DNA of 64,000 nucleotides from a virus (lineage: Duplodnaviria > Caudoviricetes): the IMG/VR virus record IMGVR_UViG_3300020413_000003, positions 60,935 to 124,934 of that record. One strand, 5' to 3'. Below are positions 1 through 64,000 of this stretch, piece after piece. The translations under genes and the position numbers were made by a program. The number at the start of each line of letters is the position of its first letter. The first letter of the stretch is position 1. The notes beneath the pieces were generated by a model. It was not told the DNA's origin. It saw nothing but the letters and a program-made list of their open reading frames with translations, and made no database searches.

Positions 1-3000
1 AAAGGAGAGGCAGTTTCAACTTACAGTTATGAAAGTATTGGTGGTATTAACTACGGTGTTTTAAAGACTTCAACTCCTCACAACTTAACTGTTGATGATC
101 AGGTTGTTATAGATTACACACCTATAATGAACAACACTAATAAAACTTTTGTTGTTAAACAAATTAAAGGTGTTGAAGAAATTGTTATTGATCAGCAAGG
201 TTCTGGATATAATAGTGAATTACCTCCAACAATCATTCTTGATGGTGATGGAACTGCTGCAGCATTAGAAGCGGTTGTAACATCTGTAGGATCTATTTCT
301 ACAGTTAATATTACTAACTCTGGTCAAAACTATACTACAAACCCAAGAGTTATATTATCACACCCTCAAATCTATAAGAAAGCAGATTATTATGTTTCTA
401 AGATTGCAAATGAGAATTATGTTAAGGTTAATGACGTATTTGTAAATGATGCTAAAGAAATATTCATTTGTGGTAAAACAAAAGACTCTTTTGGATATAC
501 TATTGGATTCTTAGCAAAACTATCTGCTACTGGTGTAAAAGACTGGGAAAAGACAATTAAGAGTACTGATGGACAACAAGAAGTAGAATTTGAGAGATTA
601 TTAATTGATGGACAAGATATTTACGTTGCAGGTCATAATAAACCAAATGCAAGTATCTTAGAGGCATATAACCCTGATGTTGTTCTTTGTAAGTATACAC
701 AGGCAGAAAATGGATTAAGTGCTACTTTACAGTATCAAAAGGCATATGCAGGTATATCTGGTTCTACTCGTTCCGACAATATTAGTGCTATTGCAAAATA
801 CTCTGATACTAGATTTGTTTTAGGTGGTTTCACTAATACTAACTCTGGTAATCCATTTGATGCTTATATTGCTGTTGTAGACACACTTGGTAACTTTGCT
901 GTTAAGAGAAAGATTACTTCTGTAAATGTTTCTGAAAAAGTTACAGATTTACTTGTAAATGGAACTGACATATACTATACATTAGAAATTGCTACAAGTC
1001 CTAATGCAACAAGCGTTGATACAGGTATTGGTAAAGCAACTGTAGGTACTAGTGCAATTAGTCTTGTTTGGACTAAGCAATTAACTAATACACTGTATTC
1101 ATTCATGGATACAAGTCTTACTATCGATGAATTTAGTGAATTATACATTACTGCTACAACAAGACTTAAATCAGACAATACAACAAAAGATGGTTTCTGG
1201 ATTGGTAAATTAGATTCAGATGGTGCTTTCCTTTGGAACTATCGTTATGCAGTAGCTGGTGGATACACTATTAATGTTGCTAAAAGAACTCATATTGATA
1301 TCTTTGGTGATCTTAATATTGCTGTCAACAAATATCTCAATACAAATGGAGAATTAACTGTAGACGTAGTTAAAGTTGGTTATAACGGTATTATTAAGAA
1401 TCAGACAAATAATAAATTTGATCTTAATAATATTGAAGGTGTAACTGCACATAGTTTATATCCTGATAGTTCTGGTGATATTCATGTATTTGGTCAAACT
1501 TCTTGGAATAGAAATGAACTTCTAATACCATTTACCAGTGGTGCAACTACAGATGTTACAGGACACTATACAGCAACCTTTGTAGGAGACGGTAACTCAC
1601 TTCAATATGATACTACTAATGGATTTGCAAAATTACTAGGAAAAGACTCTACTACTCCTAGTACTTGGGTAAATTCAGTTATACAAGTTAATGGATCAGA
1701 TTTAACAACTAAAATGACTGGCGACTGGACTATTGAGTTCATGTTGTTTAAAGATGCTGCTAATAACAATAATACACACTCTCAAACACAACAAACCCTA
1801 ATAGCAATAGGTGATGCAACATTATCTACTGGTGGTCTATGGTTGTATTATGATATTTCATCTGGAGAGATGCAGTTAGTTGTTACTGCAAATGGAACTG
1901 CACTCAACTCTGCATCAGGTTCACTACAATCTACAGTTACAACAATGTTTGCCGATAATACTTGGCAATTTGTTGCACTTACTAAATCTGCAGGTCAGTA
2001 TACAGCATATGTCAACGGTATACAAGTTCTTCAAGGAACTATTGATAATACTGCATTCCAGAATCAAAATCTATACATTGGTAATATTCCTGGTAAGAGT
2101 GGAACTTTAAATCAATTCCGTTCTAATGAACAAGGTCAATACTTTGTTGATAATCTTCGTATTAGAAACAGAGCAGTTGTTCCTACAGTTCCTAATGATG
2201 TTACTAACTATCCTATTGCAGGTGAGTTTAGTGAAGGATTTACATGGACTGATACATCATGGTTCTCTACTTACACTAACAAATATGATTATATCGATTA
2301 TGTTGGTTGGGGTTTAAAAGTTGATAAGAACTCTGATGCTGCAAGAATTGGAACTCAAACTGTTCAAACTAACACACAAGTTGGATTTACTAGAACTGCT
2401 ATTGTATTACAAACAGGTTTACCATTAACTGTTAATAATACTGGATTTGGATTAGCAGAAGCAGGATTCCAAAACTTAGACTTTGATGATGCTGATACAT
2501 CAATGACTCAGGACTCTGATTCATTATCTTATACTCAAGACGTTTGGAGTTCTAGAACTGCTACTGTTCCTTCACCAGGTTCTAAAAAATTAAGAGTTAC
2601 TGCAGTTGTTAAAGACAGATACTTCTTTAAAGTTACACCTACAGTCAAGATTGATAATATTCAAGAACTTACTCTAAATCAGCAATTTGTATTTACTACA
2701 GGTTCAAAATTAGTATTAAGTAGTTCATCAGGATCATTCATTAATAGTGGATACATTATTAGACAAAATAGTGTAGGTAATAAGATATATCTTGCTGTTA
2801 ATAATAATGCTTGGGCAAATGATCTTAATACTGGTGAATTAACTACAGAACAGTTTAATGAGCAAAGCACTTATGGAATTGTAGGTCCTATACCCGCAGA
2901 TGTTAATGAATTAATATACACCTTCCCACTACTAAACAACACTACACCTGGTACATTTGATATAGATCTAAACAATTTTAATCACCCAGAAGGAGGTTCA

Positions 3001-6000
3001 AATAATCTTGATGAATTAACTAACTTTAAACCTTACACTGATGATGATTACTCTATAAGAATTGATGAAGTAGCTGGTGGTTCACCTTTTATTCCTGGAT
3101 CTGTTGTTAATATTAACTCTGGTGATATTAGTTTCAATGCTGCATATACAACTGCATCAATTATCAATTTAACTGGTGTTCTTAAGATTACTTTAGTAGC
3201 AACACTTAAGAAAATTATACAAGTAACTGCTGTTGCTAATAGTGATGAAGTTTATATTGTTACTGCAAATAGTCATTACCTTACTCAAGGTGAAATGGTT
3301 AGTATTGATGGTAACCCATCACAAACTGTTGATAGTGTCGTTTATGATGAATATGATGGTGCTTTCCCAGTTCACACTATTGTAAGTCCTGTTGAATTTA
3401 CATATAAATTACCTTCTGCTGCAATAACTTCACCAGCTACAAGTTCTGGAAGTGTTAATATCTACGTTAAGTCACCTGTTCTTAAAATGTATTATGGACA
3501 TCAATATCTCTTTGATGTTGGTCATTCTTCTATGGCGGGTGGTAACTTATCATTCTCTAAAGATAATCTTTATAAACTGGAATATTCATTCAACTCTATT
3601 GAAAGAGTAGGTACACCTGGTATTACTGGTCAAGGTGTTCCTAACCCTACTGTTAAGTTAAAAGTTGATACTGACATTGTTACTAATATTTCTTACTACT
3701 TTGACCCATCTAGAACAGGTGCTGATTCTCCAGTTATTGCATCTAGTTACTTAGATGTTGTTAATTCACCTTACGTAGGTAATTTCGCAATCACTTCTAC
3801 ATCTGGTGCAACTATTACTCGTGGTGCAGATACCTTTAAATTTGTTCTTGCTAACGAACCAGAGGGTAATGCTGATGTTATCAATACATCTTATAGCACT
3901 AGTTCATTGAAAGCAGTTGGTTCTATAAGTGATATTCGTATTGTTAATGGAGGAGGTTTCTATACTAGACTTCCAGTTGTTACATCTATTCAGTCATCTA
4001 GACAAATAGAAAGAATTCAAATTGATGCACCAGGTACTGAATATGCTGTAGGTGTTTACAATAGTGTTCCTATTGCAGGTGATGGAGAAGGTGGATTTGT
4101 TTCTATTACTGTAGCAGACGGAACTGATGATGATGGAGTAACGATTCCTGGTCAAATACAGTCTGTTGTTGTTACATCACCAGGTAAAGGATATACTACT
4201 GCAAGTATTGATGTTGAATCTATATCGGGTATTCTTGGAGCAGGTTTAACAGGTTCTGGTGTTGATTTGAATGTTGTTATTCCTCCTGCAGGAACTGGTG
4301 CTTCTATCTTTACCAAAGGAACTAAAGTTGGTAAGATTAAGAAATTACAGAACAACAACTTTGGATATGATTATCCTCATGACTATACTTTACGTCCTGA
4401 GATTTCATTCCCAATTAACGCACAGTTAACATCCACAAGTATACTTGATAGTATTACAGTTACAGATCCAGGTTCTGGATATTCACAAGCACCAACCGTT
4501 GTTATCACAGGTGGTGGTGGACAAAATGCAACTGCTGAAGCATTCATTAAGAATGGTCGTTTAGATGATATTCTTGTTAAAGATCCAGGATCAGGTTACT
4601 CTTCTGCTCCTACTGTTGCATTAAGATCTTCTTTCAACTATGTTGTTAACCTTGACTTAGGATTACTACAATTTGCTTTCCCACATGGTATTGTGAATGG
4701 TTCTGAGGTTACATTAACAGTTACTGATACTGGTGATGGTGCTGAGTTCCCATTATCAGCAGGTGCTGTTGGTCGTTTGAATTCTACTAACACATATTAT
4801 GCTATTGCTGGTACTGCAAACTCACTAGAAGAAAACCAATTAAAGATTGCTATTACTGCTGCTAACGCTGCATTAGGTGACTCTTTATCATTTGTTAACG
4901 CAGGAACAGGTCGTCAAACAATATTAACTGAATCATTCGGTGGTGCAGCAACTGCTAACGTTATTACTTCTACATTCTTAGAAGGTGAACTTGTTTATCA
5001 AGGAGATACTTTAGATGCTGCAACTGCTAGTGGATATGTTTCTACTAACCAAGGTTGGCAGGTAGGACCTAGAATTATTAAGATTGTTGATTACACTGGA
5101 AACTTTAATGCTAACGAAAGAATAACAGGTGTTATTTCTAAGTCTTCTGGTATTATAAGTGATCTTAAGATTGCTCGTGGTGTTCTTGAAATTGGTTCTA
5201 TCACTAAGACAACTGGTCAGTTCATTGATGATATTGGTAAACCATCTGAAATTATTCAGAAAATTCAAGATAGTTACTATTATCAGGACTTCTCATATGC
5301 TGTTAAGTCTGCTGTTTCTATTGGTGAGTGGAAAGAGATATTACTTAAGAACGTTCACCCTGCATCATTCAAAGTATTCGGTGAATTAAATCTGGCTGAA
5401 TATGGTCAAATTCCTAACAAAGAAACTGATTTCCAGATAACCAAAGCTGTTGAATTAGCAAGAGAAGCAATTGTACCTAACATTCAGAGTTTCTCTCTAG
5501 TTGAACCAGTCTACTCACAGTTTAATAACTCAGAAGTATTATTCAGACAGAAGAGATTGACATCTTCTGAGAACATTTTGACTTCTGTTGTTCAGCGTAT
5601 TGATGATATATCAAATCAATTTGATGGTGTTAAAACACAGTTCCAATTAAAAGTTAATGGTGACAACGTAGTTGCTAATGCTAATCAGTTAATGATCATC
5701 TTAAATGGTGTTGCTCAAACTCCTGAGACATCATTTAATATTCAAGGTGATTCTATTGTATTCAGTCAACCACCACAACCACCTGCAAGTATTAAGTATG
5801 TAAACGTTACTATTCAAGAGATTACTATATCTACTCTTGAATTTACTAATATCAGTGGAATATTCCCACTCAAGGGAAATACAATGGCTGGACAGACTTC
5901 TTTAGCAAGATTTACTGTTACAGCTGTTGTTGGTAATTCAATTTTCGGTTTCTTTGTAGAAGGAACTGCATTTACAGTTGGTGAATTGGTAAGTAACAGT

Positions 6001-9000
6001 GCTACTGGATTTATTGCAAACTATGCTTCAGTATCAACTGTTTCAAATCTTGGATTGTTTGTATTTGGAGAGCAGGTTTCAAACCTTACTGGAGAGACTG
6101 CTAAAGTTGAAGCAATTAACTTAGCAGGTGGTTCTGAAGCTCCACTTGGTCAATTACGTTATGGTATAGGTCCTTCAACTGCATCAGTTGAAATTGTAGC
6201 AGCAAAGATACTTTCTACAGATGCTGATACACCTCCTGCAGCAGGAACATTTACTGTAGGTGGTAACTATCAGATTGGTTCTGAAATTGTAAATGTAACT
6301 AACGTTACTACTAACAATGATTCAGTTGTATTAGAAATAACTAGAGGTGAATTAGGTACTACAGCAGCAACACAGGCAGAAGATGGTCCTGTATATGCAA
6401 CAACAGTTCTTGTTAATGACAAGTTAACTTTAAGTAAAACTACTGGAACATATCAGTCTACACCTGGTTTATTTGATCTTGCTCTTGATGATGTTATTAT
6501 TGGTGCTCAGTCTGGTGTAGTTGCAAGATTGACTGCTACATCAACATATCAAGATCCTACAACTAATGAGTTTATCGGTCAGGTTAATATTTCAGAAGGA
6601 TCTTCATTCTTTGGATTACTATTCAACAGAGTTACATCAATTACATACCCAAATATTGTTCTAGATGATATTTCATTATCAACAATTAGTGTTGTTGACT
6701 ATACAGACTACGTAACAGATATTGATTCTCAATTCCCTGCTAACGAATTTATAAGTCAAATTGTAATTCCTTACGATAATGCTTCTGGATCATTATCTAT
6801 AGGTGAGAAGATTAGGAACTATAAATTTGATTATGGTAATAATGTTGGAACATTTAATAGTGGTGAAGCTGGTAAGTCTAGAAAACTATCATTTAAAGAT
6901 AAGATAGGAACTGGTCTATTCTCCACAGGCGATACAATAAGAACTAGAGATACTAAAGCAGAAGTAATTGGATTTAATTTCTCAGGTAATACAATATATC
7001 TTGGTAAGATTGGTAGATCATTAAGAGGTGGTGGTGATTATCATGTATTCAACTTCTCTGGTAGTGCTCAATTAGATACTTCAATTAAGAAATTTGGAGA
7101 TTCTTCATTACAACTTGATCTAGCAACAAGTGATTATATTCAAATTCCTGCATCATCTGAATTTACTCGTGGTACAGGTGATTACACTATTGAATTCTGG
7201 ATTCGTCTAGATGCAGTATCTTTAGCAGATACTAAGACTTTAGTTGATATGAGAACAAGTGCTACTGAAGTTGCACTTAGAATTTACTTAGAAGCAGCAC
7301 AAGTTCGTGTTAATGTTAATGGTTCAGATATAGCAACCTCTGGTGGAAATGCTCTAAACAATAATGTTTGGTATCATCTTGTAATTCAAAGAACTGGAAC
7401 TACTGTTAAGATTATATCTAATGGAGTTGAGATTGGAACTGGAACAGATAGTGGTAATTATACCTTAGATAGACCAATTAGAATTGGTGCAGATTTATCT
7501 GGTCTTAATTCTATAACTGCTCATATTGATGAGTTTAGATATTCTACTGTTGCACGTTATGCAACAATTCCATTTACTTCTCCTAATGGTATTTTCCAAG
7601 GAGATACTGATACTAAAGTATTATGCCACTTTGATGGTGCTGATGGAGCAACTAAGACTGAAGATTGGTCTGGTGGTGAATCATTTACTAAGGGTGAATA
7701 TGTTAATAACGATTCTATATTAACAACAAATAGTTCTAATCCAACTGCTGCACCTGCAGGATTTAATATTAAGAGTCACAGATATATTAACGCTGCAGAT
7801 TTAATGTTAATGAACAAGGAATATCTTGCTCAAGAAACAGTTTATATTATGAAGGAAGTATTCCCTGCTCATAGTGTTAAGGGTAGTGAAGTTGATTGTG
7901 AAGATGATGTAAGAGATGTTGTCGATTCTATAGTAGAAGATTTACGTAATGGTAGTAATCATCATATGTGGAAAGCAGCTTCATACTATGTTAATAGAGA
8001 AGTTAATCCAATTCAAATTGTAAACGTAGAAGATGATGTCTCTATGACAGTCTATGTTTATGAAATATTAGATAAAATTGCTAAGTATATTGTTAATAAT
8101 GTTCCTTGGAGTACTCAAGGTGATCATGGTTTAACTCAGAAGTATGACACTACTATTACATTTGATGGTTACACATCTCAAACATTAACTAAGTTTACAC
8201 CAACAGCAATCGACTATCATCCATCAATGGGTGACATGGAAATAACAGCTGCAAGTCATGGACTCGCGGCCCCTAGAACTATAACAGCATCAGGGTCGGG
8301 ATACACTGCTACCACTGGTGTTTTGACTATTGAATCTGTTGGGCACTCACTAGAAACTGGGGACAGAATTAAGTTTGAGCCTAATTCTATTACCATGACT
8401 TGTACTTGTGATGGTAATGTAGTATCACAGAGTTATCCTAGAGATGATGATCCAGCAAATCAAGGCTGGTTAGAAGTATCGAAGATTGATAATGATAACT
8501 TTAGTGTAAATGTTGGAACATCTCCTACAGTAAACTTTACTGCAACTTCAGCAGATTATAATAGTAATACTGGTTTCTTAACTATGGACATTGGTGACAA
8601 TGATCTAAGACCAGGAAGTAAATACACTGTTGAAAGTGCAGCATATAATCCTACTAGTGGTGTAATGACAGTAGGTATTGGTAACGATCAGTATAATGTT
8701 ATTGATGCTGATTATAGTCCTACAAGTGGAGATTTAGAAATCTTTGTTAGTTCACATAACTTAAAAACAGGACAGAAAGTTAAGATTGCTAATGATGGTC
8801 TTACATTCAGATGTTCTCAAGATGACTATGCTACTGATCACCCATATCCAAGAGCAACTGACCCTGCACGTAATACAGCATTAGAAGTTCTTCATGTAAC
8901 TGATGAATCATTCACAGTAAACGTTGGTAAATCTCCTATAGTTGAATTTGATGTTTCCAATGCAACATTCAATCCTAATACAGGTGATATGGAGTTGACT

Positions 9001-12000
9001 ATTGGAAATCATAGTTTGTCTTCAGGTACTTCTATTAGAATAGCAACTCAAAGTATTGGATTTACATGCACATATGGTGCAGGTGTTCACTACTACCCAA
9101 GACCTCTAATTGATGTGCATGTTCCAACTGATGCATCATATAATCCAACAACAGGTGTAGTAACATTCACTGTTAATCAGGGACATGGAATGAAGAATGG
9201 TGATAAGGTTAAGATTCCTGATTACTCACTTTCATTCACATGTGATAAAGATAATAATGCAACTACTCACAGATATCCTAGACCTTATGATCCTATTAGT
9301 GATAAATGGATTGAAATAAGTAATGTTCAAACAACATCAATCGATGTTCAAGTATTAGATACTGCTCCTTCCACAAATACATCTACTCATACTTTTGTAA
9401 GTTTTACAGATGTTATATCACAGAAACGTGATAAGTCATTTGAACAATCTATTCCAATTACTGCTACAACTGGAACAACTATTACTATTAATGTTGGTGT
9501 TTCAAGTAATACAACAACTCATACATATTCAACTTCTAAAGCAGGTGCTGTAATTACTGGTGGTAATTATAAGCATAAGTTTAGATCTGCACTTGATAAC
9601 GCTATAACAGTAGAGCATGGCTTATATGTTGGTGATAGAGTCATGTTCGATAGAGACTCTCTAACATTTACATGTCTTGAAGATAGTGGTGCTACTGAAC
9701 ACACATACCCAAGAATTACAGATCCTTACTATAATAAGTGGTTACCTATTTCTAATGTAACTCATACAACATTCGATGTTCAAGTACTAAGTTCTACACC
9801 TTCTACTAACCAAACTGCTCACACATTTGTTCGTGCTAAAGTTAATGGTCTAACAAGATCTGGTGAAACACTAAAACTTGCTAAAGACGCTCTATCATTT
9901 ACATGCTCACAGGATAATGATTCTACAGTTCATTCTTATCCTAGAGTCGATGATTCAGTTTATAATACCGCTATTCCAATTTGGAGTAATGGTAACACTA
10001 GAATGACTGCTGAAGGTGCAAGTTATAATACTTCAACTGGACTATTGACTATTAATATACTAAATCATGGTTTAACAGTTGGCACAGAACTTAGATTAGA
10101 AAATAATTCTCTTGTCTTTACTTGTGCTAAAGATGGTAATAAAACAGAGCATTCATATCCAAGACGTAAAGATCCATACGCTGCTAGATGGTTAAGAATT
10201 AAAGCAGTTAGTGATCATACATTTACAGTATTTGTTGGTGAAGCAAGTTCTACAGGTCAGTATGCACATACATTTGTAAGAGCAGTTAAGGATGGTATTG
10301 TTAAGCGTGATAATACTGTTACTGTTAACGTTGGTGCTACTCCAACTAAGGCATATACTCCATCTGCTGCAACTTATAATGCTAGTACTGGTGCTTTAGA
10401 ATTAAATGTCGGAACACATAGTTATCCTGCTCCAACACAACATACACCAACTGATGTTGCTTATAACCCTGTTAGTGGTGTAATGACTCTGACTATTGCA
10501 GGTCATAACTTCTCTAATGGTGAGAAAATTAAGATTGCTGATAATGGTATTAAATTAAGTTGTCCTTACGGTGGTGCAACTGGAACTGCTGCACAGAAAG
10601 ATTATCCACGTTCAACTGACCCAGTTAGCAACAAATGGATTCCAATATTCAACGTAACTACAGATACTTTTGATGTTCAAGTTTTAGATTCAATTCCTTC
10701 TACTAACGTTGATACTCATACATTTGTAAGTGCAGTTAATAACTGTGTTAGCAAGGCAAATTACACTGTTAAACTTGCTCCTGATTCATTACTAATGACA
10801 TGTGATATGGATACCAATGCTACTAAGCATGTATATCCAAGATCTAATGTTGCTACTCATACTCCATCTACAGGTACAAGTTACAACCCAGTAACAGGTG
10901 CTCTTACAGTTTCAATTCCTACTGAATCATTTACTGCTTCTGCTGCAAATTATAATGTCACATCAGGTGCATGTGTATTAACAATATCACAGAATGCAGG
11001 ATCATATAATGTTACTGGTGCAACTTACTCACCTTCTGTTGGAACTTTAGTTCTTACACTTGGAACTCATAGTCTAACAACTAGTGACAGAATTAAAATT
11101 ACTCCAGAATCACTTAAGTTTACTTGTGATTATAATAACGATAATAATACAACAATTCACCCTTATCCTCGTGCTGCAGGTGCTTACAACTCAACAAATT
11201 CAAAAGCAGATTATGCTTATGATACATGGTTAGACATTAGTGCAGTTACAGGAACAACAATCACTGTTAACGTTAACGGTGGTCAAGGTGCTATTACTGA
11301 CATTAGTAATCATACATTTGTTGGTGCACTTGATGGTGCAGTTCAAGTTGGTCATGGTATAGTACCTGGCAACAAAGTTAAACTTGCTCCTAACTCACTA
11401 ACATTTACTTGCACATTAGATGGCAACACTGCACAGAAATCTTATCCTAGATCAACAGGTGCTAATACAACAAGTGGTGCTGACTATGCTTATGATAAGT
11501 GGCTCAGAGTTATGGATGTTGGTGACAATACTATAACTGTTAACTTGAATGGTGGTCAAGGTGCTATCTCAGATACATCAGCACATACATTCGTTTCAGC
11601 TACTACAAATGGTATTACCCTTGGACATGGTATGGTTGCTGGTACACCTATTAAAATCAAAGATGGTGGCGTAACATTCAGATGTGCACATGATAATAAT
11701 GCTACTTTACATCCATATCCAAGGTCTACTGACCCTGCAAGTGATAAGTGGTTGTTTATCAAGAATGTATCTGATACTCAGTTTGAAGTTGATATTTTAC
11801 AAGGAACAACTCCTACAAATACAACAACTCATACCTATGCAGGTTCTCTTGATAATTGTATCATTCAAGGAGATCCACTTGTTGCTCAGGCAATTCCTAT
11901 TGATGCAGTAACAGGAAATACTATTACTATCAATGCTTTAGATGGATATACGCCTTCATTCACACCAAATCATACTTTAGATTCTGTAGCAACATCTCAG

Positions 12001-15000
12001 TTTACACCAACTAATGCAGTTTATAATGGAACTACAGGTCTAATGACCATAACAGTTTTAACTGCTAACTTCCAACCTTCTACTGTTGCTTATAATGCGA
12101 TAACTGGTGAGATGCAAATGACTATTGGAACTCATAGTTTGGCAGTTGGAGAAGAAATATTAATCGCTCCTAATTCACTAACATTTACTTGTGATTATAA
12201 TGGAGATGGAAATACTACAAATAAGACATATCCTAGAGCAACAGGTGCTGCAACTCCTAGCGGTGCAGACTTTGCTTACAATAATCAATTAGTAATTACA
12301 GACACAACCAACACCACTATTACTGTTAATGTTAATGGTGGCGGTGGAGCAATTACTGATACAACCAACCATGTATTTGTATCAGCATTAGCAGATGCAG
12401 TCAGTGTTTCACATGGAATGAAGAACGGTGAAAAAATTAAGATTGCTGATAATGGTATTACATTTACTTGTACTCATGATAGTAATGCTACAAACCATCC
12501 ATATCCAAGAGTAACTGATCCTGCTAGTGGTAGATGGTTAGATGTTCATAACGTCACGAATACTACTTTCGATGTTCAAGTATTAGATGAAATTCCTTCT
12601 ACAAATACTACAACTCATACATTTGTTTCTGCTACAACTAATGCGATTACAAGAGCAATAGTTTCAACTGGTGGTAACTATAAGCATAAGTTTATATCTG
12701 GTCTTACAAATGGTGTTAGAACTGGTGGTGACTATACTCATACATTTGTTTCTGCTACTTCTAACGGTATACATGTTGCAGGTGATTCAATTTACATTGA
12801 TAATAATTCACTAAGATTTACTTGTTCTCAAGATAATCATGAAACACAACATGATTATCCACGTGCCACTGATCCTGCAGCTAAGCATGTAATGGAAGTT
12901 AAGACTAAGGATGATAATAGATTCGTAGTTAACGTTGGCAAGTCTCCACAAGACAAACGTTATGATCACTTATTTGTTAGTGGTGATGCTAATTCTATTA
13001 CTAAGTCTAAGTATGTAATTACAAATTGTTCTGACGTTTATACAACTACAAACAACTTAATTGATATTCTTAGAGATACAATCACTCAGGCTGCTTTACC
13101 ATCTCCTGTAGATCATCTTGCATCTATTACTGATCTTCTTCCAGTAGATGAATTTGTTGGTGGAACAATTCATTCATATCTAGAAGTACCATTCAAAGTT
13201 ACATACGAAGATGATGCTCAGGAAATGGTATACACAGATAGAATCGATGTATTCAGTCGTTACAGATTCCGTGATGCTGCTAATTTAATTCGTCAGAACA
13301 CAGGTGCTATTGTAGATAAAGCATCCTATGATATGTTAATTCGCTACCCTGCTCTTTATCAGGATATGCCTAGAAACAATAATGGTGCATCTACAGATGG
13401 AATTGAGCGTTGTAAGACTGACCTTACACAGGTTTGTGGTGGACTTGCTAATGATATTGAAAATGGTGGTAATAAGAACGTTGTTGCTGCTGCAGGATTC
13501 TACATTGGTCAATTTAATGAAATACAACATATTAGATTACAGTTACTACAATCAATTTACGTTCATAATCGTTTAGTATTCTACTTAAAGCAAGCAATAG
13601 ATGGAAGTTTAACTACTGATAATACAGAAAATCTTATCGTTGGAGATTGGGGTATAACCAATGATGATAGTGTAACAACTTATGATGTATACAATGCATC
13701 TTATGACGCAGGAACTGGTGATTTGGTAATGACTCTTGCATCAAACACTGGAACATTTAGTGTTAGTGGTGCAGTTTATAATCCAACATCAGGTGATCTA
13801 ACACTTACAATCGGAACCCATACTTTAACAACTAATGATAAGGTTGGAATTGCTGAGGAATCATTAGTATTCACTTGTGATTATAATGGTAATGGTAATC
13901 AAACTCAGAAGAGATATCCTAGATCATTTGGTGCTGGTACAACAAATGGTGCTGACTATGCATATAATCAATTCCTTGATATTACTCAGGTAAATCAGAG
14001 TGGTGGAACAATCACTGTTAACGTTAACGGTGGTCAGGGTGCAATTACAGATACCACAACTCATAACTTTGTTGTTACTCCATCTGCTACAAATGCAGTT
14101 ACTGTTGGTCATGGATTTACTGCAGGAGATAGTTTACAAATTGGTAATGAAGCATTGACATTCACATGTTCAATGGATGGTAACGTTTCTAATAAGACAT
14201 ATCCTCGTGCAACAGATCCTGCATATGGTAAGGCACTTACAATTACAAGTGCTACTACAACAACTGTAACTGTTAATGTAGGAACTACTCCAGAAGTTAA
14301 GTATACTCCAACATTCGCAACATACACTGCTACAACTGGTGTGTTAGTTCTTACTATTGGCAACCACAATTTAGAGGTTGGTCAACCAGTTAAGATTAAT
14401 CAAGGTGCATTGAAGTTTACTTGTGCAATGGATGGAAATGAGTCTATTAAACCTTATCCAAGAACTAGTGATCCATTCTACAACAAACCTATTGATATTA
14501 CTGCAACTACAGCAGATACTATTCAGTTAAACGTTGGGCAGAGTCCAATAGTTTTACATACAGTTTCTAATGCTACTTACGATCCTACTACAGGTGTAAT
14601 GGTATTGACAATAGGATCTCACACTTTGACTGCTGGTACTAGCATTAAACTTGCTACTGAGTCATTAGTCTTTACTTGCACATTAGATGGTAATACAATT
14701 CAGAAATCATATCCTCGTGCTACTACTGCTAATACAGGAACTGGTGCTGACTATGCATACGATACTGCAATCAATATTGATTCTGCAGATACCGCAGCAG
14801 GAACTATTACTATCAACGTAAATGGTGGACAAGGTGCTATATCTGATACATCAGCACATACATTTGTTTCTGCTAATGCAGGTGCTGTAAGATCTGGTGG
14901 TGATTATGTTCATACATTCCATTCTGCAGATACAGAATCTATAATTGCTGGTGGTGAATATACTCACGTATGGGCAGGTGGTACTGCTACAGATGCAGTT

Positions 15001-18000
15001 AGTGTTATCGGTGATTGTGCAGATGTTAAGAGTAATATCGAATCATTAATCAATACAGTTAATGATATTATCGCACCTACAGGTCTAGATTATGATACTG
15101 CAGGTAACAGACTTTACTTTAACAGAGAACTTCTTGCATCAGATGTAACTTCTAGAATGTTAACTGAGTTTACATATCAAGCAGGTCCTACAACATACTT
15201 TGCATTCCAATTTGATGGAAATAATATATCAGCAGCAGACTTCCAAGCAGATGTTGAGGTATTGATTCAAAATCTAATATCTGATTTACAAACAGGTGGT
15301 AATAATAGTTCTATTAGAGCACTTCAAGAAGTGTATCTTAATTCTGATGGAACTCTTCATAGAATTGAAGATATGCTTATGCCAACTGTTTATGGTATGG
15401 AAGTTCTTAAGGAAGCAGGTAGAGAAGCAATTAGAAATAACGTATTCAATTCATCAGAAAATATTCCTTTCGGTGGATATGTAACAAACGCTGCTCAAGC
15501 AGCATTTAGAGATGATTTAGAGACTGTAGATATTGATCAAGTAATTGGAGATTGGAATAATCTTCTTGATCATGTAATTGAATTCTTCTCACCTGGCAAG
15601 AAAGAGGCTAGAAATGGTATGAAGAATATTCTTTATAATGTAAACTATTATAAGAATGAACTAAACAACCTTGTTAATACTCAGTTTGGTAATGGTGCTT
15701 GGGTCTATAATGATTTCGTTGATGAGTTAGTTGGAAATATAGTTCAAGACTCCATCACAACTCCTATAGATCATAAGACTACAGCAAGAAGAATAACTGT
15801 TACAAGTGTGAGTGGAGAATTTATAGTTGGTGAAGTTGTAACTGCTAATGGTGGTGGATACGCTCAGATTCTTGAATGGGATAGTAAAGACAGACATCTA
15901 TATGTCGGACCTTTCCTTAGTGGTACAATTTCTGCAGGTGAGACTCTTACTGGTGGAACTCAAGGTGGTGGAACTATTCCAACTGGAGGAGTTGGTATTG
16001 CATTTGATTGGTATACACAACCATCAAACGTTGAAATTCTTAGAAATGCAAGATTAATTAGTTCTACTGTTCAAGATCAATTAATAGGTGAAAACGTTGG
16101 TTATAATTATCCAGAAGATTTAAGTAGTGGTAATACACTTACCGAAATAACCATAGGTGCTGATAGTGCTGTTGCACCTGATAACGCAATTAGTGCTGAT
16201 AAGATTATTGCTTCATCTACTGTTGGTGAACATTTAATACACAGAAATTATAGTTTAAATGCATTTGAAACATTTGACGGTGGCACAGTTAAGTTTGACT
16301 CATCAACAGAGACATTTGATACTGGACAAGTAGGAACTACTGAATCACAGCAATTTACTTATTCTGTATTCTTAAAGGCAGGTGAGTATAGTAAAGTTCG
16401 TTTCGAGATGGCTCTTGATAGAGATACTACTGAGAAACAGCAATTGTTCTATGATATTGATTTAACAGATGGAAGTGTAGGTAGTATCTTCCAACCTCAA
16501 GGTGGTCTTACAGTAGATGGAACTGGAGTAATTCCTTATGGTGGAGGATGGTATAGAGCATACGGAACAATTACATGTTCATTCGGTTTCTCTCAACTCC
16601 GTCAACAAATTCAAATTAAGAATGCTACTGGTCAAACTAGTTTTGCAGGTAATGCATCTGATGGTCTTTATGCATGGGGTCTAAAACTTACTAAAGGAAC
16701 TATCGATCCTTATGCTGCTACAACTGGAGATGTATTCTACGCTGATACAGAATATAATATTAAGTCATATACAATCGATAGATTGGAAGAATGGATATAT
16801 GATGCATTGAAAGATCAACTTCTTAATCCTTCTCCTGAGTCAGGTTTTGTACCGTTCTTCAGTGATAGTGCATCTACTTATTATCATCCAGATTCAATTC
16901 AAAGATTGGTAAGATATAGTTTAGAAATAATTCGTAATCAATTATTAAATAGCACTTACTATACTGACATTGTTGTTCAAAATGCAATAGGTCTTCCAAC
17001 TAAAGATTATGGAACATTTGATTTCCCTGTTGCTCTTGCAGGTGGTCTTGCAGGTGCTGACTACTTGTATGGTTTAGAAAGTGGATCATATGCTGAACTA
17101 GAAAAAGTTACTATGAACGAAGGTGAAATTGTTCAAGTATATCAAAGATTCCGTATTGATGCTAATATTGTTGATGGTCCTTACTTCATGAATGAAGTTG
17201 TTCAAAAACAAGGAGATTCAACAGTCACAGGTGTTGTTTATGCATTCTATGAAGATGAAAACTTTAAGTATCTTGATGTTGCAGTTACTGGTGGAACATG
17301 GACAGTATTAGATTATGTTGTTGGTGCAACTAACTCAACAACTGCACAGATTAATGCTATTGAAGATAGAATACAAATCACTGGTCTTGAAGGAGAATTT
17401 GTTAATAATATTCCATTCAAGGGATATGACACAGGTGAAACTGCAATTCCAACTGGATTCTTAAAAGCACAAGCTGCTGTTCTTGACAATAGTGGTGGTA
17501 AATTAACTGTTGATACTGAGTCTCTAATAGGTAGTTTTGAAACATCTGCTGTAATATATCCTGAGCAATCTAAGTTATTCATGGATGTTGCCAGATATGA
17601 AGGGTTAGATGTATTAATCGGTTATAGAATTTCTTCTGCAGGACATACAAGAATTGGTATTACAATTCAGAATAATAAAAATGTATTTGTAGTAGGTAAT
17701 AAACTTAATAAGATTACTAATGGCATCATTGATATAAACAACTATGGTTATATTACTGAAGTTGATCTTGATAATAACATTCTATACTACATCTTAGCAG
17801 CAGGAAATATTACTAATGGTGATCAAGTTGGTGATTTTGGTGTTGCTCCTGATCCACTCAATCCATTAGGATATGCAGTAATTAATACTAAGTTAGATAT
17901 TGCAGGAGCTGCTAGTGCAGTAATTCAAGACATCAAAGATGTTGGTGTTAACAAACGATTCTATCTAACAAATGTAACAGGAACATTTAGTGGTAGAGAT

Positions 18001-18993
18001 GGAATCTTTGGTAAGGATAATTACAAGGCAGCAGTCATAACTAAGACTGATCTTAGAGGACGTGTTGAACGTGCATTCAGAGGATTTGATGGAACACAAA
18101 CTAACTTTAAGTTAACCATCTCAAACGGAACCAAGTACTTCCCAGATCCTGCAGGACATATGTTGATCTTCATCAACGGTGTTCTACAACCACCAGGTTC
18201 AGCAAATGCTTATACAGCATTCTCAGATAACATCCAGTTTACTGAAGCACCTGATCTTGGAGCATCATTCACAGGATTCTATGTTGGTAAACTAAGACAA
18301 TTAGATGATATATCTTTCGAGTTTGATTCATTACGTCAGTCATTCAACCTTAAGCGTGATGATGTATTCTACTCATTGACACTAACTGATGGTGTTCAAT
18401 CATCTACAATATTACCAGAGAACAATATCATTTGTTCATTGAACGGTGTTATACAGGAACCAGGCGTTGGTTTTGAATTGGTTGGTTCTAGAATAATCTT
18501 CTCTGAAATTCCTCGTGTTGGATCAACATTCGTTGCATTCTCATACGTTGGTTCTGAAGCGGACGTTGATGCTGCAGAAGTTGTACCACCAATAGAAGTG
18601 GGTGACTTCATTGATATACAAGGTGAGACTGAAGATAGACAGGTTGCTGTTATCGAATCTTCAAACTCCTTAATTACATTTGATTATCTTGGATCTGTAT
18701 TTGGACAGAATGCTCAGGCATCTGCTACTCTCACATCTGGAACTATTGATAAAGTTCAAGTTACATCTGGTGGATCTGGTTACACAACTAGACCAAATGT
18801 AAGAGTTGACTCCATATCTGGATTTGATGGAAACATTCGTGCACTAATTGGTGTAGCAGGTGTTGAAATTAGTAACGTTGGTTCTGGATATCAAAATCCT
18901 ATAATCAATGTTGAGACTTCAGTCCCAGATGACTGGACTGCTCCAGACTTAAGTCTATACGGGGAAGAGGGAGTTGACCCCGAAACCCCATAA
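1..18993 (+). CDS. gp7: Giant baseplate wedge initiator (gp7-like), 5'-truncated; multidomain (propeller-like region, 2 LamG-like domains, helical repeats, nested FTC/YPR domains)
   Basis: The frame is open from base 1 (KGEAVSTYSYES...PIM) into the listed ORF at 127, so the true start is upstream. Contains IQDSYYYQDFSYAVKS...VHPASFKVFG typical of gp7-like wedge proteins, many GSGY beta modules, and lies upstream of gp9/gp8. Confidence 0.8.
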   Translation, partial: KGEAVSTYSYESIGGINYGVLKTSTPHNLTVDDQVVIDYTPIMNNTNKTFVVKQIKGVEEIVIDQQGSGYNSELPPTIILDGDGTAAALEAVVTSVGSISTVNITNSGQNYTTNPRVILSHPQIYKKADYYVSKIANENYVKVNDVFVNDAKEIFICGKTKDSFGYTIGFLAKLSATGVKDWEKTIKSTDGQQEVEFERLLIDGQDIYVAGHNKPNASILEAYNPDVVLCKYTQAENGLSATLQYQKAYAGISGSTRSDNISAIAKYSDTRFVLGGFTNTNSGNPFDAYIAVVDTLGNFAVKRKITSVNVSEKVTDLLVNGTDIYYTLEIATSPNATSVDTGIGKATVGTSAISLVWTKQLTNTLYSFMDTSLTIDEFSELYITATTRLKSDNTTKDGFWIGKLDSDGAFLWNYRYAVAGGYTINVAKRTHIDIFGDLNIAVNKYLNTNGELTVDVVKVGYNGIIKNQTNNKFDLNNIEGVTAHSLYPDSSGDIHVFGQTSWNRNELLIPFTSGATTDVTGHYTATFVGDGNSLQYDTTNGFAKLLGKDSTTPSTWVNSVIQVNGSDLTTKMTGDWTIEFMLFKDAANNNNTHSQTQQTLIAIGDATLSTGGLWLYYDISSGEMQLVVTANGTALNSASGSLQSTVTTMFADNTWQFVALTKSAGQYTAYVNGIQVLQGTIDNTAFQNQNLYIGNIPGKSGTLNQFRSNEQGQYFVDNLRIRNRAVVPTVPNDVTNYPIAGEFSEGFTWTDTSWFSTYTNKYDYIDYVGWGLKVDKNSDAARIGTQTVQTNTQVGFTRTAIVLQTGLPLTVNNTGFGLAEAGFQNLDFDDADTSMTQDSDSLSYTQDVWSSRTATVPSPGSKKLRVTAVVKDRYFFKVTPTVKIDNIQELTLNQQFVFTTGSKLVLSSSSGSFINSGYIIRQNSVGNKIYLAVNNNAWANDLNTGELTTEQFNEQSTYGIVGPIPADVNELIYTFPLLNNTTPGTFDIDLNNFNHPEGGSNNLDELTNFKPYTDDDYSIRIDEVAGGSPFIPGSVVNINSGDISFNAAYTTASIINLTGVLKITLVATLKKIIQVTAVANSDEVYIVTANSHYLTQGEMVSIDGNPSQTVDSVVYDEYDGAFPVHTIVSPVEFTYKLPSAAITSPATSSGSVNIYVKSPVLKMYYGHQYLFDVGHSSMAGGNLSFSKDNLYKLEYSFNSIERVGTPGITGQGVPNPTVKLKVDTDIVTNISYYFDPSRTGADSPVIASSYLDVVNSPYVGNFAITSTSGATITRGADTFKFVLANEPEGNADVINTSYSTSSLKAVGSISDIRIVNGGGFYTRLPVVTSIQSSRQIERIQIDAPGTEYAVGVYNSVPIAGDGEGGFVSITVADGTDDDGVTIPGQIQSVVVTSPGKGYTTASIDVESISGILGAGLTGSGVDLNVVIPPAGTGASIFTKGTKVGKIKKLQNNNFGYDYPHDYTLRPEISFPINAQLTSTSILDSITVTDPGSGYSQAPTVVITGGGGQNATAEAFIKNGRLDDILVKDPGSGYSSAPTVALRSSFNYVVNLDLGLLQFAFPHGIVNGSEVTLTVTDTGDGAEFPLSAGAVGRLNSTNTYYAIAGTANSLEENQLKIAITAANAALGDSLSFVNAGTGRQTILTESFGGAATANVITSTFLEGELVYQGDTLDAATASGYVSTNQGWQVGPRIIKIVDYTGNFNANERITGVISKSSGIISDLKIARGVLEIGSITKTTGQFIDDIGKPSEIIQKIQDSYYYQDFSYAVKSAVSIGEWKEILLKNVHPASFKVFGELNLAEYGQIPNKETDFQITKAVELAREAIVPNIQSFSLVEPVYSQFNNSEVLFRQKRLTSSENILTSVVQRIDDISNQFDGVKTQFQLKVNGDNVVANANQLMIILNGVAQTPETSFNIQGDSIVFSQPPQPPASIKYVNVTIQEITISTLEFTNISGIFPLKGNTMAGQTSLARFTVTAVVGNSIFGFFVEGTAFTVGELVSNSATGFIANYASVSTVSNLGLFVFGEQVSNLTGETAKVEAINLAGGSEAPLGQLRYGIGPSTASVEIVAAKILSTDADTPPAAGTFTVGGNYQIGSEIVNVTNVTTNNDSVVLEITRGELGTTAATQAEDGPVYATTVLVNDKLTLSKTTGTYQSTPGLFDLALDDVIIGAQSGVVARLTATSTYQDPTTNEFIGQVNISEGSSFFGLLFNRVTSITYPNIVLDDISLSTISVVDYTDYVTDIDSQFPANEFISQIVIPYDNASGSLSIGEKIRNYKFDYGNNVGTFNSGEAGKSRKLSFKDKIGTGLFSTGDTIRTRDTKAEVIGFNFSGNTIYLGKIGRSLRGGGDYHVFNFSGSAQLDTSIKKFGDSSLQLDLATSDYIQIPASSEFTRGTGDYTIEFWIRLDAVSLADTKTLVDMRTSATEVALRIYLEAAQVRVNVNGSDIATSGGNALNNNVWYHLVIQRTGTTVKIISNGVEIGTGTDSGNYTLDRPIRIGADLSGLNSITAHIDEFRYSTVARYATIPFTSPNGIFQGDTDTKVLCHFDGADGATKTEDWSGGESFTKGEYVNNDSILTTNSSNPTAAPAGFNIKSHRYINAADLMLMNKEYLAQETVYIMKEVFPAHSVKGSEVDCEDDVRDVVDSIVEDLRNGSNHHMWKAASYYVNREVNPIQIVNVEDDVSMTVYVYEILDKIAKYIVNNVPWSTQGDHGLTQKYDTTITFDGYTSQTLTKFTPTAIDYHPSMGDMEITAASHGLAAPRTITASGSGYTATTGVLTIESVGHSLETGDRIKFEPNSITMTCTCDGNVVSQSYPRDDDPANQGWLEVSKIDNDNFSVNVGTSPTVNFTATSADYNSNTGFLTMDIGDNDLRPGSKYTVESAAYNPTSGVMTVGIGNDQYNVIDADYSPTSGDLEIFVSSHNLKTGQKVKIANDGLTFRCSQDDYATDHPYPRATDPARNTALEVLHVTDESFTVNVGKSPIVEFDVSNATFNPNTGDMELTIGNHSLSSGTSIRIATQSIGFTCTYGAGVHYYPRPLIDVHVPTDASYNPTTGVVTFTVNQGHGMKNGDKVKIPDYSLSFTCDKDNNATTHRYPRPYDPISDKWIEISNVQTTSIDVQVLDTAPSTNTSTHTFVSFTDVISQKRDKSFEQSIPITATTGTTITINVGVSSNTTTHTYSTSKAGAVITGGNYKHKFRSALDNAITVEHGLYVGDRVMFDRDSLTFTCLEDSGATEHTYPRITDPYYNKWLPISNVTHTTFDVQVLSSTPSTNQTAHTFVRAKVNGLTRSGETLKLAKDALSFTCSQDNDSTVHSYPRVDDSVYNTAIPIWSNGNTRMTAEGASYNTSTGLLTINILNHGLTVGTELRLENNSLVFTCAKDGNKTEHSYPRRKDPYAARWLRIKAVSDHTFTVFVGEASSTGQYAHTFVRAVKDGIVKRDNTVTVNVGATPTKAYTPSAATYNASTGALELNVGTHSYPAPTQHTPTDVAYNPVSGVMTLTIAGHNFSNGEKIKIADNGIKLSCPYGGATGTAAQKDYPRSTDPVSNKWIPIFNVTTDTFDVQVLDSIPSTNVDTHTFVSAVNNCVSKANYTVKLAPDSLLMTCDMDTNATKHVYPRSNVATHTPSTGTSYNPVTGALTVSIPTESFTASAANYNVTSGACVLTISQNAGSYNVTGATYSPSVGTLVLTLGTHSLTTSDRIKITPESLKFTCDYNNDNNTTIHPYPRAAGAYNSTNSKADYAYDTWLDISAVTGTTITVNVNGGQGAITDISNHTFVGALDGAVQVGHGIVPGNKVKLAPNSLTFTCTLDGNTAQKSYPRSTGANTTSGADYAYDKWLRVMDVGDNTITVNLNGGQGAISDTSAHTFVSATTNGITLGHGMVAGTPIKIKDGGVTFRCAHDNNATLHPYPRSTDPASDKWLFIKNVSDTQFEVDILQGTTPTNTTTHTYAGSLDNCIIQGDPLVAQAIPIDAVTGNTITINALDGYTPSFTPNHTLDSVATSQFTPTNAVYNGTTGLMTITVLTANFQPSTVAYNAITGEMQMTIGTHSLAVGEEILIAPNSLTFTCDYNGDGNTTNKTYPRATGAATPSGADFAYNNQLVITDTTNTTITVNVNGGGGAITDTTNHVFVSALADAVSVSHGMKNGEKIKIADNGITFTCTHDSNATNHPYPRVTDPASGRWLDVHNVTNTTFDVQVLDEIPSTNTTTHTFVSATTNAITRAIVSTGGNYKHKFISGLTNGVRTGGDYTHTFVSATSNGIHVAGDSIYIDNNSLRFTCSQDNHETQHDYPRATDPAAKHVMEVKTKDDNRFVVNVGKSPQDKRYDHLFVSGDANSITKSKYVITNCSDVYTTTNNLIDILRDTITQAALPSPVDHLASITDLLPVDEFVGGTIHSYLEVPFKVTYEDDAQEMVYTDRIDVFSRYRFRDAANLIRQNTGAIVDKASYDMLIRYPALYQDMPRNNNGASTDGIERCKTDLTQVCGGLANDIENGGNKNVVAAAGFYIGQFNEIQHIRLQLLQSIYVHNRLVFYLKQAIDGSLTTDNTENLIVGDWGITNDDSVTTYDVYNASYDAGTGDLVMTLASNTGTFSVSGAVYNPTSGDLTLTIGTHTLTTNDKVGIAEESLVFTCDYNGNGNQTQKRYPRSFGAGTTNGADYAYNQFLDITQVNQSGGTITVNVNGGQGAITDTTTHNFVVTPSATNAVTVGHGFTAGDSLQIGNEALTFTCSMDGNVSNKTYPRATDPAYGKALTITSATTTTVTVNVGTTPEVKYTPTFATYTATTGVLVLTIGNHNLEVGQPVKINQGALKFTCAMDGNESIKPYPRTSDPFYNKPIDITATTADTIQLNVGQSPIVLHTVSNATYDPTTGVMVLTIGSHTLTAGTSIKLATESLVFTCTLDGNTIQKSYPRATTANTGTGADYAYDTAINIDSADTAAGTITINVNGGQGAISDTSAHTFVSANAGAVRSGGDYVHTFHSADTESIIAGGEYTHVWAGGTATDAVSVIGDCADVKSNIESLINTVNDIIAPTGLDYDTAGNRLYFNRELLASDVTSRMLTEFTYQAGPTTYFAFQFDGNNISAADFQADVEVLIQNLISDLQTGGNNSSIRALQEVYLNSDGTLHRIEDMLMPTVYGMEVLKEAGREAIRNNVFNSSENIPFGGYVTNAAQAAFRDDLETVDIDQVIGDWNNLLDHVIEFFSPGKKEARNGMKNILYNVNYYKNELNNLVNTQFGNGAWVYNDFVDELVGNIVQDSITTPIDHKTTARRITVTSVSGEFIVGEVVTANGGGYAQILEWDSKDRHLYVGPFLSGTISAGETLTGGTQGGGTIPTGGVGIAFDWYTQPSNVEILRNARLISSTVQDQLIGENVGYNYPEDLSSGNTLTEITIGADSAVAPDNAISADKIIASSTVGEHLIHRNYSLNAFETFDGGTVKFDSSTETFDTGQVGTTESQQFTYSVFLKAGEYSKVRFEMALDRDTTEKQQLFYDIDLTDGSVGSIFQPQGGLTVDGTGVIPYGGGWYRAYGTITCSFGFSQLRQQIQIKNATGQTSFAGNASDGLYAWGLKLTKGTIDPYAATTGDVFYADTEYNIKSYTIDRLEEWIYDALKDQLLNPSPESGFVPFFSDSASTYYHPDSIQRLVRYSLEIIRNQLLNSTYYTDIVVQNAIGLPTKDYGTFDFPVALAGGLAGADYLYGLESGSYAELEKVTMNEGEIVQVYQRFRIDANIVDGPYFMNEVVQKQGDSTVTGVVYAFYEDENFKYLDVAVTGGTWTVLDYVVGATNSTTAQINAIEDRIQITGLEGEFVNNIPFKGYDTGETAIPTGFLKAQAAVLDNSGGKLTVDTESLIGSFETSAVIYPEQSKLFMDVARYEGLDVLIGYRISSAGHTRIGITIQNNKNVFVVGNKLNKITNGIIDINNYGYITEVDLDNNILYYILAAGNITNGDQVGDFGVAPDPLNPLGYAVINTKLDIAGAASAVIQDIKDVGVNKRFYLTNVTGTFSGRDGIFGKDNYKAAVITKTDLRGRVERAFRGFDGTQTNFKLTISNGTKYFPDPAGHMLIFINGVLQPPGSANAYTAFSDNIQFTEAPDLGASFTGFYVGKLRQLDDISFEFDSLRQSFNLKRDDVFYSLTLTDGVQSSTILPENNIICSLNGVIQEPGVGFELVGSRIIFSEIPRVGSTFVAFSYVGSEADVDAAEVVPPIEVGDFIDIQGETEDRQVAVIESSNSLITFDYLGSVFGQNAQASATLTSGTIDKVQVTSGGSGYTTRPNVRVDSISGFDGNIRALIGVAGVEISNVGSGYQNPIINVETSVPDDWTAPDLSLYGEEGVDPETP
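8194..13005 (+). repeat. 15 nested copies of a ~100-aa FTC...YPR domain inside gp7
   Basis: 15 (F/M/L)xC...YPR motifs, 15 opening hairpins (A.Y.P.TG...LT) and matching closing H.FVSA-type strands. Confidence 0.85.
13675..15006 (+). repeat. Second cluster of 4 nested FTC...YPR domains inside gp7
   Basis: KRYPR, KTYPR, KPYPR and KSYPR motifs with stacked closing strands (HTFVSA, GGDYVHTF, GGEYTHVW). Confidence 0.85.
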
Positions 18994-18996
18994 ATA
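18989..18996 (+). promoter_or_regulatory. T4-like late promoter (CATAAATA)
   Basis: Overlaps the gp7 stop, ~22 nt upstream of the gp9-like ATG; matches the gp55-dependent consensus TATAAATA at 7/8. Confidence 0.7.
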
Positions 18997-19018
18997 ACTA
19001 CACAGAAAATAGCGAGTA

Positions 19019-20245
19019 ATGGCTAAACAAACGATAGGTCTTGGATCTGCTGCTAACGATAATACAGGTGACACTCTTCGAGCAGGTGGTGACAAGGTAA
19101 ACGACAATTTTAGTGAGATATACACTGCTCTTGGGAACGGAAGTAACCTGACGGTAACTCTTGCAAACCCTGCTGTTAATCAGGTGTTGCGTTATAATGG
19201 TACAACCTTTATTCCTTCTGACTACACACAATTAACTTCTGCTCTTGACGTAAATAGTAATTCTATAATTTCTTCTTCAAACGGTAATATATCTATTGCT
19301 CCTAATGGCACTGGAAATGTATCTATATCTAACGGAAGTGTTACTAATACATTTAATGGCACAGATGGAACTATAGATCTTCCAACAATAATAAAATATA
19401 AAAACGAATATACTTCTCTTGGTGCATCTCCTCTACCTGCAACATATCCTGGTTATTTCTTTACTGTAGATGGTGATGATAATCCATATGTAAACATTAA
19501 TATAACTGCAGGTGGTGTTGGTGATGCTAGAGCAAAAGTATTAACAGAGTATTCTACTCTTGGTTTAGTTAGTGATGTAGATGTAGTATCAAGTGCTCCT
19601 ACTAATGGACAAGTTTTAAAATGGAATACTTCAAGTAGTAAGTGGTTACCTGCTGATGATATAGCAGGTGCAGGATCACAGAATATATGGGAGTCTATTG
19701 TTGCTGATACAGGAACAACTACTGCTGATTCTGACACTGATTCTTTAACAATATCTGGTGGAACAGATATCGCAACTACTATTACGGGTGATACAGTAAC
19801 AATCAATTATACTGGAACTCCTGTAACAACATTTGCTGCTTTAACTGATTCTGATTTATCAGGAATAGTTAAAGGTGATTCAATTTATTGGAATAATACT
19901 GACTGGGTTGTATCTAGAAGTCCAGTTATTTGGTGGAACTTGAACTCTAGTGGTGCATCTGATTACACCTTCTCTGGTCCTGGTTTTACTGGTGCTGTAA
20001 ATGACCCAACTCTTTATGTTTATAGAGGGTTTACTTACATCTTTGATAACTCAGTTCAAGGTGGTGCTCATCCATTCAGAATTCAAAGTACACAGGGTTT
20101 AACTGGAACTCCATATGTGGCAGGTCAGTCAGGTAGTGGATCTAATATTCTTTATTGGACGGTTCCGTTAGATGCTCCTGCAACTCTTTATTATCAATGT
20201 ACACTTCATTCTGCCATGCAAGGCACAATCAACGTAGCGGTATAG
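19019..20245 (+). CDS. gp9: Baseplate wedge tail-fibre connector (gp9-like) with C-terminal cupredoxin-like domain
   Basis: N-terminus MAKQTIGLGSAANDNTGDTLRAGGDKVNDNFSEIY is the T4 gp9/gp10 N-terminal motif; C-terminus HPFRIQ...YYQCTLHSAMQGTI. Confidence 0.75.
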   Translation: MAKQTIGLGSAANDNTGDTLRAGGDKVNDNFSEIYTALGNGSNLTVTLANPAVNQVLRYNGTTFIPSDYTQLTSALDVNSNSIISSSNGNISIAPNGTGNVSISNGSVTNTFNGTDGTIDLPTIIKYKNEYTSLGASPLPATYPGYFFTVDGDDNPYVNINITAGGVGDARAKVLTEYSTLGLVSDVDVVSSAPTNGQVLKWNTSSSKWLPADDIAGAGSQNIWESIVADTGTTTADSDTDSLTISGGTDIATTITGDTVTINYTGTPVTTFAALTDSDLSGIVKGDSIYWNNTDWVVSRSPVIWWNLNSSGASDYTFSGPGFTGAVNDPTLYVYRGFTYIFDNSVQGGAHPFRIQSTQGLTGTPYVAGQSGSGSNILYWTVPLDAPATLYYQCTLHSAMQGTINVAV

Positions 20246-20250
20246 AATAA

Positions 20251-23200
20251 ATGGCAAGAACGGTTCCTGGTTCTGGTGCTGTCATTGAACCAATTTTCGA
20301 TGAGATCTTTGGAGTTCGTGCGGTAGAAGTCACAAACGGTGGAAGTGGATACTCTCAAGCAGATCCACCTCGTTTGGTAATATCTGGTTGTGGAACCCCA
20401 GATGTAGAAGCGTTATTATATCCTATTATTGATTCTGAATCAGGAAAAATAATACATGTTAGAGTTCTTACTAGAGGTAGAGGATATGATCCGTTAAGAC
20501 TTCAGATCATTCCAGAACAAGAAACTCCTAATGTTGTAACTTCATTTGATTTTAAAAGAATATTTCAAGCACATCCTAATAGTCCTACTACAGCAACATT
20601 TACAAGTGATAGACTAAGATTAGTATCAGATAATCATCCTAAACCTTCTCAGCATATTTTATCAGAAAGAGAACCTAGTGGTTCTTCAACAGTTGTAGAT
20701 AGATCTTTTGATCAGACATTTATCTATAGAGGTGGTAAAGATGTACCTCATCCAGATGCTGATAATAGACAATATCAAGGTGATAAAGCCATGGGTATCA
20801 TGGCAAATGGTGTTTTGCTTCATACACCTGAGTGGGGACAAGATGGAAGTCCACCACCAGGATTTGCTATTGATGCTGTAAAGTATCCTTATATTAAAAA
20901 CAATAATGCATATGATGCAGTAATTGACAATCAAGTTTACTACTATCAAACAAATAAACTTACAGACGAGTGGTCTTTAGATAACGGAGTATTTGATTGG
21001 GGTAGAATAAGACAGTTTGTTTGGCAAGTTAAAACAGAGCATGATAATATTTTAATTGAATTAAGTAATTTAGATCAAACCATAGGTTCAATTGAAGTCG
21101 GTAGAATTGTTGACTGTATTTCATCTACTGCAAAAGGTGAAGTAGCAAAAATTGTTAAAGATAGTTTAGGTAATCCAACAAAAATATATTTAAGAACTCT
21201 TACTGGTGTTGCTTTCCAAGAAAATGATGTTTGTCTAGGTGCTAATGGATTCCAATTTAAAGTATCAGGTATCCCAACTCTATTCCCCAATGGAATATTC
21301 TATATTGAATTTGGAGAGGAAGCACATGAGTTTGGTGCATTTACACCTGGTCAATTTTATTTTGCTCCAGAAGGAATTAAAGTTCAAAGAAATTATTTAA
21401 TAATTTGGGATCAAAGTGATCCAACAAATAATAGTGGTGGAATGCAGCATCCAATGAGATTCAGCACAACTGCTGATGGAACTTTGAATGGTGGAACTCT
21501 TTATTACAATAGTACTGGTGTTACACAAGCACCTGCTACTGACTATGAAAATGAATATCAACCATTATTCTTGATGAATGCTGATGAGAATAATAGAATA
21601 TATTATTTCTGTGCTAATCATCGTTACATGTCTGGGTATCAGGGCGATGAAGGTTATATGGAACTTGCGTCAGATGTAGATCCTGACCCAATGGTCAATA
21701 CATATTACTTTAAAGATTATTATCAATCAAATGCTAATGATCCAAATACCATTGATTATAGTAGACATGTAGATGGTCATTCTAAAATCTTAGGTATGTC
21801 CTTTGATGGATATCCTATCTACGGTCCTTGGGGTTATAATTCTAGTGGTGCAGTTGCTAGAGAAGTATCAGGACATAGATTAAAAACTACTGCTGAGTTA
21901 TCAGGTAATCGTCCTCAAGTTAATACAGTTTCTAATGTAACATATACAGTTACTGTATCAAATAATTTATTTAATTTTGATGGTAGTAGACCTGCATTTT
22001 TAACATTAGATAGAGGTAAGACATATATCTTTAATCAAGATGATTCTTCAAATGATAGTCTATTCTTATTTGTTGGAACATCTGATGATGGATGGCATGT
22101 AGGTGCACCTCCTGTTATTGGAGATACCACATATCTTTTATCAGGTAATCATGTTAAGTATTATATTGATGGTGCTGAGACTACTTACAATACTTATATT
22201 TCTGCTTTCAATACAGCATCACAAAGAGAAGTTAGATTCCATGTTCCTGTAAATGCTCCTATAGCATTATACCTCTTTGCATATTCACAATCAGGTGTAG
22301 GAATAAGATGTGTTGTTGAGGGATATGTACTTGGAGATTTGACTGATGATTATATTCCTGATTCAACTGTTGGAACTCTTGATGCTTATAATGGTAAGTT
22401 TAGTCCTACTCCAGAGTATCCTAATGGAACTTATGCATATTATATGACTGAGGATAGTTCTTCGGTTCCAACTTATCCTTATGCTATAGGAGATGCATTC
22501 TATGGAACTCCTTTATTTGAAGGTGATACCGTTCCTGATCAAGTAGAAATATTCCCAAGCGGTGCTACTGGCGATGTTGTTTTAAATGCTAACGGTCAAA
22601 TATCATACGTTAGAATGAGTCAGTTTGGTGATAATTATTTTGGTCCTGCACAAGCAAAGATTTTAGGTGGTCAAGGAACAGGTGCATTAGCAAGTCCGAT
22701 TGTACAAACAGTTACTGGTTTATCATTACTAGCAACAGGTAGAGAGTATGCTACTCCTCCAACACTTATATTTGAAGGTGGAGGTGGTGGTGTAGGTGCT
22801 GAAGGTGCTGCTGAAATTGATACCTTTGGTAAAGTTACTGGAATTAATATTGTTGACGAAGGTGAATTCTATCAGGAACCTCCTTATATTTTAATCACAG
22901 GTGGTGGTGGTATTGGTGCTAAAGCAGTTGCTAGAATTGATCAAGGTGTAATAGTTGGTATTGATATTACAGATTCTGGTTCTGGTTATATTAATCCACC
23001 AAATATTGTATTTACTAAACTTGTAAACTTAAAACGTAAGACAAGAGCAAGACAGTCTTACAACTCTACCGCAATTTATTTAACAGGTCTTGTAAAAGAT
23101 TTAGCAGCGTCAGACACAGAAATATTTACTGACACAACTACAGGTTTTCCTGGTTCTGGATCTCTTATTGTTAATACTGAAACCATTACTTACACTGGTA

Positions 23201-24420
23201 AAGCAGTAGGTAAATTCTTTGGTTTAACAAGAGGTGTAAACTTTAACTATGATCAGAGAATCATATTAGATGCTACTCAGAATAACCAACAAGATATATC
23301 CACATACAGTTTCAATGTTGGTGATAGAGTAATCCGTAGAATAGATAATGCAAATAATAAAATTGCAAAAGTATATGACTGGAATCCAAATACTAGAGAA
23401 CTTTTAGTAACATTTGAAGTTGATGAACTAGCATTCATTGATGGTGGTCTTCCATCTACTTTAGATGCTATTGTTCAATTTGATGGTGGTGTTGCTGCTA
23501 GTGCATCTAATGCTTACGATCCTCATCAAATTACATTTGAAGCAAACGCAACTATTATAACTTTGACTGATCCTATTAGTCAAATTCTAGATACTAAATT
23601 TGTTGATACTGCAGAAAATGCAGGAGCTGGTGATGGAATCCCAGACTTGTTTAATACAGGTACTGATTATGAAAGTCAAATATCACTTGATGGTGGTATT
23701 TACAATTCATTATATGGTATTGAAGAAACTCAAGGTGGAACTAACACAACTCTGTTTGCAGTTGCAGATCAAATTAAAGATGGTTCTATTCCGTTTAAAT
23801 ATGCAACTGTAGAAGTTGCAGGAACATTGACTGATGGTGTAGATCATGTTGCAAAATTAAATGTATATGTTGATCTAAATCAAGGTAACGGTCAGAACTA
23901 TGTTGTTAATGATCTTGTTACAGGTGATATATCTGGTGTAAGAGGAACAGTTCTAGGATGGGATCCTACTACTGGTCTTTTAGAAGTTGGTAACGTAGTT
24001 CCTTATAATACTGGTAATATCAATGTAGGTATTGCAGGTTACTTCTATGAGTTCTCTGCTAGAGAAACAGTTATTGACTTTATTGTTCAAAATCCAGGTA
24101 CTAACTATACTGCACCACCTGCGGTGACAGTAGAGAACATTGGTGATATACAAGCAACAGCAACTGTTAACATGACCGCAGCAGGTGACCAAGTTGCTTC
24201 ACTAACAATCACAAATGGTGGTTATGGTATTGCCCAGAACATTGATGAGAGTTTTGTAACACATCCGACAGTTACATTTACTAACAATGCTAGTGATAGC
24301 ACAGGATCTGGTGCGGTTGTTCAAGCCGTTCTCGGTGGTGAACGTATTGCAGGTAATACTGGTGCGAGTTATAGGATTAAAAGAATTGAATATCAAGCAC
24401 AACTCCAGTCTAAGGAGTAG
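20251..24420 (+). CDS. Virion structural protein with split YHYH-like domain, cupredoxin-like inserts and GSGY beta repeats
   Basis: GIMANGV, HSKILGMSFDGYPIYGPWGY and LDAYNGKFSPTPEYPNGTYAYY (YHYH-family motifs); YYFCANHRYM; baseplate gene context. Confidence 0.65.
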   Translation: MARTVPGSGAVIEPIFDEIFGVRAVEVTNGGSGYSQADPPRLVISGCGTPDVEALLYPIIDSESGKIIHVRVLTRGRGYDPLRLQIIPEQETPNVVTSFDFKRIFQAHPNSPTTATFTSDRLRLVSDNHPKPSQHILSEREPSGSSTVVDRSFDQTFIYRGGKDVPHPDADNRQYQGDKAMGIMANGVLLHTPEWGQDGSPPPGFAIDAVKYPYIKNNNAYDAVIDNQVYYYQTNKLTDEWSLDNGVFDWGRIRQFVWQVKTEHDNILIELSNLDQTIGSIEVGRIVDCISSTAKGEVAKIVKDSLGNPTKIYLRTLTGVAFQENDVCLGANGFQFKVSGIPTLFPNGIFYIEFGEEAHEFGAFTPGQFYFAPEGIKVQRNYLIIWDQSDPTNNSGGMQHPMRFSTTADGTLNGGTLYYNSTGVTQAPATDYENEYQPLFLMNADENNRIYYFCANHRYMSGYQGDEGYMELASDVDPDPMVNTYYFKDYYQSNANDPNTIDYSRHVDGHSKILGMSFDGYPIYGPWGYNSSGAVAREVSGHRLKTTAELSGNRPQVNTVSNVTYTVTVSNNLFNFDGSRPAFLTLDRGKTYIFNQDDSSNDSLFLFVGTSDDGWHVGAPPVIGDTTYLLSGNHVKYYIDGAETTYNTYISAFNTASQREVRFHVPVNAPIALYLFAYSQSGVGIRCVVEGYVLGDLTDDYIPDSTVGTLDAYNGKFSPTPEYPNGTYAYYMTEDSSSVPTYPYAIGDAFYGTPLFEGDTVPDQVEIFPSGATGDVVLNANGQISYVRMSQFGDNYFGPAQAKILGGQGTGALASPIVQTVTGLSLLATGREYATPPTLIFEGGGGGVGAEGAAEIDTFGKVTGINIVDEGEFYQEPPYILITGGGGIGAKAVARIDQGVIVGIDITDSGSGYINPPNIVFTKLVNLKRKTRARQSYNSTAIYLTGLVKDLAASDTEIFTDTTTGFPGSGSLIVNTETITYTGKAVGKFFGLTRGVNFNYDQRIILDATQNNQQDISTYSFNVGDRVIRRIDNANNKIAKVYDWNPNTRELLVTFEVDELAFIDGGLPSTLDAIVQFDGGVAASASNAYDPHQITFEANATIITLTDPISQILDTKFVDTAENAGAGDGIPDLFNTGTDYESQISLDGGIYNSLYGIEETQGGTNTTLFAVADQIKDGSIPFKYATVEVAGTLTDGVDHVAKLNVYVDLNQGNGQNYVVNDLVTGDISGVRGTVLGWDPTTGLLEVGNVVPYNTGNINVGIAGYFYEFSARETVIDFIVQNPGTNYTAPPAVTVENIGDIQATATVNMTAAGDQVASLTITNGGYGIAQNIDESFVTHPTVTFTNNASDSTGSGAVVQAVLGGERIAGNTGASYRIKRIEYQAQLQSKE

Positions 24421-24430
24421 TCGGAAAGGA

Positions 24431-24438
24431 CATAAATA
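24431..24438 (+). promoter_or_regulatory. Late promoter (CATAAATA) for gp8
   Basis: Intergenic, followed by AGGAGG and the gp8 ATG at 24464. Confidence 0.7.
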
Positions 24439-24463
24439 AACAGGAGGACACTAGTCTTAGGAA

Positions 24464-25996
24464 ATGGCAGCTCTATTAACTGATCAATTTAGAATTTTTT
24501 CAGCACAAAAATTTATTAAGGCTCTTGAAGGTCCCGTTGCAACTCAAAGTGATGATGTTGCAGGGGCTACAAGAGACAGGTTATATCTTTTCATAGGTAG
24601 ACCACAAACTTGGGATAATGAAAACTCACCGCCACAAGCGGTTGATTCATTTGCCGAATTTTCTGGTTCTTATGATGATATGGTTTCAATGAAGCGTGTG
24701 CTGGCTTCTGATACTGTTCAAGTTGTGCGTAGAATTGACTGGGTTTCCCCAGAACAAACTACTGGTGGATTAGGATTTACTTATGACATGTATCGTCATG
24801 ATTATTCTCCTAGTAAAACTGCTGCATCTGGTGCTACTAAACTATATGATTCTGATTTTTACGTTGTAAACTCACAGTATCAAGTATATAAGTGCATCTA
24901 TAATGGTACATCTCCTTCAGACCCTAACGGAAAACCTTCAACTGTTGAACCGACTGGAACATCTACTTCTATCATCACCACTGGTGATTCTTATCGTTGG
25001 AAGTATATGTATACTATTCCCGTTGCATCAGTTCTTAAATTCTTCTCCAATGACTACATGCCTGTCTTTACCAATGATGCGGTAAAAACAAACGCTGTTG
25101 CAGGAGAGATTGATACTGTTGTTATTAACGCAGCAGGATCAGGTTATAATAACGGAACCTATGACAACGTTGCTATTAATGGAGATGGAACTGGTGGTCG
25201 TGTTTCTATTGTTGTAGATGGTGGTAAGATTATATCTGCTACTGTTACTTCTGGAGGAACAGGATATACCTTTGGTAAAATTTCTGTTGATAACGTTACT
25301 GGTATTGGAACAGGAACTGGTGCACAAGTCGATGTTATCGTTCCACCGCCAGGTGGTCACGGTGCTGACTCTGTTGTAGAACTTGGTGCTTTCCGAGTTA
25401 TGATCAACGCTAAACTCTCATATGATGAGGGTGCAGGTGACTTCCCAGTTGATAACGACTATCGTCGTATTGGTCTTATTACCAATCCTTTAAAATATGG
25501 AACTGAGGAATTAATTTCAGACTTGACTGTATCTGCTACTAAGGCAGTTATATTCGCACCTACATTCCAAGGTAACTATGTTCCTGATGAAATCATTACA
25601 CAAACAAGAGTTGTTGGTGGAACCAACGTTACTGCTCGTGCTCGTGTTGTTTCTTGGAACCCAATAACAAAATTATTAAAGTACTATCAGAATGCTGTAG
25701 ATGGTATCTTCCCAGAAGTTACAGGAACACAGAATGAATTTGATGGTTCAAACGTGATTAATGGTGCTACATCTGGTGCTGCAGGACAACCCGATGTTAA
25801 CTTTCCTGCCATCCCAAACTCTTCTTCTAGAACTATCAACAATACTGAGTATGACTTAGGTATGAAGTTTAACAATGGTTATGCTAAACCCGAAGTTTCC
25901 TCAAGTAGCGGTGACGTAGTTTACATAGATAATAGAAGATCCATCAGTCGTGCAAACGACCAAGTAGAAGATATTAAAATCGTAATCGAGTTCTAA
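24464..25996 (+). CDS. gp8: Baseplate wedge subunit gp8
   Basis: LYLFIGRPQTW, FYVVNSQYQVYKC, DSYRWKYMY and C-terminal YIDNRRSISRANDQVEDIKIVIEF are gp8 hallmarks. Confidence 0.9.
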   Translation: MAALLTDQFRIFSAQKFIKALEGPVATQSDDVAGATRDRLYLFIGRPQTWDNENSPPQAVDSFAEFSGSYDDMVSMKRVLASDTVQVVRRIDWVSPEQTTGGLGFTYDMYRHDYSPSKTAASGATKLYDSDFYVVNSQYQVYKCIYNGTSPSDPNGKPSTVEPTGTSTSIITTGDSYRWKYMYTIPVASVLKFFSNDYMPVFTNDAVKTNAVAGEIDTVVINAAGSGYNNGTYDNVAINGDGTGGRVSIVVDGGKIISATVTSGGTGYTFGKISVDNVTGIGTGTGAQVDVIVPPPGGHGADSVVELGAFRVMINAKLSYDEGAGDFPVDNDYRRIGLITNPLKYGTEELISDLTVSATKAVIFAPTFQGNYVPDEIITQTRVVGGTNVTARARVVSWNPITKLLKYYQNAVDGIFPEVTGTQNEFDGSNVINGATSGAAGQPDVNFPAIPNSSSRTINNTEYDLGMKFNNGYAKPEVSSSSGDVVYIDNRRSISRANDQVEDIKIVIEF

Positions 25997-28900
25997 TGGC
26001 ACAAAATACTAATCTAAACGTAACACCGTATTACGACGACTTTGATAAAGCGAAGAACTTTTATCGAGTGCTGTTTAGACCTGGTTTTCCAATACAGGCA
26101 AGAGAATTAACACAGTCTCAATCAATTCTTCAAAATCAAATTGAGAATATGGGAACCCATCTATTCAAAGATGGTTCAATGGTTATACCTGGTCAAATAG
26201 GTTATGATCTAAACGTTAGTGCTATTATGATCCAAGAATCATTCTTGGGTGCAGATGTAGAAAGTTATAGAAGTCAGATTACAGGAAAAATAATTACAGG
26301 TTTAACATCTGGTGTTAAAGCTAAAGTTCTCTATAGTATTTCATCAACTGATTCAGATAAAGGATATATTACACTCTATATTAAATACATTGAATCAGGT
26401 GGAGTAGATAATAATCAAGATACATTTACTAATAATGAACAGTTAATCACTGATACTGAAATTACTTTTGGAACCACTCTTATTGAAGTTGGATCACCAT
26501 TTGCACAGTTACTACCTACAGCAGCAACACAAGTTGGATCTGTAGCATATGTGCAGGAAGGTGTTTACTTCATCAGAGGTTTCTTTGTAGACGTTCCTTA
26601 TCAGTACATTCTCCTTGATCAATATGGAAGTAACCCCAAATACAGAATCGGACTCGAAATTCTTGAGTCGATCATCACCCCCGAAGATGACTTATCACTC
26701 AATGATAACGCTGCAGGAACATCTAATTATGCTGCTCCTGGTTCTCACAGGTTCAGAATAACAACTAACCTAGTTAAGAAATTACTTACAGACGAAGCAG
26801 ATAAAGACTTTATTGAATTACTACGTATCAATGGTAATAAGATTGAGAAACTAGTTGATCGTAGTGCATATGATGAGTTAGAAAAAACAATGGCAACCAG
26901 AACTTATGAAGAGTCTGGTGATTATGTTGTTAGTGATTTCCAAGTCACTATGAGAGATGGACTAAATGATGGATTTAATAATGGTGTTTATGAGGTAGGA
27001 GACACAACTGCTCAAGGTAATAGTGCTGCAGAAAGCATGTATGCTGTTGAGTTTGGTCCTGGTACTGCATATGTTAGAGGTTATAGACTTAAAACATTAT
27101 CTCCAACTTATGTTGATATAGCAAAACCAAGAGATACAGATGCTTCTCAAAACACAATTATACCTTTCACATTAGGAAACTATTCTAAAGTAGGTAATAT
27201 TAACGGATTTTTAAATACAGCTGGTTCTACTATTTCTCAAGCATACCAGACAGTAGAATTGCGTGATAGATTTACATCTACACCTGGTACTGCAGTTGGT
27301 AATGTAATTGGATATGCACGTGTAGCATCTCTTGAATTCTTACAAGATCCAGATAATAGTTTTGGTAATGCAGATGACAAATATAATATGCATCTGTTTG
27401 ATGTTCAAATGTTTACTGTATTACATTTAGCATCTGCACAAACTATTAGTACTGGTGCTGCTGATCAGAGAGGATCTCTTGTTGTTGGTAAATCATCTGG
27501 TGCAAAAGGATATTTAATTGATAACGTTTCTGCTGCAACTCACTTGAGCATTTATCAAGTTGAAGGAACTTTCCAACAAGGTGAGATGGTAACATTAGAT
27601 GGTTTAAATTTAGATACTATTACTAATGTCCATACTTACAAATATTCTGATAGTAGACAAGTTTGTGCTAAAGATGAGTCTACATCAGCAGTAGAATTTA
27701 CAGCAGATATTATATTAGAAGATTTAAAATTCCTTCAAGGTGCTACATTCACTTATGATGCAACTAGTAGTAATGAAAAAATTACTGGTTTAAATTCAAA
27801 CTTTGCTTCTGACTTAAGACCTGGCGATAGAATATATTTCTCTGAAACAAAATATGTTGATGTAGATTATGTTGATCCTACAAACTTAGCATCATCTAAT
27901 ACTGGATCTATATTTACTTACTCTACTCAAGTAGTTAAAGTAACACCTCCTGGTTCTAACTATCCTGCAGCAGGAACTTATAATACATTACTACGTTATA
28001 GATCAAAACTTTGGGAAACAGAAAAGGCAACTCTTCTTAAAGAAATGCCTAAACCATATGTCAAGACTATTTCTGACGAGTCTATGGTTGTTAGAAGAAC
28101 TTTTGACTCTCAAACTGTTGCTGCAAACGCTATATCAATTACTCTTCCTGAGAACGAGCAGTTCCAAGCAATTACGAATACTTCATATTCATTTACTGTT
28201 ATGGGCAGTACATCATCTGCATATCCTGCAGGTGCACAGATACCCATTGACACTGTAAATACTGGTGCTATTGGTTATACTACATTTACATCGGCTGATA
28301 GAACTACAATTCAGATAACAAACTTAGATGTGACAGGTGACTCAGGTGCAATTACATCTGTTAAAGTTACAGCATCTGTTTCTAAGAACGTTACAACTAA
28401 GAAAACAAAATCACCTACTAACATGTTTGTGTTAAAGGTGAATCAAACTGTTCAGAATTTAGATAAGCAAAACTATCAACTTACATATTCTGGAGTATAT
28501 GGAACTAGAATTGAAGACGTAGATTTATCATTAGGTATAACAGACGTATTTAATATACATGCTGTATATGAATCAATGGACGATGCTGATCCAATAATAC
28601 CTTCTATAACTTTAGTTGAACCAACATTCTTTGAGACTAAGAGTATTGTTACAGGTAAAACATCTGGTGCAAGAGCAAGAGTTGTTGACTTTAACTCAAG
28701 TACTTTAAAACTATCACTAGTTTATTTAAGTGGTAAGTTCATATCAGGTGAAACAGTTGATGGATTTAATAGTAGTAATATTGCTATTCAAGGTATTATT
28801 AATGACTCTGTAGGATCTATTATTGAAGGATCTAAAGTTATCACAGATCGTTATGAATTAGAGACTGGTCAAACTGGATTTATATATGGTATATCAAAAT

Positions 28901-31900
28901 TAGTAAGAAAGAAAGGTGTTGCTAGACCAATTAGAAAAGTAAAAATTGTTTTAGATTACTATTCTCATGCTGCTACTGGAGATTACTTTGCAGGTCAATC
29001 ATATTTGGATACTGCATATGCTGATGTTCCTTATTATCAAGAAAAATTCTTACCTGATTTCTTAGACTTTAGACCAGGTGTTAGAAACTTATTTACAGGA
29101 ACTGGATCAGTTGCTTCTCCTGCATATGTAAATGCTGCTACATTAGACTTTAAACATAGAACATTCCCAACTGCAGGTAGTCCATCTGCAACTCTATTTG
29201 ATATTCCTAAAGTTGCTAGTGACTTTAGATGTGATTTTGATTGGTATCTTCCTAGAGTTGATAAAGTATTCTTACTACCTACTGGAGAATTTCAAGTTGT
29301 TAAAGGTAAGTCAGAACAGAGACCTTCTCCTCCAGATGATCTACAAGATGGTATGCTACTAGCAACATTGCTACATGCACCATATGGTTTTGATCCTTCT
29401 AGTGATGTCGTTATTCAGAAATCTGATAACAGACGTTATACTATGCGTGATATTGGTACTTTAGAAAAACGTATTGACCAAGTTGAATATTATACATCAC
29501 TTAACATGTTAGAAAGTGATACATTCAACGTTGAAATTACTGATGCATCTGGTAAGAATCGTCTGAAGAATGGATTTATGGTTGATGATTTTACAGATCA
29601 TTCTAAATCTAGTACAACAAATCCAGACTATGCTGCTGCATTAAGTTATTCTGATGGAACTTGTCAGTCTTCACACTACACTACTAATACATCATTATTA
29701 ATTAATGAATCACTGTCTACAAATTATCAAAAGACTGGTCCTTTAATTACACTACCTTATACTGAGATAGCATTAATTACTCAATCATATGCTTCTAGAG
29801 TTGAAAATGTAAACCCATTCAACGTATTTGCTTACATTGGACGTATTGATCTTGTACCTGCTTCAGATGACTGGGTAGATACTAATCGTCTTCCTGTTAA
29901 TGTTATTGATGTTGAGGGTGATTTTGAAGCAACTAGCAGAGAGATGAATGTAGATCAATCTGGTTTTGCTCCTATCCAATGGGGTTCATGGAATACTACA
30001 TGGTCTGGAGAATCTACTGGTGCATGGAGTACATGGAGAGAACATACATTTGCTAACTATGTCCGTGGTAGAGGTCGTCGTGTTATGGGATCAAGAACCA
30101 TTACGGCTACAAATAATCAAACAAGAAGAGGTATTAGAAGTAGAGTAGTTCCCAGAATTGATCGTCAGTCAATGGGAGATAGAACTGTATCTTCAACATC
30201 TATTCCTTGGATACGTTCTAGAAATATTGATGTAACTGTTGCTAGAATGAAACCAAGAACAACATTCTATGCATTCTTCGATGGAACTAAAGTTGGTGAT
30301 TACATGATGCCAAAAGTTCTTGAAGTTATTAAAAATCCTTCTACAGATAGTAGAACAAACTCAACACCATTTGTAATTGGTGAGACAGTTAGAGGTTTAG
30401 TAAGTGGTGCTAGATTTAGAGTTTCTGCTCCAAACAACTTCTTTACATGGAATCCTTATGATGATACTGATATGCCATCATCATATTCTTCAACTACTAA
30501 CTTTATCAACGTTGATACTGAATCACTTGCTGCTCAGGCAGTTGGACAATACTACGGTAATATACAAGTAGGTGAAGTTTTAGTTGGAACATCTGGTGCA
30601 AGAGCAGTTGTTCGTGATCGTAGATTGATGACTGATAGATTAGGACAGTGGAAAGGTTCATTCTTTATACCACAACCTCAAGTCAATACAAATCCACGTT
30701 GGGCAACTGGTAGTAGACTACTAAGATTAACAACTAATTCAGATGATTCTAGAACATTTGGAACAGTTGCATCTGCTGCACAAACAGAATATGCAGCAAC
30801 AGGTACATTGAATACATTACAAGAAAATGTATTATCAATTAGAAATGCTGATATTGTTCAAGATACTGTAACTCAAGATAGAACTGTCCAAACAACTAGA
30901 ACTGAAACACGTCAGGTTGGTTGGTGGGATCCACTTGCACAATCATTCTTAGTTGATGAAACTGGTGGTGTGTTTATTACTTCTGTTGATGTTTACTTCA
31001 ACGCTAAAGATAGTAATATTCCGATCTCTATGCAGATCAGAACTATGTCAAATGGATATCCAACAACAAGTATTCTTCCATTCTCTGACGTTACTGTAAC
31101 TCCAGATACTATTCAGACATCTGAAACTGGTGCTATTGCGACTAAGTTTACATTCCAAGCACCTGTTTATATTCCTCAGTCTATTGAACATTGTTTTGTT
31201 CTATTCTCAGACTCTAATGAATATCAGGTTTGGATCTCTAGAATGGGTGAGTTAGATATTACTGGAGACAGAACTATATCTGAACAACCATATGCAGGTG
31301 TTCTATTCAAATCACAGAACGCAACTACATGGACTGCAGACCAGTACGAAGATCTTAAGTTCGTTGTTTATAAAGCGGTATTTAATACCAGTGTTGCTTC
31401 TCAGTTAACATTAAACAATGCTCCTTTAGACATAGGTAACGGTGGTAAGATTGTATTAAGAACTGATCCAGTTCAAACATATCAACCAGAGTTACAGTTA
31501 GTAATGAATGCTGTCAATGCAACCCTTCCTTATACAGTTGGTGCTCGTGTTTATCAAAAGACGACTCTTGCTCAAGGAACAATTAAAGAAATTACAGATA
31601 GTAATGCAGGAGTTCTGTTAACTATCAATGATATATCAGGAACATGGCAGTCAGGTTCATCAACTGGTGGAACTATTATTAACAGAATAGTTTCTTCTAA
31701 GACTCTTGCTACTATGGCAGTAACAAGTGCATCAGGTGACTTTACTGTTGGTGAAACTATAACTGGTAACAGTGCTTCTGCTCCAACTGCAGAGGTTGTT
31801 AGTTGGACAGATGGTGGCGGTGGTGCAGGAACATTAACACTTAAATATGTTTCAACTACATTCACATCTTCTACTGAACAAATTACTGGTGGAACTTCTA

Positions 31901-33222
31901 CTAAGACTGCAACTGTTGGTTCTATAACTTACTCTGGAGATAACGTTTCATCTTCAACTGTTCAAGATGCATTCCCAAGTAGCACTCCAACATATACTAC
32001 TTCTCAAAGAAGAGTAACTATACAGCATTCACACCACGGTATGCATGATACAGATAATAATGTTGTTATCGAAGGTGTTACATCTGAGGTATCACCAACA
32101 TACTTAACATCATCTATATCAGCATCTGATACAACCATACAGGTTAATGATGCAACAGCATTCCATACCGTTATTAACGGTGCTAATGTTGGTACATTAA
32201 ATCTTGGTTATATCAAGATAGAAGATGAAATCATGTCCTATACTGGAATTAGTGGAACTGGTAAAACTATTACTGTTAATGAAAGAGGACTAGCTGGAAC
32301 TACAGCAGTAAGTCATGCTGATGAAACAAATGTGGAATGTTATAACTTAGATGGTATTCCTCTAACTGAAATCAATAAGACTCATACTAATATACAAAGT
32401 CCTACTTTAGACAGTTACGATCTTGCAACTTCATCTATTGGTAGATTAGGTATTAGATCTGGTGCTACTAATGTTATTGCATCTCAGAACATACAGTATG
32501 AAATTCTCTCACCACAAATTCAGAGAATGACTCTTCCTAAGACTTTGATCACAGCAAGAGTTAATACTATTACTGGAACATCAATTAATGATGGACAGTC
32601 ATTATCACAAAACTCATTCAGTAATACTGGAGAGTTCTATGATGTAAACCTAGGTGAAGATAATTACTTTGTTGCTCCACAGTTAATATGCTCTGCTCAA
32701 AACGAGTCTGCAGAATTAAGTGGTGCTAAGTCATTTAGACTGGATCTAACACTATTCAGTGAATCTGATAATGTAACTCCTGTTGTTGATACTGACAGAA
32801 TGTCTATTACTACAATCAGTCATAGAATCAACGCTCCTGCAGATCCTAATACTGCTCAGTTACCAGTTGGTGACGGACATAATGGAGTCTATATTACTAA
32901 GGTTGCTGACTTAAGTAATCCATCGTCTTCTATTAAATTAATGTTTGCGGGTTATCGCCCAGCTAACACTGAAATTAAACCTCTATATAGAGTACTACCT
33001 TCGGGATCTACTGATTCTATAGAGACTCTAGGATGGGAATTCTTCCCTACTGGTGATGCTAAGATTCCTCAAACTTCTGATGAGTTACAATACTACGATT
33101 ATGAGTATGAGGTTGCAGGTTTAGATTTCTCACAATACCAAGTTAAACTTGTGTTTGTATCTCCAAACCAAGCATACGCACCAATCGTTAAAGATTTACG
33201 AGCTATCGCTCTTGCTGTATAA
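25996..33222 (+). CDS. Large virion structural protein, VrlC/DUF4815-like
   Basis: NLNVTPYYDDFD...VLFRPGFPIQARELTQ N-terminus; RYTMRDIG, KNGFMVDDF, DPLAQSF, and C-terminal VKDLRAIALA typical of this cyanophage family. Confidence 0.8.
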   Translation: MAQNTNLNVTPYYDDFDKAKNFYRVLFRPGFPIQARELTQSQSILQNQIENMGTHLFKDGSMVIPGQIGYDLNVSAIMIQESFLGADVESYRSQITGKIITGLTSGVKAKVLYSISSTDSDKGYITLYIKYIESGGVDNNQDTFTNNEQLITDTEITFGTTLIEVGSPFAQLLPTAATQVGSVAYVQEGVYFIRGFFVDVPYQYILLDQYGSNPKYRIGLEILESIITPEDDLSLNDNAAGTSNYAAPGSHRFRITTNLVKKLLTDEADKDFIELLRINGNKIEKLVDRSAYDELEKTMATRTYEESGDYVVSDFQVTMRDGLNDGFNNGVYEVGDTTAQGNSAAESMYAVEFGPGTAYVRGYRLKTLSPTYVDIAKPRDTDASQNTIIPFTLGNYSKVGNINGFLNTAGSTISQAYQTVELRDRFTSTPGTAVGNVIGYARVASLEFLQDPDNSFGNADDKYNMHLFDVQMFTVLHLASAQTISTGAADQRGSLVVGKSSGAKGYLIDNVSAATHLSIYQVEGTFQQGEMVTLDGLNLDTITNVHTYKYSDSRQVCAKDESTSAVEFTADIILEDLKFLQGATFTYDATSSNEKITGLNSNFASDLRPGDRIYFSETKYVDVDYVDPTNLASSNTGSIFTYSTQVVKVTPPGSNYPAAGTYNTLLRYRSKLWETEKATLLKEMPKPYVKTISDESMVVRRTFDSQTVAANAISITLPENEQFQAITNTSYSFTVMGSTSSAYPAGAQIPIDTVNTGAIGYTTFTSADRTTIQITNLDVTGDSGAITSVKVTASVSKNVTTKKTKSPTNMFVLKVNQTVQNLDKQNYQLTYSGVYGTRIEDVDLSLGITDVFNIHAVYESMDDADPIIPSITLVEPTFFETKSIVTGKTSGARARVVDFNSSTLKLSLVYLSGKFISGETVDGFNSSNIAIQGIINDSVGSIIEGSKVITDRYELETGQTGFIYGISKLVRKKGVARPIRKVKIVLDYYSHAATGDYFAGQSYLDTAYADVPYYQEKFLPDFLDFRPGVRNLFTGTGSVASPAYVNAATLDFKHRTFPTAGSPSATLFDIPKVASDFRCDFDWYLPRVDKVFLLPTGEFQVVKGKSEQRPSPPDDLQDGMLLATLLHAPYGFDPSSDVVIQKSDNRRYTMRDIGTLEKRIDQVEYYTSLNMLESDTFNVEITDASGKNRLKNGFMVDDFTDHSKSSTTNPDYAAALSYSDGTCQSSHYTTNTSLLINESLSTNYQKTGPLITLPYTEIALITQSYASRVENVNPFNVFAYIGRIDLVPASDDWVDTNRLPVNVIDVEGDFEATSREMNVDQSGFAPIQWGSWNTTWSGESTGAWSTWREHTFANYVRGRGRRVMGSRTITATNNQTRRGIRSRVVPRIDRQSMGDRTVSSTSIPWIRSRNIDVTVARMKPRTTFYAFFDGTKVGDYMMPKVLEVIKNPSTDSRTNSTPFVIGETVRGLVSGARFRVSAPNNFFTWNPYDDTDMPSSYSSTTNFINVDTESLAAQAVGQYYGNIQVGEVLVGTSGARAVVRDRRLMTDRLGQWKGSFFIPQPQVNTNPRWATGSRLLRLTTNSDDSRTFGTVASAAQTEYAATGTLNTLQENVLSIRNADIVQDTVTQDRTVQTTRTETRQVGWWDPLAQSFLVDETGGVFITSVDVYFNAKDSNIPISMQIRTMSNGYPTTSILPFSDVTVTPDTIQTSETGAIATKFTFQAPVYIPQSIEHCFVLFSDSNEYQVWISRMGELDITGDRTISEQPYAGVLFKSQNATTWTADQYEDLKFVVYKAVFNTSVASQLTLNNAPLDIGNGGKIVLRTDPVQTYQPELQLVMNAVNATLPYTVGARVYQKTTLAQGTIKEITDSNAGVLLTINDISGTWQSGSSTGGTIINRIVSSKTLATMAVTSASGDFTVGETITGNSASAPTAEVVSWTDGGGGAGTLTLKYVSTTFTSSTEQITGGTSTKTATVGSITYSGDNVSSSTVQDAFPSSTPTYTTSQRRVTIQHSHHGMHDTDNNVVIEGVTSEVSPTYLTSSISASDTTIQVNDATAFHTVINGANVGTLNLGYIKIEDEIMSYTGISGTGKTITVNERGLAGTTAVSHADETNVECYNLDGIPLTEINKTHTNIQSPTLDSYDLATSSIGRLGIRSGATNVIASQNIQYEILSPQIQRMTLPKTLITARVNTITGTSINDGQSLSQNSFSNTGEFYDVNLGEDNYFVAPQLICSAQNESAELSGAKSFRLDLTLFSESDNVTPVVDTDRMSITTISHRINAPADPNTAQLPVGDGHNGVYITKVADLSNPSSSIKLMFAGYRPANTEIKPLYRVLPSGSTDSIETLGWEFFPTGDAKIPQTSDELQYYDYEYEVAGLDFSQYQVKLVFVSPNQAYAPIVKDLRAIALAV

Positions 33223-33443
33223 TGAAAGTTCCAATTAAAGACATTGAAAATTGGTACAAAGATGATATAACAGGAGCAGTTTCGTGTTCTGATTCCGCTA
33301 AGTATGAACAATACATGGCTGCATATAGAGCAGATCTGAAGGAGAAAGAAGATTTTAAGGCTTTACAAAATGATGTTTATAGCCTAAAATCAGATATGAG
33401 TGAGATAAAATCTCTCTTGTTAACGTTAGCAAAAAATTCATGA
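33222..33443 (+). CDS. Small hypothetical protein with C-terminal coiled coil
   Basis: TAATG overlap with the upstream stop; heptad LQNDVYSLKSDMSEIKSLL. Confidence 0.75.
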   Translation: MKVPIKDIENWYKDDITGAVSCSDSAKYEQYMAAYRADLKEKEDFKALQNDVYSLKSDMSEIKSLLLTLAKNS

Positions 33444-33679
33444 CAATGGAAAAGATCGGTCAAGATCAAATGCTCTCCCAATTTAAAGAGAGATACAGTG
33501 GGTTGATCAAAGAAAACCAGGAACTAGCTGGTAAAATCAAACAAAATGAAGTTCAAGCATTGAAACTTCAAGGTGCTATAGAAGCATTGGAGTATTATTC
33601 TCCACCAGGCGACACAGAATCCCCTCCAATTATTGAAGAGGATGATGTAACTTCCGAGTCTCCTGAGTTAACTGAATAA
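33440..33679 (+). CDS. Small coiled-coil hypothetical protein with acidic tail
   Basis: ATGA overlap; LKLQGAIEALEY motif; followed by a terminator. Confidence 0.75.
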   Translation: MTMEKIGQDQMLSQFKERYSGLIKENQELAGKIKQNEVQALKLQGAIEALEYYSPPGDTESPPIIEEDDVTSESPELTE

Positions 33680-33687
33680 ATCATTTT

Positions 33688-33714
33688 AAGGGGGGACAGG
33701 AGTTCCCCTTTTTT
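33688..33714 (+). terminator. Rho-independent terminator
   Basis: AAGGGGGGAC-AGGA-GTTCCCCTTT stem-loop running into a T tract. Confidence 0.8.
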
Positions 33715-33719
33715 AGTGA

Positions 33720-33727
33720 CATAAATA
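33720..33727 (+). promoter_or_regulatory. Late promoter (CATAAATA) for the fibre gene
   Basis: Immediately after the terminator, ~40 nt before the ATG at 33767. Confidence 0.75.
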
Positions 33728-33766
33728 ACTTGGAAGCATGTTCTCATAGAGTTGTCCTAAAAAGAA

Positions 33767-36700
33767 ATGGCAAATAGATTACAATTAAGAAGGGGTGGTG
33801 CACAGGAATGGGCAAACTCCAACCCGACTCTTGCACAAGGTGAATTGGGTATAGAATTAGATACTGGTCGATTTAAGATTGGTGATGGAGTATCAGCATG
33901 GAATACCTTGCGATACGAAAGACCTGTTGAATCCATATCTAATACTGCAAACACTCTTGTACAAAGGGATGCTGACGGTAATTTTGCTGCGGGTGTTATA
34001 ACTGCGACTCTAATTGGTAACTCTTCAACTGCTGCTAGACTTTCTTCAACTCGACAAATAACTCTATCTGATGACCTAAGTGCCACAGGAACATTTGATG
34101 GATCACAGAACTTAAACCTTGCTGCAGAACTTTCTTTAGTTGCAACTCTTCCTCATTACGATGGAACAGCTTCTTCATCTGGAACTTATAACAAAGTAAC
34201 TGTAGACGCAAAAGGTAGAATTACCGCAGCGATAGACTATACTACAGGTAATAATGGAACGCTTGCTGATTACGGTCTAGACGGGACTACAGAGGGTGCT
34301 TCTGCTCAACCTTATGATTTAGACCTAGTTGCTATTGCAGGTCTCACAACGACTGGTATGATCGCTAGAACGTCTGGTGGTGCTATGGCAACCAGAACGA
34401 TTACTGGTACTGCAGGAAAAATACAAATTAATAATGGTGCAGGTGTTAATGGTAATCCTACTATTAACCTTATAACAACTGCTGTAACTCAAGGTAATTA
34501 TAATACAGAGTCTTTAACTTCTGTTAATGCAGTAGGAGGTAGTAACGAACCATTTGGAACTGAAACTGTAAACGCAGTTAAGTTCACTGTTAATGAAGAT
34601 GGAAGAATAACATCAGCTACTAATCTTCCTATAGCAACTGCTACTGAAGGTAGTAAGTATGGTGCATTCAATGGTGCTACTAATTATGTAAGAGATAATA
34701 TAATTGAAACAGGAAGTAAGGTATATCAAGCGATTCAAGATATTAGTTCTGGAGGAATTGCACCAACACATACAGATTCATCTGATACTAATGGTTGGAG
34801 ATACCTCGCTGCTGCTGCAGTAGAACAAAAAGGTTTAGCATCATTTGCTCAAGAAGATTTTGACGTAGATTCAAATGGTCATGTTACTATTGCTGCAGTA
34901 GGAGTTGATAATAGTCAACTACAGAATAATAGAATTGGATTTGCTGATGGTAATACATTAGAGAATTTTGAACTAGATCAGGAATTAACTGCAACAAGCG
35001 GATACAGAGGATTTAACTATCTTAACTACGTTAAAGTAAATGACACATCAGGTAATTTACTTTTCGGTGCTAACAACACAGGAGATGGTGGAGCAGGTGA
35101 AGTAGATATAAATGTAAAAACATTATTCAGTGATCCAGATTTTATTCTGGATGGTGCAACTACACAACAGATTGATAAGACTGGAGATGGTGATTTCAAC
35201 ATAGAACTCACACAAAACACTGCAGTAGATAGAAACCTAACTGTAACTTCTACTAACGCAGGCTCTGGAACTAGCACATTAACATTATCTGCAGAAGATG
35301 TAGTAGATATTGATGCCACTGCTGCAACTGGAAAGGTACATATAGAAACTATGAGGTTCCAAGCAGACCATATTGGTGCTGTTGGAAATATATTAATTGA
35401 CCCTAATGATGATAGAGATGTTAGTGGTTTAGTAACTATTAGAGGAAACTTACAAGTAGATGGAACGACTACAACAATTAATTCAACAGTTACAACGTTG
35501 GATGATCCCATTATTACTCTTGGTGGTGATACTGCTCCAGCTAGTGATGACGGTAAAGATCGTGGAGTTGAGTTCAGATACTATGACACTCAAGCAAGAG
35601 TGGGATTCTTTGGTTACGACGATTCTTACACGGATCTCGGAGGACACAGTGGAGGATTCAGATTCCTCTACGATGCCACAAATACCTCGGAAGTATTTGC
35701 GGGAACAGATGCAGGGATCATCACGGGTAATATCAAACTCACAACAAATACTAACTCAACATCTAACACAACTGGAGACTTAGTAGTTGCAGGTGGTGTA
35801 GGTATAGGACAAGATGTTAATATTGGTGGAACAGTTGATATTGATACTAACTTAAGAACTCGTGGAACTACTAGATTTGATGATGAAGTAGTTGTTCAAG
35901 GTGCTTCTAAGAACTTCATAATGAAGAACGGAAGTGGAACTGCAAAAATTACTGCAGGATCTACAACTGGTAATATTACTATGGAAGGCATCCTTGCTGT
36001 TACAGGCAATGTAGATGTAAACACTGACAAATTTAATATTACAGCATCTTCTGGTAACACTGCTATTGCAGGTACTCTAGTAGTAAGTGATGCGACTACT
36101 ATAAAAGCAGACAACAAGTTCTTCAAGATTCAAACTGCTGCAGCTGCAGATAAGTTTACAGTTGATACAGATAACGGTAACACAGTTATATCAGGTGAAT
36201 TAAATGTAAACTCAGCTGTCGATCTTGATACAACATTAAACGTAGATGGTGGTGCTACATTCCAAGACAATGTAACACTTAACGCAGATAATAAGATGTT
36301 TAAGATCCAGACAAATGGATCTGTTGATAAGTTTACAGTAGATAGTGATAATGGTAATACAGTTATTGCAGGTTTACTAAATGTAAACTCAGCTGTTGAT
36401 TTTGATTCAACCTTAAATGTTGATGCAGGTGCAACGTTCCAAGATAACGTGACTATCAATGCTGACAATAAGATGTTCAAAATACAGAACAACTCAAACA
36501 GCAATAAATTTACAGTTGATACAGATAATGGAAATACAACTATACAAGGAACAGTTGATATAGTCGGAGTTACAACTCTTACTGACAACTTTACAGTTAA
36601 CGGATCTCAGACAACTATTGGTAATGCTAATACTGATGTTTTAACTGTTAATGCGGACGCAACATTTACAGATGATCTCACAGTAAATGCAACTGTTGAC

Positions 36701-39700
36701 TTTGATTCAACTCTAAATGTTGATGGGCAAGCAACCTTCCAAGACAATATCATCTTGAACGCTGACAATAAGATGTTCAAGATACAGAATAATAGTTCTG
36801 TAGATAAATTTACAGTTGATTCTGATAATGGTAATACAGAAACACAAGGAACATTAACAGTACAAGGTCAAACAAATATCATTGATTCACTTGTAATCAA
36901 TGCTTCTAATGAGAACTTCTTAATTCAGAATGGTTCTGGTGTTAATAAGTTTACAGTTGATACTGACAATGGTAATAGTAATATTGTTGGAACATTAACT
37001 GTTGGTAGCACATCACAAATTAATTCTACTCTTGGTGTTACTGGAATAACAAGTCTAACAAATGCTAGTGATCAAACTATTACTGGATCATTCGGTGTAG
37101 ATGGTGGTGTAAGAATTAGTGGTGGTGTTGGAATTACTAAGAGACTTGCTGTAGGAACTGATGCAAGAGTATATGGTAATACTACACTATCTGGAACTGT
37201 AGATATTGATAACAATACTGATGTATCTGGTAAGTTTAACATTAGCAATACTCAGGATGCCACAAGTTTTGCAGATAATTCTGTAGCATTTACTAATGAT
37301 GGTGGTGCAAGGATTACTAAAAATACTTACATTGGTGGTGACTTTATTGTTTATGATAACAATAACACAAGAGCTGCATTTACTGTTACTAATTTAACAG
37401 GAGATGGAGAATTCCATAATGATCTTACAGTTGGAGGTAACTTAATAGTCAATGGAGCAACAACTACTGTCAACAGCACGGTCACAACTCTCGATGACCC
37501 TGTTATTACTTTGGGTGGTGACACAGCACCATCGTCTAACGATGCTAAGGATCGCGGTGTTGAGTTCCGTTACTACGACGGCTCTGCTAAAATTGGGTAC
37601 TTCGGATTAGATAGATCATCCTTAGAATTTACATTCTTAACAGACGCTACTAATAATTCAGAAATCTTTACAGGAACTGATGCTCCTTTAAGAGTTGGTT
37701 CTCTTCATGTTACAGGTGCAGGACAATCTGTTGACATTGATGCAAATGCAAATATAGATGGAACCTTAACTGTAGATGGTCAAATTACATCTCAGGTAAC
37801 ATCAGGACCTGCTCTTGTTATTCCAACAACTGATAAGATTAATAATCTAAACGCAGACTTACTAGACAGTATGACAACTGCTGTTGCAGCAACCGCATCT
37901 ACGGTTGTTAATCGTGACTCATCTGGAGACTTTGCTGCTAATATTATTACTGTCGCAACTGGAACTGGATCTGGTGCAGGTATTCAAGGTAACGCAATTA
38001 CTGCTGACGAATGGAAGACTGCTAGAACATTAACTGTTGACGGTGTTGTAAATGGAACTATAAGCATTAATGGTGGTTCAGATATTACACTTACAACAAC
38101 ATTTGATGATCCTGATATAACTGGATTATCAGGAATGACTGGCACAGGTTATGTTGTAAGAACTGCTGCTAATACTTTCGCACAAAGAACTTTCCAAGTT
38201 ACAGGAAACTCAGGTATTACACTAACAAATGCTGATGGTGTTTCTGGTGCTACTACAATCAACGTTGCTTCTACATCTAACAATGCATCTGACAACTTAG
38301 TCTTACGTGATGGATCTGGTAACTTCTCTGCAGGAAATATAACTGCAGATCTAGGTGGAAACTTAACTAACACAACAACTACTGCAAAGAACTTTATTCC
38401 ACAAGCTACTGCTACTTGGAACTTAGGATCTAATACTGTCAGATGGGCTTATGGATATTTTGGTAATGTAACTTCTACTTCAGCAACTATAACCAATATA
38501 ACTGGTGATCTAGGTGGAAACTTAACTAACACAACAAGTACTGCAAGGAACTTTATTCCAGAAGCTGATTCCACTTGGAACTTAGGATCTAATACTGTCA
38601 GATGGGCTTATTCTTATTCAGATACCGTCGTTGCTCAATCAGCAACTATTACCAATATAACTGGTGATTTAGGTGGTAACTTAACTAATGCAAGCACAGT
38701 ATCAAAAAATATAATACCACAAGCTACCGCTACTTGGAACTTAGGTTCAAACACAGTTAGATGGGCTTACGTATATTCTGGTAATGTAACTGCTACTTCG
38801 GCAACTATTACCAATATAACTGGTGATTTAGGTGGTAACTTAACTAATGCAAGCACAGTATCAAGAAATATAATACCACAAGCTGATTCCACTTGGAACT
38901 TAGGATCAAGCACACAGAGATATGCATACACATACTCAGATAATTTCACTGGTAGCTCAGCAACTATAACTAACGTAACTGGTGATTTAGGTGGTAATTT
39001 AACTAACGCAACAAGTACTGCAAAATCAATTGTTCCTGTTGCTGATGCTACTTGGAATCTAGGATCTAATACACACAGATGGGCATATGTATATGCCAAT
39101 ACTCTCAACGTTACCAATAATATTAATGCTAATGTAACTGGTGCTCTAACAGGTAATGCTGATACTGCAACAAGATTACAAACTGCAAGAACTATTGGTG
39201 GAACAACCTTTGATGGAACTGTTGATATTACTCCTGCTACTGCAACACAGGCAACAAATCTTGATAACCATGATACTGATCAACTATCAGAAGGAACATC
39301 TAATCAATACTATACAGAAGCAAGAGTTCAAGCAAAAATTGACAATGCTTATGATCAACTAAAAGCAATGTTAACTAATCTTGCTACTACAACAACATTA
39401 AAAATAAATCTATCTGGAGATCCTACACCTGGTAATGTTGTATCACTTGGATCTATTACAGCAAGTGGTCTAGGAGGATTTACAGGAGCAACAGGAGTCG
39501 CAACAAATGGTGGAACTGGAGTTGGATTAACAGTTGATACGACTGTAACAAATGGTGCTATAACTGGAATCACATTAAATGCTGCAGGTACTGGATACTT
39601 AATAAGCGATACTTTAACACTCACAAATGCTAATGCAGGTGGTGTATCTACATTGAACCTTGGATCATTAGTAACTGGAACTGGTGGATTCAGCAATGCA

Positions 39701-40804
39701 ACTGCTGTTGCAACAACTGGTGGATCAGGAACTGGATTAACTCTTGATACTACAGTAGATGCATCTGGAGCAATTACAAACCTTGTAGTTAATGCTGCAG
39801 GAACTGGTTATGCAAATGGTGAAACAATTACACTTACAAATCCTAATGCAGGTGGAGTAGCTACAACAGATACTCTTGTTGTTGGAACTGGTTACATTAA
39901 TGGAACTGCAGTTGCAACGACTGGTGGTGGGGGAAGCGGTTTAACAGTAGATGTTACTACATCAGGTGGTCAAGTAACTGGGGTTGCAGTAAATGCTGCA
40001 GGAACTGGATACGCTGTTGATGACACTATTACTATTACTAACCCTAACGGTGGTGGAGTACAAACACTAGGAACTATTGCTACTGCAGGAACAGGATACG
40101 CTAATGGATCTGGTATTGCAGTTGTTGGAGGAAATGGATCTGGACTAACAGTTGATCTCACTACATCAGCAGGAGTAGTTACTGGAGTTGCAATCAATGC
40201 AGATGGATCTGGTTATGCAGTATCTGATGTTGTTACTATTGTAAATGCTAATGGAACAGGTGCTAAAACTCTTGGTTCTATTACGACTGCAGGAACAGGA
40301 TACACAGCTGGAAGTGGAGTTGCTACAACTTCATCTGGATCAGGAACTGGATTGACAGTTGATACTACAGTTGATGGAGATGGAGCAATAACTGCTGTTA
40401 CAATCAATGATGATGGATCTGGTTATGCAGCATCTGAAGTTATAACTATTGCAGGGGGTAGTGGAACTGCTCAATTTACTGTGTCAGCAATACATGGTAA
40501 TGGTTGCACAATTCCTATATCAGCAGTGTTTGACAACAACGCAACGTTCGATGTTGCAAGCGTATTTGTTGATGCAACAGTTAACCTTGCTACTGTATTC
40601 ACAGATGCAACCTTCGCACTGGGTGACATTACTGCAATGGAAATCGGTGGAATGGTAATAGGAGCAACTTCTGGTACAACTGGAGTTATAACTGCTATGG
40701 ATAGCAGTTCTGTTACTGTTGATAATGTAGACGGATTCTTCAAATCTGGAGAAACTGTTGGTGCTAATGATGTTACTAACTTGACTATAAGTTCATTCGG
40801 ATAA
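33767..40804 (+). CDS. Long fibre protein (tail or neck fibre) with Mtd/hyaluronidase-like N-terminus and several repeat families
   Basis: RLQLRRG...W...NPTLAQGELGIELDTGRFKIGDG...W N-terminal fibre motif; G/T/N-rich beta repeats; TGNADTATRLQTARTIGGTTFDGT fibre motif; immediately before gp13. Confidence 0.8.
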   Translation: MANRLQLRRGGAQEWANSNPTLAQGELGIELDTGRFKIGDGVSAWNTLRYERPVESISNTANTLVQRDADGNFAAGVITATLIGNSSTAARLSSTRQITLSDDLSATGTFDGSQNLNLAAELSLVATLPHYDGTASSSGTYNKVTVDAKGRITAAIDYTTGNNGTLADYGLDGTTEGASAQPYDLDLVAIAGLTTTGMIARTSGGAMATRTITGTAGKIQINNGAGVNGNPTINLITTAVTQGNYNTESLTSVNAVGGSNEPFGTETVNAVKFTVNEDGRITSATNLPIATATEGSKYGAFNGATNYVRDNIIETGSKVYQAIQDISSGGIAPTHTDSSDTNGWRYLAAAAVEQKGLASFAQEDFDVDSNGHVTIAAVGVDNSQLQNNRIGFADGNTLENFELDQELTATSGYRGFNYLNYVKVNDTSGNLLFGANNTGDGGAGEVDINVKTLFSDPDFILDGATTQQIDKTGDGDFNIELTQNTAVDRNLTVTSTNAGSGTSTLTLSAEDVVDIDATAATGKVHIETMRFQADHIGAVGNILIDPNDDRDVSGLVTIRGNLQVDGTTTTINSTVTTLDDPIITLGGDTAPASDDGKDRGVEFRYYDTQARVGFFGYDDSYTDLGGHSGGFRFLYDATNTSEVFAGTDAGIITGNIKLTTNTNSTSNTTGDLVVAGGVGIGQDVNIGGTVDIDTNLRTRGTTRFDDEVVVQGASKNFIMKNGSGTAKITAGSTTGNITMEGILAVTGNVDVNTDKFNITASSGNTAIAGTLVVSDATTIKADNKFFKIQTAAAADKFTVDTDNGNTVISGELNVNSAVDLDTTLNVDGGATFQDNVTLNADNKMFKIQTNGSVDKFTVDSDNGNTVIAGLLNVNSAVDFDSTLNVDAGATFQDNVTINADNKMFKIQNNSNSNKFTVDTDNGNTTIQGTVDIVGVTTLTDNFTVNGSQTTIGNANTDVLTVNADATFTDDLTVNATVDFDSTLNVDGQATFQDNIILNADNKMFKIQNNSSVDKFTVDSDNGNTETQGTLTVQGQTNIIDSLVINASNENFLIQNGSGVNKFTVDTDNGNSNIVGTLTVGSTSQINSTLGVTGITSLTNASDQTITGSFGVDGGVRISGGVGITKRLAVGTDARVYGNTTLSGTVDIDNNTDVSGKFNISNTQDATSFADNSVAFTNDGGARITKNTYIGGDFIVYDNNNTRAAFTVTNLTGDGEFHNDLTVGGNLIVNGATTTVNSTVTTLDDPVITLGGDTAPSSNDAKDRGVEFRYYDGSAKIGYFGLDRSSLEFTFLTDATNNSEIFTGTDAPLRVGSLHVTGAGQSVDIDANANIDGTLTVDGQITSQVTSGPALVIPTTDKINNLNADLLDSMTTAVAATASTVVNRDSSGDFAANIITVATGTGSGAGIQGNAITADEWKTARTLTVDGVVNGTISINGGSDITLTTTFDDPDITGLSGMTGTGYVVRTAANTFAQRTFQVTGNSGITLTNADGVSGATTINVASTSNNASDNLVLRDGSGNFSAGNITADLGGNLTNTTTTAKNFIPQATATWNLGSNTVRWAYGYFGNVTSTSATITNITGDLGGNLTNTTSTARNFIPEADSTWNLGSNTVRWAYSYSDTVVAQSATITNITGDLGGNLTNASTVSKNIIPQATATWNLGSNTVRWAYVYSGNVTATSATITNITGDLGGNLTNASTVSRNIIPQADSTWNLGSSTQRYAYTYSDNFTGSSATITNVTGDLGGNLTNATSTAKSIVPVADATWNLGSNTHRWAYVYANTLNVTNNINANVTGALTGNADTATRLQTARTIGGTTFDGTVDITPATATQATNLDNHDTDQLSEGTSNQYYTEARVQAKIDNAYDQLKAMLTNLATTTTLKINLSGDPTPGNVVSLGSITASGLGGFTGATGVATNGGTGVGLTVDTTVTNGAITGITLNAAGTGYLISDTLTLTNANAGGVSTLNLGSLVTGTGGFSNATAVATTGGSGTGLTLDTTVDASGAITNLVVNAAGTGYANGETITLTNPNAGGVATTDTLVVGTGYINGTAVATTGGGGSGLTVDVTTSGGQVTGVAVNAAGTGYAVDDTITITNPNGGGVQTLGTIATAGTGYANGSGIAVVGGNGSGLTVDLTTSAGVVTGVAINADGSGYAVSDVVTIVNANGTGAKTLGSITTAGTGYTAGSGVATTSSGSGTGLTVDTTVDGDGAITAVTINDDGSGYAASEVITIAGGSGTAQFTVSAIHGNGCTIPISAVFDNNATFDVASVFVDATVNLATVFTDATFALGDITAMEIGGMVIGATSGTTGVITAMDSSSVTVDNVDGFFKSGETVGANDVTNLTISSFG
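36104..36990 (+). repeat. 59-aa (177-nt) fibre repeats (ADNKMFKIQ...DKFTVDxDNGNT)
   Basis: Units begin at 36104, 36281 and 36458 (177-nt period), then 36758 after an insert, plus a degenerate copy near 36900. Confidence 0.85.
38341..39135 (+). repeat. Five 159-nt (53-aa) tandem repeats in the fibre
   Basis: LGGNLTN codons start at 38351, 38510, 38669, 38828 and 38987 (exact 159-nt period); motif IP....TWNLGS...R(W/Y)AY. Confidence 0.95.
39431..40633 (+). repeat. Five telescoped ~70-aa G(T/S)GY beta modules with five stacked closing strands
   Basis: Five GLT(V/L)D...G(T/S)GY...IT modules followed by AQFTVSAIH / GCTIPISAVF / NATFDVASVF / DATVNLATVF / DATFALGDIT. Confidence 0.8.
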
Positions 40805-40810
40805 TAAAAA

Positions 40811-41617
40811 ATGTCTGCAACAAGACCCGCTAGTAAAACTGAAATAAAAAACTATGCTCTTCGTAGATTAGGATATCCTACGATAGACATTAACGTTGCT
40901 ACTGAGCAACTAGATGATCTAGTCGAAGAAGCAATTGATTACTATCAAGAATATCATTACAATGGAAGTTTTAAAACTTTCATGAGAGTTGAAGTTACAC
41001 AGGCAATGTTAGATTCGGGAAGGGGAACTACACAAGAAGGTTCAACTCCTTGGTATGGTTTAGATAATTATATCGACACACCTCCAGGAATGTTAGGTAT
41101 CAATCATGTTTATACCAATATTGGTATGTCAAAGATGTCGAGTGGTAATATATTCAATATTAAATATCAACTTTTCTTGAATGATATTCATAATATGACA
41201 CATGGTCGTATCTTACATTACTTTATGACTTCTCAATATCTTGAGACTTTAGATTGGGTAACCAATTCTCAAGCAAATCGTAGAGTTAAATGGAATGAAT
41301 TGCAAGGCAAACTTTATATGGACTTTGATTGGAAAGATATAGAAGTAGGTGATTATATTATGGTTGATTGTAATATGCGTCAAGACCCAGATACGTACAC
41401 TGCCATGTATAATGATAACTGGTTAAAAGATTATGTTGAGTCATTATTTCAACAGCAATGGGGTCGCAACCTAAGTAAGTATGATGGTATTCAAATGCTA
41501 GGCGGTGTTACTTTAAACGGTAGGCAAATCCTAGAAGATGGTTCTACGTTTAAAAAAGATCTTGAAGAAGAACTTCGTAATCGTTATGAACTTCCACCTT
41601 TAGATTTGATAGGTTAA
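40811..41617 (+). CDS. gp13: Neck protein gp13
   Basis: YALRRLGYPTIDINV, QWGRNLSKYDGIQMLGGVTLNG. Confidence 0.95.
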   Translation: MSATRPASKTEIKNYALRRLGYPTIDINVATEQLDDLVEEAIDYYQEYHYNGSFKTFMRVEVTQAMLDSGRGTTQEGSTPWYGLDNYIDTPPGMLGINHVYTNIGMSKMSSGNIFNIKYQLFLNDIHNMTHGRILHYFMTSQYLETLDWVTNSQANRRVKWNELQGKLYMDFDWKDIEVGDYIMVDCNMRQDPDTYTAMYNDNWLKDYVESLFQQQWGRNLSKYDGIQMLGGVTLNGRQILEDGSTFKKDLEEELRNRYELPPLDLIG

Positions 41618-41618
41618 C

Positions 41619-42545
41619 ATGGCAATTTCTAATACCCCTGCTCAAGATTATGTTCAATCAGACTACAGTAATAGTGGTCGTTTAAGAGCAAATGGTTCTG
41701 AACAGGAACAAAAATTTATTGAAAACTTAGTAGTAGAAAGTATTGAAATTTATGGACAAGACATCTATTATGTTCCGAGAACTATCGTCAATCGTGACAC
41801 GGTTTTCGGAGAAGATTCAGACGGTAAGTTCGAGTCTGCAAAACCAATCAGAGCATATATCAATAATGTCGAAGGATGGGAAGGACAAGGTGAGTTACTT
41901 ACAAAATTTGGAATACGTATCGAAGATAAAACGACGTTTATATTCTCCCGTGAAAAGTTTAAAGAAAAAATTGACGACTCTACAGTCCTTAATGTCGAAG
42001 GAAGACCAAACGAAGGGGATCTAATTTGGTTTCCTATAACTAAACATTTATTTGAAATACAATTTGTAGAAGTAGAAAGACCTTTCTATCAGTTAGGTAG
42101 AAATTTTGTATGGGAATGTCAGTGTGAACTCTTCGAGTACAGTGATGAGTCAATCGATACTGGTCTTGCAGAACTAGATGCTATCGAGACTGCATTTGCA
42201 AATGCTATTACAGTTGGTCTTGCTACTGGTGGTAGTGGTGACTTTACTGTAGGTGAGATTGTAACAGGTGGAACATCTAATGTTACTGCTGAAGTTAAGT
42301 CTTGGGATTCTGCTACTAGAACTCTTATCGTTATAAATCGTTCTGGAACATTCACAGTTCCCGAAACACTTACAGGAGGCACATCTAGTGCATCTTGGAC
42401 AACCGCATCTTATAACACCATAGATAATAAGAACATCGAGTACGATCAAAACTCTGAGTTTGAAACTGCTGATGATGATATTATTGACTTCTCCGAAACT
42501 AATCCATTCGGATCAGTCGGATCCACTAATGACTTGACAATCTAA
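41619..42545 (+). CDS. gp14: Neck protein gp14
   Basis: ESIEIYGQDIYYVPR, RPNEGDLIWFP, PFYQLG, DFSETNPFG. Confidence 0.95.
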   Translation: MAISNTPAQDYVQSDYSNSGRLRANGSEQEQKFIENLVVESIEIYGQDIYYVPRTIVNRDTVFGEDSDGKFESAKPIRAYINNVEGWEGQGELLTKFGIRIEDKTTFIFSREKFKEKIDDSTVLNVEGRPNEGDLIWFPITKHLFEIQFVEVERPFYQLGRNFVWECQCELFEYSDESIDTGLAELDAIETAFANAITVGLATGGSGDFTVGEIVTGGTSNVTAEVKSWDSATRTLIVINRSGTFTVPETLTGGTSSASWTTASYNTIDNKNIEYDQNSEFETADDDIIDFSETNPFGSVGSTNDLTI

Positions 42546-43576
42546 TGCTAGGCACTTATTCTTATCACGAAATATTCAGAAAGACCATCGTTGGTTTTGG
42601 AACTCTATTCAATAATATTGAGTTGAGAAGAAGCACAGAGGTTATGAAAGTTCCTCTTGCTTATGGTCCTAAGCAAAAATTCTTAGCACGTTTAGATCAG
42701 AATCCTGATCCTACAAATAAAAGAGTTCAGATTACTTTACCTAGAATTTCTTTTGAGATTGCAGGTGTTACCTATGATCCTGCTAGAAAAGTTTCTCCTA
42801 CTCAGAAGATAAAAATTACAAAAGACGTAGATAAAAATTATAATACTTACATGCCAGTTCCATACAATTTGGATTTTGAACTAGCAATTATTTCTAAGAA
42901 CCAAGATGATGGTCTACAAATTTTAGAACAGATACTACCTATATTTCAACCTCATTATAATTTACCTGTGAAGTTGATAACTCAAATGAAAGAGATAAAG
43001 GATGTGCCTGTAGTTCTACAATCTATAGACTATGAAGATGATTATGAATCAGATTTTTCTACTCGTAGAGCAATCATTTATACTCTAAGATTCACTGCAA
43101 AGACTTACCTATACGGTCCTGTTACAGAACAGAAAGTTATCAAAAAGGCACAAGTCGATTACTATTCATCTGCAAATACAAGTGTTGCACCAAGACAGGT
43201 TCGTTACACTGCTACACCAGAAGCATGGTCAGATAAGGATGGAGTTGTAGTTACTACACTATCAGGTAACATTACAGCATCAACTACTAGTATCGATATG
43301 GTAGACGCATCTACTATTGTTAAATGGGATGATCTTTATATTGGTAGTGAGGTTATGAAAGTTACTAATAAGACAGGTAACACAGTTCATGTACAAAGAG
43401 GAAGAAATGGAACTACTGCAGCAACTGCTGTAGGTGGTGCACAAGTATTCAAACTTGATGCTGCTGATGATGTATTGGTTGATTCTGAGGACGATTTTGG
43501 ATTTAATGAAACTACTTCATTCTTCCAAGATCAGAAGAAGTTTAATCCTGTAAGTGGTGCCGATGAATCCATTTGA
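42545..43576 (+). CDS. gp15: Tail sheath stabiliser/terminator gp15
   Basis: FGTLFNNI, KVPLAYGPKQKFL, TLPRISFE, FTAKTYLYGP. Confidence 0.95.
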   Translation: MLGTYSYHEIFRKTIVGFGTLFNNIELRRSTEVMKVPLAYGPKQKFLARLDQNPDPTNKRVQITLPRISFEIAGVTYDPARKVSPTQKIKITKDVDKNYNTYMPVPYNLDFELAIISKNQDDGLQILEQILPIFQPHYNLPVKLITQMKEIKDVPVVLQSIDYEDDYESDFSTRRAIIYTLRFTAKTYLYGPVTEQKVIKKAQVDYYSSANTSVAPRQVRYTATPEAWSDKDGVVVTTLSGNITASTTSIDMVDASTIVKWDDLYIGSEVMKVTNKTGNTVHVQRGRNGTTAATAVGGAQVFKLDAADDVLVDSEDDFGFNETTSFFQDQKKFNPVSGADESI

Positions 43577-43991
43577 CGGACTAGATAATGCTTTTGGTGC
43601 TGAACCATCAGACCTTAAAAAGCATGTAGATAAAGTTAAACCTTCTCTTAAGAAGAGTGAAACTGCTGATGTACAACAGGATTACGAGATATCTCGTGCT
43701 CAACTACATAACTTAGTAATGAAAGGACAGGAGGCAGTAGATGGAATACTTGATGTGGCACGAGCGTCAGATCATCCTCGTGCTTATGAGGTGGCAGGGC
43801 AACTCATCAAATCTGTGGGAGATGTAGCAGATAAGTTAATTGACTTGCAAGGTAAGATGAAAGACCTTGATAAAGAAGATAAAAAAGGTCCTACAAATGT
43901 AACTAATGCTATGTTTGTAGGGAGCACATCTGATCTACAGAAGATGTTGAAGCAACAAAAACAGATAAATAAAGATACAGAAACAACATAG
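43563..43991 (+). CDS. gp16: Terminase small subunit gp16
   Basis: DYEISRAQL, HPRAYEV, NAMFVGSTSDL. ATG at 43563 preferred over GTG at 43554. Confidence 0.92.
   Translation: MNPFDGLDNAFGAEPSDLKKHVDKVKPSLKKSETADVQQDYEISRAQLHNLVMKGQEAVDGILDVARASDHPRAYEVAGQLIKSVGDVADKLIDLQGKMKDLDKEDKKGPTNVTNAMFVGSTSDLQKMLKQQKQINKDTETT
43964..43971 (+). promoter_or_regulatory. Late promoter (GATAAATA)
   Basis: In the 3' end of gp16, ~29 nt before the ATG at 44000. Confidence 0.6.
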
Positions 43992-43999
43992 ACACGACA

Positions 44000-44536
44000 A
44001 TGACAGTCCTTAATGTATTAAGCACCAACACTATTGCAGCAGGTGCAACCGAATATCAGGTTGTAAAAACTGGGTTTTATAGAGTTGGATCTACTGCAGG
44101 TGCAGCAACTGTAACCTTCGGTAGTGGTCCTGCAATCACACTTGTTCAGAATGAATTCATTCTTGTCAAAGGTGGTAAGCCAGGTCAAGCACAGATTATA
44201 AAAGCAGTAGACGATTCTACAGCAGATTACTTTGTTGGACAGCATCTTTCAGATACTTCAGCCAACCATCCATTTTCTGTAGGAGATTTCATTGCTGTTG
44301 TAGATAACAGTACAAGTCCTACCATAGACAGTAACTTTCTATCTGCAGGAACAGCAGGAAAGAAAATAACTGCAGCAAGTCTAACTAATATGTTAAGTAC
44401 AGATATAGATTCATCTAGTGCATCTGCTGATTACACACATTCATCAGGTCCTAAAGCACTAGTTCAACGCTGTGTAAAAATTGCTGCAGCAACAAGTGCA
44501 GTAATAGTAGAAGAAGTGCAAGTTGTCGGAGGCTAG
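44000..44536 (+). CDS. Hypothetical late (probably virion) protein
   Basis: 178-aa beta-rich ORF behind a late promoter; normal codon usage. Confidence 0.75.
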   Translation: MTVLNVLSTNTIAAGATEYQVVKTGFYRVGSTAGAATVTFGSGPAITLVQNEFILVKGGKPGQAQIIKAVDDSTADYFVGQHLSDTSANHPFSVGDFIAVVDNSTSPTIDSNFLSAGTAGKKITAASLTNMLSTDIDSSSASADYTHSSGPKALVQRCVKIAAATSAVIVEEVQVVGG

Positions 44537-44537
44537 C

Positions 44538-45209
44538 ATGCCAACGGTTAATCAAGAGGCAGAACGTATAGTTCGTGGAATGAAAAAGAACCAACACAGG
44601 TTCAAGAAACTCTATGGAAAACGTGACAAAGAAGTGATGTATGCCACTGCAAACAAACTAGCACAAAAGGAACAACTTAAAGTTATGTACTATTCAGACT
44701 TCATCCAATTAGTCGAAGGCAATCCTACAACAAGGATGCTTACAAAATCCAAGAAAAATGTAACTGGAAACATCTCGGCTGATCGTGGTTCAGATGAAGG
44801 ATCTAATAGAAAAAAGCGGAAGGGTCTTGAAAAAGATTTAAAGAAAAAAGGTATCGGATATAAAAAAGGTGTCGGTGAGTACAAGTACAAATCAGATGAT
44901 GGAAAGGAAGGGACTGGAAAGGAAGTTTCTTACCAAACATCTAAACCAGATAAAATGAGCAAACGTCGTTTTGGAAAAACAATGCGTCGTTTAGGTCGTA
45001 AACATGGACAAGAATCCGTCATAACAAAAGACAAAGACAAACCCGCTAAGTTACATGACACACAAAAGAAAAAACCTGATAAGTCAGTCAGCATAGGAAA
45101 ATCAAAAGGGGGTAAGAACCCAAGTGGTGCAGGAGAGACTACAGGAACTAAAGTAAGAAGTGGTAAGTTGCCAAAGAAAACTACTAAGCCAGCGTATCAT
45201 TACAACTAA
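44538..45209 (+). CDS. Highly basic hypothetical protein, possible internal head protein
   Basis: GGAGG at 44528-44532 then ATG at 44538; K/R/G-rich. Confidence 0.75.
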   Translation: MPTVNQEAERIVRGMKKNQHRFKKLYGKRDKEVMYATANKLAQKEQLKVMYYSDFIQLVEGNPTTRMLTKSKKNVTGNISADRGSDEGSNRKKRKGLEKDLKKKGIGYKKGVGEYKYKSDDGKEGTGKEVSYQTSKPDKMSKRRFGKTMRRLGRKHGQESVITKDKDKPAKLHDTQKKKPDKSVSIGKSKGGKNPSGAGETTGTKVRSGKLPKKTTKPAYHYN

Positions 45210-45223
45210 GTAAGATACCCACT

Positions 45224-45358
45224 ATGGATAGCAAAAGACTTAAAGAGGTAGAGAAGGAACTTGCCTCTATAAAAAAACTATTAAACCTTCAAAGAGATCA
45301 TGATATGAAGACAGTAAAGATACCGTCTTCAAACCCTGATGAGATTTCCAAAGACTGA
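45224..45358 (+). CDS. Small hypothetical protein (44 aa, MDSKRLKEVEKELASIKKLL...)
   Basis: Hand-translated ORF filling the gap; coiled-coil-like; below the ORF-track size cutoff. Confidence 0.5.
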   Translation: MDSKRLKEVEKELASIKKLLNLQRDHDMKTVKIPSSNPDEISKD

Positions 45359-45366
45359 ATAGTATC

Positions 45367-45374
45367 AATAAATA
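45367..45374 (+). promoter_or_regulatory. Late promoter (AATAAATA)
   Basis: Upstream of GGAG and the ATG at 45399. Confidence 0.6.
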
Positions 45375-45398
45375 CTTCTTATATGGAGTTGAAAGATC

Positions 45399-45557
45399 AT
45401 GTCCCATTATACAGTTGGTTATCACGATAACCTAAATCATCATTATGAAATTTGTGAGTATGCAGACGATGCATACAATGCAATAAGGCAAGCAAGAGAA
45501 GACCTAAAAGGTTTTAGTAATCCACACGCAGCAGAGTATTGTATTAGAGAGGACTAG
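45399..45557 (+). CDS. Small His/Tyr-rich protein (52 aa, MSHYTVGYHDNLNHHYEICEYADDAY...)
   Basis: Hand-translated ATG 45399 to TAG 45557; resembles a small picocyanobacterial/cyanophage hypothetical family (recalled, not searched). Confidence 0.7.
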   Translation: MSHYTVGYHDNLNHHYEICEYADDAYNAIRQAREDLKGFSNPHAAEYCIRED

Positions 45558-45730
45558 TGGGAGAAGTCGTCTGGTCAATAAATATAATGTGTGCTATACT
45601 ATTAATTATAGTTGGCATAGTAATTTACTGGATCTTCAAGTACGATGAATGGTATCCGAATCCTATCACTACCACTACTGATGAGTCTGACCATGTGCGG
45701 GACAGCACCAGTAACAGCGAATCCCATTGA
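45557..45730 (+). CDS. Small single-pass membrane protein (57 aa, VVWSINIMCAILLIIVGIVIYWIFKYDEWYPN...)
   Basis: GTG overlapping the previous TAG, with GAGGA just upstream; clear TM segment. Confidence 0.6.
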   Translation: MGEVVWSINIMCAILLIIVGIVIYWIFKYDEWYPNPITTTTDESDHVRDSTSNSESH

Positions 45731-45950
45731 TGATAGAGATCAATTTTACGATGACTTATACGAAGCATTAGAAGACGCAAGACAATATCAAATACAACAG
45801 AATCAGTCCAATCCTGCAGATACTATAAATAGTGCACTAGCAGAATTTTTGGAGAATGATTATGGGAGCAATGGTGCCACCGAGCAGGAAGAGTTGTTAC
45901 AACTTCCGAGTAGTGTCGATAGACAGAGTAGTGGATGGCGATACGATTGA
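45645..45950 (+). CDS. Hypothetical protein with N-terminal signal-like segment
   Basis: MNGIRILSLPLLMSLTMCG then acidic helical region; possible late promoter AATAAATA at 45577-45584. Confidence 0.55.
   Translation: MNGIRILSLPLLMSLTMCGTAPVTANPIDDRDQFYDDLYEALEDARQYQIQQNQSNPADTINSALAEFLENDYGSNGATEQEELLQLPSSVDRQSSGWRYD
45824..45831 (+). promoter_or_regulatory. Late promoter (TATAAATA) for nuclease/gp17
   Basis: Exact T4 late consensus, followed by GGAG and the ATGs at 45856/45862. Confidence 0.75.
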
Positions 45951-46326
45951 TGTGACAATCGACTTAGGATTTGATCTTTACAAATCTGAAAGAGTGCGTG
46001 TAGCTGGAATTGATACTCCTGAGAAGAGAACAAGAGACTTAGAAGAGAAGGCATTAGGTATAGACGCAACTAATTACTTAAAGAAAAAATTAGAGGATAC
46101 AATAGCAGGAGATGAAGAACTCACAATCAGAACCGAACTTAAAGGGGGGATGGGTAAGTATGGTCGTCTTCTTGGGTGGTTGTATATTGGCGAGGATACT
46201 CTTTCCATAAACGAAGTTATGATAAAGGAAGGGTATGCGTGGGAGTATGATGGTGGAACGAAGCAGAAAAACTTTGAAGAGTTGAGAGAAATACGTAGAT
46301 CATTCGGAACTTTACAGGAGGGTTAA
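45856..46326 (+). CDS. Staphylococcal nuclease-like (SNase/thermonuclease) endonuclease
   Basis: RVVDGDTID, RVRVAGIDTPE, GKYGRLLG, GYAWEY SNase motifs. Confidence 0.88.
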   Translation: MIMGAMVPPSRKSCYNFRVVSIDRVVDGDTIDVTIDLGFDLYKSERVRVAGIDTPEKRTRDLEEKALGIDATNYLKKKLEDTIAGDEELTIRTELKGGMGKYGRLLGWLYIGEDTLSINEVMIKEGYAWEYDGGTKQKNFEELREIRRSFGTLQEG

Positions 46327-47975
46327 TGTCAGAGCAAGGTGTATACCTAGGTAATCCTAATCTTAAAAAAGCAAATGTTCCTCAGAACTTTACTAAGAAA
46401 CAAGTTGCTGAGTATTTGAAATGTGCTGAAGATCCAATTTACTTTATACGAAAGTATATTAAAATTGTTTCTCTTGATGAAGGTGTTGTGCCATTTGACA
46501 TGTACGACTTCCAAGAAGACATGGTAACAAAATTCCATGAACACAGATTCAATATTGCAAAGTTACCTAGACAGTCTGGTAAGTCAACAATCGTTACAGC
46601 ATATCTATTATGGTATGTTCTTTTTAATGCTAATGTAAATGTCGCAATCCTCGCAAACAAAGCACCAACTGCAAGAGAGATGTTGGGACGCTTACAGTTA
46701 TCTTACGAGAATCTTCCTAAATGGATGCAACAAGGTATCTTGGGGTGGAACAAAGGAAGCTTGGAGTTGGAGAACGGAAGTAAGATCCTCGCTTCAAGTA
46801 CTAGTGCTTCTGCTGTTCGCGGTATGTCCTTTAACATTATTTTTCTGGACGAATTCGCGTTTGTTCCGAATCATATTGCTGAACAGTTTTTTGCTAGTGT
46901 GTATCCTACAATTTCATCTGGTAAGTCAACTAAAGTTATTATTATCTCCACTCCTCACGGGATGAATCTTTACTATAAGATTTGGCACGATGCAGAGAGA
47001 GGAGCAAACAATTATAAAACCACTGAGGTACACTGGTCTCAGGTACCTGGCAGAGATGCCAAGTGGAAACAACAGACTATCGAAAATACCTCTGAATCAC
47101 AGTTCAGAGTTGAATTTGATTGTGAATTCTTAGGTTCTGTTGATACCCTTATATCTCCTAGTAAGTTAGGAGTAATGCCATATAAAGATCCATTAACACA
47201 GAATAGGGGGTTAGCAGTCTATGAAGATCGCAAGGAAGGACATAATTATATACTTACTGTTGATGTCTCTCGTGGTATCGGAGGAGACTATTCAGCATTT
47301 GTAGTGATGGATTCTACAACCGTTCCATATCAAATGGTTGCACGGTACAAGAACAATGAAATTAAACCTATTATCTTTCCAGATATAATTGTAAGTGTAG
47401 CGAAGAATTATAACAATGCGTATATTCTTTGTGAAGTAAATGACATAGGTGGACAGGTAGCAGACATCATTCAATATGATTTGGAATATGAGAATCTATT
47501 AATGGCTGCTATGCGTGGTAGAGCAGGTCAACAACTAGGACAAGGTTTTTCTGGTAAGAAAACACAACTAGGTGTAAAGATGAGCACTGCAGTTAAACAA
47601 GTTGGTTGTTCTAATCTTAAAGCATTGATAGAGGATGATAAATTATTAGTCCCAGATTACGATACTATTGCAGAACTAACTACGTTTATTCAGAAAGGTA
47701 ATTCATTTCAAGCGGAAGACGGATGTCATGATGACCTTGCTATGTGTCTTGTTATTTTTGCATGGATGGCAATGCAAGAATACTTTAAAGAAATGAATGA
47801 CAATGATGTGAGGGCAAGGATATATGCAGATCAAAGAGAATCAATAGAACAAGATATGGCACCATTTGGATTTGTAAGTGATGGTTTAGAAGATGAAGTT
47901 ATTGTGGATGCTCAAGGGGAAAGATGGCAACTCGCGGAATATGGGGATGTCCAACACATGCTTGATTTTAGGTGA
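46326..47975 (+). CDS. gp17: Terminase large subunit gp17
   Basis: Walker A PRQSGKST, Walker B IFLDEFAF, ISTPHG, DVSRG, HDDLAM. Confidence 0.97.
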   Translation: MSEQGVYLGNPNLKKANVPQNFTKKQVAEYLKCAEDPIYFIRKYIKIVSLDEGVVPFDMYDFQEDMVTKFHEHRFNIAKLPRQSGKSTIVTAYLLWYVLFNANVNVAILANKAPTAREMLGRLQLSYENLPKWMQQGILGWNKGSLELENGSKILASSTSASAVRGMSFNIIFLDEFAFVPNHIAEQFFASVYPTISSGKSTKVIIISTPHGMNLYYKIWHDAERGANNYKTTEVHWSQVPGRDAKWKQQTIENTSESQFRVEFDCEFLGSVDTLISPSKLGVMPYKDPLTQNRGLAVYEDRKEGHNYILTVDVSRGIGGDYSAFVVMDSTTVPYQMVARYKNNEIKPIIFPDIIVSVAKNYNNAYILCEVNDIGGQVADIIQYDLEYENLLMAAMRGRAGQQLGQGFSGKKTQLGVKMSTAVKQVGCSNLKALIEDDKLLVPDYDTIAELTTFIQKGNSFQAEDGCHDDLAMCLVIFAWMAMQEYFKEMNDNDVRARIYADQRESIEQDMAPFGFVSDGLEDEVIVDAQGERWQLAEYGDVQHMLDFR

Positions 47976-47986
47976 CGTTTCAAAAA

Positions 47987-47994
47987 TATAAATA
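47987..47994 (+). promoter_or_regulatory. Late promoter (TATAAATA) for gp18
   Basis: Exact consensus, intergenic, AGGAG RBS downstream. Confidence 0.85.
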
Positions 47995-48034
47995 ATCTTA
48001 GACAACCGCTAAGGCATTCTAGGAGTATATAAAC

Positions 48035-50287
48035 ATGGCAGCGAATCAGTCATCGCCAGGTGTAGTAGTACAAGAGAGAGATCTGACAACAGTCTCAACT
48101 GTATCGACTGCTAATATTGGTGTAATTGCAGCCCCCTTTGAGTTGGGACCTGTAGAAGAAATCATCGAGGTCTCAAGTGAGAGACAACTTGCAGAAGTGT
48201 TTGGTGAACCAAATGATAACAACTATGAGTATTGGTTTACTGCAGCACAGTATCTTGCATATGGTGGAACATTAAAAACAATCCGCGTATCCTCTTCATC
48301 ATTGAAAAATGCTGTTGATACAGGAACTGCTCCATTAATTAAGAATTTACAATCTTACGAAACAACTTACGAAGAAGCAAATAACAACTGGACATGGGCT
48401 GCTAGAACTGCAGGTTCTAAAGGTAACTCAGTTGGTGTATTTGTAACTGACGCAGGTGCTGATCAAATTGCTGTTATCCCTGCTCCTGGTTCTGGTAACG
48501 ATCCTGAGTTCGTTGCAGACGCTGCTGTATCTGCTGCATCTGGTGCTGCAGGTAAAGTATTCAAATACTCTATTGTCTTAACAGTCACAAACGTTGTCGG
48601 AGATTTTACACCTGGTACAACAACTACTATTAGTATTTCTGGTTCTAACGAAACAGTTAATGTATTAGCATGGGATCCAACAAATCTTAAATTAGAGATT
48701 GGATTACCTGGTGGTGGAGTTACTGGTATCATTGCTGATGCTCAAACAATAACTCAAGGATCAAATACTTGCGATATCGCTACAGGTGGTATTGAAAGAA
48801 AATTATATATCGCATCTAACAAAGGCACTGTTGCTTTTGCTGCTGCTGATAGTATCCAAGATACAAACTCTACAGCATTCGCTATTACTTCTGTAAGAAA
48901 TGAGTATGCAGAGCGTGAGTATCTACCTGGCGTAAAGTGGATTAACGTGGCTCCACGTCCTGAGACTTCACAGTTTGCAAGTTCAAACGGTGGATTTAGA
49001 GATGAACTACACGTTCTTGTTATTGATATAGACGGTAAAATCACAGGTACTGTTGGTGCATTACTTGAAAGATTTGTCGGTTTATCAAAAGCAGTTGACG
49101 CTAAAACTTCTGTAGGAGAAACTAACTACTATCCAGAAGTTCTTAAGCAAAAATCACAATATGTTTATTGGGGTGAGCACGAAGATACAACATTCGCTGC
49201 TACTGGAACACCTTCTGATGGTGTATTTGGTGGAAGTGCTCAGAACAAGCAGTATAACTTACTACGTTCTGCAGCAGGTTCAACAGATTATCCTGCAGGA
49301 AGAACAACTATAGGTTCTAAAAATAACTCAACATATTACTACAGACTTTCCAGTGGTGCAGACTATGCAGCATCTGGTGGTAACTATACAGTTTCAAATA
49401 CTGATGTCGCTACTGCATATCAATTAGTAGAAGATCCTGAGTCACAGACAATCGACTTTATTCTCGCTGGTCCTTCTGGTGCTGATGATTCAAGTGCAAT
49501 CGCTAAGATTACTTCGCTAACAAATATCATAGAAGAGCGTAGAGACTGTATGTTATTCGTATCACCTAGACGTGCAAACGTTGTTGGTGTAAGTAGTGGA
49601 ACAACCGTTACTTCAAATATAATTGACTTCTTCAAGCAATTACCAAGTTCATCATACATGGTATTTGATTCTGGATACAAATATATCTACGATAAGTATA
49701 ATGATGTTTATAGATACGTTCCTTGTAATGGTGACGTAGCAGGTCTATGTTTACAAGCAACAGAAACTGCTGAGGCATGGTTCTCACCTGCAGGTTTCCA
49801 ACGTGGTGTTCTAAGAAATGCTATTAAACTAGCATATACACCAACTAAGTCACAACGTGATAACTTATACGCTAACAGGGTTAACCCAATCGTATCCTTC
49901 CCTGGTCAGGGTGTGGTACTATTCGGTGATAAAACTGCTCTTGGATTTGCAAGTGCATTTGACAGAATTAACATTCGTCGTTTGTTCTTGGTTGTTGAGA
50001 GAGTTATCTCTGGTGCTGCTAAAGCACAACTATTTGAACAGAACGATGAGTCACAAAGATCACTCTTTGTTAATATCGTTGAACCTTATCTAAGGGATGT
50101 TCAAGGACGTAGAGGTGTTACAGACTTTATTGTTAAGTGTGATTCTTCTAACAATACTCCAGAGGCAGTTGACCGTGGAGAATTCTATGCGGAAGTATAC
50201 TTGAAGCCAACACGCACAATTAACTACATTACACTAACATTCGTTGCAACACGGACAGGTGTAAGTTTCGGTGAAGTAGCAAGCTAG
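48035..50287 (+). CDS. gp18: Tail sheath protein gp18
   Basis: SPGVVVQERD, WFSPAGFQRG, FDRINIRRLF, KPTRTINYITLTFVATRTG. Confidence 0.97.
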   Translation: MAANQSSPGVVVQERDLTTVSTVSTANIGVIAAPFELGPVEEIIEVSSERQLAEVFGEPNDNNYEYWFTAAQYLAYGGTLKTIRVSSSSLKNAVDTGTAPLIKNLQSYETTYEEANNNWTWAARTAGSKGNSVGVFVTDAGADQIAVIPAPGSGNDPEFVADAAVSAASGAAGKVFKYSIVLTVTNVVGDFTPGTTTTISISGSNETVNVLAWDPTNLKLEIGLPGGGVTGIIADAQTITQGSNTCDIATGGIERKLYIASNKGTVAFAAADSIQDTNSTAFAITSVRNEYAEREYLPGVKWINVAPRPETSQFASSNGGFRDELHVLVIDIDGKITGTVGALLERFVGLSKAVDAKTSVGETNYYPEVLKQKSQYVYWGEHEDTTFAATGTPSDGVFGGSAQNKQYNLLRSAAGSTDYPAGRTTIGSKNNSTYYYRLSSGADYAASGGNYTVSNTDVATAYQLVEDPESQTIDFILAGPSGADDSSAIAKITSLTNIIEERRDCMLFVSPRRANVVGVSSGTTVTSNIIDFFKQLPSSSYMVFDSGYKYIYDKYNDVYRYVPCNGDVAGLCLQATETAEAWFSPAGFQRGVLRNAIKLAYTPTKSQRDNLYANRVNPIVSFPGQGVVLFGDKTALGFASAFDRINIRRLFLVVERVISGAAKAQLFEQNDESQRSLFVNIVEPYLRDVQGRRGVTDFIVKCDSSNNTPEAVDRGEFYAEVYLKPTRTINYITLTFVATRTGVSFGEVAS

Positions 50288-50303
50288 CACTGAAATATTA
50301 AAG

Positions 50304-50329
50304 AAAGACTCCTTCGGGAGTCTTTTTTT
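50304..50329 (+). terminator. Rho-independent terminator with cUUCGg loop
   Basis: AAAGACTCC-TTCG-GGAGTCTTT plus T tract. Confidence 0.92.
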
Positions 50330-50351
50330 ATGCTTAAAAATTTTATTTTGT

Positions 50352-50358
50352 CTAAATA
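50352..50358 (+). promoter_or_regulatory. Late promoter variant (CTAAATA) for gp19
   Basis: Between the terminator and gp19; the same variant precedes gp20 and the ORF at 52659. Confidence 0.65.
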
Positions 50359-50392
50359 CTACTGACGGAAATTTTTTTATATAAAGGAACCA

Positions 50393-50974
50393 ATGGCAGA
50401 AAGAGGAACTATTGATGATTTTAAAGCGAAGGTGACCTCAGACTTCGCACGTCCTAATCTATTCCAAGTTGATCTTGCTTTCCCTACTGATATACTTCAA
50501 GGAGCAGACCTTATTGATTTAGGGAAGTTTACTGTGAGAGCAGCAAATCTACCTTCATCTCAGGTTGGTGTTATAGAAGTTCCTTTCAGAGGAAGAGTAT
50601 TAAAGATTGCAGGAGACAGGACATTTGAACCTTGGACAATTACTGTTATGAATGACAGTGGATTCAAAGTCAGAACCGCATTTGAATTGTGGGCAAGTAG
50701 CATTCAAGCATATAATGAGAACTTTACATCAGCTGCAGGTCTTGGTGACAAGTCTGATAGTACTGGTTACTTCGCTGATATGAAAGTTCATCAGTTGGCA
50801 AGAGATCTTAAGGCAGGTGAGCAACCTAAGATTCTTAAATCTTATAAGTTCTACAACGTATTCCCAAGTAATATCGCTGCAATCGATCTTGACTTCGGTA
50901 ATAACGACGCAGTTGAAGAGTTCACAGTGGAGTTACAAGTACAATACTGGATGCCAGAATTGACTTCTCAGTAA
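50393..50974 (+). CDS. gp19: Tail tube protein gp19
   Basis: ARPNLFQV, VPFRGRVLKIAGDRTFEPWTITVMND, VEEFTVELQVQYW. Confidence 0.97.
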   Translation: MAERGTIDDFKAKVTSDFARPNLFQVDLAFPTDILQGADLIDLGKFTVRAANLPSSQVGVIEVPFRGRVLKIAGDRTFEPWTITVMNDSGFKVRTAFELWASSIQAYNENFTSAAGLGDKSDSTGYFADMKVHQLARDLKAGEQPKILKSYKFYNVFPSNIAAIDLDFGNNDAVEEFTVELQVQYWMPELTSQ

Positions 50975-50978
50975 CCCC

Positions 50979-50985
50979 CTAAATA
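50979..50985 (+). promoter_or_regulatory. Late promoter variant (CTAAATA) for gp20
   Basis: Intergenic, AGGA RBS downstream. Confidence 0.6.
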
Positions 50986-51010
50986 TAGTAGGAACAAATC
51001 TTAAAATATA

Positions 51011-52627
51011 ATGGCACAACAGCTCTTCGGTTTTTCACTGCAGAGAGCAAAGAAGGTTCCCAAGGGACCTTCTTTTGTTCAAAAGGATAGCTTAGACGGG
51101 TCACAACCCGTAGTTGGTGGTGGGTACTATGGTTACTCAATCGATATGGATGGGACTGTTCGTAATGAACATGAACTCATCACTCGTTACAGGGAGATGG
51201 TTCTCCAACCAGAATGTGATAGTGCAGTTGACGATGTAGTTAACGAAACTATATGTGGTAACTTTGACGATGTACCTGTAGAGTTAGAACTATCTAACCT
51301 CAAGGTATCTGAAAAAATTAAGAAATTAATGAGGGAAGAATTCCAAGAGATTCTTCGCTTATTAGATTTTGATAATAGATCTTATGAGATCTTCCGTAGA
51401 TGGTATGTTGACGGTAGATTATATTATCATAAAGTTATAGACCCAAATAAACCACGCAACGGTTTAATAGAATTACGCTATATTGATCCTCGTAAGATCC
51501 GCAAGGTTACCGAGTATGATCAAAAGAAACCTGGTGAATTAAGAGCTCAAGATCTGAATAGTCAATTAACTCAGAAGAGTGCTGATTATTTCTTATACAA
51601 TCCTAAAGGTCTTAGAAATTCTACCAATCAAGGATTAAAAATTGCACCAGATTCAATTACATATTGTCACTCTGGTATACAGGATCTTAATAAGAATATG
51701 GTCTTGTCGCATTTACACAAAGCAATTAAGGCAGTCAATCAGTTAAGAATGATTGAAGATAGTTTAGTTATATACAGACTATCAAGAGCACCAGAAAGAA
51801 GAATATTTTACATTGATGTTGGTAACTTACCTAAGAACAAAGCGGAGCAATACCTTCGTGAAGTTATGGGTCGTTATAGAAACAAACTTGTTTATGATGC
51901 AAATACAGGAGAAATTAAAGATGACAAGAAGTTCATGTCAATGCTCGAAGACTTCTGGTTACCCAGACGAGAAGGGGGACGAGGCACTGAGATCACTACG
52001 TTACCAGGTGGACAAAATCTTGGAGAACTTGAGGATGTCAAGTACTTCCAGAAAAAATTATACAAATCACTAAACGTTCCGAACTCAAGGTTAGAAACAG
52101 AAACTACATTTAACATAGGACGTGCTGCTGAAATCACACGTGATGAAGTTAAATTCCAAAAGTTTGTTGCACGTTTACGCAAACGTTTCGGAGAGTTGTT
52201 TACAGATCTCCTCAAGACTCAATTAATTCTAAAAGGAATTATATCTATTGAAGATTGGGAAGAGTATAAAGAGCATATTCAGTTTGATTATATCGCTGAT
52301 AACTACTTTACTGAACTCAAAGAGATTGAAATCCGTAACGAAAGGATGAATGAAGTTAATCAGATGGATCCTTATGTCGGTAAATACTTCTCTATCGAAC
52401 ACATACGTCGTCAAATCCTTAAACAGACTGACGTTGAAATGCAAGAGATCGATAAACAGATAGAGGCAGAAACAGAGGCAGGATTAATTATGTCTCCAGA
52501 AGATCAAATGGCAGCAGAAATGGGAATGATGCCAGGTGAAGAGGGTGGAGTTCCACCCGATAATGGAGTACCCCAAGACCCAAAGTCCGCGATTGACCCT
52601 GCCGACCAGAAACGAGGGGAGTTCTAA
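51011..52627 (+). CDS. gp20: Portal vertex protein gp20
   Basis: IYRLSRAPERRIFYIDVGNLP, EDFWLPRREGGRGTEITTLPGG. Confidence 0.98.
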   Translation: MAQQLFGFSLQRAKKVPKGPSFVQKDSLDGSQPVVGGGYYGYSIDMDGTVRNEHELITRYREMVLQPECDSAVDDVVNETICGNFDDVPVELELSNLKVSEKIKKLMREEFQEILRLLDFDNRSYEIFRRWYVDGRLYYHKVIDPNKPRNGLIELRYIDPRKIRKVTEYDQKKPGELRAQDLNSQLTQKSADYFLYNPKGLRNSTNQGLKIAPDSITYCHSGIQDLNKNMVLSHLHKAIKAVNQLRMIEDSLVIYRLSRAPERRIFYIDVGNLPKNKAEQYLREVMGRYRNKLVYDANTGEIKDDKKFMSMLEDFWLPRREGGRGTEITTLPGGQNLGELEDVKYFQKKLYKSLNVPNSRLETETTFNIGRAAEITRDEVKFQKFVARLRKRFGELFTDLLKTQLILKGIISIEDWEEYKEHIQFDYIADNYFTELKEIEIRNERMNEVNQMDPYVGKYFSIEHIRRQILKQTDVEMQEIDKQIEAETEAGLIMSPEDQMAAEMGMMPGEEGGVPPDNGVPQDPKSAIDPADQKRGEF

Positions 52628-52630
52628 TTA

Positions 52631-52637
52631 CTAAATA
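52631..52637 (+). promoter_or_regulatory. Late promoter variant (CTAAATA)
   Basis: Immediately after the gp20 stop, upstream of AAGG and the ATG at 52659. Confidence 0.6.
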
Positions 52638-52658
52638 GATAATGAAGGTAACTAATTT

Positions 52659-52997
52659 ATGGCAAGCGAAATAGCAAATACAATCATCGACCATATATTT
52701 GGAGATGAAAAAGCAAAAGCAGTTGATGCAATGAATGATGCATTGAGTGCTACAGCTTATGATGCAATACAAGCTCAGAAGGCTGAGTTTGCAAAATCAA
52801 TGGGTTTTGATATGGATCAAACTGCACAAGCTGTTGCGGATGATCTAGAAGATAAACTTGTTGATGATGGATCTGGTGAAACAAAGGTAGAACCTGTAGT
52901 AGGTAGAATGCCTCATGAAGCACCAGAAGGTGAGGTTCAAACAGAACCACCTGCCGAAGAACCCGTAGAGGAACCCAACAATGAGACTAATAGCTGA
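52659..52997 (+). CDS. Acidic protein at the gp67/gp68 prohead-core position
   Basis: Between gp20 and gp21; helical N-terminus, acidic tail. Confidence 0.7.
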   Translation: MASEIANTIIDHIFGDEKAKAVDAMNDALSATAYDAIQAQKAEFAKSMGFDMDQTAQAVADDLEDKLVDDGSGETKVEPVVGRMPHEAPEGEVQTEPPAEEPVEEPNNETNS

Positions 52998-53625
52998 AGA
53001 AATCGAAGCAGTAGAATTTATTACTGAAGAAAAGGGTGGTAAAAAATCACACTTTATCGAAGGTATATTTTTACAATCTGAGATAACAAACAAGAATGGA
53101 AGGATGTATCCTTTCAAGACACTTCAGAGAGAAGTTGCTAAGTACGATGAGGCACAGATCCAAAAAGGTCGTGCACTTGGAGAACTTGGACATCCTGATG
53201 GTCCTTCAATCAACCTAGATAGAGTATCACATAAGATCGAATCTTTGAGAGAAGACGGAAACAATTTCGTTGGAAGAGCAAAGATACTTGATACACCTAT
53301 GGGTAACATAGCGTCCTCACTACTAGGTGAAGGTGTAAGACTAGGTGTTTCTTCAAGAGGAATGGGTTCTCTGAAGAAAGAAAACAATAGCAGCATAGTC
53401 CAAGATGACTTTATGCTTGCTACTGCTGCTGATATAGTAGCAGACCCTTCTGCTCCAGACGCTTTTGTGGATGGAATCATGGAAGGAAAGGAGTGGGTTT
53501 GGGATAATGGCATCTTAAAAGAAGCAGCAATTGCGGAAATTAAGAAAGAAATTGACCATGCAACTCTTATAAACATACAGGAAAAGAAGCTTTCCGCATT
53601 TGAAAAGTTTCTTAAGAGTCTGTAG
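52981..53625 (+). CDS. gp21: Prohead protease gp21
   Basis: NKNGRMYP, ALGELGHP, GVSSRGMGSL, DIVADPSAPDAFV. Confidence 0.96.
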   Translation: MRLIAEEIEAVEFITEEKGGKKSHFIEGIFLQSEITNKNGRMYPFKTLQREVAKYDEAQIQKGRALGELGHPDGPSINLDRVSHKIESLREDGNNFVGRAKILDTPMGNIASSLLGEGVRLGVSSRGMGSLKKENNSSIVQDDFMLATAADIVADPSAPDAFVDGIMEGKEWVWDNGILKEAAIAEIKKEIDHATLINIQEKKLSAFEKFLKSL

Positions 53626-53627
53626 TT

Positions 53628-53635
53628 TATAAATA
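53628..53635 (+). promoter_or_regulatory. Late promoter (TATAAATA) for gp22-gp23
   Basis: Exact consensus, GGAG RBS downstream. Confidence 0.85.
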
Positions 53636-53671
53636 AAACTGTATATAACGCTAAGAAATCGGAGTTAAACA

Positions 53672-54754
53672 ATGTCTGAGACCTCTACTAAAGAGTTAGA
53701 TAACATGGAACAAGTGAAAGAAGACGCAGCAACTGGAACCGCAGCTATAACAAAAGGTGCAACGTCTGGAGAAAAAATAGATACTTCCCAAGGTAATTAC
53801 ACAGATATCGGTGGATCCGATAGTAAGGGTAAACCAGAAGGAACAGAAAATCTAGGAGCTAAAGCTGCATCACCTGTCGGTGCTACTAAGGATTCCTCAA
53901 TCAAGACGAAACCTAGTGGTGCATCAAGTTCCATGCCTGGTGGACTTTCAAATAAAATCTTCGATGACGTGGAGAAGAAAGATGGCGAAACAATCCAAGA
54001 AGAACCAGAGTCTGAAACCAAGTACGACTTTACTGAGGATGTTAACGCTCTTGTCGCAGGTGAAGAACTCACAGAAGAGTTCAGAGTAAAAGCCGCAACA
54101 ATCTTTGAAGCTGCAGTTACTTCTCGTGTTAACGAGGAATCCAAAGCGTTAACCGAAGCATTTGAATCTACTCTGACTGAAGAAGTCGAGAAGATCAAAA
54201 CAGAATTGGCTGAAAAAGTCGATGACTATCTATCTTATGCTGCTGAACAGTGGATCAAAGAGAATTCACTCGCTGTTGAGCACGGTATAAAGACTGAGAT
54301 GGCAGAGTCATTCTTTAACGGTCTAAAAGGTCTCTTCGTAGAACATAACTTTAATGTTCCCGAAGACAAATATAACCTGCTTGATGGTATGGCAGGGGAA
54401 CTAGATGATATGGAAAAGAAACTCAATGAGCAAATCGACTCTAATGTATCTTTGAACAAGAGGATTGGAGAGTTTGTTAAAATGGAAATCGTGAACGAAT
54501 GTGCTGCAGGTCTCGCAGAGACTCAAAAAGAGAAGCTTGCTTCTTTAGCAGAGGGTGTTGAGTTTGAAAATGAAGAAGACTTTAAATCTAAAGTCGAGAC
54601 AATTAAGGAATCATATTTCACTAGGAAGGCTGAAGTTGCTGCAGAATCTGCAAAAACTGACCCCACCGAAGAAAGTTCAGAACCCTTAGTTGAAAGCACA
54701 GCAAGCGGTACGATGGGTAAATACGTCGATGCAATCGCTCGTTGGTCCAAATAA
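53672..54754 (+). CDS. gp22: Prohead core scaffold gp22
   Basis: KAATIFEAAV, KVDDYLSY...W..EN, KESYF; acidic coiled coil. Confidence 0.93.
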   Translation: MSETSTKELDNMEQVKEDAATGTAAITKGATSGEKIDTSQGNYTDIGGSDSKGKPEGTENLGAKAASPVGATKDSSIKTKPSGASSSMPGGLSNKIFDDVEKKDGETIQEEPESETKYDFTEDVNALVAGEELTEEFRVKAATIFEAAVTSRVNEESKALTEAFESTLTEEVEKIKTELAEKVDDYLSYAAEQWIKENSLAVEHGIKTEMAESFFNGLKGLFVEHNFNVPEDKYNLLDGMAGELDDMEKKLNEQIDSNVSLNKRIGEFVKMEIVNECAAGLAETQKEKLASLAEGVEFENEEDFKSKVETIKESYFTRKAEVAAESAKTDPTEESSEPLVESTASGTMGKYVDAIARWSK

Positions 54755-54783
54755 TTGTATAAAACTACTTACTAGGAGACATA

Positions 54784-56178
54784 ATGTCACTACAATCACT
54801 CCAAGAAAAGTGGGCACCCGTTCTAAACCACGACGCTCTTCCAGAGATCGAGGACACATATAAGAAAGGCGTAGTCGCACAACTTCTTGAGAACCAAGAA
54901 ATAGCATTAAAAGAAGAAGGGAATGCTTTAAACGAAACTCTTCAAACAGTTGGAACAGGTGGATTCGGTGGCGGTTCAACCGCAACAGGTCCAGTCGCAG
55001 GTTTCGACCCAGTTCTAATTTCATTGATCAGAAGATCAATGCCTCAGTTGATCGCTTACGATATCGCAGGTGTTCAACCAATGACAGGTCCTACAGGACT
55101 TATCTTTGCAATGAGAACAGCTTATGGTAGCGAGAGAAGCCCTGCTTCTTCTGACTTCCGTGAGGCAATGTTCAACGAGCCAAACGCAGGTTTCTCTGGT
55201 GGTCCAGGAACAGGTCTTAGTAACTATGATACTAATGCTTCTGACGCTACTAACGATGCACAAGGTGCAAACCCAGGCGTTCTTAATGATTCTTCACCAG
55301 GAACTTACGAGTTAACAGGTGATGCTCAAGGAATGGCAACAACAACTGCTGAAGGACTAGACGATGCTTCTGCATCAACTGCTTTCAGAGAAATGGGTTT
55401 CTCAATCGAGAAGGTCACAGTTACTGCGAAGTCTAGAGCACTAAAGGCAGAGTATTCAATCGAACTCGCACAAGACTTGAAAGCAATTCATGGTCTTGAT
55501 GCCGAGCAAGAATTGTCTAACATTCTTTCAACAGAAATACTTGCTGAAATAAACAGAGAAGTTGTTCGTACTATCTACGTTAACGCAGTAGAAGGTGCAC
55601 AGAATAACGTTGCTGATGCAGGTATCTTTGACCTTGACGTTGACTCAAATGGTAGATGGTCAGTTGAGAAATTCAAAGGACTTCTATTCCAAATAGAAAG
55701 AGATTCAAACGCTATCGGGCAGCAAACTCGTAGAGGGAAGGGCAACATACTAATCTGCTCTGCAGACGTAGCATCTGCTCTTGGAATGGCTGGAGTTCTT
55801 GATTACTCTCCTGCTCTTAATGGTAACAACGCTTTGACTGGTGTAGACGATACATCTTCAACTCTTGTTGGAACATTAAACGGAAGAATCAAGGTTTATG
55901 TTGATCCTTTCTCAGCAAACGTAGCAGACAAGCACTTCTATGTTGCAGGATACAAAGGAACATCTCCTTACGACGCAGGATTATTCTACTGTCCTTACGT
56001 TCCGTTACAGCAAGTTAGAGCAATCAACCCTAACACCTTCCAACCAAAAATTGGTTTCAAGACTCGTTACGGTATGGTTTCTAACCCATTCTCACAGGGA
56101 CTTACACAAGGATCTGGAGCACTTACAGCTAACAGCAATAAGTACTACAGAAGAGTTCAAGTTGCGAACATAATGTAA
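54784..56178 (+). CDS. gp23: Major capsid protein gp23
   Basis: DIAGVQPMTGPTGLIFAMR, AKSRALKAEYSIELAQDLKAIHGLDAE, FQPKIGFKTRYG. Confidence 0.98.
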   Translation: MSLQSLQEKWAPVLNHDALPEIEDTYKKGVVAQLLENQEIALKEEGNALNETLQTVGTGGFGGGSTATGPVAGFDPVLISLIRRSMPQLIAYDIAGVQPMTGPTGLIFAMRTAYGSERSPASSDFREAMFNEPNAGFSGGPGTGLSNYDTNASDATNDAQGANPGVLNDSSPGTYELTGDAQGMATTTAEGLDDASASTAFREMGFSIEKVTVTAKSRALKAEYSIELAQDLKAIHGLDAEQELSNILSTEILAEINREVVRTIYVNAVEGAQNNVADAGIFDLDVDSNGRWSVEKFKGLLFQIERDSNAIGQQTRRGKGNILICSADVASALGMAGVLDYSPALNGNNALTGVDDTSSTLVGTLNGRIKVYVDPFSANVADKHFYVAGYKGTSPYDAGLFYCPYVPLQQVRAINPNTFQPKIGFKTRYGMVSNPFSQGLTQGSGALTANSNKYYRRVQVANIM

Positions 56179-56200
56179 TTCAGATATTACATATCTTACT

Positions 56201-56226
56201 AAGAGACCTTCGGGTCTCTTTTTTTT
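56201..56226 (+). terminator. Rho-independent terminator with cUUCGg loop
   Basis: AAGAGACC-TTCG-GGTCTCTT plus T tract. Confidence 0.93.
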
Positions 56227-56232
56227 ATGTCA

Positions 56233-56240
56233 CATAAATA
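56233..56240 (+). promoter_or_regulatory. Late promoter (CATAAATA) for gp3
   Basis: Directly after the terminator and 14 nt before the ATG. Confidence 0.75.
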
Positions 56241-56254
56241 CTTAAAAAAGTTTA

Positions 56255-56812
56255 ATGGCTAATTGGTATAAAGACCAACTTACAAACAAGAACTTCTTAT
56301 CACCGATAGGATTTGTTTTTCTGATAGAAAAAGCAAGAAAGACTGCTTTTCTATGTCAGAAAGCAACCGTCCCTACAATGGTGTTGGGTGATATTGATAT
56401 ACCTACACGTGGTTTTGCTCCTATTCCCATAGAAGGAAACATGAGATATCAAGATTTAAGTATTGAGTTTATAGTTGATGAAGATTTAAGAAATTATATG
56501 GAACTCCATAACTGGATGAGAGCATTAGGAACACCTCAAGATCAACAAGAAAGAAATGAATGGCACGATCAGTGGAATGAAAAGAGGATGCCGATCTCTA
56601 GAGATACTAGATTTTCAGATGCTACTCTACAGGTACTGAATAATAATAACTTGGCTAACTTTGATATTGTATTTAAAGAATGTTTTCCAGTAGAATTGAG
56701 TGCTCTACCATTCGATGTCACATCTGGTGACAATAACTACCTAACTGCTTCAGCTACTTTTCGATATATACTATATGAAATAAGAAACGTCAACTCTACT
56801 ATCAAACGTTAA
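56255..56812 (+). CDS. gp3: Tail tube terminator/completion protein gp3
   Basis: NKNFLSPIGF, FIVDEDLRNYMELHNW, SDATL, FPVELS. Confidence 0.9.
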   Translation: MANWYKDQLTNKNFLSPIGFVFLIEKARKTAFLCQKATVPTMVLGDIDIPTRGFAPIPIEGNMRYQDLSIEFIVDEDLRNYMELHNWMRALGTPQDQQERNEWHDQWNEKRMPISRDTRFSDATLQVLNNNNLANFDIVFKECFPVELSALPFDVTSGDNNYLTASATFRYILYEIRNVNSTIKR

Positions 56813-57219
56813 TGCCAAAAATAAAGTTTGAGAAGACATTACTGATCGGATCAGGCAAAATTACTTGGTATATGAAAGCAGAAAGGTGGGTAAAAAGGAA
56901 AATTAAGAACCCTTTTACTCAGCATCTTTTATTAGGTATGATCGAATACTTGAAAAAAGAATGGATCCGTGTTAAGATAGGTAATGTCATGTTGAACGTA
57001 GATTCACAATCACAACAACTACTCAAACAGTGGGAAGAAAATGACAGAACCCAACGAAAACAATCAATGGTTAAGCGGGTGGAGACAGGAACTTTTGGAG
57101 AACCCGACTGGTCTATCGAAATTTCAAATCCAATTGTTGAAAGAAGGACCCAAGGGTCTGAGTCAAGCTTGGATACTGGGAGCGATGCACTCGGAGTGGA
57201 AGAAGAGCAAAGGGATTAA
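56812..57219 (+). CDS. Hypothetical protein
   Basis: TAATG coupling to gp3; 135 aa. Confidence 0.65.
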   Translation: MPKIKFEKTLLIGSGKITWYMKAERWVKRKIKNPFTQHLLLGMIEYLKKEWIRVKIGNVMLNVDSQSQQLLKQWEENDRTQRKQSMVKRVETGTFGEPDWSIEISNPIVERRTQGSESSLDTGSDALGVEEEQRD

Positions 57220-57304
57220 GGAAGACCATCCATCTGAAAACAAAGGACAATTACAATCTTCATTGAAAGATTTCCTAAGACAAGAAAAAGACATGGGTAT
57301 TTAA
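57041..57304 (+). CDS. Hypothetical protein overlapping the previous ORF
   Basis: 87 aa, ends 2 nt before uvsY; GPKGLSQAWILGAM motif. Confidence 0.7.
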   Translation: MTEPNENNQWLSGWRQELLENPTGLSKFQIQLLKEGPKGLSQAWILGAMHSEWKKSKGIKEDHPSENKGQLQSSLKDFLRQEKDMGI

Positions 57305-57306
57305 TT

Positions 57307-57735
57307 ATGAATTTGGAAGCATTACAGGATCAGTGGAGAACTGACTCTGTTATTGATCCTGATAAGTATGGTGAGGAGTCTACAAGAATTCCTCAACTTC
57401 ACTTAAGGTACATGGAAATATATAACACCTATGCTTTGATGAAGAAAGAAAGAAATTCTGAATATAGAAAACTTGTAAGACAAAAATGGATATACTATAA
57501 GGGTAAAGCAACTGCTGCAGTATATAAAGAACTGCCATTTGATTTTAAATTAACAACTAAAGAAGAAATTAATATGTTCATCGAGTCTGATGATGACATA
57601 CAAAAACTTCAATTAAAGATCGACTATATAGATCAAGTCCTCTTCTTTTTAGATGGAGTCTTGAAGCAAATTGGAAGTAGAAACTTTCAAATCAAAAATG
57701 CTATCGAGTGGGAGAGGTTTCAAAGTGGTATGTAA
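57307..57735 (+). CDS. uvsY: Recombination mediator UvsY
   Basis: IPQLHLRY, WIYYKGKA, RNFQIKNAIEWERFQSG; upstream of uvsW. Confidence 0.9.
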   Translation: MNLEALQDQWRTDSVIDPDKYGEESTRIPQLHLRYMEIYNTYALMKKERNSEYRKLVRQKWIYYKGKATAAVYKELPFDFKLTTKEEINMFIESDDDIQKLQLKIDYIDQVLFFLDGVLKQIGSRNFQIKNAIEWERFQSGM

Positions 57736-57738
57736 TTC

Positions 57739-59199
57739 ATGGATCTTACGATCAAAAAGAAGAATGAAGTATATTTAAAAGTTGACGCAGAACCCTCCAC
57801 CCATCAAGAACTAGCAGACTTCTTTACTTTCGATGTCGATAATGCAAAGTATATGCAGAAGAATCGAAGGTATAAAGGATGGGATGGAAAAGTAAGATTA
57901 TATTCTCCTGCTACTGGAGAGATTTATTGTGGTCTATATTCATATCTAATTGACTGGGCAAAGAAGAAGGGATATTCATACGAGATTCAACAGCACGAAC
58001 ACTTTGGTCTTCCATCTGATGAGAACGATCTAATAACTCCTGAGGCTGTTGCGGGGTTTGTGAAGGCACTTTCTCTTCCTGTAAAGGTACGCGACTACCA
58101 ACTGAAAGCAATATACGAATGCCTGAGATACAACAGACGAGTCCTATTGTCGCCAACTGCCAGTGGGAAATCCTTAATGATCTATTCATTGGTTAGGTTT
58201 CATGTAAATGTAAAGAGACAGGTTCTAATTGTAGTTCCCACAACTTCTCTTGTAGAACAAATGTATAAGGACTTTGAGGAGTATGGATGGAAAGCATCTG
58301 CATACTGTCATAAGATATACGGTGGAGAAGATAAGTATACAGATCATCCAGTAACTATTACTACTTGGCAATCCATATACAAAGAACCACGTAAATGGTT
58401 TGAACGCTATGATGTTATTATAGGCGATGAAGCACATTTATTCAAGGCTAAGTCACTGACAAGATTGATGTCTAAGTTACATGACTGTAAGTATAGGTAT
58501 GGATTTACTGGAACATTAGATGGAACTAATGTAAATCAACTAGTATTAGAAGGTGTATTTGGTAGATGTTCTAAGGTAACTAAGACAGAAAGTCTAATGC
58601 AGAAAGGACATCTTGCTAAGTTAAAGATTAATATTATATTATTGAAGCACAACGAAAAAATATTTGAAGGATATCAGGAAGAGATAGAGTACCTGACCGA
58701 ACATGAAAACCGTAATAAGTTTATCCGAAACCTAGCGTCTGATCTACAAGGTAATACTTTAGTGCTATTCAACTACGTAGAAAAGCATGGAGTCCCTTTA
58801 TATGAGATGATAAATAATTATACAGATAAGTCTGTGTATTTGGTTCATGGTGGAGTTGAGACAGAAGATAGGGAAGATATCCGTTTCCTTGTTGAGAGAT
58901 CTGTTGATGGAGAATCTATTATAGTAGCATCTCTAGGAACGTTCTCTACAGGTATCAATATTAAAAATCTACATAATGTTATTTTTGCATCGCCCTCCAA
59001 ATCAAGGATACGCAACCTACAATCTATAGGACGTGTATTAAGGAAAGGAGAAAACAAATCCAAAGCTACTCTATATGATATAGCTGACGATATATCTACA
59101 GATACAGGAAAGAATTATACTCTCCGACATTTGTATGAAAGGATAAAAATTTATAAGGAAGAAAATTTTAAGTATGAAATTGTAGAAGTAACCCTCTAA
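57739..59199 (+). CDS. uvsW: SF2 helicase UvsW
   Basis: WDGKVRL, SPTASGKS, DEAH, TGT, QSIGRVLR. Confidence 0.96.
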   Translation: MDLTIKKKNEVYLKVDAEPSTHQELADFFTFDVDNAKYMQKNRRYKGWDGKVRLYSPATGEIYCGLYSYLIDWAKKKGYSYEIQQHEHFGLPSDENDLITPEAVAGFVKALSLPVKVRDYQLKAIYECLRYNRRVLLSPTASGKSLMIYSLVRFHVNVKRQVLIVVPTTSLVEQMYKDFEEYGWKASAYCHKIYGGEDKYTDHPVTITTWQSIYKEPRKWFERYDVIIGDEAHLFKAKSLTRLMSKLHDCKYRYGFTGTLDGTNVNQLVLEGVFGRCSKVTKTESLMQKGHLAKLKINIILLKHNEKIFEGYQEEIEYLTEHENRNKFIRNLASDLQGNTLVLFNYVEKHGVPLYEMINNYTDKSVYLVHGGVETEDREDIRFLVERSVDGESIIVASLGTFSTGINIKNLHNVIFASPSKSRIRNLQSIGRVLRKGENKSKATLYDIADDISTDTGKNYTLRHLYERIKIYKEENFKYEIVEVTL

Positions 59200-59203
59200 C
59201 CTA

Positions 59204-59671
59204 ATGTCAATAAACTACGCTAAACATGAAGAAGAGTTCTATGGAGTTTTCAAACTCATAAGTGGGGAAGAGGTGCTTGGTCGATCAGTACTTACAGAAG
59301 ATCAAGGTGAGTCATTAGTTTTTATTCAAGACCCAGTTGTAGTTCAACTTATTGATAAACCAGTTGAAGATCAGAAAGTATCTCCGACAGGAGAATATAA
59401 AATAGCACGTGCTATAGGATTTACCAAATGGCAACAACTATCAGATGAAGATTTTTATATTATAAGAGAGAAAGATATAGTTACTATTTCATCTATGAAC
59501 AAAGAAGTCATATTCATGTATGAAGCATTCATCCACGGTGCCGACGGGTTGGGCGAAAAGAAATCTAAGATGAGAACTGAACTCAATAAGACTAGAGGTT
59601 TTATAGGGAAGATAGATGAAGCAAGAAAGAGGTTTGAAAAACTCTTTAAAGAAGATCCAAAATCCCCTTGA
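59204..59671 (+). CDS. Conserved hypothetical protein (Sm-like beta fold predicted)
   Basis: FKLISGEEV motif; usual position between uvsW and gp55. Confidence 0.75.
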   Translation: MSINYAKHEEEFYGVFKLISGEEVLGRSVLTEDQGESLVFIQDPVVVQLIDKPVEDQKVSPTGEYKIARAIGFTKWQQLSDEDFYIIREKDIVTISSMNKEVIFMYEAFIHGADGLGEKKSKMRTELNKTRGFIGKIDEARKRFEKLFKEDPKSP

Positions 59672-59685
59672 ACCCTTACATGGTT

Positions 59686-59714
59686 ATTGTATAGTGATTT
59701 GACACCTTTGTCAA
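59686..59714 (-). promoter_or_regulatory. Overlapping divergent sigma70 promoter (antisense)
   Basis: Minus strand TTGACA (59714-59709), 17-nt spacer, TACAAT (59691-59686). Confidence 0.65.
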
Positions 59715-59727
59715 GCCCTGCTATAAT
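59699..59727 (+). promoter_or_regulatory. Consensus sigma70 promoter for gp55-47-46
   Basis: TTGACA (59699-59704), 17-nt spacer, TATAAT (59722-59727); GGAGG RBS before the ATG at 59751. Confidence 0.9.
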
Positions 59728-59750
59728 AAAACTATTGTCGGAGGACAAAT

Positions 59751-60224
59751 ATGAGGAAGGCGAACCCCAAAAAGAAGCCACATTACGTTGACAATGCTGA
59801 ATTTTTAAATCACATTATCAAATATAAAAGAAAAGTCAAGGAAGCGGAGGAATCTGGCAAGTCCAAACCCCGCGTGAGCAATTATATAGGAAGTTGTTTC
59901 CTTAAAATCGCTACTCACTTGTCGTACAGACCTAATTTCATCAATTACATGTATAAAGATGACATGGTATGTGATGGAATAGAAAATTGTATTCAATATA
60001 TTGATAATTTTGATCCAGAGAAGTCAAGAAATCCTTTTGCATACTTTACACAAATAGTATACTACGCTTTCCTTAGAAGAATTGCAAAAGAGAAACGTCA
60101 AATGGATATTAAAGATAAAATTTTAGAGAAATCAGGCTACGATCATGTATTTTCAGTTGACGGAGACGCAAATCCCGACTATAATCAGATTAAAAGTCGT
60201 GTTGAGATGAACACTAAACGATGA
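59751..60224 (+). CDS. gp55: Late-transcription sigma factor gp55
   Basis: HYVDNAEFL, RPNFINYMYKDDM, NPFAYFTQI...AFLRRI.KEK. Confidence 0.96.
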   Translation: MRKANPKKKPHYVDNAEFLNHIIKYKRKVKEAEESGKSKPRVSNYIGSCFLKIATHLSYRPNFINYMYKDDMVCDGIENCIQYIDNFDPEKSRNPFAYFTQIVYYAFLRRIAKEKRQMDIKDKILEKSGYDHVFSVDGDANPDYNQIKSRVEMNTKR

Positions 60225-61255
60225 AGATCCTTCTAATTACTGATCAGCACTTTGGTGTTCGTAATGATAACGTGTACTTTATAGAACACTATAAAAAGTT
60301 CTATGGTAATGTTGTCATACCTTTTATAGAGAAGTTAGGCATAAAAGAAATAATTAATCTAGGTGATACCTTCGATAAACGTAGATCAATAAATTATATG
60401 TCTCTGGATGAGGCAAAGAAGATGTGGTTTGATCCTATTACAGATCTAGGATGTCATATGACTAGTCTAGTAGGTAACCATGACATATATTATAAGAATA
60501 CACTTAGGATAAATGCTCCAACAGAACTGTTAGGAGAGTATGAAAACTTTGATACAGTAGACAAACCAACTACTATCAACTATGATGGGTTGGATATTCT
60601 TATGTTACCTTGGATATGTGATGACAACTATGACAAAACTCTTAGGGTAATTACTGAGACTGATGCAGAAGTATGCATGGGACACTTAGAACTGAATGGT
60701 TTTGAAGCACATCCTGGTCATGTAATGCAGAATGGAACCGACATGTATGTGTTCCAAAAATTTAAGAAAGTGTTCTCTGGACACTATCATACTAAATCTA
60801 ATATGGAGAATTGCTATTATCTTGGCAATCCATACCAATTATACTGGGGTGATTATGGACAAAGAAGAGGATTCCATGTCTTCGACACAGAAACTTTACG
60901 AACTACTTTTTACAGGAATCCCTATAACACTTTTCATAAGCTTTATTATAATAATAAACTTGTGGCACCGAGTGAAGGCGAACTGGAAGGAACATTCGTA
61001 AAATTAATTGTAGAAGATAAAGGTGACTATGCTAAGTTTGATTATAACGTTAGAAAACTACAAGAGATAGGTCTTGCAGATCTTAAAATTGTAGAAGACC
61101 TTAGTGTTAACCTTGAAGAAGGTGATACTACAGTAGAGACCGAAGATACTTTGACCTTATTGGATAACTACATAGATGAAATTGAAGTAAAAGTAAACAA
61201 AGATAATGTTAAATCAGTTATGAGATCACTTTATATGGAGGCATCAGAGTTATAA
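60221..61255 (+). CDS. gp47: Recombination endonuclease subunit gp47 (Mre11/SbcD-like)
   Basis: TDQHFG, LGDTFD, GNHD, GHLE, SGHYH phosphoesterase motifs. Confidence 0.96.
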   Translation: MKILLITDQHFGVRNDNVYFIEHYKKFYGNVVIPFIEKLGIKEIINLGDTFDKRRSINYMSLDEAKKMWFDPITDLGCHMTSLVGNHDIYYKNTLRINAPTELLGEYENFDTVDKPTTINYDGLDILMLPWICDDNYDKTLRVITETDAEVCMGHLELNGFEAHPGHVMQNGTDMYVFQKFKKVFSGHYHTKSNMENCYYLGNPYQLYWGDYGQRRGFHVFDTETLRTTFYRNPYNTFHKLYYNNKLVAPSEGELEGTFVKLIVEDKGDYAKFDYNVRKLQEIGLADLKIVEDLSVNLEEGDTTVETEDTLTLLDNYIDEIEVKVNKDNVKSVMRSLYMEASEL

Positions 61256-61512
61256 TGTTTATTTTAACTACTTCTAAACAAGGTGGAGTTTATCATGTCA
61301 TGAATAATGACAAGAAAAAAACTGTACAATGTTTTGAAGAAAAAGATGATGCTGATAGATATCTCACATTACTTCAAGCTGAACCTGATTTCCAAGTAGG
61401 TTTAGAAGTTATGGAAGTAGACCCAGATATCGTTGCTCTTAACTGTAGTAACTACGGATATAATTATACCGTTGTAACACCTGATGACTTTGTGATTCCC
61501 CCTATTAAATGA
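61255..61512 (+). CDS. Small hypothetical protein (possibly DUF3110-like)
   Basis: FEEKDDADRY...L, VIPP; translationally coupled on both sides. Confidence 0.7.
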   Translation: MFILTTSKQGGVYHVMNNDKKKTVQCFEEKDDADRYLTLLQAEPDFQVGLEVMEVDPDIVALNCSNYGYNYTVVTPDDFVIPPIK

Positions 61513-63230
61513 TTACCTTTGAAACTTTAAAGTGGAAAAACTTTCTTTCCACTGGTGACCAATGGATTGAAATAAATCTAAATACAACTACATCAACTTT
61601 AATAGTTGGTGCAAATGGAGCAGGTAAATCCACTATGTTGGATGCACTTACTTTTGCTTTATTTAATAAACCTTTTCGTAAAATAAGTAAAGGTCAATTA
61701 GTTAATAGTATTAACGAAAAAGGAACTAAAGTCGAACTGGTATTTACTATAGGGAGGGATGAGTACCGTGTATTCAGAGGAATTAAACCAACTATGTTCG
61801 AGGTTTATAGGAACAATAAGCCACTTGATAAGGATGCTGCAACCAAAGACATGCAGAAATATCTCGAACAAAGCATTCTCAAACTCAACTACAAGTCTTT
61901 CACACAAGTCGTCATCTTGGGTTCATCCACATTTGTCCCCTTCATGCAACTCAAAGCTCCTCACAGGAGAGAAGTTATCGAAGATTTATTGGACATCAAT
62001 ATCTTCTCACAAATGAATCAACTGCTGAAAGACCGAGTTCGATCAGCATCACAGAAAGATAAAGACTGCACACACCTAGTATCACTAGCAGAAGAGAAAG
62101 TATCATCACAAGAAAAATTAATTGATTCTCTTAAAGAAGTCAATTCAGAATTGAAAGAAGTACAACTAAAAAAATTAAATAAAAAGAATCTACAGATCTT
62201 ACAGTTATGTAAGGATAAAGAAGAAAGTGAACATGAACTATCTACTTCTGAAGGAGAGTTAAAAGGATTTGATGAACATAAAAAATCATTACAAGATTTA
62301 CGGTCTACAGAATCTGATCTTAAATCAGAACTAAGAAGAGTTACTAAAGAAACAAAATTCTTTAAGAATAATGATTCATGTCCTACATGTACACAAGTTA
62401 TAAATCCAGAGTTTAAAAAGGATAAGATAGATGTTCTAACTAAAGATGGTGTATCTCTTACAAAGAAAACAAATGAATTTAAAGATCAGATTACTGTTGT
62501 TGTAAAAACTATTGAAGAACTAGAATCTATATCTGAAGAGGTGTATCAACTTCGTAGTCAAATCTCATCTTATGATAGAGATATTATTCGTTTGGAAAAG
62601 GACACACTGACTATTGAACAGGAGTTGGATAAACTAGGACGTGATACTCCTAATATTGATAAAGAGAATCATATTCTAAATGGTCTAACAATGGATCTAG
62701 AAAATACTAGAGACAAGTGTGGTAAGGTGTCTGCTGAGTTAGATGAATATAAAGTAGTATCTAATTTATTAAGAGACTCAGGAATCAAAGCAAAAATTAT
62801 TAAAAAATATATTCCTGTTTTCAATACATTGATTAATAAATATCTGCATAACATGGACACCTTCTTTAATTTTACTCTTGATGAAGAATTCAATGAAGTC
62901 ATTAAGAGTAGATTTAGAGACGAGTTTACTTATTCATCTTTCTCTGAAGGAGAGAAACAGAAGATTGATTTAGCACTTCTCTTTACATGGAGAGAGATTG
63001 CTCGTATGAAAAACTCAGCAGCAACTAATCTTCTTATACTTGATGAAGTATTCGATAGTTCTCTTGATGCATCTGCTGTGAATGATTTGATTAGTATACT
63101 TTTAAAGTTAGGTCAAGATACTAATTTATTTGTCATATCACACAAAGGTGAAATCCTCATAGATAAGTTTAAGAGGACACTAGAGTTTGAAAAAGTAAAT
63201 GATTTCTCAAAGATGTCTGAAGATACCTAA
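61509..63230 (+). CDS. gp46: Recombination ATPase gp46 (Rad50/SbcC-like)
   Basis: GANGAGKST, CPTC hook, FSEGE signature, LILDEVFD, ISH. Confidence 0.97.
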   Translation: MITFETLKWKNFLSTGDQWIEINLNTTTSTLIVGANGAGKSTMLDALTFALFNKPFRKISKGQLVNSINEKGTKVELVFTIGRDEYRVFRGIKPTMFEVYRNNKPLDKDAATKDMQKYLEQSILKLNYKSFTQVVILGSSTFVPFMQLKAPHRREVIEDLLDINIFSQMNQLLKDRVRSASQKDKDCTHLVSLAEEKVSSQEKLIDSLKEVNSELKEVQLKKLNKKNLQILQLCKDKEESEHELSTSEGELKGFDEHKKSLQDLRSTESDLKSELRRVTKETKFFKNNDSCPTCTQVINPEFKKDKIDVLTKDGVSLTKKTNEFKDQITVVVKTIEELESISEEVYQLRSQISSYDRDIIRLEKDTLTIEQELDKLGRDTPNIDKENHILNGLTMDLENTRDKCGKVSAELDEYKVVSNLLRDSGIKAKIIKKYIPVFNTLINKYLHNMDTFFNFTLDEEFNEVIKSRFRDEFTYSSFSEGEKQKIDLALLFTWREIARMKNSAATNLLILDEVFDSSLDASAVNDLISILLKLGQDTNLFVISHKGEILIDKFKRTLEFEKVNDFSKMSEDT

Positions 63231-63236
63231 AAAAAT

Positions 63237-64000
63237 ATGAGTGAATTTGTCACAAGACATATCGGTCCTTCTAAGGATCAACAGACCCAGATGCTAGAGG
63301 ATTTGGGTCTTTCTACTTTGGATGAACTTGTTAGAGAAATAGTTCCTGATTCTATTTTACTTCGTGGTGATTATAAATTACCAGAAGGTTGTAGTGAGTA
63401 TGAAGCATTAGAAGAACTAAAAGAAATAGTTAAAAAGAATCAAGTTAAAAGATCATTGATTGGTAAAGGGTATTACGGTACAATCACACCACCAGTAATA
63501 CAAAGGAATGTATTAGAGAATCCTTCATGGTATACATCATACACACCTTATCAGGCAGAGATATCACAGGGTAGATTAGAAGCATTATTTAATTTTCAGA
63601 CACTAGTAACAGAACTTACTGGACTACCAGTAGCAAATGCATCTTTATTAGATGAAGCAACTGCAGCAGCAGAAGCTATGACGTTAGCATATAATGCAAC
63701 ATCTAATAAGAATGTTTTTCTAGTTGATAATAATATATTTTCTCAGACGTTAGATATACTAAGAACAAGAGCAAAACCTTTAGGTATAAAAGTTCTTCCA
63801 ATAGATTTAGATAAATTTGAACTAGAAGATTTTGATAATGCATTTGGTCTTGTAGTTCAGTTACCTAATAATCATGGTAAGATAAAACATCCTGATGGTT
63901 TACTTAGATGTGCAGAAGTATATAAGTGTATGAAGATTGCTATTGTAGATCCTCTAGCACAGGTGTTGATGCAACCTGTAGGAGAGATGGGATTTGATAT
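63237..64000 (+). CDS. gcvP: Glycine dehydrogenase (decarboxylating), glycine cleavage P protein, 3'-truncated
   Basis: Hand translation: MSEFVTRHIGP...SLIGKGYY...IQRNVLENPSWYTSYTPYQAEISQGRLEALFNFQT...ANASLLDEATAAAEAM; frame open to the window end. Confidence 0.93.
   Translation, partial: MSEFVTRHIGPSKDQQTQMLEDLGLSTLDELVREIVPDSILLRGDYKLPEGCSEYEALEELKEIVKKNQVKRSLIGKGYYGTITPPVIQRNVLENPSWYTSYTPYQAEISQGRLEALFNFQTLVTELTGLPVANASLLDEATAAAEAMTLAYNATSNKNVFLVDNNIFSQTLDILRTRAKPLGIKVLPIDLDKFELEDFDNAFGLVVQLPNNHGKIKHPDGLLRCAEVYKCMKIAIVDPLAQVLMQPVGEMGFD

What the first reader, a model, noticed from the sequence alone, without database searches (positions are those of the whole stretch)
8194..13005. Recursively nested (Russian-doll), branched tree of 15 homologous domains inside the giant gp7
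Seen in sequence: a ~100-aa domain has ordered parts a (T.A.Y.P.TG.M.LT), b (H.L..G), c (IKI...L.FTC..D....H.YPR), d (DP....W..I), e (F.VNVG) and f (H.FVSA..N.I). The copies are not tandem. Each is interrupted at a loop by whole further copies and then resumes where it stopped, like balanced brackets: D1[D2[D3[D4[D5[D6[D7]]]] [D8] [D9[D10] [D11[D12[D13]]] [D14[D15]]]]]]. Approximate openings are D1 8194, D2 8275, D3 8527, D4 8617, D5 8689, D6 8938, D7 9106-9426 (intact), D8 9994, D9 10345, D10 10435, D11 10846, D12 10924, D13 10999, D14 11995 and D15 12064. Orphan closing strands stack up at 9559 (GGNYKHKF, D5), 12670 (GGNYKHKF, D3) and 12724 (GGDYTHTF, D2). D1 resumes its c-f parts at 12778, ~4.5 kb after opening. 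All 15 openings, 15 YPR motifs and 15 closings pair up, depth reaches 7, and D3 and D9 each carry three inserts at different loops. Inference: one polypeptide folds into a dendritic, multivalent appendage on the baseplate. Linear nested insertion is established for T4 gp18, but I know of no described branching, self-similar tree of one domain family.
Basis: partly seen in the sequence, partly recalled or inferred. Interest (0 to 1): 0.92.

Follow-up and report, generated by a model that had tools for sequence, protein, structure and literature searches.

The report
Self-nested beta-barrel tree in cyanophage gp7
A giant baseplate protein of a marine cyanobacterial virus carries 15 copies of one small beta-barrel domain inserted into each other's loops up to seven deep, so the chain forms a branched tree of domains, a design otherwise described mainly in cyanobacterial RNA polymerase.

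Summary
My segmentation uses every residue of aa 2690-4296 of the ORF. It yields 15 units of 100-117 aa that all match a profile of contiguous copies full length. The 28 pieces form a valid bracket order; 0 of 1,000,000 shuffles do.

Relatives show whole-domain insertions. D4 and D11 are split here but contiguous in the P-SSM4 clade.

AlphaFold2 folds the window's D14[D15] at pLDDT 90.0. It folds a 61%-identical relative's whole 11-domain tree at pLDDT 78.8, pTM 0.63. Structure alignments show split domains closing into single barrels.

Two corrections:
- D14[D15] is most simply a sibling of D9, not its child.
- A branching, recursive self-insertion tree is already in print, for the Si3 insert of cyanobacterial RNA polymerase.

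The fold here looks different, and the tree is larger and deeper. A four-domain second tree follows at 13669-15006.

This scan already noted the same architecture in at least 14 other genomes. Function, probably surface adhesion, is inferred only.

The parts
1..18993 (+). Giant gp7-like virion/baseplate wedge ORF. It is open at the window's 5' end; 6288 aa from the first ATG at 127.
   Evidence: PHROG 701, 18802 and 2885. The P-SSM4 orthologue is annotated gp7.
8194..13014 (+). Tree 1, 15 domains, 1607 aa (aa 2690-4296): D1[D2[D3[D4[D5[D6[D7]]]][D8][D9[D10][D11[D12[D13]]]][D14[D15]]]]]
8194..13014 (+). D1 (depth 1): 8194-8274 plus 12778-13014, split in the a|b loop.
   Evidence: HMM 2-30 and 27-113. 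Reconstituted unit E 7.1e-24.
8275..12777 (+). D2 (depth 2): 8275-8526 plus closing f strand 12721-12777, split in the e|f loop.
   Evidence: The orthologous E2 closes in the model (model range 27/28..1075).
8527..12720 (+). D3 (depth 3): 8527-8619, 9856-9999, 10306-10344 and 12667-12720. Inserts lie in the a|b, d|e and e|f loops.
8620..9855 (+). D4 (depth 4): 8620-8691 plus 9613-9855, split in the a|b loop by D5-D7.
   Evidence: Contiguous in the P-SSM4 clade.
8692..9612 (+). D5 (depth 5): 8692-8937 plus closing strand 9556-9612, split in the e|f loop.
8938..9555 (+). D6 (depth 6): 8938-9105 plus 9424-9555, split after YPR in the c|d loop.
   Evidence: HMM 2-58 and 65-112.
9106..9423 (+). D7 (depth 7), contiguous.
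   Evidence: HMM 1-112, E 1.2e-41.
10000..10305 (+). D8 (depth 4), contiguous, in D3's d|e hairpin.
10345..12000 (+). D9 (depth 4): 10345-10437, 10756-10845 and 11869-12000. Inserts lie in the a|b and c|d loops.
   Evidence: HMM 2-25, 28-62 and 67-104.
10438..10755 (+). D10 (depth 5), contiguous.
10846..11868 (+). D11 (depth 5): 10846-10929 plus 11623-11868, split in the a|b loop by D12[D13].
   Evidence: Contiguous in the P-SSM4 clade.
10930..11622 (+). D12 (depth 6): 10930-11001 plus 11350-11622.
   Evidence: The opening piece was missed by the 7-copy HMM and found by eye and by the 19-copy HMM.
11002..11349 (+). D13 (depth 7), contiguous.
12001..12666 (+). D14 (depth 4): 12001-12072 plus 12409-12666, holding contiguous D15 (12073-12408, depth 5).
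   Evidence: AlphaFold2 pLDDT 90.0, pTM 0.76. Structure alignments spanning model residues 1..222 with 73-78 aligned residues.
13669..15006 (+). D16 is 13669-13755, 14107-14292 and 14950-15006. D17 is 13756-14106. D18 is 14293-14547 and 14893-14949. D19 is 14548-14892.
19019..25996 (+). Downstream baseplate genes: gp9-like connector (19019-20245) and wedge subunits (20251-24420, 24464-25996).
   Evidence: PHROG 677, 708 and 438. Same order in P-SSM4.

Best explanation
What it is. Nt 8194-13014 encode a true recursive self-insertion array. The unit is a roughly 105-residue, nine-strand beta-barrel domain with no Pfam family and no solved relative by sequence. It accepts whole further copies of itself in four inter-strand loops:
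- beta2/beta3 (a|b)
- beta5/beta6, just after YPR (c|d)
- the beta6/beta7 hairpin (d|e)
- beta7/beta8 (e|f, between the VNVG.SP and GG.Y.H.F motifs)

The domain's two ends lie close together, so each inserted copy buds from its host's loop and the host's remaining strands return to complete the host barrel. Repeating this gives one polypeptide that folds as a branched tree of 15 barrels, 7 levels deep, anchored between helical segments of a gp7-like baseplate wedge protein.

How it evolves. The tree has a conserved trunk (D1-D3, D8-D10). It grows or shrinks by whole domains at a few nodes in different phage lineages.

Shown here: the sequence grammar, the positional orthology with unsplit domains in relatives, and confident predicted barrels for split copies.

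Inferred, about 40% likely: the tree is an exposed, multivalent host-surface (glycan) binding or spacing appendage of the baseplate, and gain or loss of domains tunes adsorption.
For: Sequence.
- There are 15 YPR motifs in the region and none outside the two trees.
- HMM pieces have complementary coordinates.
- The segmentation tiles the region exactly, and all 12 split units score full length at E <= 2.3e-21.
- 0 of 1,000,000 shuffled orders of the pieces are valid.

Evolution.
- 8 IMG/VR contigs at 87-97% identity keep the identical 15-domain tree in an open frame.
- Reconstituted units best match the domain at the same tree position in P-SSM4: D2-E2 76%, D3-E3 71%, D10-E7 68%, D4-E4 66%, D9-E6 63%.
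- The two halves of D4 and of D11 each independently best-hit the contiguous E4 and E8.
- An independent MAFFT alignment places contiguous E4 on aa 2832-2850 plus 3161-3242, and E8 on aa 3581-3606 plus 3834-3913.
- A third clade (L091/L092/L127) has 17 domains and depth 8; a fourth has about 8 domains.
- In 104 hit-bearing ORFs of the loci held at that point, only 441 of 1903 domain pieces were whole copies.

Structure (predictions).
- Window D14[D15] with a 21-row same-topology alignment gave pLDDT 90.0 and pTM 0.76. The outer 24-residue opening hairpin scored 92.
- In VIA-align, rows such as 1hze_A, 2glw and 1i8d_A align 73-78 residues of a ~90-residue single barrel over model range 1..222. 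That is the split outer domain.
- The whole 11-domain tree of relative L027 (61% identical to the window row) gave pLDDT 78.8 and pTM 0.63. Its outermost halves, 1,045 residues apart, scored 83-89, and all orphan f strands were predicted as strands at 71-89.
- On that model, VIA-align rows span 27/28..1075 with 77-80 aligned residues (E2 plus its closer about 940 residues away) and 718..1038 with 79 aligned (E9).
- All four insertion sites fall between predicted strands.

Two-chain test. I paired window aa 2690-2800 with aa 4199-4296. The result was weak support: score 0.35 (runs 0.38, 0.35, 0.35), best of 3 controls 0.00. The mark was reached by 58 of 80 solved complexes and 2 of 110 mismatched pairs, but at 0.60 or under by only 7 of those 80 and by both mismatches that passed. 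The runs agree in at least 93% of contacts and the partner's pLDDT is at least 64. The counts hold only roughly, because my own alignments were used.

Context. Baseplate wedge families match the same ORF and its neighbours. All 320 phage records with the domain are cyanophages.
Against: - No coordinates or contact maps were available. Closure in 3D rests on pLDDT, secondary structure and the first and last residues of structure alignments.
- Among window segments, only D14[D15] was folded. D4-D7 and D9-D13 were not, because clean same-topology alignments could not be made.
- The whole-tree model is of a relative, not of the window.
- No structure-alignment row spanned E1 end to end.
- The complex test is only weak support.
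- Strand exchange between neighbouring barrels, as reported for Si3, is not excluded.
- The function has no direct evidence. The fold matches are middling (Z 7.3-7.8), and the tool warns that Z under 8 may reflect only a common arrangement.
- Per-domain conservation among close relatives (80-94%) shows no sharp trunk-versus-leaf contrast.
Confidence: 0.85

Rival explanations
1. The pieces are not nested in 3D. Runs of opening hairpins (a-a-a) and runs of closing strands (f-f-f) form their own local sheets or pair with sequence-adjacent neighbours, so the array behaves as tandem or circularly permuted repeats.
For: Up to three openings (nt 8527-8760) and three closings (nt 12500-12777) lie side by side in sequence. 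No contact map could be inspected.
Against: - The bracket order is exact, with complementary profile coordinates.
- Relatives carry the same domains unsplit at the same positions.
- In the models, structure alignments to single ~90-residue barrels span the split halves: 1..222, 27/28..1075 and 718..1038.
- The fragments are confident strands.
Confidence: 0.04
2. The tree is nested but interdigitated. As reported for Si3, some neighbouring barrels exchange strands, so that 'one fragment set = one barrel' is only approximately true, and the tree is a rigid fused body rather than beads on loops.
For: [quoted passage not shown] A conserved 5-residue tail after D14 has no assigned barrel.
Against: Every reconstituted unit aligns full length to contiguous copies with nothing left over. 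The structure-alignment rows fit unswapped barrels.
Confidence: 0.12
3. On function: the tree is a passive structural element, not a receptor-binding device. It would serve as bulk, a spacer or a stabiliser of an enlarged cyanophage baseplate, possibly held by a metal site.
For: - The trunk domains are the most conserved (D2 and D3, 94% among close relatives) and the leaves are only mildly more variable.
- One Cys is present in all 19 units, one His in all 19, another His in 18 of 19, and one Asp in most (19-row alignment).
- The DNA copies are old, at 60-83% identity.
Against: - The number of domains changes between clades at the same nodes (15, 11, 17, about 8). That is more typical of host-interaction parts.
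- The same domain sits in proteins annotated as tail fibre (P-HM1; BFVD rows).
- One of the best fold matches is the barrel inserted in phage phi92 endosialidase (Z 6.9-7.8). From memory, that barrel is a sugar-binding module in the related endosialidase of phage K1F.
Confidence: 0.3

Closest known systems
Si3 insertion in the trigger loop of cyanobacterial RNA polymerase beta' (RpoC2): recursively inserted SBHM / HABAS domains
   Same: One small beta domain family is inserted into itself recursively, with several discontinuous domains and nodes that carry more than one insert. The reports are 8 SBHMs with 4 discontinuous (PMC10895346, passages), nine added HABAS domains inserted into other HABAS domains (PMC11515920, passages), and a 6-level recursion of 8-10 domains with bifurcating nodes (PMC13114784, passages).
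   Different: - Here the host is a virion protein of a phage, not an enzyme.
- There are 15 barrels and depth 7 in one tree, 19 barrels in the protein, and 17 barrels with depth 8 in a related clade.
- Four distinct insertion loops are used.
- The fold's best structural matches are the E1 FCCH barrel, the phi92 endosialidase barrel and FNR-type barrels. No RNA polymerase chain is among the 50 rows listed in either search, which leaves SBHM kinship unsettled.
- Domain number varies between close lineages.
gp7 of Prochlorococcus phage P-SSM4 and its clade (orthologue)
   Same: - It is the same giant ORF upstream of the gp9-like connector.
- It has the same trunk: E1[E2[E3[..][E5][E6[E7][E8]][E9[E10]..]]].
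- Positional identities to the window's domains are 48-76%.
   Different: It has 11 domains and depth 5. E4 and E8 are contiguous where the window has D4[D5[D6[D7]]] and D11[D12[D13]]. E9 carries an extra insert (E11) that D14 lacks.
Single insertion domains of beta-barrel type: E1 FCCH domain, phi92 endosialidase barrel, P22-like coat I-domain
   Same: These are small closed barrels that sit as inserts in a host domain. They are the best or listed structural matches: 9mc4_A Z 7.3, rmsd 2.5, 77 aligned; 4hiz_A Z 6.9-7.8; 6mnt Z 5.0. There is a weak Pfam E1_FCCH hit, and the nearest named Atlas cluster is a viral one carrying E1_FCCH, score 0.92.
   Different: Each is a one-level insertion into an unrelated host. 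The Pfam score of 17.8 is below the 29.5 cut-off, and Z under 8 may reflect only a common arrangement.
T4 gp18 tail sheath
   Same: Domains nested inside one another in a phage tail protein.
   Different: As recalled, it is a short linear nest of unlike domains. Here one family is nested in itself and branches.

Membership tests
Recursive same-family domain insertion (Si3-type architecture) | Many copies of one domain family in one chain | tested here: met
   19 units of 100-117 aa align full length.
Recursive same-family domain insertion (Si3-type architecture) | Copies are interrupted by whole copies and resume at the point of interruption | tested here: met
   Complementary HMM coordinates. 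Exact tiling. 0 of 1,000,000 shuffles valid.
Recursive same-family domain insertion (Si3-type architecture) | Several levels of recursion, and nodes with more than one insert | tested here: met
   Depth 7. D3 carries inserts in three loops and D9 in two.
Recursive same-family domain insertion (Si3-type architecture) | Split copies re-form one domain in 3D | tested here: met
   Predictions only. Window D14[D15]. E2 and E9 of a relative's whole tree. D4-D7 and D9-D13 of the window were not folded.
Recursive same-family domain insertion (Si3-type architecture) | The repeated fold is SBHM/HABAS (CATH 2.40.50.100) | tested here: inconclusive
   No RNA polymerase chain among the 50 rows listed. No direct comparison with an Si3 structure was possible.
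T4-type gp7 baseplate wedge protein | Gene lies in the baseplate wedge cluster | tested here: met
   It is followed by a gp9-like connector and wedge subunits. Same order in P-SSM4, where the orthologue is annotated gp7.
T4-type gp7 baseplate wedge protein | Sequence match to baseplate wedge families | tested here: met
   PHROG 2885, 13163, 32294 and 438 'baseplate wedge subunit' on parts outside the tree. These names are annotations, not tests.
T4-type gp7 baseplate wedge protein | Homology to T4 gp7 itself, and presence in the baseplate | not tested
   No comparison with T4 gp7 was run. Virion location cannot be tested with these tools.
Pfam PF16190 E1_FCCH | Score at or above Pfam's gathering cut-off | tested here: not met
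   17.8 bits against a cut-off of 29.5, E 0.0034, over 22 residues.
Pfam PF16190 E1_FCCH | Same barrel fold | tested here: inconclusive
   VIA-align Z 7.3-7.7, rmsd 2.5-2.8, 76-77 aligned. Atlas named cluster score 0.92. Z under 8 may be a common arrangement.
T4 gp18-type nested insertion | Linear nest of unrelated domains | tested here: not met
   Here all units are one family and the nest branches. The gp18 architecture itself is recalled, not checked.

The most novel reading that the evidence does not exclude
Cyanomyophage gp7 trees are the largest and deepest natural case of a domain inserted recursively into itself. This window has 15 barrels at 7 levels, and a sister clade has 17 at 8. 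The published survey's most complex case has 6 levels. On this reading the trees act as evolvable, multivalent glycan-binding dendrimers on the baseplate, and gain or loss of whole barrels at a few hot loops retunes adsorption to Prochlorococcus and Synechococcus surfaces.
Probability: 0.3. Interest if true: 0.85.

Novelty: new variant of a known kind. Interest (0 to 1): 0.7.

Why it matters
For protein evolution. The finding shows that recursive self-insertion, so far described in depth for one cellular enzyme, also builds a large part of a virus particle protein. It does so with a different-looking small barrel, four permissive loops and greater depth. Related phages differ by whole inserted domains at the same nodes, so the family is a natural series for studying how domain insertion arises and how a host domain still folds when its halves are up to 1,500 residues apart.

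For phage biology. It points to an uncharacterised, lineage-variable appendage on the baseplate of the most abundant marine cyanophages. That appendage is a candidate for host recognition.

For annotation. The domain has no Pfam family, and split copies defeat linear domain callers.

Tried and rejected
Folding window D4-D7. I built three alignments (A3, A4, A5) and rejected all of them.
- Beyond the 7 close relatives, only L013 and L092/L093 share the D5[D6[D7]] module.
- MAFFT put the opening hairpin of unsplit E4-type rows onto D7.
- MAFFT piled all partial rows onto D7.

I therefore spent the second fold on the relative's whole tree, where every column is covered by four clades. Window D4-D7, D9-D13 and tree 2 were never folded.

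Searches for a known fold or family.
- The search for related loci with the 7-copy alignment failed for lack of a conserved stretch.
- Profile search of PDB sequences: best E 0.43, nothing usable.
- Foldseek against the PDB: no match at E <= 0.001.

SBHM hypothesis. My first guess was that the barrel is an SBHM like those of Si3. No RNA polymerase chain appears among the 50 rows listed in either VIA-align search. This is an absence only, not a refutation.

Recent copy-paste between branches. Direct DNA repeats of 40 nt or more are only 60-83% identical.

Trunk versus leaf conservation. There is no sharp contrast.

Automatic parsing. The bracket parser fails on many divergent loci because of weak pieces and a further break point near profile position 44-48. 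Their depths as printed there are not reliable and are not used.

Literature.
- (cyanophage, baseplate, gp7, cryo-EM): 138 papers, 20 listed.
- (nested domain, domain insertion, Russian doll and similar): 73 papers, 25 listed.
- (cyanomyovirus, virion structural protein, nested and similar): 46 papers, 15 listed.
- None of the listed titles or abstract starts describes this architecture.
- PMC13114784 has 0 occurrences of 'phage' or 'viral' in its main text.
- PMC9910659 (passages) says nothing about this domain.
- Supplements are closed. The survey's tables could list deeper nests than the six levels named in its text.

Full report
CONTEXT. The window is the structural module of a T4-like cyanomyophage, with about 35% G+C.
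- One frame is open from base 1 to 18993 (+), 6288 aa from the first ATG, so the gene starts upstream of the window.
- It is followed by a gp9-like connector and baseplate wedge subunits. Terminase and tail sheath lie further on.
- PHROG families on the ORF are 'virion structural protein', 'baseplate wedge subunit' and 'tail fiber protein'.
- The nearest named DNA is gp7 of P-SSM4, P-SSM3 and P-RSM3, at 74-78% identity over 5-7% of the query.
- In P-SSM4 the orthologue (57144-79082) is annotated gp7 and has the same neighbours.

THE OBSERVATION.
- I built a 114-position HMM from the 7 copies that are contiguous (D7, D8, D10, D13, D15, D17, D19). In the region it finds pieces whose profile coordinates are complementary and obey a stack: the last domain opened is the first closed, and it resumes at the coordinate where it stopped.
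- Reading the translation, I cut aa 2690-4296 into 33 segments belonging to 15 domains. The segments tile the region with nothing left over.
- The reconstituted units are 100-117 aa. All 12 split units (10 in tree 1, 2 in tree 2) hit the 7-copy HMM in one stretch covering profile positions 2-4 to 104-113, at E <= 2.3e-21.
- The 28 tokens of tree 1 form a valid nested order. 0 of 1,000,000 random orders of the same tokens do. The small second tree is valid in 16,407 of 200,000 shuffles, so by itself it is weak.

THE TREE. The parse is D1[D2[D3[D4[D5[D6[D7]]]][D8][D9[D10][D11[D12[D13]]]][D14[D15]]]]], depth 7.
- Insertion sites are the a|b loop (D1, D3, D4, D9, D11, D12, D14), the c|d loop after YPR (D6, D9), the d|e hairpin (D3) and the e|f loop (D2, D3, D5).
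- D9's last piece already holds its f strand, and only two orphan closers follow D14. I therefore place D14[D15] beside D9 in D3's e|f loop, not inside D9.
- A second tree, D16[D17][D18[D19]], follows at nt 13669-15006 with the same grammar.
- A helical unit recurs before tree 1, between the trees and after tree 2, at 25% identity, E 1e-7 and 5e-6.

RELATIVES.
- The domain occurs in 320 of 50,697 phage records, all cyanophages and all under 60% identical.
- It occurs in 655 of 1.84 billion protein-cluster representatives at E <= 0.001 (475 at 1e-10, 198 at 1e-30), most with several matched stretches.
- It has no Pfam family and no solved relative by sequence.
- Eight IMG/VR contigs at 87-97% identity keep exactly the same 15-domain tree.

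Orthologous outer shells define four versions of the tree:

| Clade | Tree length (aa) | Domains | Depth |
|---|---|---|---|
| Window clade | 1607 | 15 | 7 |
| P-SSM4 clade | 1153 | 11 | 5 |
| L091/L092/L127 | 1800 | 17 | 8 |
| L137/L139/L173 | 844 | about 8 | not determined |

- Reconstituted window domains best match the P-SSM4 domain at the same tree position (D2-E2 76%, D3-E3 71%, D10-E7 68%, D4-E4 66%, D9-E6 63%, D15-E10 56%, D8-E5 54%, D11-E8 52%, D1-E1 48%). D14 does not: it best matches E7 at 61% against 45% for E9. D15's 56% is not a unique match either: E10 is also the best P-SSM4 match of five other window units (D12 and D19 60%, D13 and D17 51%, D18 45%).
- D4 and D11 are split in the window but contiguous in P-SSM4. 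Each half best-hits the same contiguous domain.
- The tool's own MAFFT alignment of whole trees maps contiguous E4 onto window aa 2832-2850 plus 3161-3242, and E8 onto aa 3581-3606 plus 3834-3913. In L127 it shows further inserts in E4 and E11.
- The lineages therefore differ by whole domains inserted into, or lost from, loops of otherwise orthologous domains.
- In the hit-bearing ORFs of the loci then held, 441 of 1903 pieces were whole copies. Split copies are the rule in this family.
- DNA copies within the window are 60-83% identical, so the duplications are old.

STRUCTURE PREDICTION.
- Job 1 was window D14[D15] (222 aa) with 21 natural rows of the same a|b topology. It gave pLDDT 90.0 and pTM 0.76, with the outer opening hairpin at 92.
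- Each unit has nine predicted strands, and the four insertion sites fall between strands.
- VIA-align against 48,161 chains gave best Z 7.3 (Uba1 FCCH, rmsd 2.5, 77 aligned) and 6.9 (phi92 endosialidase barrel) for the inner copy.
- It also gave many rows in which 73-78 residues of a single ~90-residue barrel span model residues 1..222. That is the outer copy made from residues 1-24 plus 137-222.
- Job 2 was the whole 11-domain tree of relative L027 (1153 aa) with 20 rows from four clades, including the window. It gave pLDDT 78.8 and pTM 0.63, with 18 residues under 50.
- In job 2 the outermost halves scored 83-89, and the three orphan closers were strands at 71-89.
- VIA-align rows on job 2 span 27/28..1075 with 77-80 aligned residues (E2 with its closer about 940 residues away) and 718..1038 with 79 aligned (E9). 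No row spanned E1.
- I had no coordinates, so these ranges are indirect evidence.

TWO-CHAIN TEST. I paired the window's outer openings (aa 2690-2800: a1 plus D2 a-e) with the outer closings (aa 4199-4296: f2 plus D1 b-f).
- The result was weak support: 0.35 against a best control of 0.00.
- The mark was reached by 58 of 80 solved complexes and 2 of 110 mismatched pairs. At 0.60 or under it was reached by only 7 of those 80 and by both mismatches that passed.
- Contacts agree in at least 93% between runs, and the partner's pLDDT is at least 64.
- The counts hold only roughly, because my own alignments were used.

WHAT FOLD.
- The fold is a small closed barrel.
- The Pfam hit to E1_FCCH is below the cut-off.
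- The nearest named Atlas cluster is a viral one carrying E1_FCCH, score 0.92.
- The best structural matches are the FCCH barrel, the endosialidase barrel and FNR, riboflavin-synthase and EF-Tu-domain-2 type barrels at Z 5-7.8.
- These are middling scores. I call it FCCH-like in shape, not a member.
- BFVD holds 33 viral models at E <= 0.001. The named ones are mostly cyanophage proteins, labelled baseplate wedge initiator, structural, tail or tail fibre.

WHAT IS KNOWN.
- Recursive self-insertion with branching is in print for Si3 of cyanobacterial RNA polymerase.
- The reports are 8 SBHMs with 4 discontinuous (PMC10895346, passages), nine HABAS domains inserted into other HABAS domains, sometimes strand-swapped (PMC11515920, passages), and a 6-level recursion with bifurcating nodes, given as the survey's complex case (PMC13114784, passages).
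- The kind is therefore known. This is a larger, deeper instance in a phage virion protein with a different-looking barrel.
- My searches listed no paper describing it. Supplements were closed.
- This scan has already noted the same architecture in at least 14 other genomes. Those are unchecked AI notes and add no independent support.

FUNCTION (inferred). A tree of barrels on a baseplate wedge protein, variable in domain number between lineages and found also in tail-fibre-like proteins, fits an exposed adhesion or spacing appendage. I put that at about 40%. A passive structural role is the main rival.

Noticed in passing
   Followed up: yes
window 7777-8070, 13261-13575, 15052-15438: A helical unit recurs before tree 1, between the trees and after tree 2 (25% identity, E 1e-7 and 5e-6). 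Each tree is also followed by a similar Cys-x-Asp-Val helix start.
   Followed up: partly
every domain of window 8194-15006: One Cys (FTC motif) and the f-strand His are present in all 19 units. The b-loop His is present in 18 of 19, and one Asp (DP motif) in most (19-row alignment). A lone conserved Cys in an extracellular domain suggests a metal site rather than a disulfide.
   Followed up: no
L091, L092, L127 (e.g. L127:1544-6946): A sister clade has an 1800-aa orthologous tree with 17 domains and depth 8. It has extra inserts in the D4-equivalent and the E11-equivalent.
   Followed up: partly
L068 (ORF aa 496-703 and 715-1030): Host domains whose e|f loop holds about 110-215 residues that the domain HMM does not match. 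The same loop may also accept other kinds of domains.
   Followed up: no
window 12652-12666: A 5-residue tail after D14, conserved as a similar tail after E9 in P-SSM4, belongs to no barrel in my parse. It bears on whether D14 is a sibling or a child of D9.
   Followed up: no
window 7126-7557 and about 1840-2103: Laminin_G_3 / concanavalin-A-like lectin domain (E 1.1e-24), and a weaker Laminin_G_2 match, upstream in the same ORF.
   Followed up: no
window 1-126: The giant frame is open to the window's 5' end. I did not check this.
   Followed up: no

What the first reader, a model, noticed from the sequence alone, without database searches (positions are those of the whole stretch)
13675..15006. 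Second, smaller nested tree (4 domains) obeying the same grammar
Parse E1[E2][E3[E4]]. E1 opens (YDVYNASYDAGTGDLVMTL), intact E2 follows, E1 resumes (GHGFTAG...KTYPR...VNVGTTP), E3 opens to VGQSP, intact E4 follows, then two stacked closing strands GGDYVHTFHSA (E3) and GGEYTHVWAG (E1). The insertion points (after part a; after VNVG.xP) are the same as in the large tree, which independently supports the nesting rule.
Basis: partly seen in the sequence, partly recalled or inferred. Interest (0 to 1): 0.7.

Follow-up and report, generated by a model that had tools for sequence, protein, structure and literature searches.

The report
Nested self-inserted domains in cyanophage fibre
A 444-residue stretch of a giant cyanophage tail-baseplate protein is built from four copies of one small, undescribed beta domain, two of them split open by whole copies inserted into their loops, which gives a small, testable example of recursive domain-in-domain growth.

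Summary
Window 13675-15006 lies in a 6330-aa, 5'-open ORF at the gp7/baseplate position of a T4-like cyanomyovirus. It holds four copies of a ~105-aa all-beta domain with no Pfam, NCBIfam or PDB match. An automated token parse gives A1 A2 B2 C2 B1 A3 B3 A4 B4 C4 C3 C1, which is E1[E2][E3[E4]].

Orthologues give the strongest support. At the same scaffold point (GDWGITND | PG[DN]C.NV) they carry:
- no domain (Syn9, S-SM1);
- two domains (E1[E3]);
- four domains (this lineage).

One 43%-identical orthologue has E4 inserted after YPR of E3, and it has one stacked closing strand instead of two, as the nesting rule predicts.

AlphaFold2 models are confident: pLDDT 83.7 for the tree and 93.7 for one domain. 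Both insertion points fall in predicted loops. No coordinates were returned, so the pairing of the two closing strands with E3 and E1 was not read directly. The last closer, GGEYTHVW, is weak against the profile.

The closest known analogue is the recursively nested SBHM array of cyanobacterial RNA polymerase Si3. The principle is the same; the fold and context differ. I rate this a new member of a known kind, in a new domain family. The adhesion or decoration function is inferred only.

The parts
1..18993 (+). Giant virion protein ORF (6330 aa, 5' end outside the window) that carries both domain trees. It belongs to phrog_701 and phrog_18802 and is the counterpart of the Syn9 'structural protein; putative fiber'.
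13642..13662 (+). Upstream scaffold anchor GDWGITN. In Syn9 and S-SM1 it is joined directly to the downstream anchor, with no tree between them.
13675..13737 (+). E1 part a: orphan opening hairpin (aa 4559-4579, strands 1-2), 16.3 bits against the part-A profile.
13753..14079 (+). E2: intact domain copy (aa 4585-4693), inserted in the strand 2/3 loop of E1, just before the conserved His.
14107..14283 (+). E1 body (aa 4703-4761): GHGF...FTC...YPR...VNVG, strands 3-7.
14296..14538 (+). E3 opening hairpin plus body (aa 4766-4846). It ends at NVG and lies in the strand 7/8 loop of E1.
14557..14874 (+). E4: intact domain copy (aa 4853-4958), inserted in the strand 7/8 loop of E3. The single-domain AlphaFold2 model has pLDDT 93.7.
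14884..14928 (+). Closer hairpin of E3 (aa 4962-4976, AVRS-GG-DYVHTFHSA). Joined to the E3 pieces in a script, it gives one continuous profile match, positions 2-100 of 102, 108.7 bits.
14938..14979 (+). Closer hairpin of E1 (aa 4980-4993, SIIA-GG-EYTHVW). It is divergent. Orthologues have GGNY[TA]HTFVSA at the same place, directly before the downstream anchor.
15010..15078 (+). Downstream scaffold anchor GDCADVKSNIESLINTVNDIIAP.
8188..12981 (+). Large tree of the same domain family (aa 2730-4327): 15 domains, depth 7. It parses as balanced after two hand patches of weak tokens.

Best explanation
The stretch is a three-level tree of four copies of one cyanophage-specific all-beta domain of about 105 aa (8 predicted strands).

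How the tree is built:
- The root copy E1 is interrupted twice. E2, a complete copy, sits in the loop after strand 2. E3 sits in the loop before the last strand.
- E3 is itself interrupted in that same loop by E4, a complete copy.
- Each interrupted copy is finished later in the chain by a short closer hairpin of the form [hydrophobic strand]-GG-x-Y-x-H-x-[F/W]. This hairpin supplies the last strand and its near-invariant His. The closers therefore stack at the end in last-in, first-out order: C4, C3, C1.
- The whole tree is an excursion from one loop of a conserved scaffold of the giant baseplate-associated virion protein. The chain leaves and re-enters the scaffold at the same point.

Shown: the sequence grammar, whole-domain gain or loss at these loops among orthologues, and confident fold predictions.

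Inferred:
- the split pieces fold into the same fold as intact copies;
- the His/Cys/His triad (one residue each in the A-B linker, in FTC and in the closer) is a metal or packing clasp that holds the distant closer;
- the tree is a rigid, doubly tethered, surface-exposed cluster whose copy number is tuned for host adhesion or decoration.
For: 1. Profile pieces are complementary rather than overlapping: E1-a covers profile 2-22, the E1 body 20-92, E3 1-89; E2 and E4 are full length.
2. The parse is balanced without hand editing. Only 55 of 34650 token orders are well-formed.
3. Orthologues vary at one fixed scaffold site.
   - 22 of the 40 listed phage records cover both flanks in about 1400 nt. 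Alignment confirms that the tree is absent in S-SM1 and Syn9.
   - L043, L044, L046 and L068 carry 2 domains (ABbABbCC, 220 aa).
   - L001-L011 carry 4 domains.
   - L012 (43% identical) carries 4 domains, with E4 placed after YPR of E3 and only one orphan closer.
4. Across homologues, 27 of 39 non-tandem complete regions in the 79 loci parse as well-formed, against 34 of 7800 shuffles. In the 150 representative proteins the figure is 14 of 82, against 22 of 16400 shuffles.
5. AlphaFold2: the 464-aa piece has pLDDT 83.7 and pTM 0.61. The opening hairpin scores 86-89 and the closers 93 and 80, and all are called strands. The single domain has pLDDT 93.7 and pTM 0.86, and both insertion points lie between predicted strands.
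6. In 304 non-identical intact copies, Cys43 is ~100%, His92 (closing strand) 99% and His24 96% conserved. Both orphan closers, and the B pieces of E1 and E3, keep these residues.
7. Mean-field couplings learned from intact copies link closing-strand column 95 to body columns 42, 48 and 51. They also link the N-terminal columns 4 and 8 to the C-terminal columns 97 and 101. That suggests adjacent termini, as an insertable domain needs.
8. With those couplings, the nested closer-to-host assignment beats the mean of the other assignments in 23 of 27 trees. For the window's own tree the scores are 86.9 against 71.7.
Against: - No coordinates or contacts were available, so strand pairing of the closers was never seen directly.
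- GGEYTHVW is a poor match to the profile's last strand: +1.2 bits, and the local alignment stops at position 87 of 102.
- The coupling test is noisy and its cases are not independent. Two of the 7 close orthologues of this very tree give the opposite sign. By crude families the result is 11 of 13 positive.
- Many homologous regions do not parse automatically: 12 of 39 non-tandem regions in the loci and 68 of 82 in the representatives. With the stricter 4-token parser, 22 of 43 and 73 of 91 complete regions fail. I checked only four of the regions by eye (L012, L069, L047, L058). L069 and L047 failed only through missed or degenerate tokens; L058 contains a degenerate copy that I did not resolve.
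- The function rests on annotation labels and context only.
Confidence: 0.8

Rival explanations
1. The closers are real last strands, but they are assigned otherwise than by nesting. Either the first orphan closer completes E1 and the second completes E3 (a crossing arrangement), or the closers are exchanged between subunits of an oligomeric fibre (3D domain swap).
For: The two closers are similar enough that the profile prefers the E3 closer on E1 (103.6 against 98.3 bits). Two of the 7 close orthologues favour the swapped assignment in the coupling test.
Against: In L012 and L043 the only orphan closer lies directly before the downstream anchor, as the last closer does here. It shares the motif [IV]xxGGxYxHx[FW]. 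In L012 the E3 closer is contiguous with the E3 body. The nested assignment wins in 23 of 27 trees (cases not independent). The couplings suggest that the N- and C-termini of a domain lie together.
Confidence: 0.08
2. The orphan pieces are not parts of split domains. The opening hairpins and the GG-x-Y-x-H hairpins are small beta units of their own, for example an inter-domain sheet or fibre shaft. In that case E1 and E3 are truncated domains lacking first or last strands.
For: The closers come as regular strand-GG-strand hairpins with extra short strands between them (model residues 415-418 and 433-436). Such hairpins could form a meander among themselves.
Against: The counts of A, B and C balance in every tree that parses. 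The number of stacked closers changes with the insertion point, exactly as nesting predicts (L012 against the window). The closers keep the His and the aromatic residue that are 99% and 92% conserved in the last strand of intact copies. The pieces cover the profile once, without overlap.
Confidence: 0.07
3. The pattern is decay. A former tandem array of domains lost segments by deletion, and the orphan A and C pieces are non-functional remnants.
For: Degenerate copies do exist in homologues. L069 has a body piece without Cys and YPR, and L058 has a decayed copy.
Against: Random deletions would not leave balanced, properly nested token strings (55 of 34650 orders; shuffles). The orphan pieces are conserved between orthologues at 43-94% identity. 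The AlphaFold2 confidence over them is high. The 0/2/4 series shows whole-domain differences at loop positions, not ragged deletions.
Confidence: 0.03

Closest known systems
Si3 insertion of cyanobacterial RNA polymerase beta' (rpoC2): recursively nested sandwich-barrel hybrid motifs (SBHM)
   Same: Copies of one small beta domain are inserted into loops of other copies of the same domain. Some copies are continuous and others are built from distant chain segments. Nodes are branched, and the whole array is an excursion from one loop of a host scaffold.

[quoted passage not shown]

Passages read in PMC13114784: a six-level recursive insertion architecture in Prochlorococcus rpoC2, with bifurcating nodes.
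   Different: The fold and family are different. Foldseek of the single-domain model against PDB gives 0 hits at E<=0.001, and no RNA polymerase chain appears among the rows printed (ranks 1-50). The protein here is a virion protein, not an enzyme. Copy number at the site varies among close relatives (0, 2 or 4). The closers carry a dedicated GG-x-Y-x-H hairpin motif. The companion large tree has depth 7 after two hand patches.
Tandem Ig-like, FN3 or BIg domain arrays on phage fibres and decoration proteins
   Same: Small beta domains are multiplied in phage structural proteins, and their copy number varies between relatives.
   Different: Those arrays are linear beads on a string with single linkers. 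Here the copies are nested and doubly tethered. Foldseek of the 464-aa model against PDB gives FN3 chains at best, with TM 0.16, so the fold is not shared.
PHROG families phrog_701 and phrog_18802 (cyanomyovirus 'virion structural protein'); Syn9 'structural protein; putative fiber' ABA47070.1
   Same: The window's giant ORF matches these profiles end to end. It aligns with the Syn9 and S-SM1 proteins on both flanks of the tree.
   Different: The Syn9 and S-SM1 proteins lack this tree altogether. No description of the nested architecture turned up in my searches.

Membership tests
Recursive homotypic domain insertion (the kind exemplified by cyanobacterial RNAP Si3) | The host domain is discontinuous in sequence, and its pieces together cover one full domain profile once. 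| tested here: met
   E1-a covers profile 2-22 and the E1 body 20-92. Joined in a script, E3 gives one match over positions 2-100 of 102 (108.7 bits). Joined E1 gives 2-87 (98.3 bits), and the opening piece contributes 18 of those bits.
Recursive homotypic domain insertion (the kind exemplified by cyanobacterial RNAP Si3) | The inserted unit is a complete copy of the same domain family. | tested here: met
   E2 matches profile 1-106 and E4 matches 1-107 of 107.
Recursive homotypic domain insertion (the kind exemplified by cyanobacterial RNAP Si3) | An inserted copy is itself a host (recursion). | tested here: met
   E3 lies inside E1 and hosts E4. The parser gives depth 3.
Recursive homotypic domain insertion (the kind exemplified by cyanobacterial RNAP Si3) | Insertions lie in loops between secondary-structure elements. 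| tested here: met
   Predicted strands are 8-12, 17-21, 32-34, 40-44, 52-55, 74-81, 86-90 and 104-109. The insertions fall at about residue 22/23 and after residue 91-93. This rests on a predicted structure only.
Recursive homotypic domain insertion (the kind exemplified by cyanobacterial RNAP Si3) | In three dimensions the separated pieces form one domain. | tested here: inconclusive
   The AlphaFold2 model is confident over all pieces, but no coordinates were returned. The coupling test is weakly in favour.
SBHM fold (the Si3 domain family itself) | Structural similarity to sandwich-barrel hybrid motif domains of RNA polymerase beta'. | tested here: not met
   Foldseek against PDB with the pLDDT-93.7 single-domain model gives 0 hits at E<=0.001. 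The best TM is 0.41 (an endosialidase), and no RNAP chain appears among the rows printed (ranks 1-50).
Any curated domain family (Pfam-A, NCBIfam) | Score above the family's curated cut-off. | tested here: not met
   Pfam best hit is FlgK_D1 at 19.6 bits, against a cut-off of 28.6. NCBIfam gives 0 families. The PDB sequence search gives 0 hits. The profile search gives only a weak match to iota-carbonic anhydrase repeats, none significant on its own.
T4 gp7-type baseplate wedge protein | Gene position in the baseplate module and homologues annotated as gp7. | tested here: met
   The next genes are phrog_677, phrog_708 and phrog_438, all baseplate wedge proteins. Homologues are annotated 'gp7: baseplate wedge initiator' in P-SSM4, P-HM2 and S-RIM8.
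T4 gp7-type baseplate wedge protein | Sequence or fold similarity to T4 gp7 itself. | not tested
   I made no comparison with T4 gp7. The labels come from the depositors and from PHROG.

The most novel reading that the evidence does not exclude
This is a previously undescribed, self-inserting protein domain whose fold is adapted for recursion. Its termini lie together, and it has at least four permissive loops. A dedicated GG-x-Y-x-H closer hairpin carries a His that, together with a Cys and a second His, forms a metal clasp for the distant last strand. Cyanomyoviruses would use the domain to grow branched, fractal-like 'bushes' on the baseplate fibre: 0, 2 or 4 copies at this site, and 4 to 15 copies at the neighbouring site. 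Copy number and topology would turn over quickly as a way of changing host recognition.
Probability: 0.2. Interest if true: 0.8.

Novelty: new member of a known kind. Interest (0 to 1): 0.6.

Why it matters
Recursive insertion of a domain into copies of itself has been documented in detail mainly for one enzyme insertion, RNA polymerase Si3. Here the same principle appears in a different, uncurated beta fold, in a virion protein of abundant marine phages.

Nature has already supplied the control series at one site: no domain, two domains, four domains, and a variant with a shifted insertion point. The 444-aa tree is small enough to express, truncate and solve.

It could therefore show three things:
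- how a strand hundreds of residues away is recruited during folding;
- whether the conserved His/Cys/His triad is a clasp;
- whether the number and arrangement of domains on the baseplate fibre affects adsorption to Synechococcus or Prochlorococcus.

It also warns annotators that linear domain callers will report 'partial' domains in these giants where the domains are in fact complete but split.

Tried and rejected
1. Complex prediction. I sent three chains: E1 with E2 but without its closer; E3[E4] with its closer; and the 34-aa E1 closer as the partner. The verdict was 'no answer' (scores 0.10 and 0.01, mark 0.32). No controls were run and no contacts were given, so the job says nothing either way.

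2. Foldseek of the whole 464-aa model against PDB gave only meaningless multi-domain matches (best TM 0.16).

3. I looked for model coordinates in the script box and found none.

4. The 4-token automated parser (A, B1, B2, C) had a low success rate on divergent proteins: 21 of 43 complete regions in the loci and 18 of 91 in the representatives, of which 14 are plain tandem. Two causes are apparent. Weak closers are missed, and hosts split inside B2 give two 'b' tokens. I replaced it with a 3-token parser, which still fails on many regions.

5. A coupling test for stacked opening hairpins found no usable tree (0 cases).

6. The search for related loci with the domain alignment on prokaryote genomes was not possible. 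'Cyanophage-only' therefore rests on the phage database and BFVD, not on a real survey of cells.

7. The profile match to iota-carbonic anhydrase repeats (three stretches of 10.8, 5.0 and 4.8 bits) is judged chance or convergent. It was not among the Foldseek rows printed (ranks 1-50).

9. Paper searches found no description of this architecture in cyanophage proteins. Subscription journals and paper supplements were not visible to me.
Full report
**Context**

The window is the structural module of a T4-like cyanomyovirus, with all genes on the + strand. A 6330-aa ORF, open at its 5' end (1..18993), is followed by:
- baseplate wedge genes (phrog_677, phrog_708, phrog_438);
- two more giant ORFs;
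- neck, sheath-stabiliser, terminase, sheath and portal genes.

The giant matches phrog_701 and phrog_18802 ('virion structural protein') end to end. Its relatives are annotated 'gp7: baseplate wedge initiator', 'structural protein' or, in Syn9, 'structural protein; putative fiber'. These are depositors' labels. tblastn of the finding against 50,697 phage records hits 319 records. All are Synechococcus or Prochlorococcus phages, cyanophages or marine viruses, and all are below 60% identity. Within the window only this ORF carries the domain (27 profile stretches).

**Observation**

They are aa 4559-5002 of the giant.

A profile built from seven uninterrupted copies divides the stretch as follows:

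| aa | profile positions (of 107) | reading |
|---|---|---|
| 4562-4582 | 2-22 | E1 opening piece |
| 4586-4693 | 1-106 | E2, intact |
| 4702-4763 | 20-92 | E1 body |
| 4768-4846 | 1-89 | E3 opening piece and body |
| 4853-4959 | 1-107 | E4, intact |

I then built four part-profiles: A (strands 1-2), B1 (from the His linker to YPR), B2 (strands 6-7) and C (last strand). With them the orphan opening piece scores 16.3 bits. No A, B1 or B2 hit scores above zero in the roughly 4300 residues outside the two trees.

A stack parser for the grammar D -> A D* B D* C accepts the small tree without editing: A1 A2 B2 C2 B1 A3 B3 A4 B4 C4 C3 C1, depth 3. Only 55 of the 34650 possible orders of these tokens are well-formed.

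**The domain**

An alignment of 85 uninterrupted copies and a wider set of 304 non-identical copies show these conserved residues:

| residue | conservation |
|---|---|
| Cys of FTC | ~100% |
| Pro of YPR | 100% |
| His of the last strand | 99% |
| Gly of TG | 99% |
| His in the strand 2/3 linker | 96% |
| Asp of DP | 93% |
| aromatic residue two after the last-strand His | 92% |

AlphaFold2 folds one copy (E4) with pLDDT 93.7 and pTM 0.86 as eight strands. The comparisons gave:
- Foldseek against PDB: nothing at E<=0.001, best TM 0.41.
- Foldseek against BFVD: 24 hits at E<=0.001, and every named hit is a Synechococcus phage protein.
- Pfam, NCBIfam and PDB sequence searches: nothing above threshold.
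- A profile search of 1.84 billion representative proteins: 755 with E<=0.001. The family is real but narrow.

**Insertion points**

In E1 the chain leaves after ...GDLVMTL (strand 2) and returns at GHGF, just before the conserved His. This lies in the predicted loop between strands 2 and 3.

In E1 and in E3 the chain also leaves after NVG (strand 7) and returns at GG-x-Y-x-H. This lies in the loop between strands 7 and 8.

The large tree (aa 2730-4327) uses the same two points. It also uses a point after YPR and one inside the strand 6/7 hairpin. It has 15 A and 15 B1 tokens. It parses as balanced, at depth 7, only after two hand patches: dropping one linker His that mimics a closer, and adding one weak closer.

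**Comparative evidence (the strongest part)**

The tree sits between two conserved scaffold motifs, GDWGITN upstream and G[DN]C.[DN]V...L...N[DE]..AP downstream. At this one site:

- **No domain.** With the tree plus both flanks as query, 22 of the 40 listed phage records cover 51% of the query in two pieces spanning about 1400 nt, that is, both flanks without the tree. In the alignment, S-SM1 and Syn9 read ...IVGDWGITND|PGNCANVQ..., with no domain at all.
- **Two domains.** Four metagenomic relatives (L043, L044, L046, L068) carry two domains. An uninterrupted-start E1 hosts one intact copy before its closer (ABbABbCC, 220 aa between the anchors).
- **Four domains, same topology.** L001-L011 (71-100% identical) have the window's arrangement.
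- **Four domains, shifted insertion.** L012 (43% identical) also has four domains, but E4 is inserted after YPR of E3. The last strand of E3 is then contiguous with its strand 7, and only one orphan closer remains, directly before the downstream anchor. The nesting rule predicts exactly this.

This also identifies the window's last closer as the E1 closer by position and by motif: SIIAGGEYTHVW here, AVIAGGNYTHTF in L012 and AIVTGGNYAHTF in L043.

The neighbouring large-tree frame varies in the same way. L069 has 4 domains between the same outer pieces where the window has 15.

**Wider test of the grammar**

With fully automatic tokens (A, B1, and H.[FWY] outside masked tokens), the results were:

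| set | complete regions | non-tandem | non-tandem, well-formed | shuffles well-formed |
|---|---|---|---|---|
| 79 loci | 43 | 39 | 27 | 34 of 7800 |
| 150 representative proteins | 109 | 82 | 14 | 22 of 16400 |

The remaining regions fail. I inspected four regions by eye (L012, L069, L047, L058). L069 and L047 failed through missed or degenerate tokens or hosts split inside B2, and L058 contains a degenerate copy that I did not resolve. The others I did not check.

A four-deep module, ABABABABCCCC (about 405 aa), recurs in many proteins.

**Structure of the tree**

AlphaFold2 was run on aa 4549-5012 with 40 homologous segments. It gives pLDDT 83.7 and pTM 0.61. Every piece is called as strands:
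- opening hairpin, pLDDT 86-89;
- E3 closer block, 93;
- E1 closer blocks, 80.

Each closer is preceded by a short strand and the GG turn, so the closers are hairpins. The tool returns no coordinates and none are in the script box. The decisive reading, which sheet each closer joins, was therefore not possible.

**Couplings**

Mean-field direct-coupling analysis on the 304 intact copies (effective number 237) gives a sensible strand map:
- strands 1/2, 4/5 and 6/7 form hairpins;
- strand 2 runs antiparallel to strand 7;
- closing-strand column 95 is linked to body columns 42, 48 and 51;
- the Cys column is linked to the last-strand His column;
- N-terminal columns 4 and 8 are linked to C-terminal columns 97 and 101.

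I scored orphan closers against candidate host bodies with these couplings. The nested assignment exceeds the mean of the alternatives in 23 of 27 non-identical trees. For the window's own tree the scores are 86.9 against 71.7.

The cases are related to one another. By crude families the result is 11 of 13 positive, and two of the seven close orthologues of this tree point the other way. I count this as weak support.

**Virtual excision**

I joined the pieces by coordinates in a script. E3 gives one continuous match to profile positions 2-100 of 102 (108.7 bits). The intact copies score 105.9 and 118.0 bits. E1 gives positions 2-87 (98.3 bits). Its opening piece adds 18 bits, but its closer adds only about 1 bit. 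The window's E1 closer has drifted (THVWAGG against HTFVSA) while keeping G-G-x-Y-x-H-x-aromatic.

**What it most likely is and does**

The architecture is a recursive self-insertion tree, itself inserted in a scaffold loop of the baseplate-associated giant. I put this at about 0.8.

The consequences below are inferred:
- every domain but the root is tethered by two chain crossings, so the cluster should be compact and rigid rather than a flexible string;
- the tree begins and ends at one point, so it can be gained or lost without disturbing the scaffold, as the 0/2/4 series shows;
- the His/Cys/His triad spans the linker, the body and the closer, and is a candidate clasp. No metal was tested.

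The giant also carries concanavalin/laminin-G-like domains, and the copy number of the tree varies among relatives. I therefore think an exposed adhesion or decoration role is most likely, at perhaps 0.4. Nothing here tests it.

**Comparison with what is known**

The closest analogue is the Si3 insertion of cyanobacterial RNA polymerase.
- Passages read in PMC10895346: eight SBHM copies, of which four are assembled from distant chain segments.
- Passages read in PMC13114784: a six-level recursive insertion with bifurcating nodes in Prochlorococcus rpoC2, given as the extreme case in a survey of 2.7 million classified domains.

The present case works like that one, but it is not an SBHM by Foldseek, and it sits in a virion protein. 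Five full-text searches found no description of nested domains in cyanophage structural proteins. Subscription literature and paper supplements were not visible to me.

**Verdict**

Strand-level pairing is still to be read. This is a new member of a known kind, in an uncurated domain family. Interest 0.6.

Noticed in passing
window 8188-12981 (aa 2730-4327): This is the large tree of the same domain: 15 opening pieces and 15 bodies. It parses as balanced at depth 7 only after two hand patches of weak or false closers. It uses extra insertion points, after YPR and inside the strand 6/7 hairpin.
   Followed up: partly
every domain copy, e.g. window 14620-14622 (His), 14677-14679 (Cys) and 14857-14859 (His) in E4: A near-invariant His/Cys/His triad is spread over the strand 2/3 linker, the FTC strand and the closing strand (96%, ~100% and 99% of 304 copies). 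It is a possible metal clasp. The Cys and last-His columns are coupled in the DCA. No structure or metal test was possible.
   Followed up: partly
window 13024-13038 and 15013-15027: Both trees are followed by a similar scaffold motif ([ND]C[SA]DV....N.LI). This suggests that the scaffold is itself a repeated module with a tree-bearing loop.
   Followed up: no
window 7027-7050 (aa 2343-2350): A closer-like GGGDYHVF motif lies just upstream of the Laminin_G_3 domain (aa 2376-2519), far from any tree.
   Followed up: no
window 9556-9594 and 12667-12705: Two closers of the large tree (TGGNYKHKF...) at different depths are 90% identical over 39 nt. The bodies of E2 and E4 share 78-81% nucleotide identity with a large-tree copy over 63-120 nt (repeat families D8 and D10). 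This hints at exchange or recent duplication between the trees.
   Followed up: no
P0003 (4764 aa) and other representative proteins: A four-deep right-nested module, ABABABABCCCC (about 405 aa), recurs. P0003 alone has six copies in its four parsed regions, and the module appears in at least eight other proteins. Nested modules therefore seem to duplicate as units.
   Followed up: partly
L082:1001-1336: The only hit in the prokaryote genome collection is a 23-kb contig of a metagenome-assembled genome labelled as a Methanobacteriota archaeon. It carries a copy 66% identical to E4. It is probably a cyanophage contig binned by mistake.
   Followed up: no
domain profile positions 15-55: There is a weak profile match to the three internal repeats of iota-carbonic anhydrase (PDB 7c5x; 10.8, 5.0 and 4.8 bits). 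None is significant on its own, and Foldseek does not support it.
   Followed up: partly
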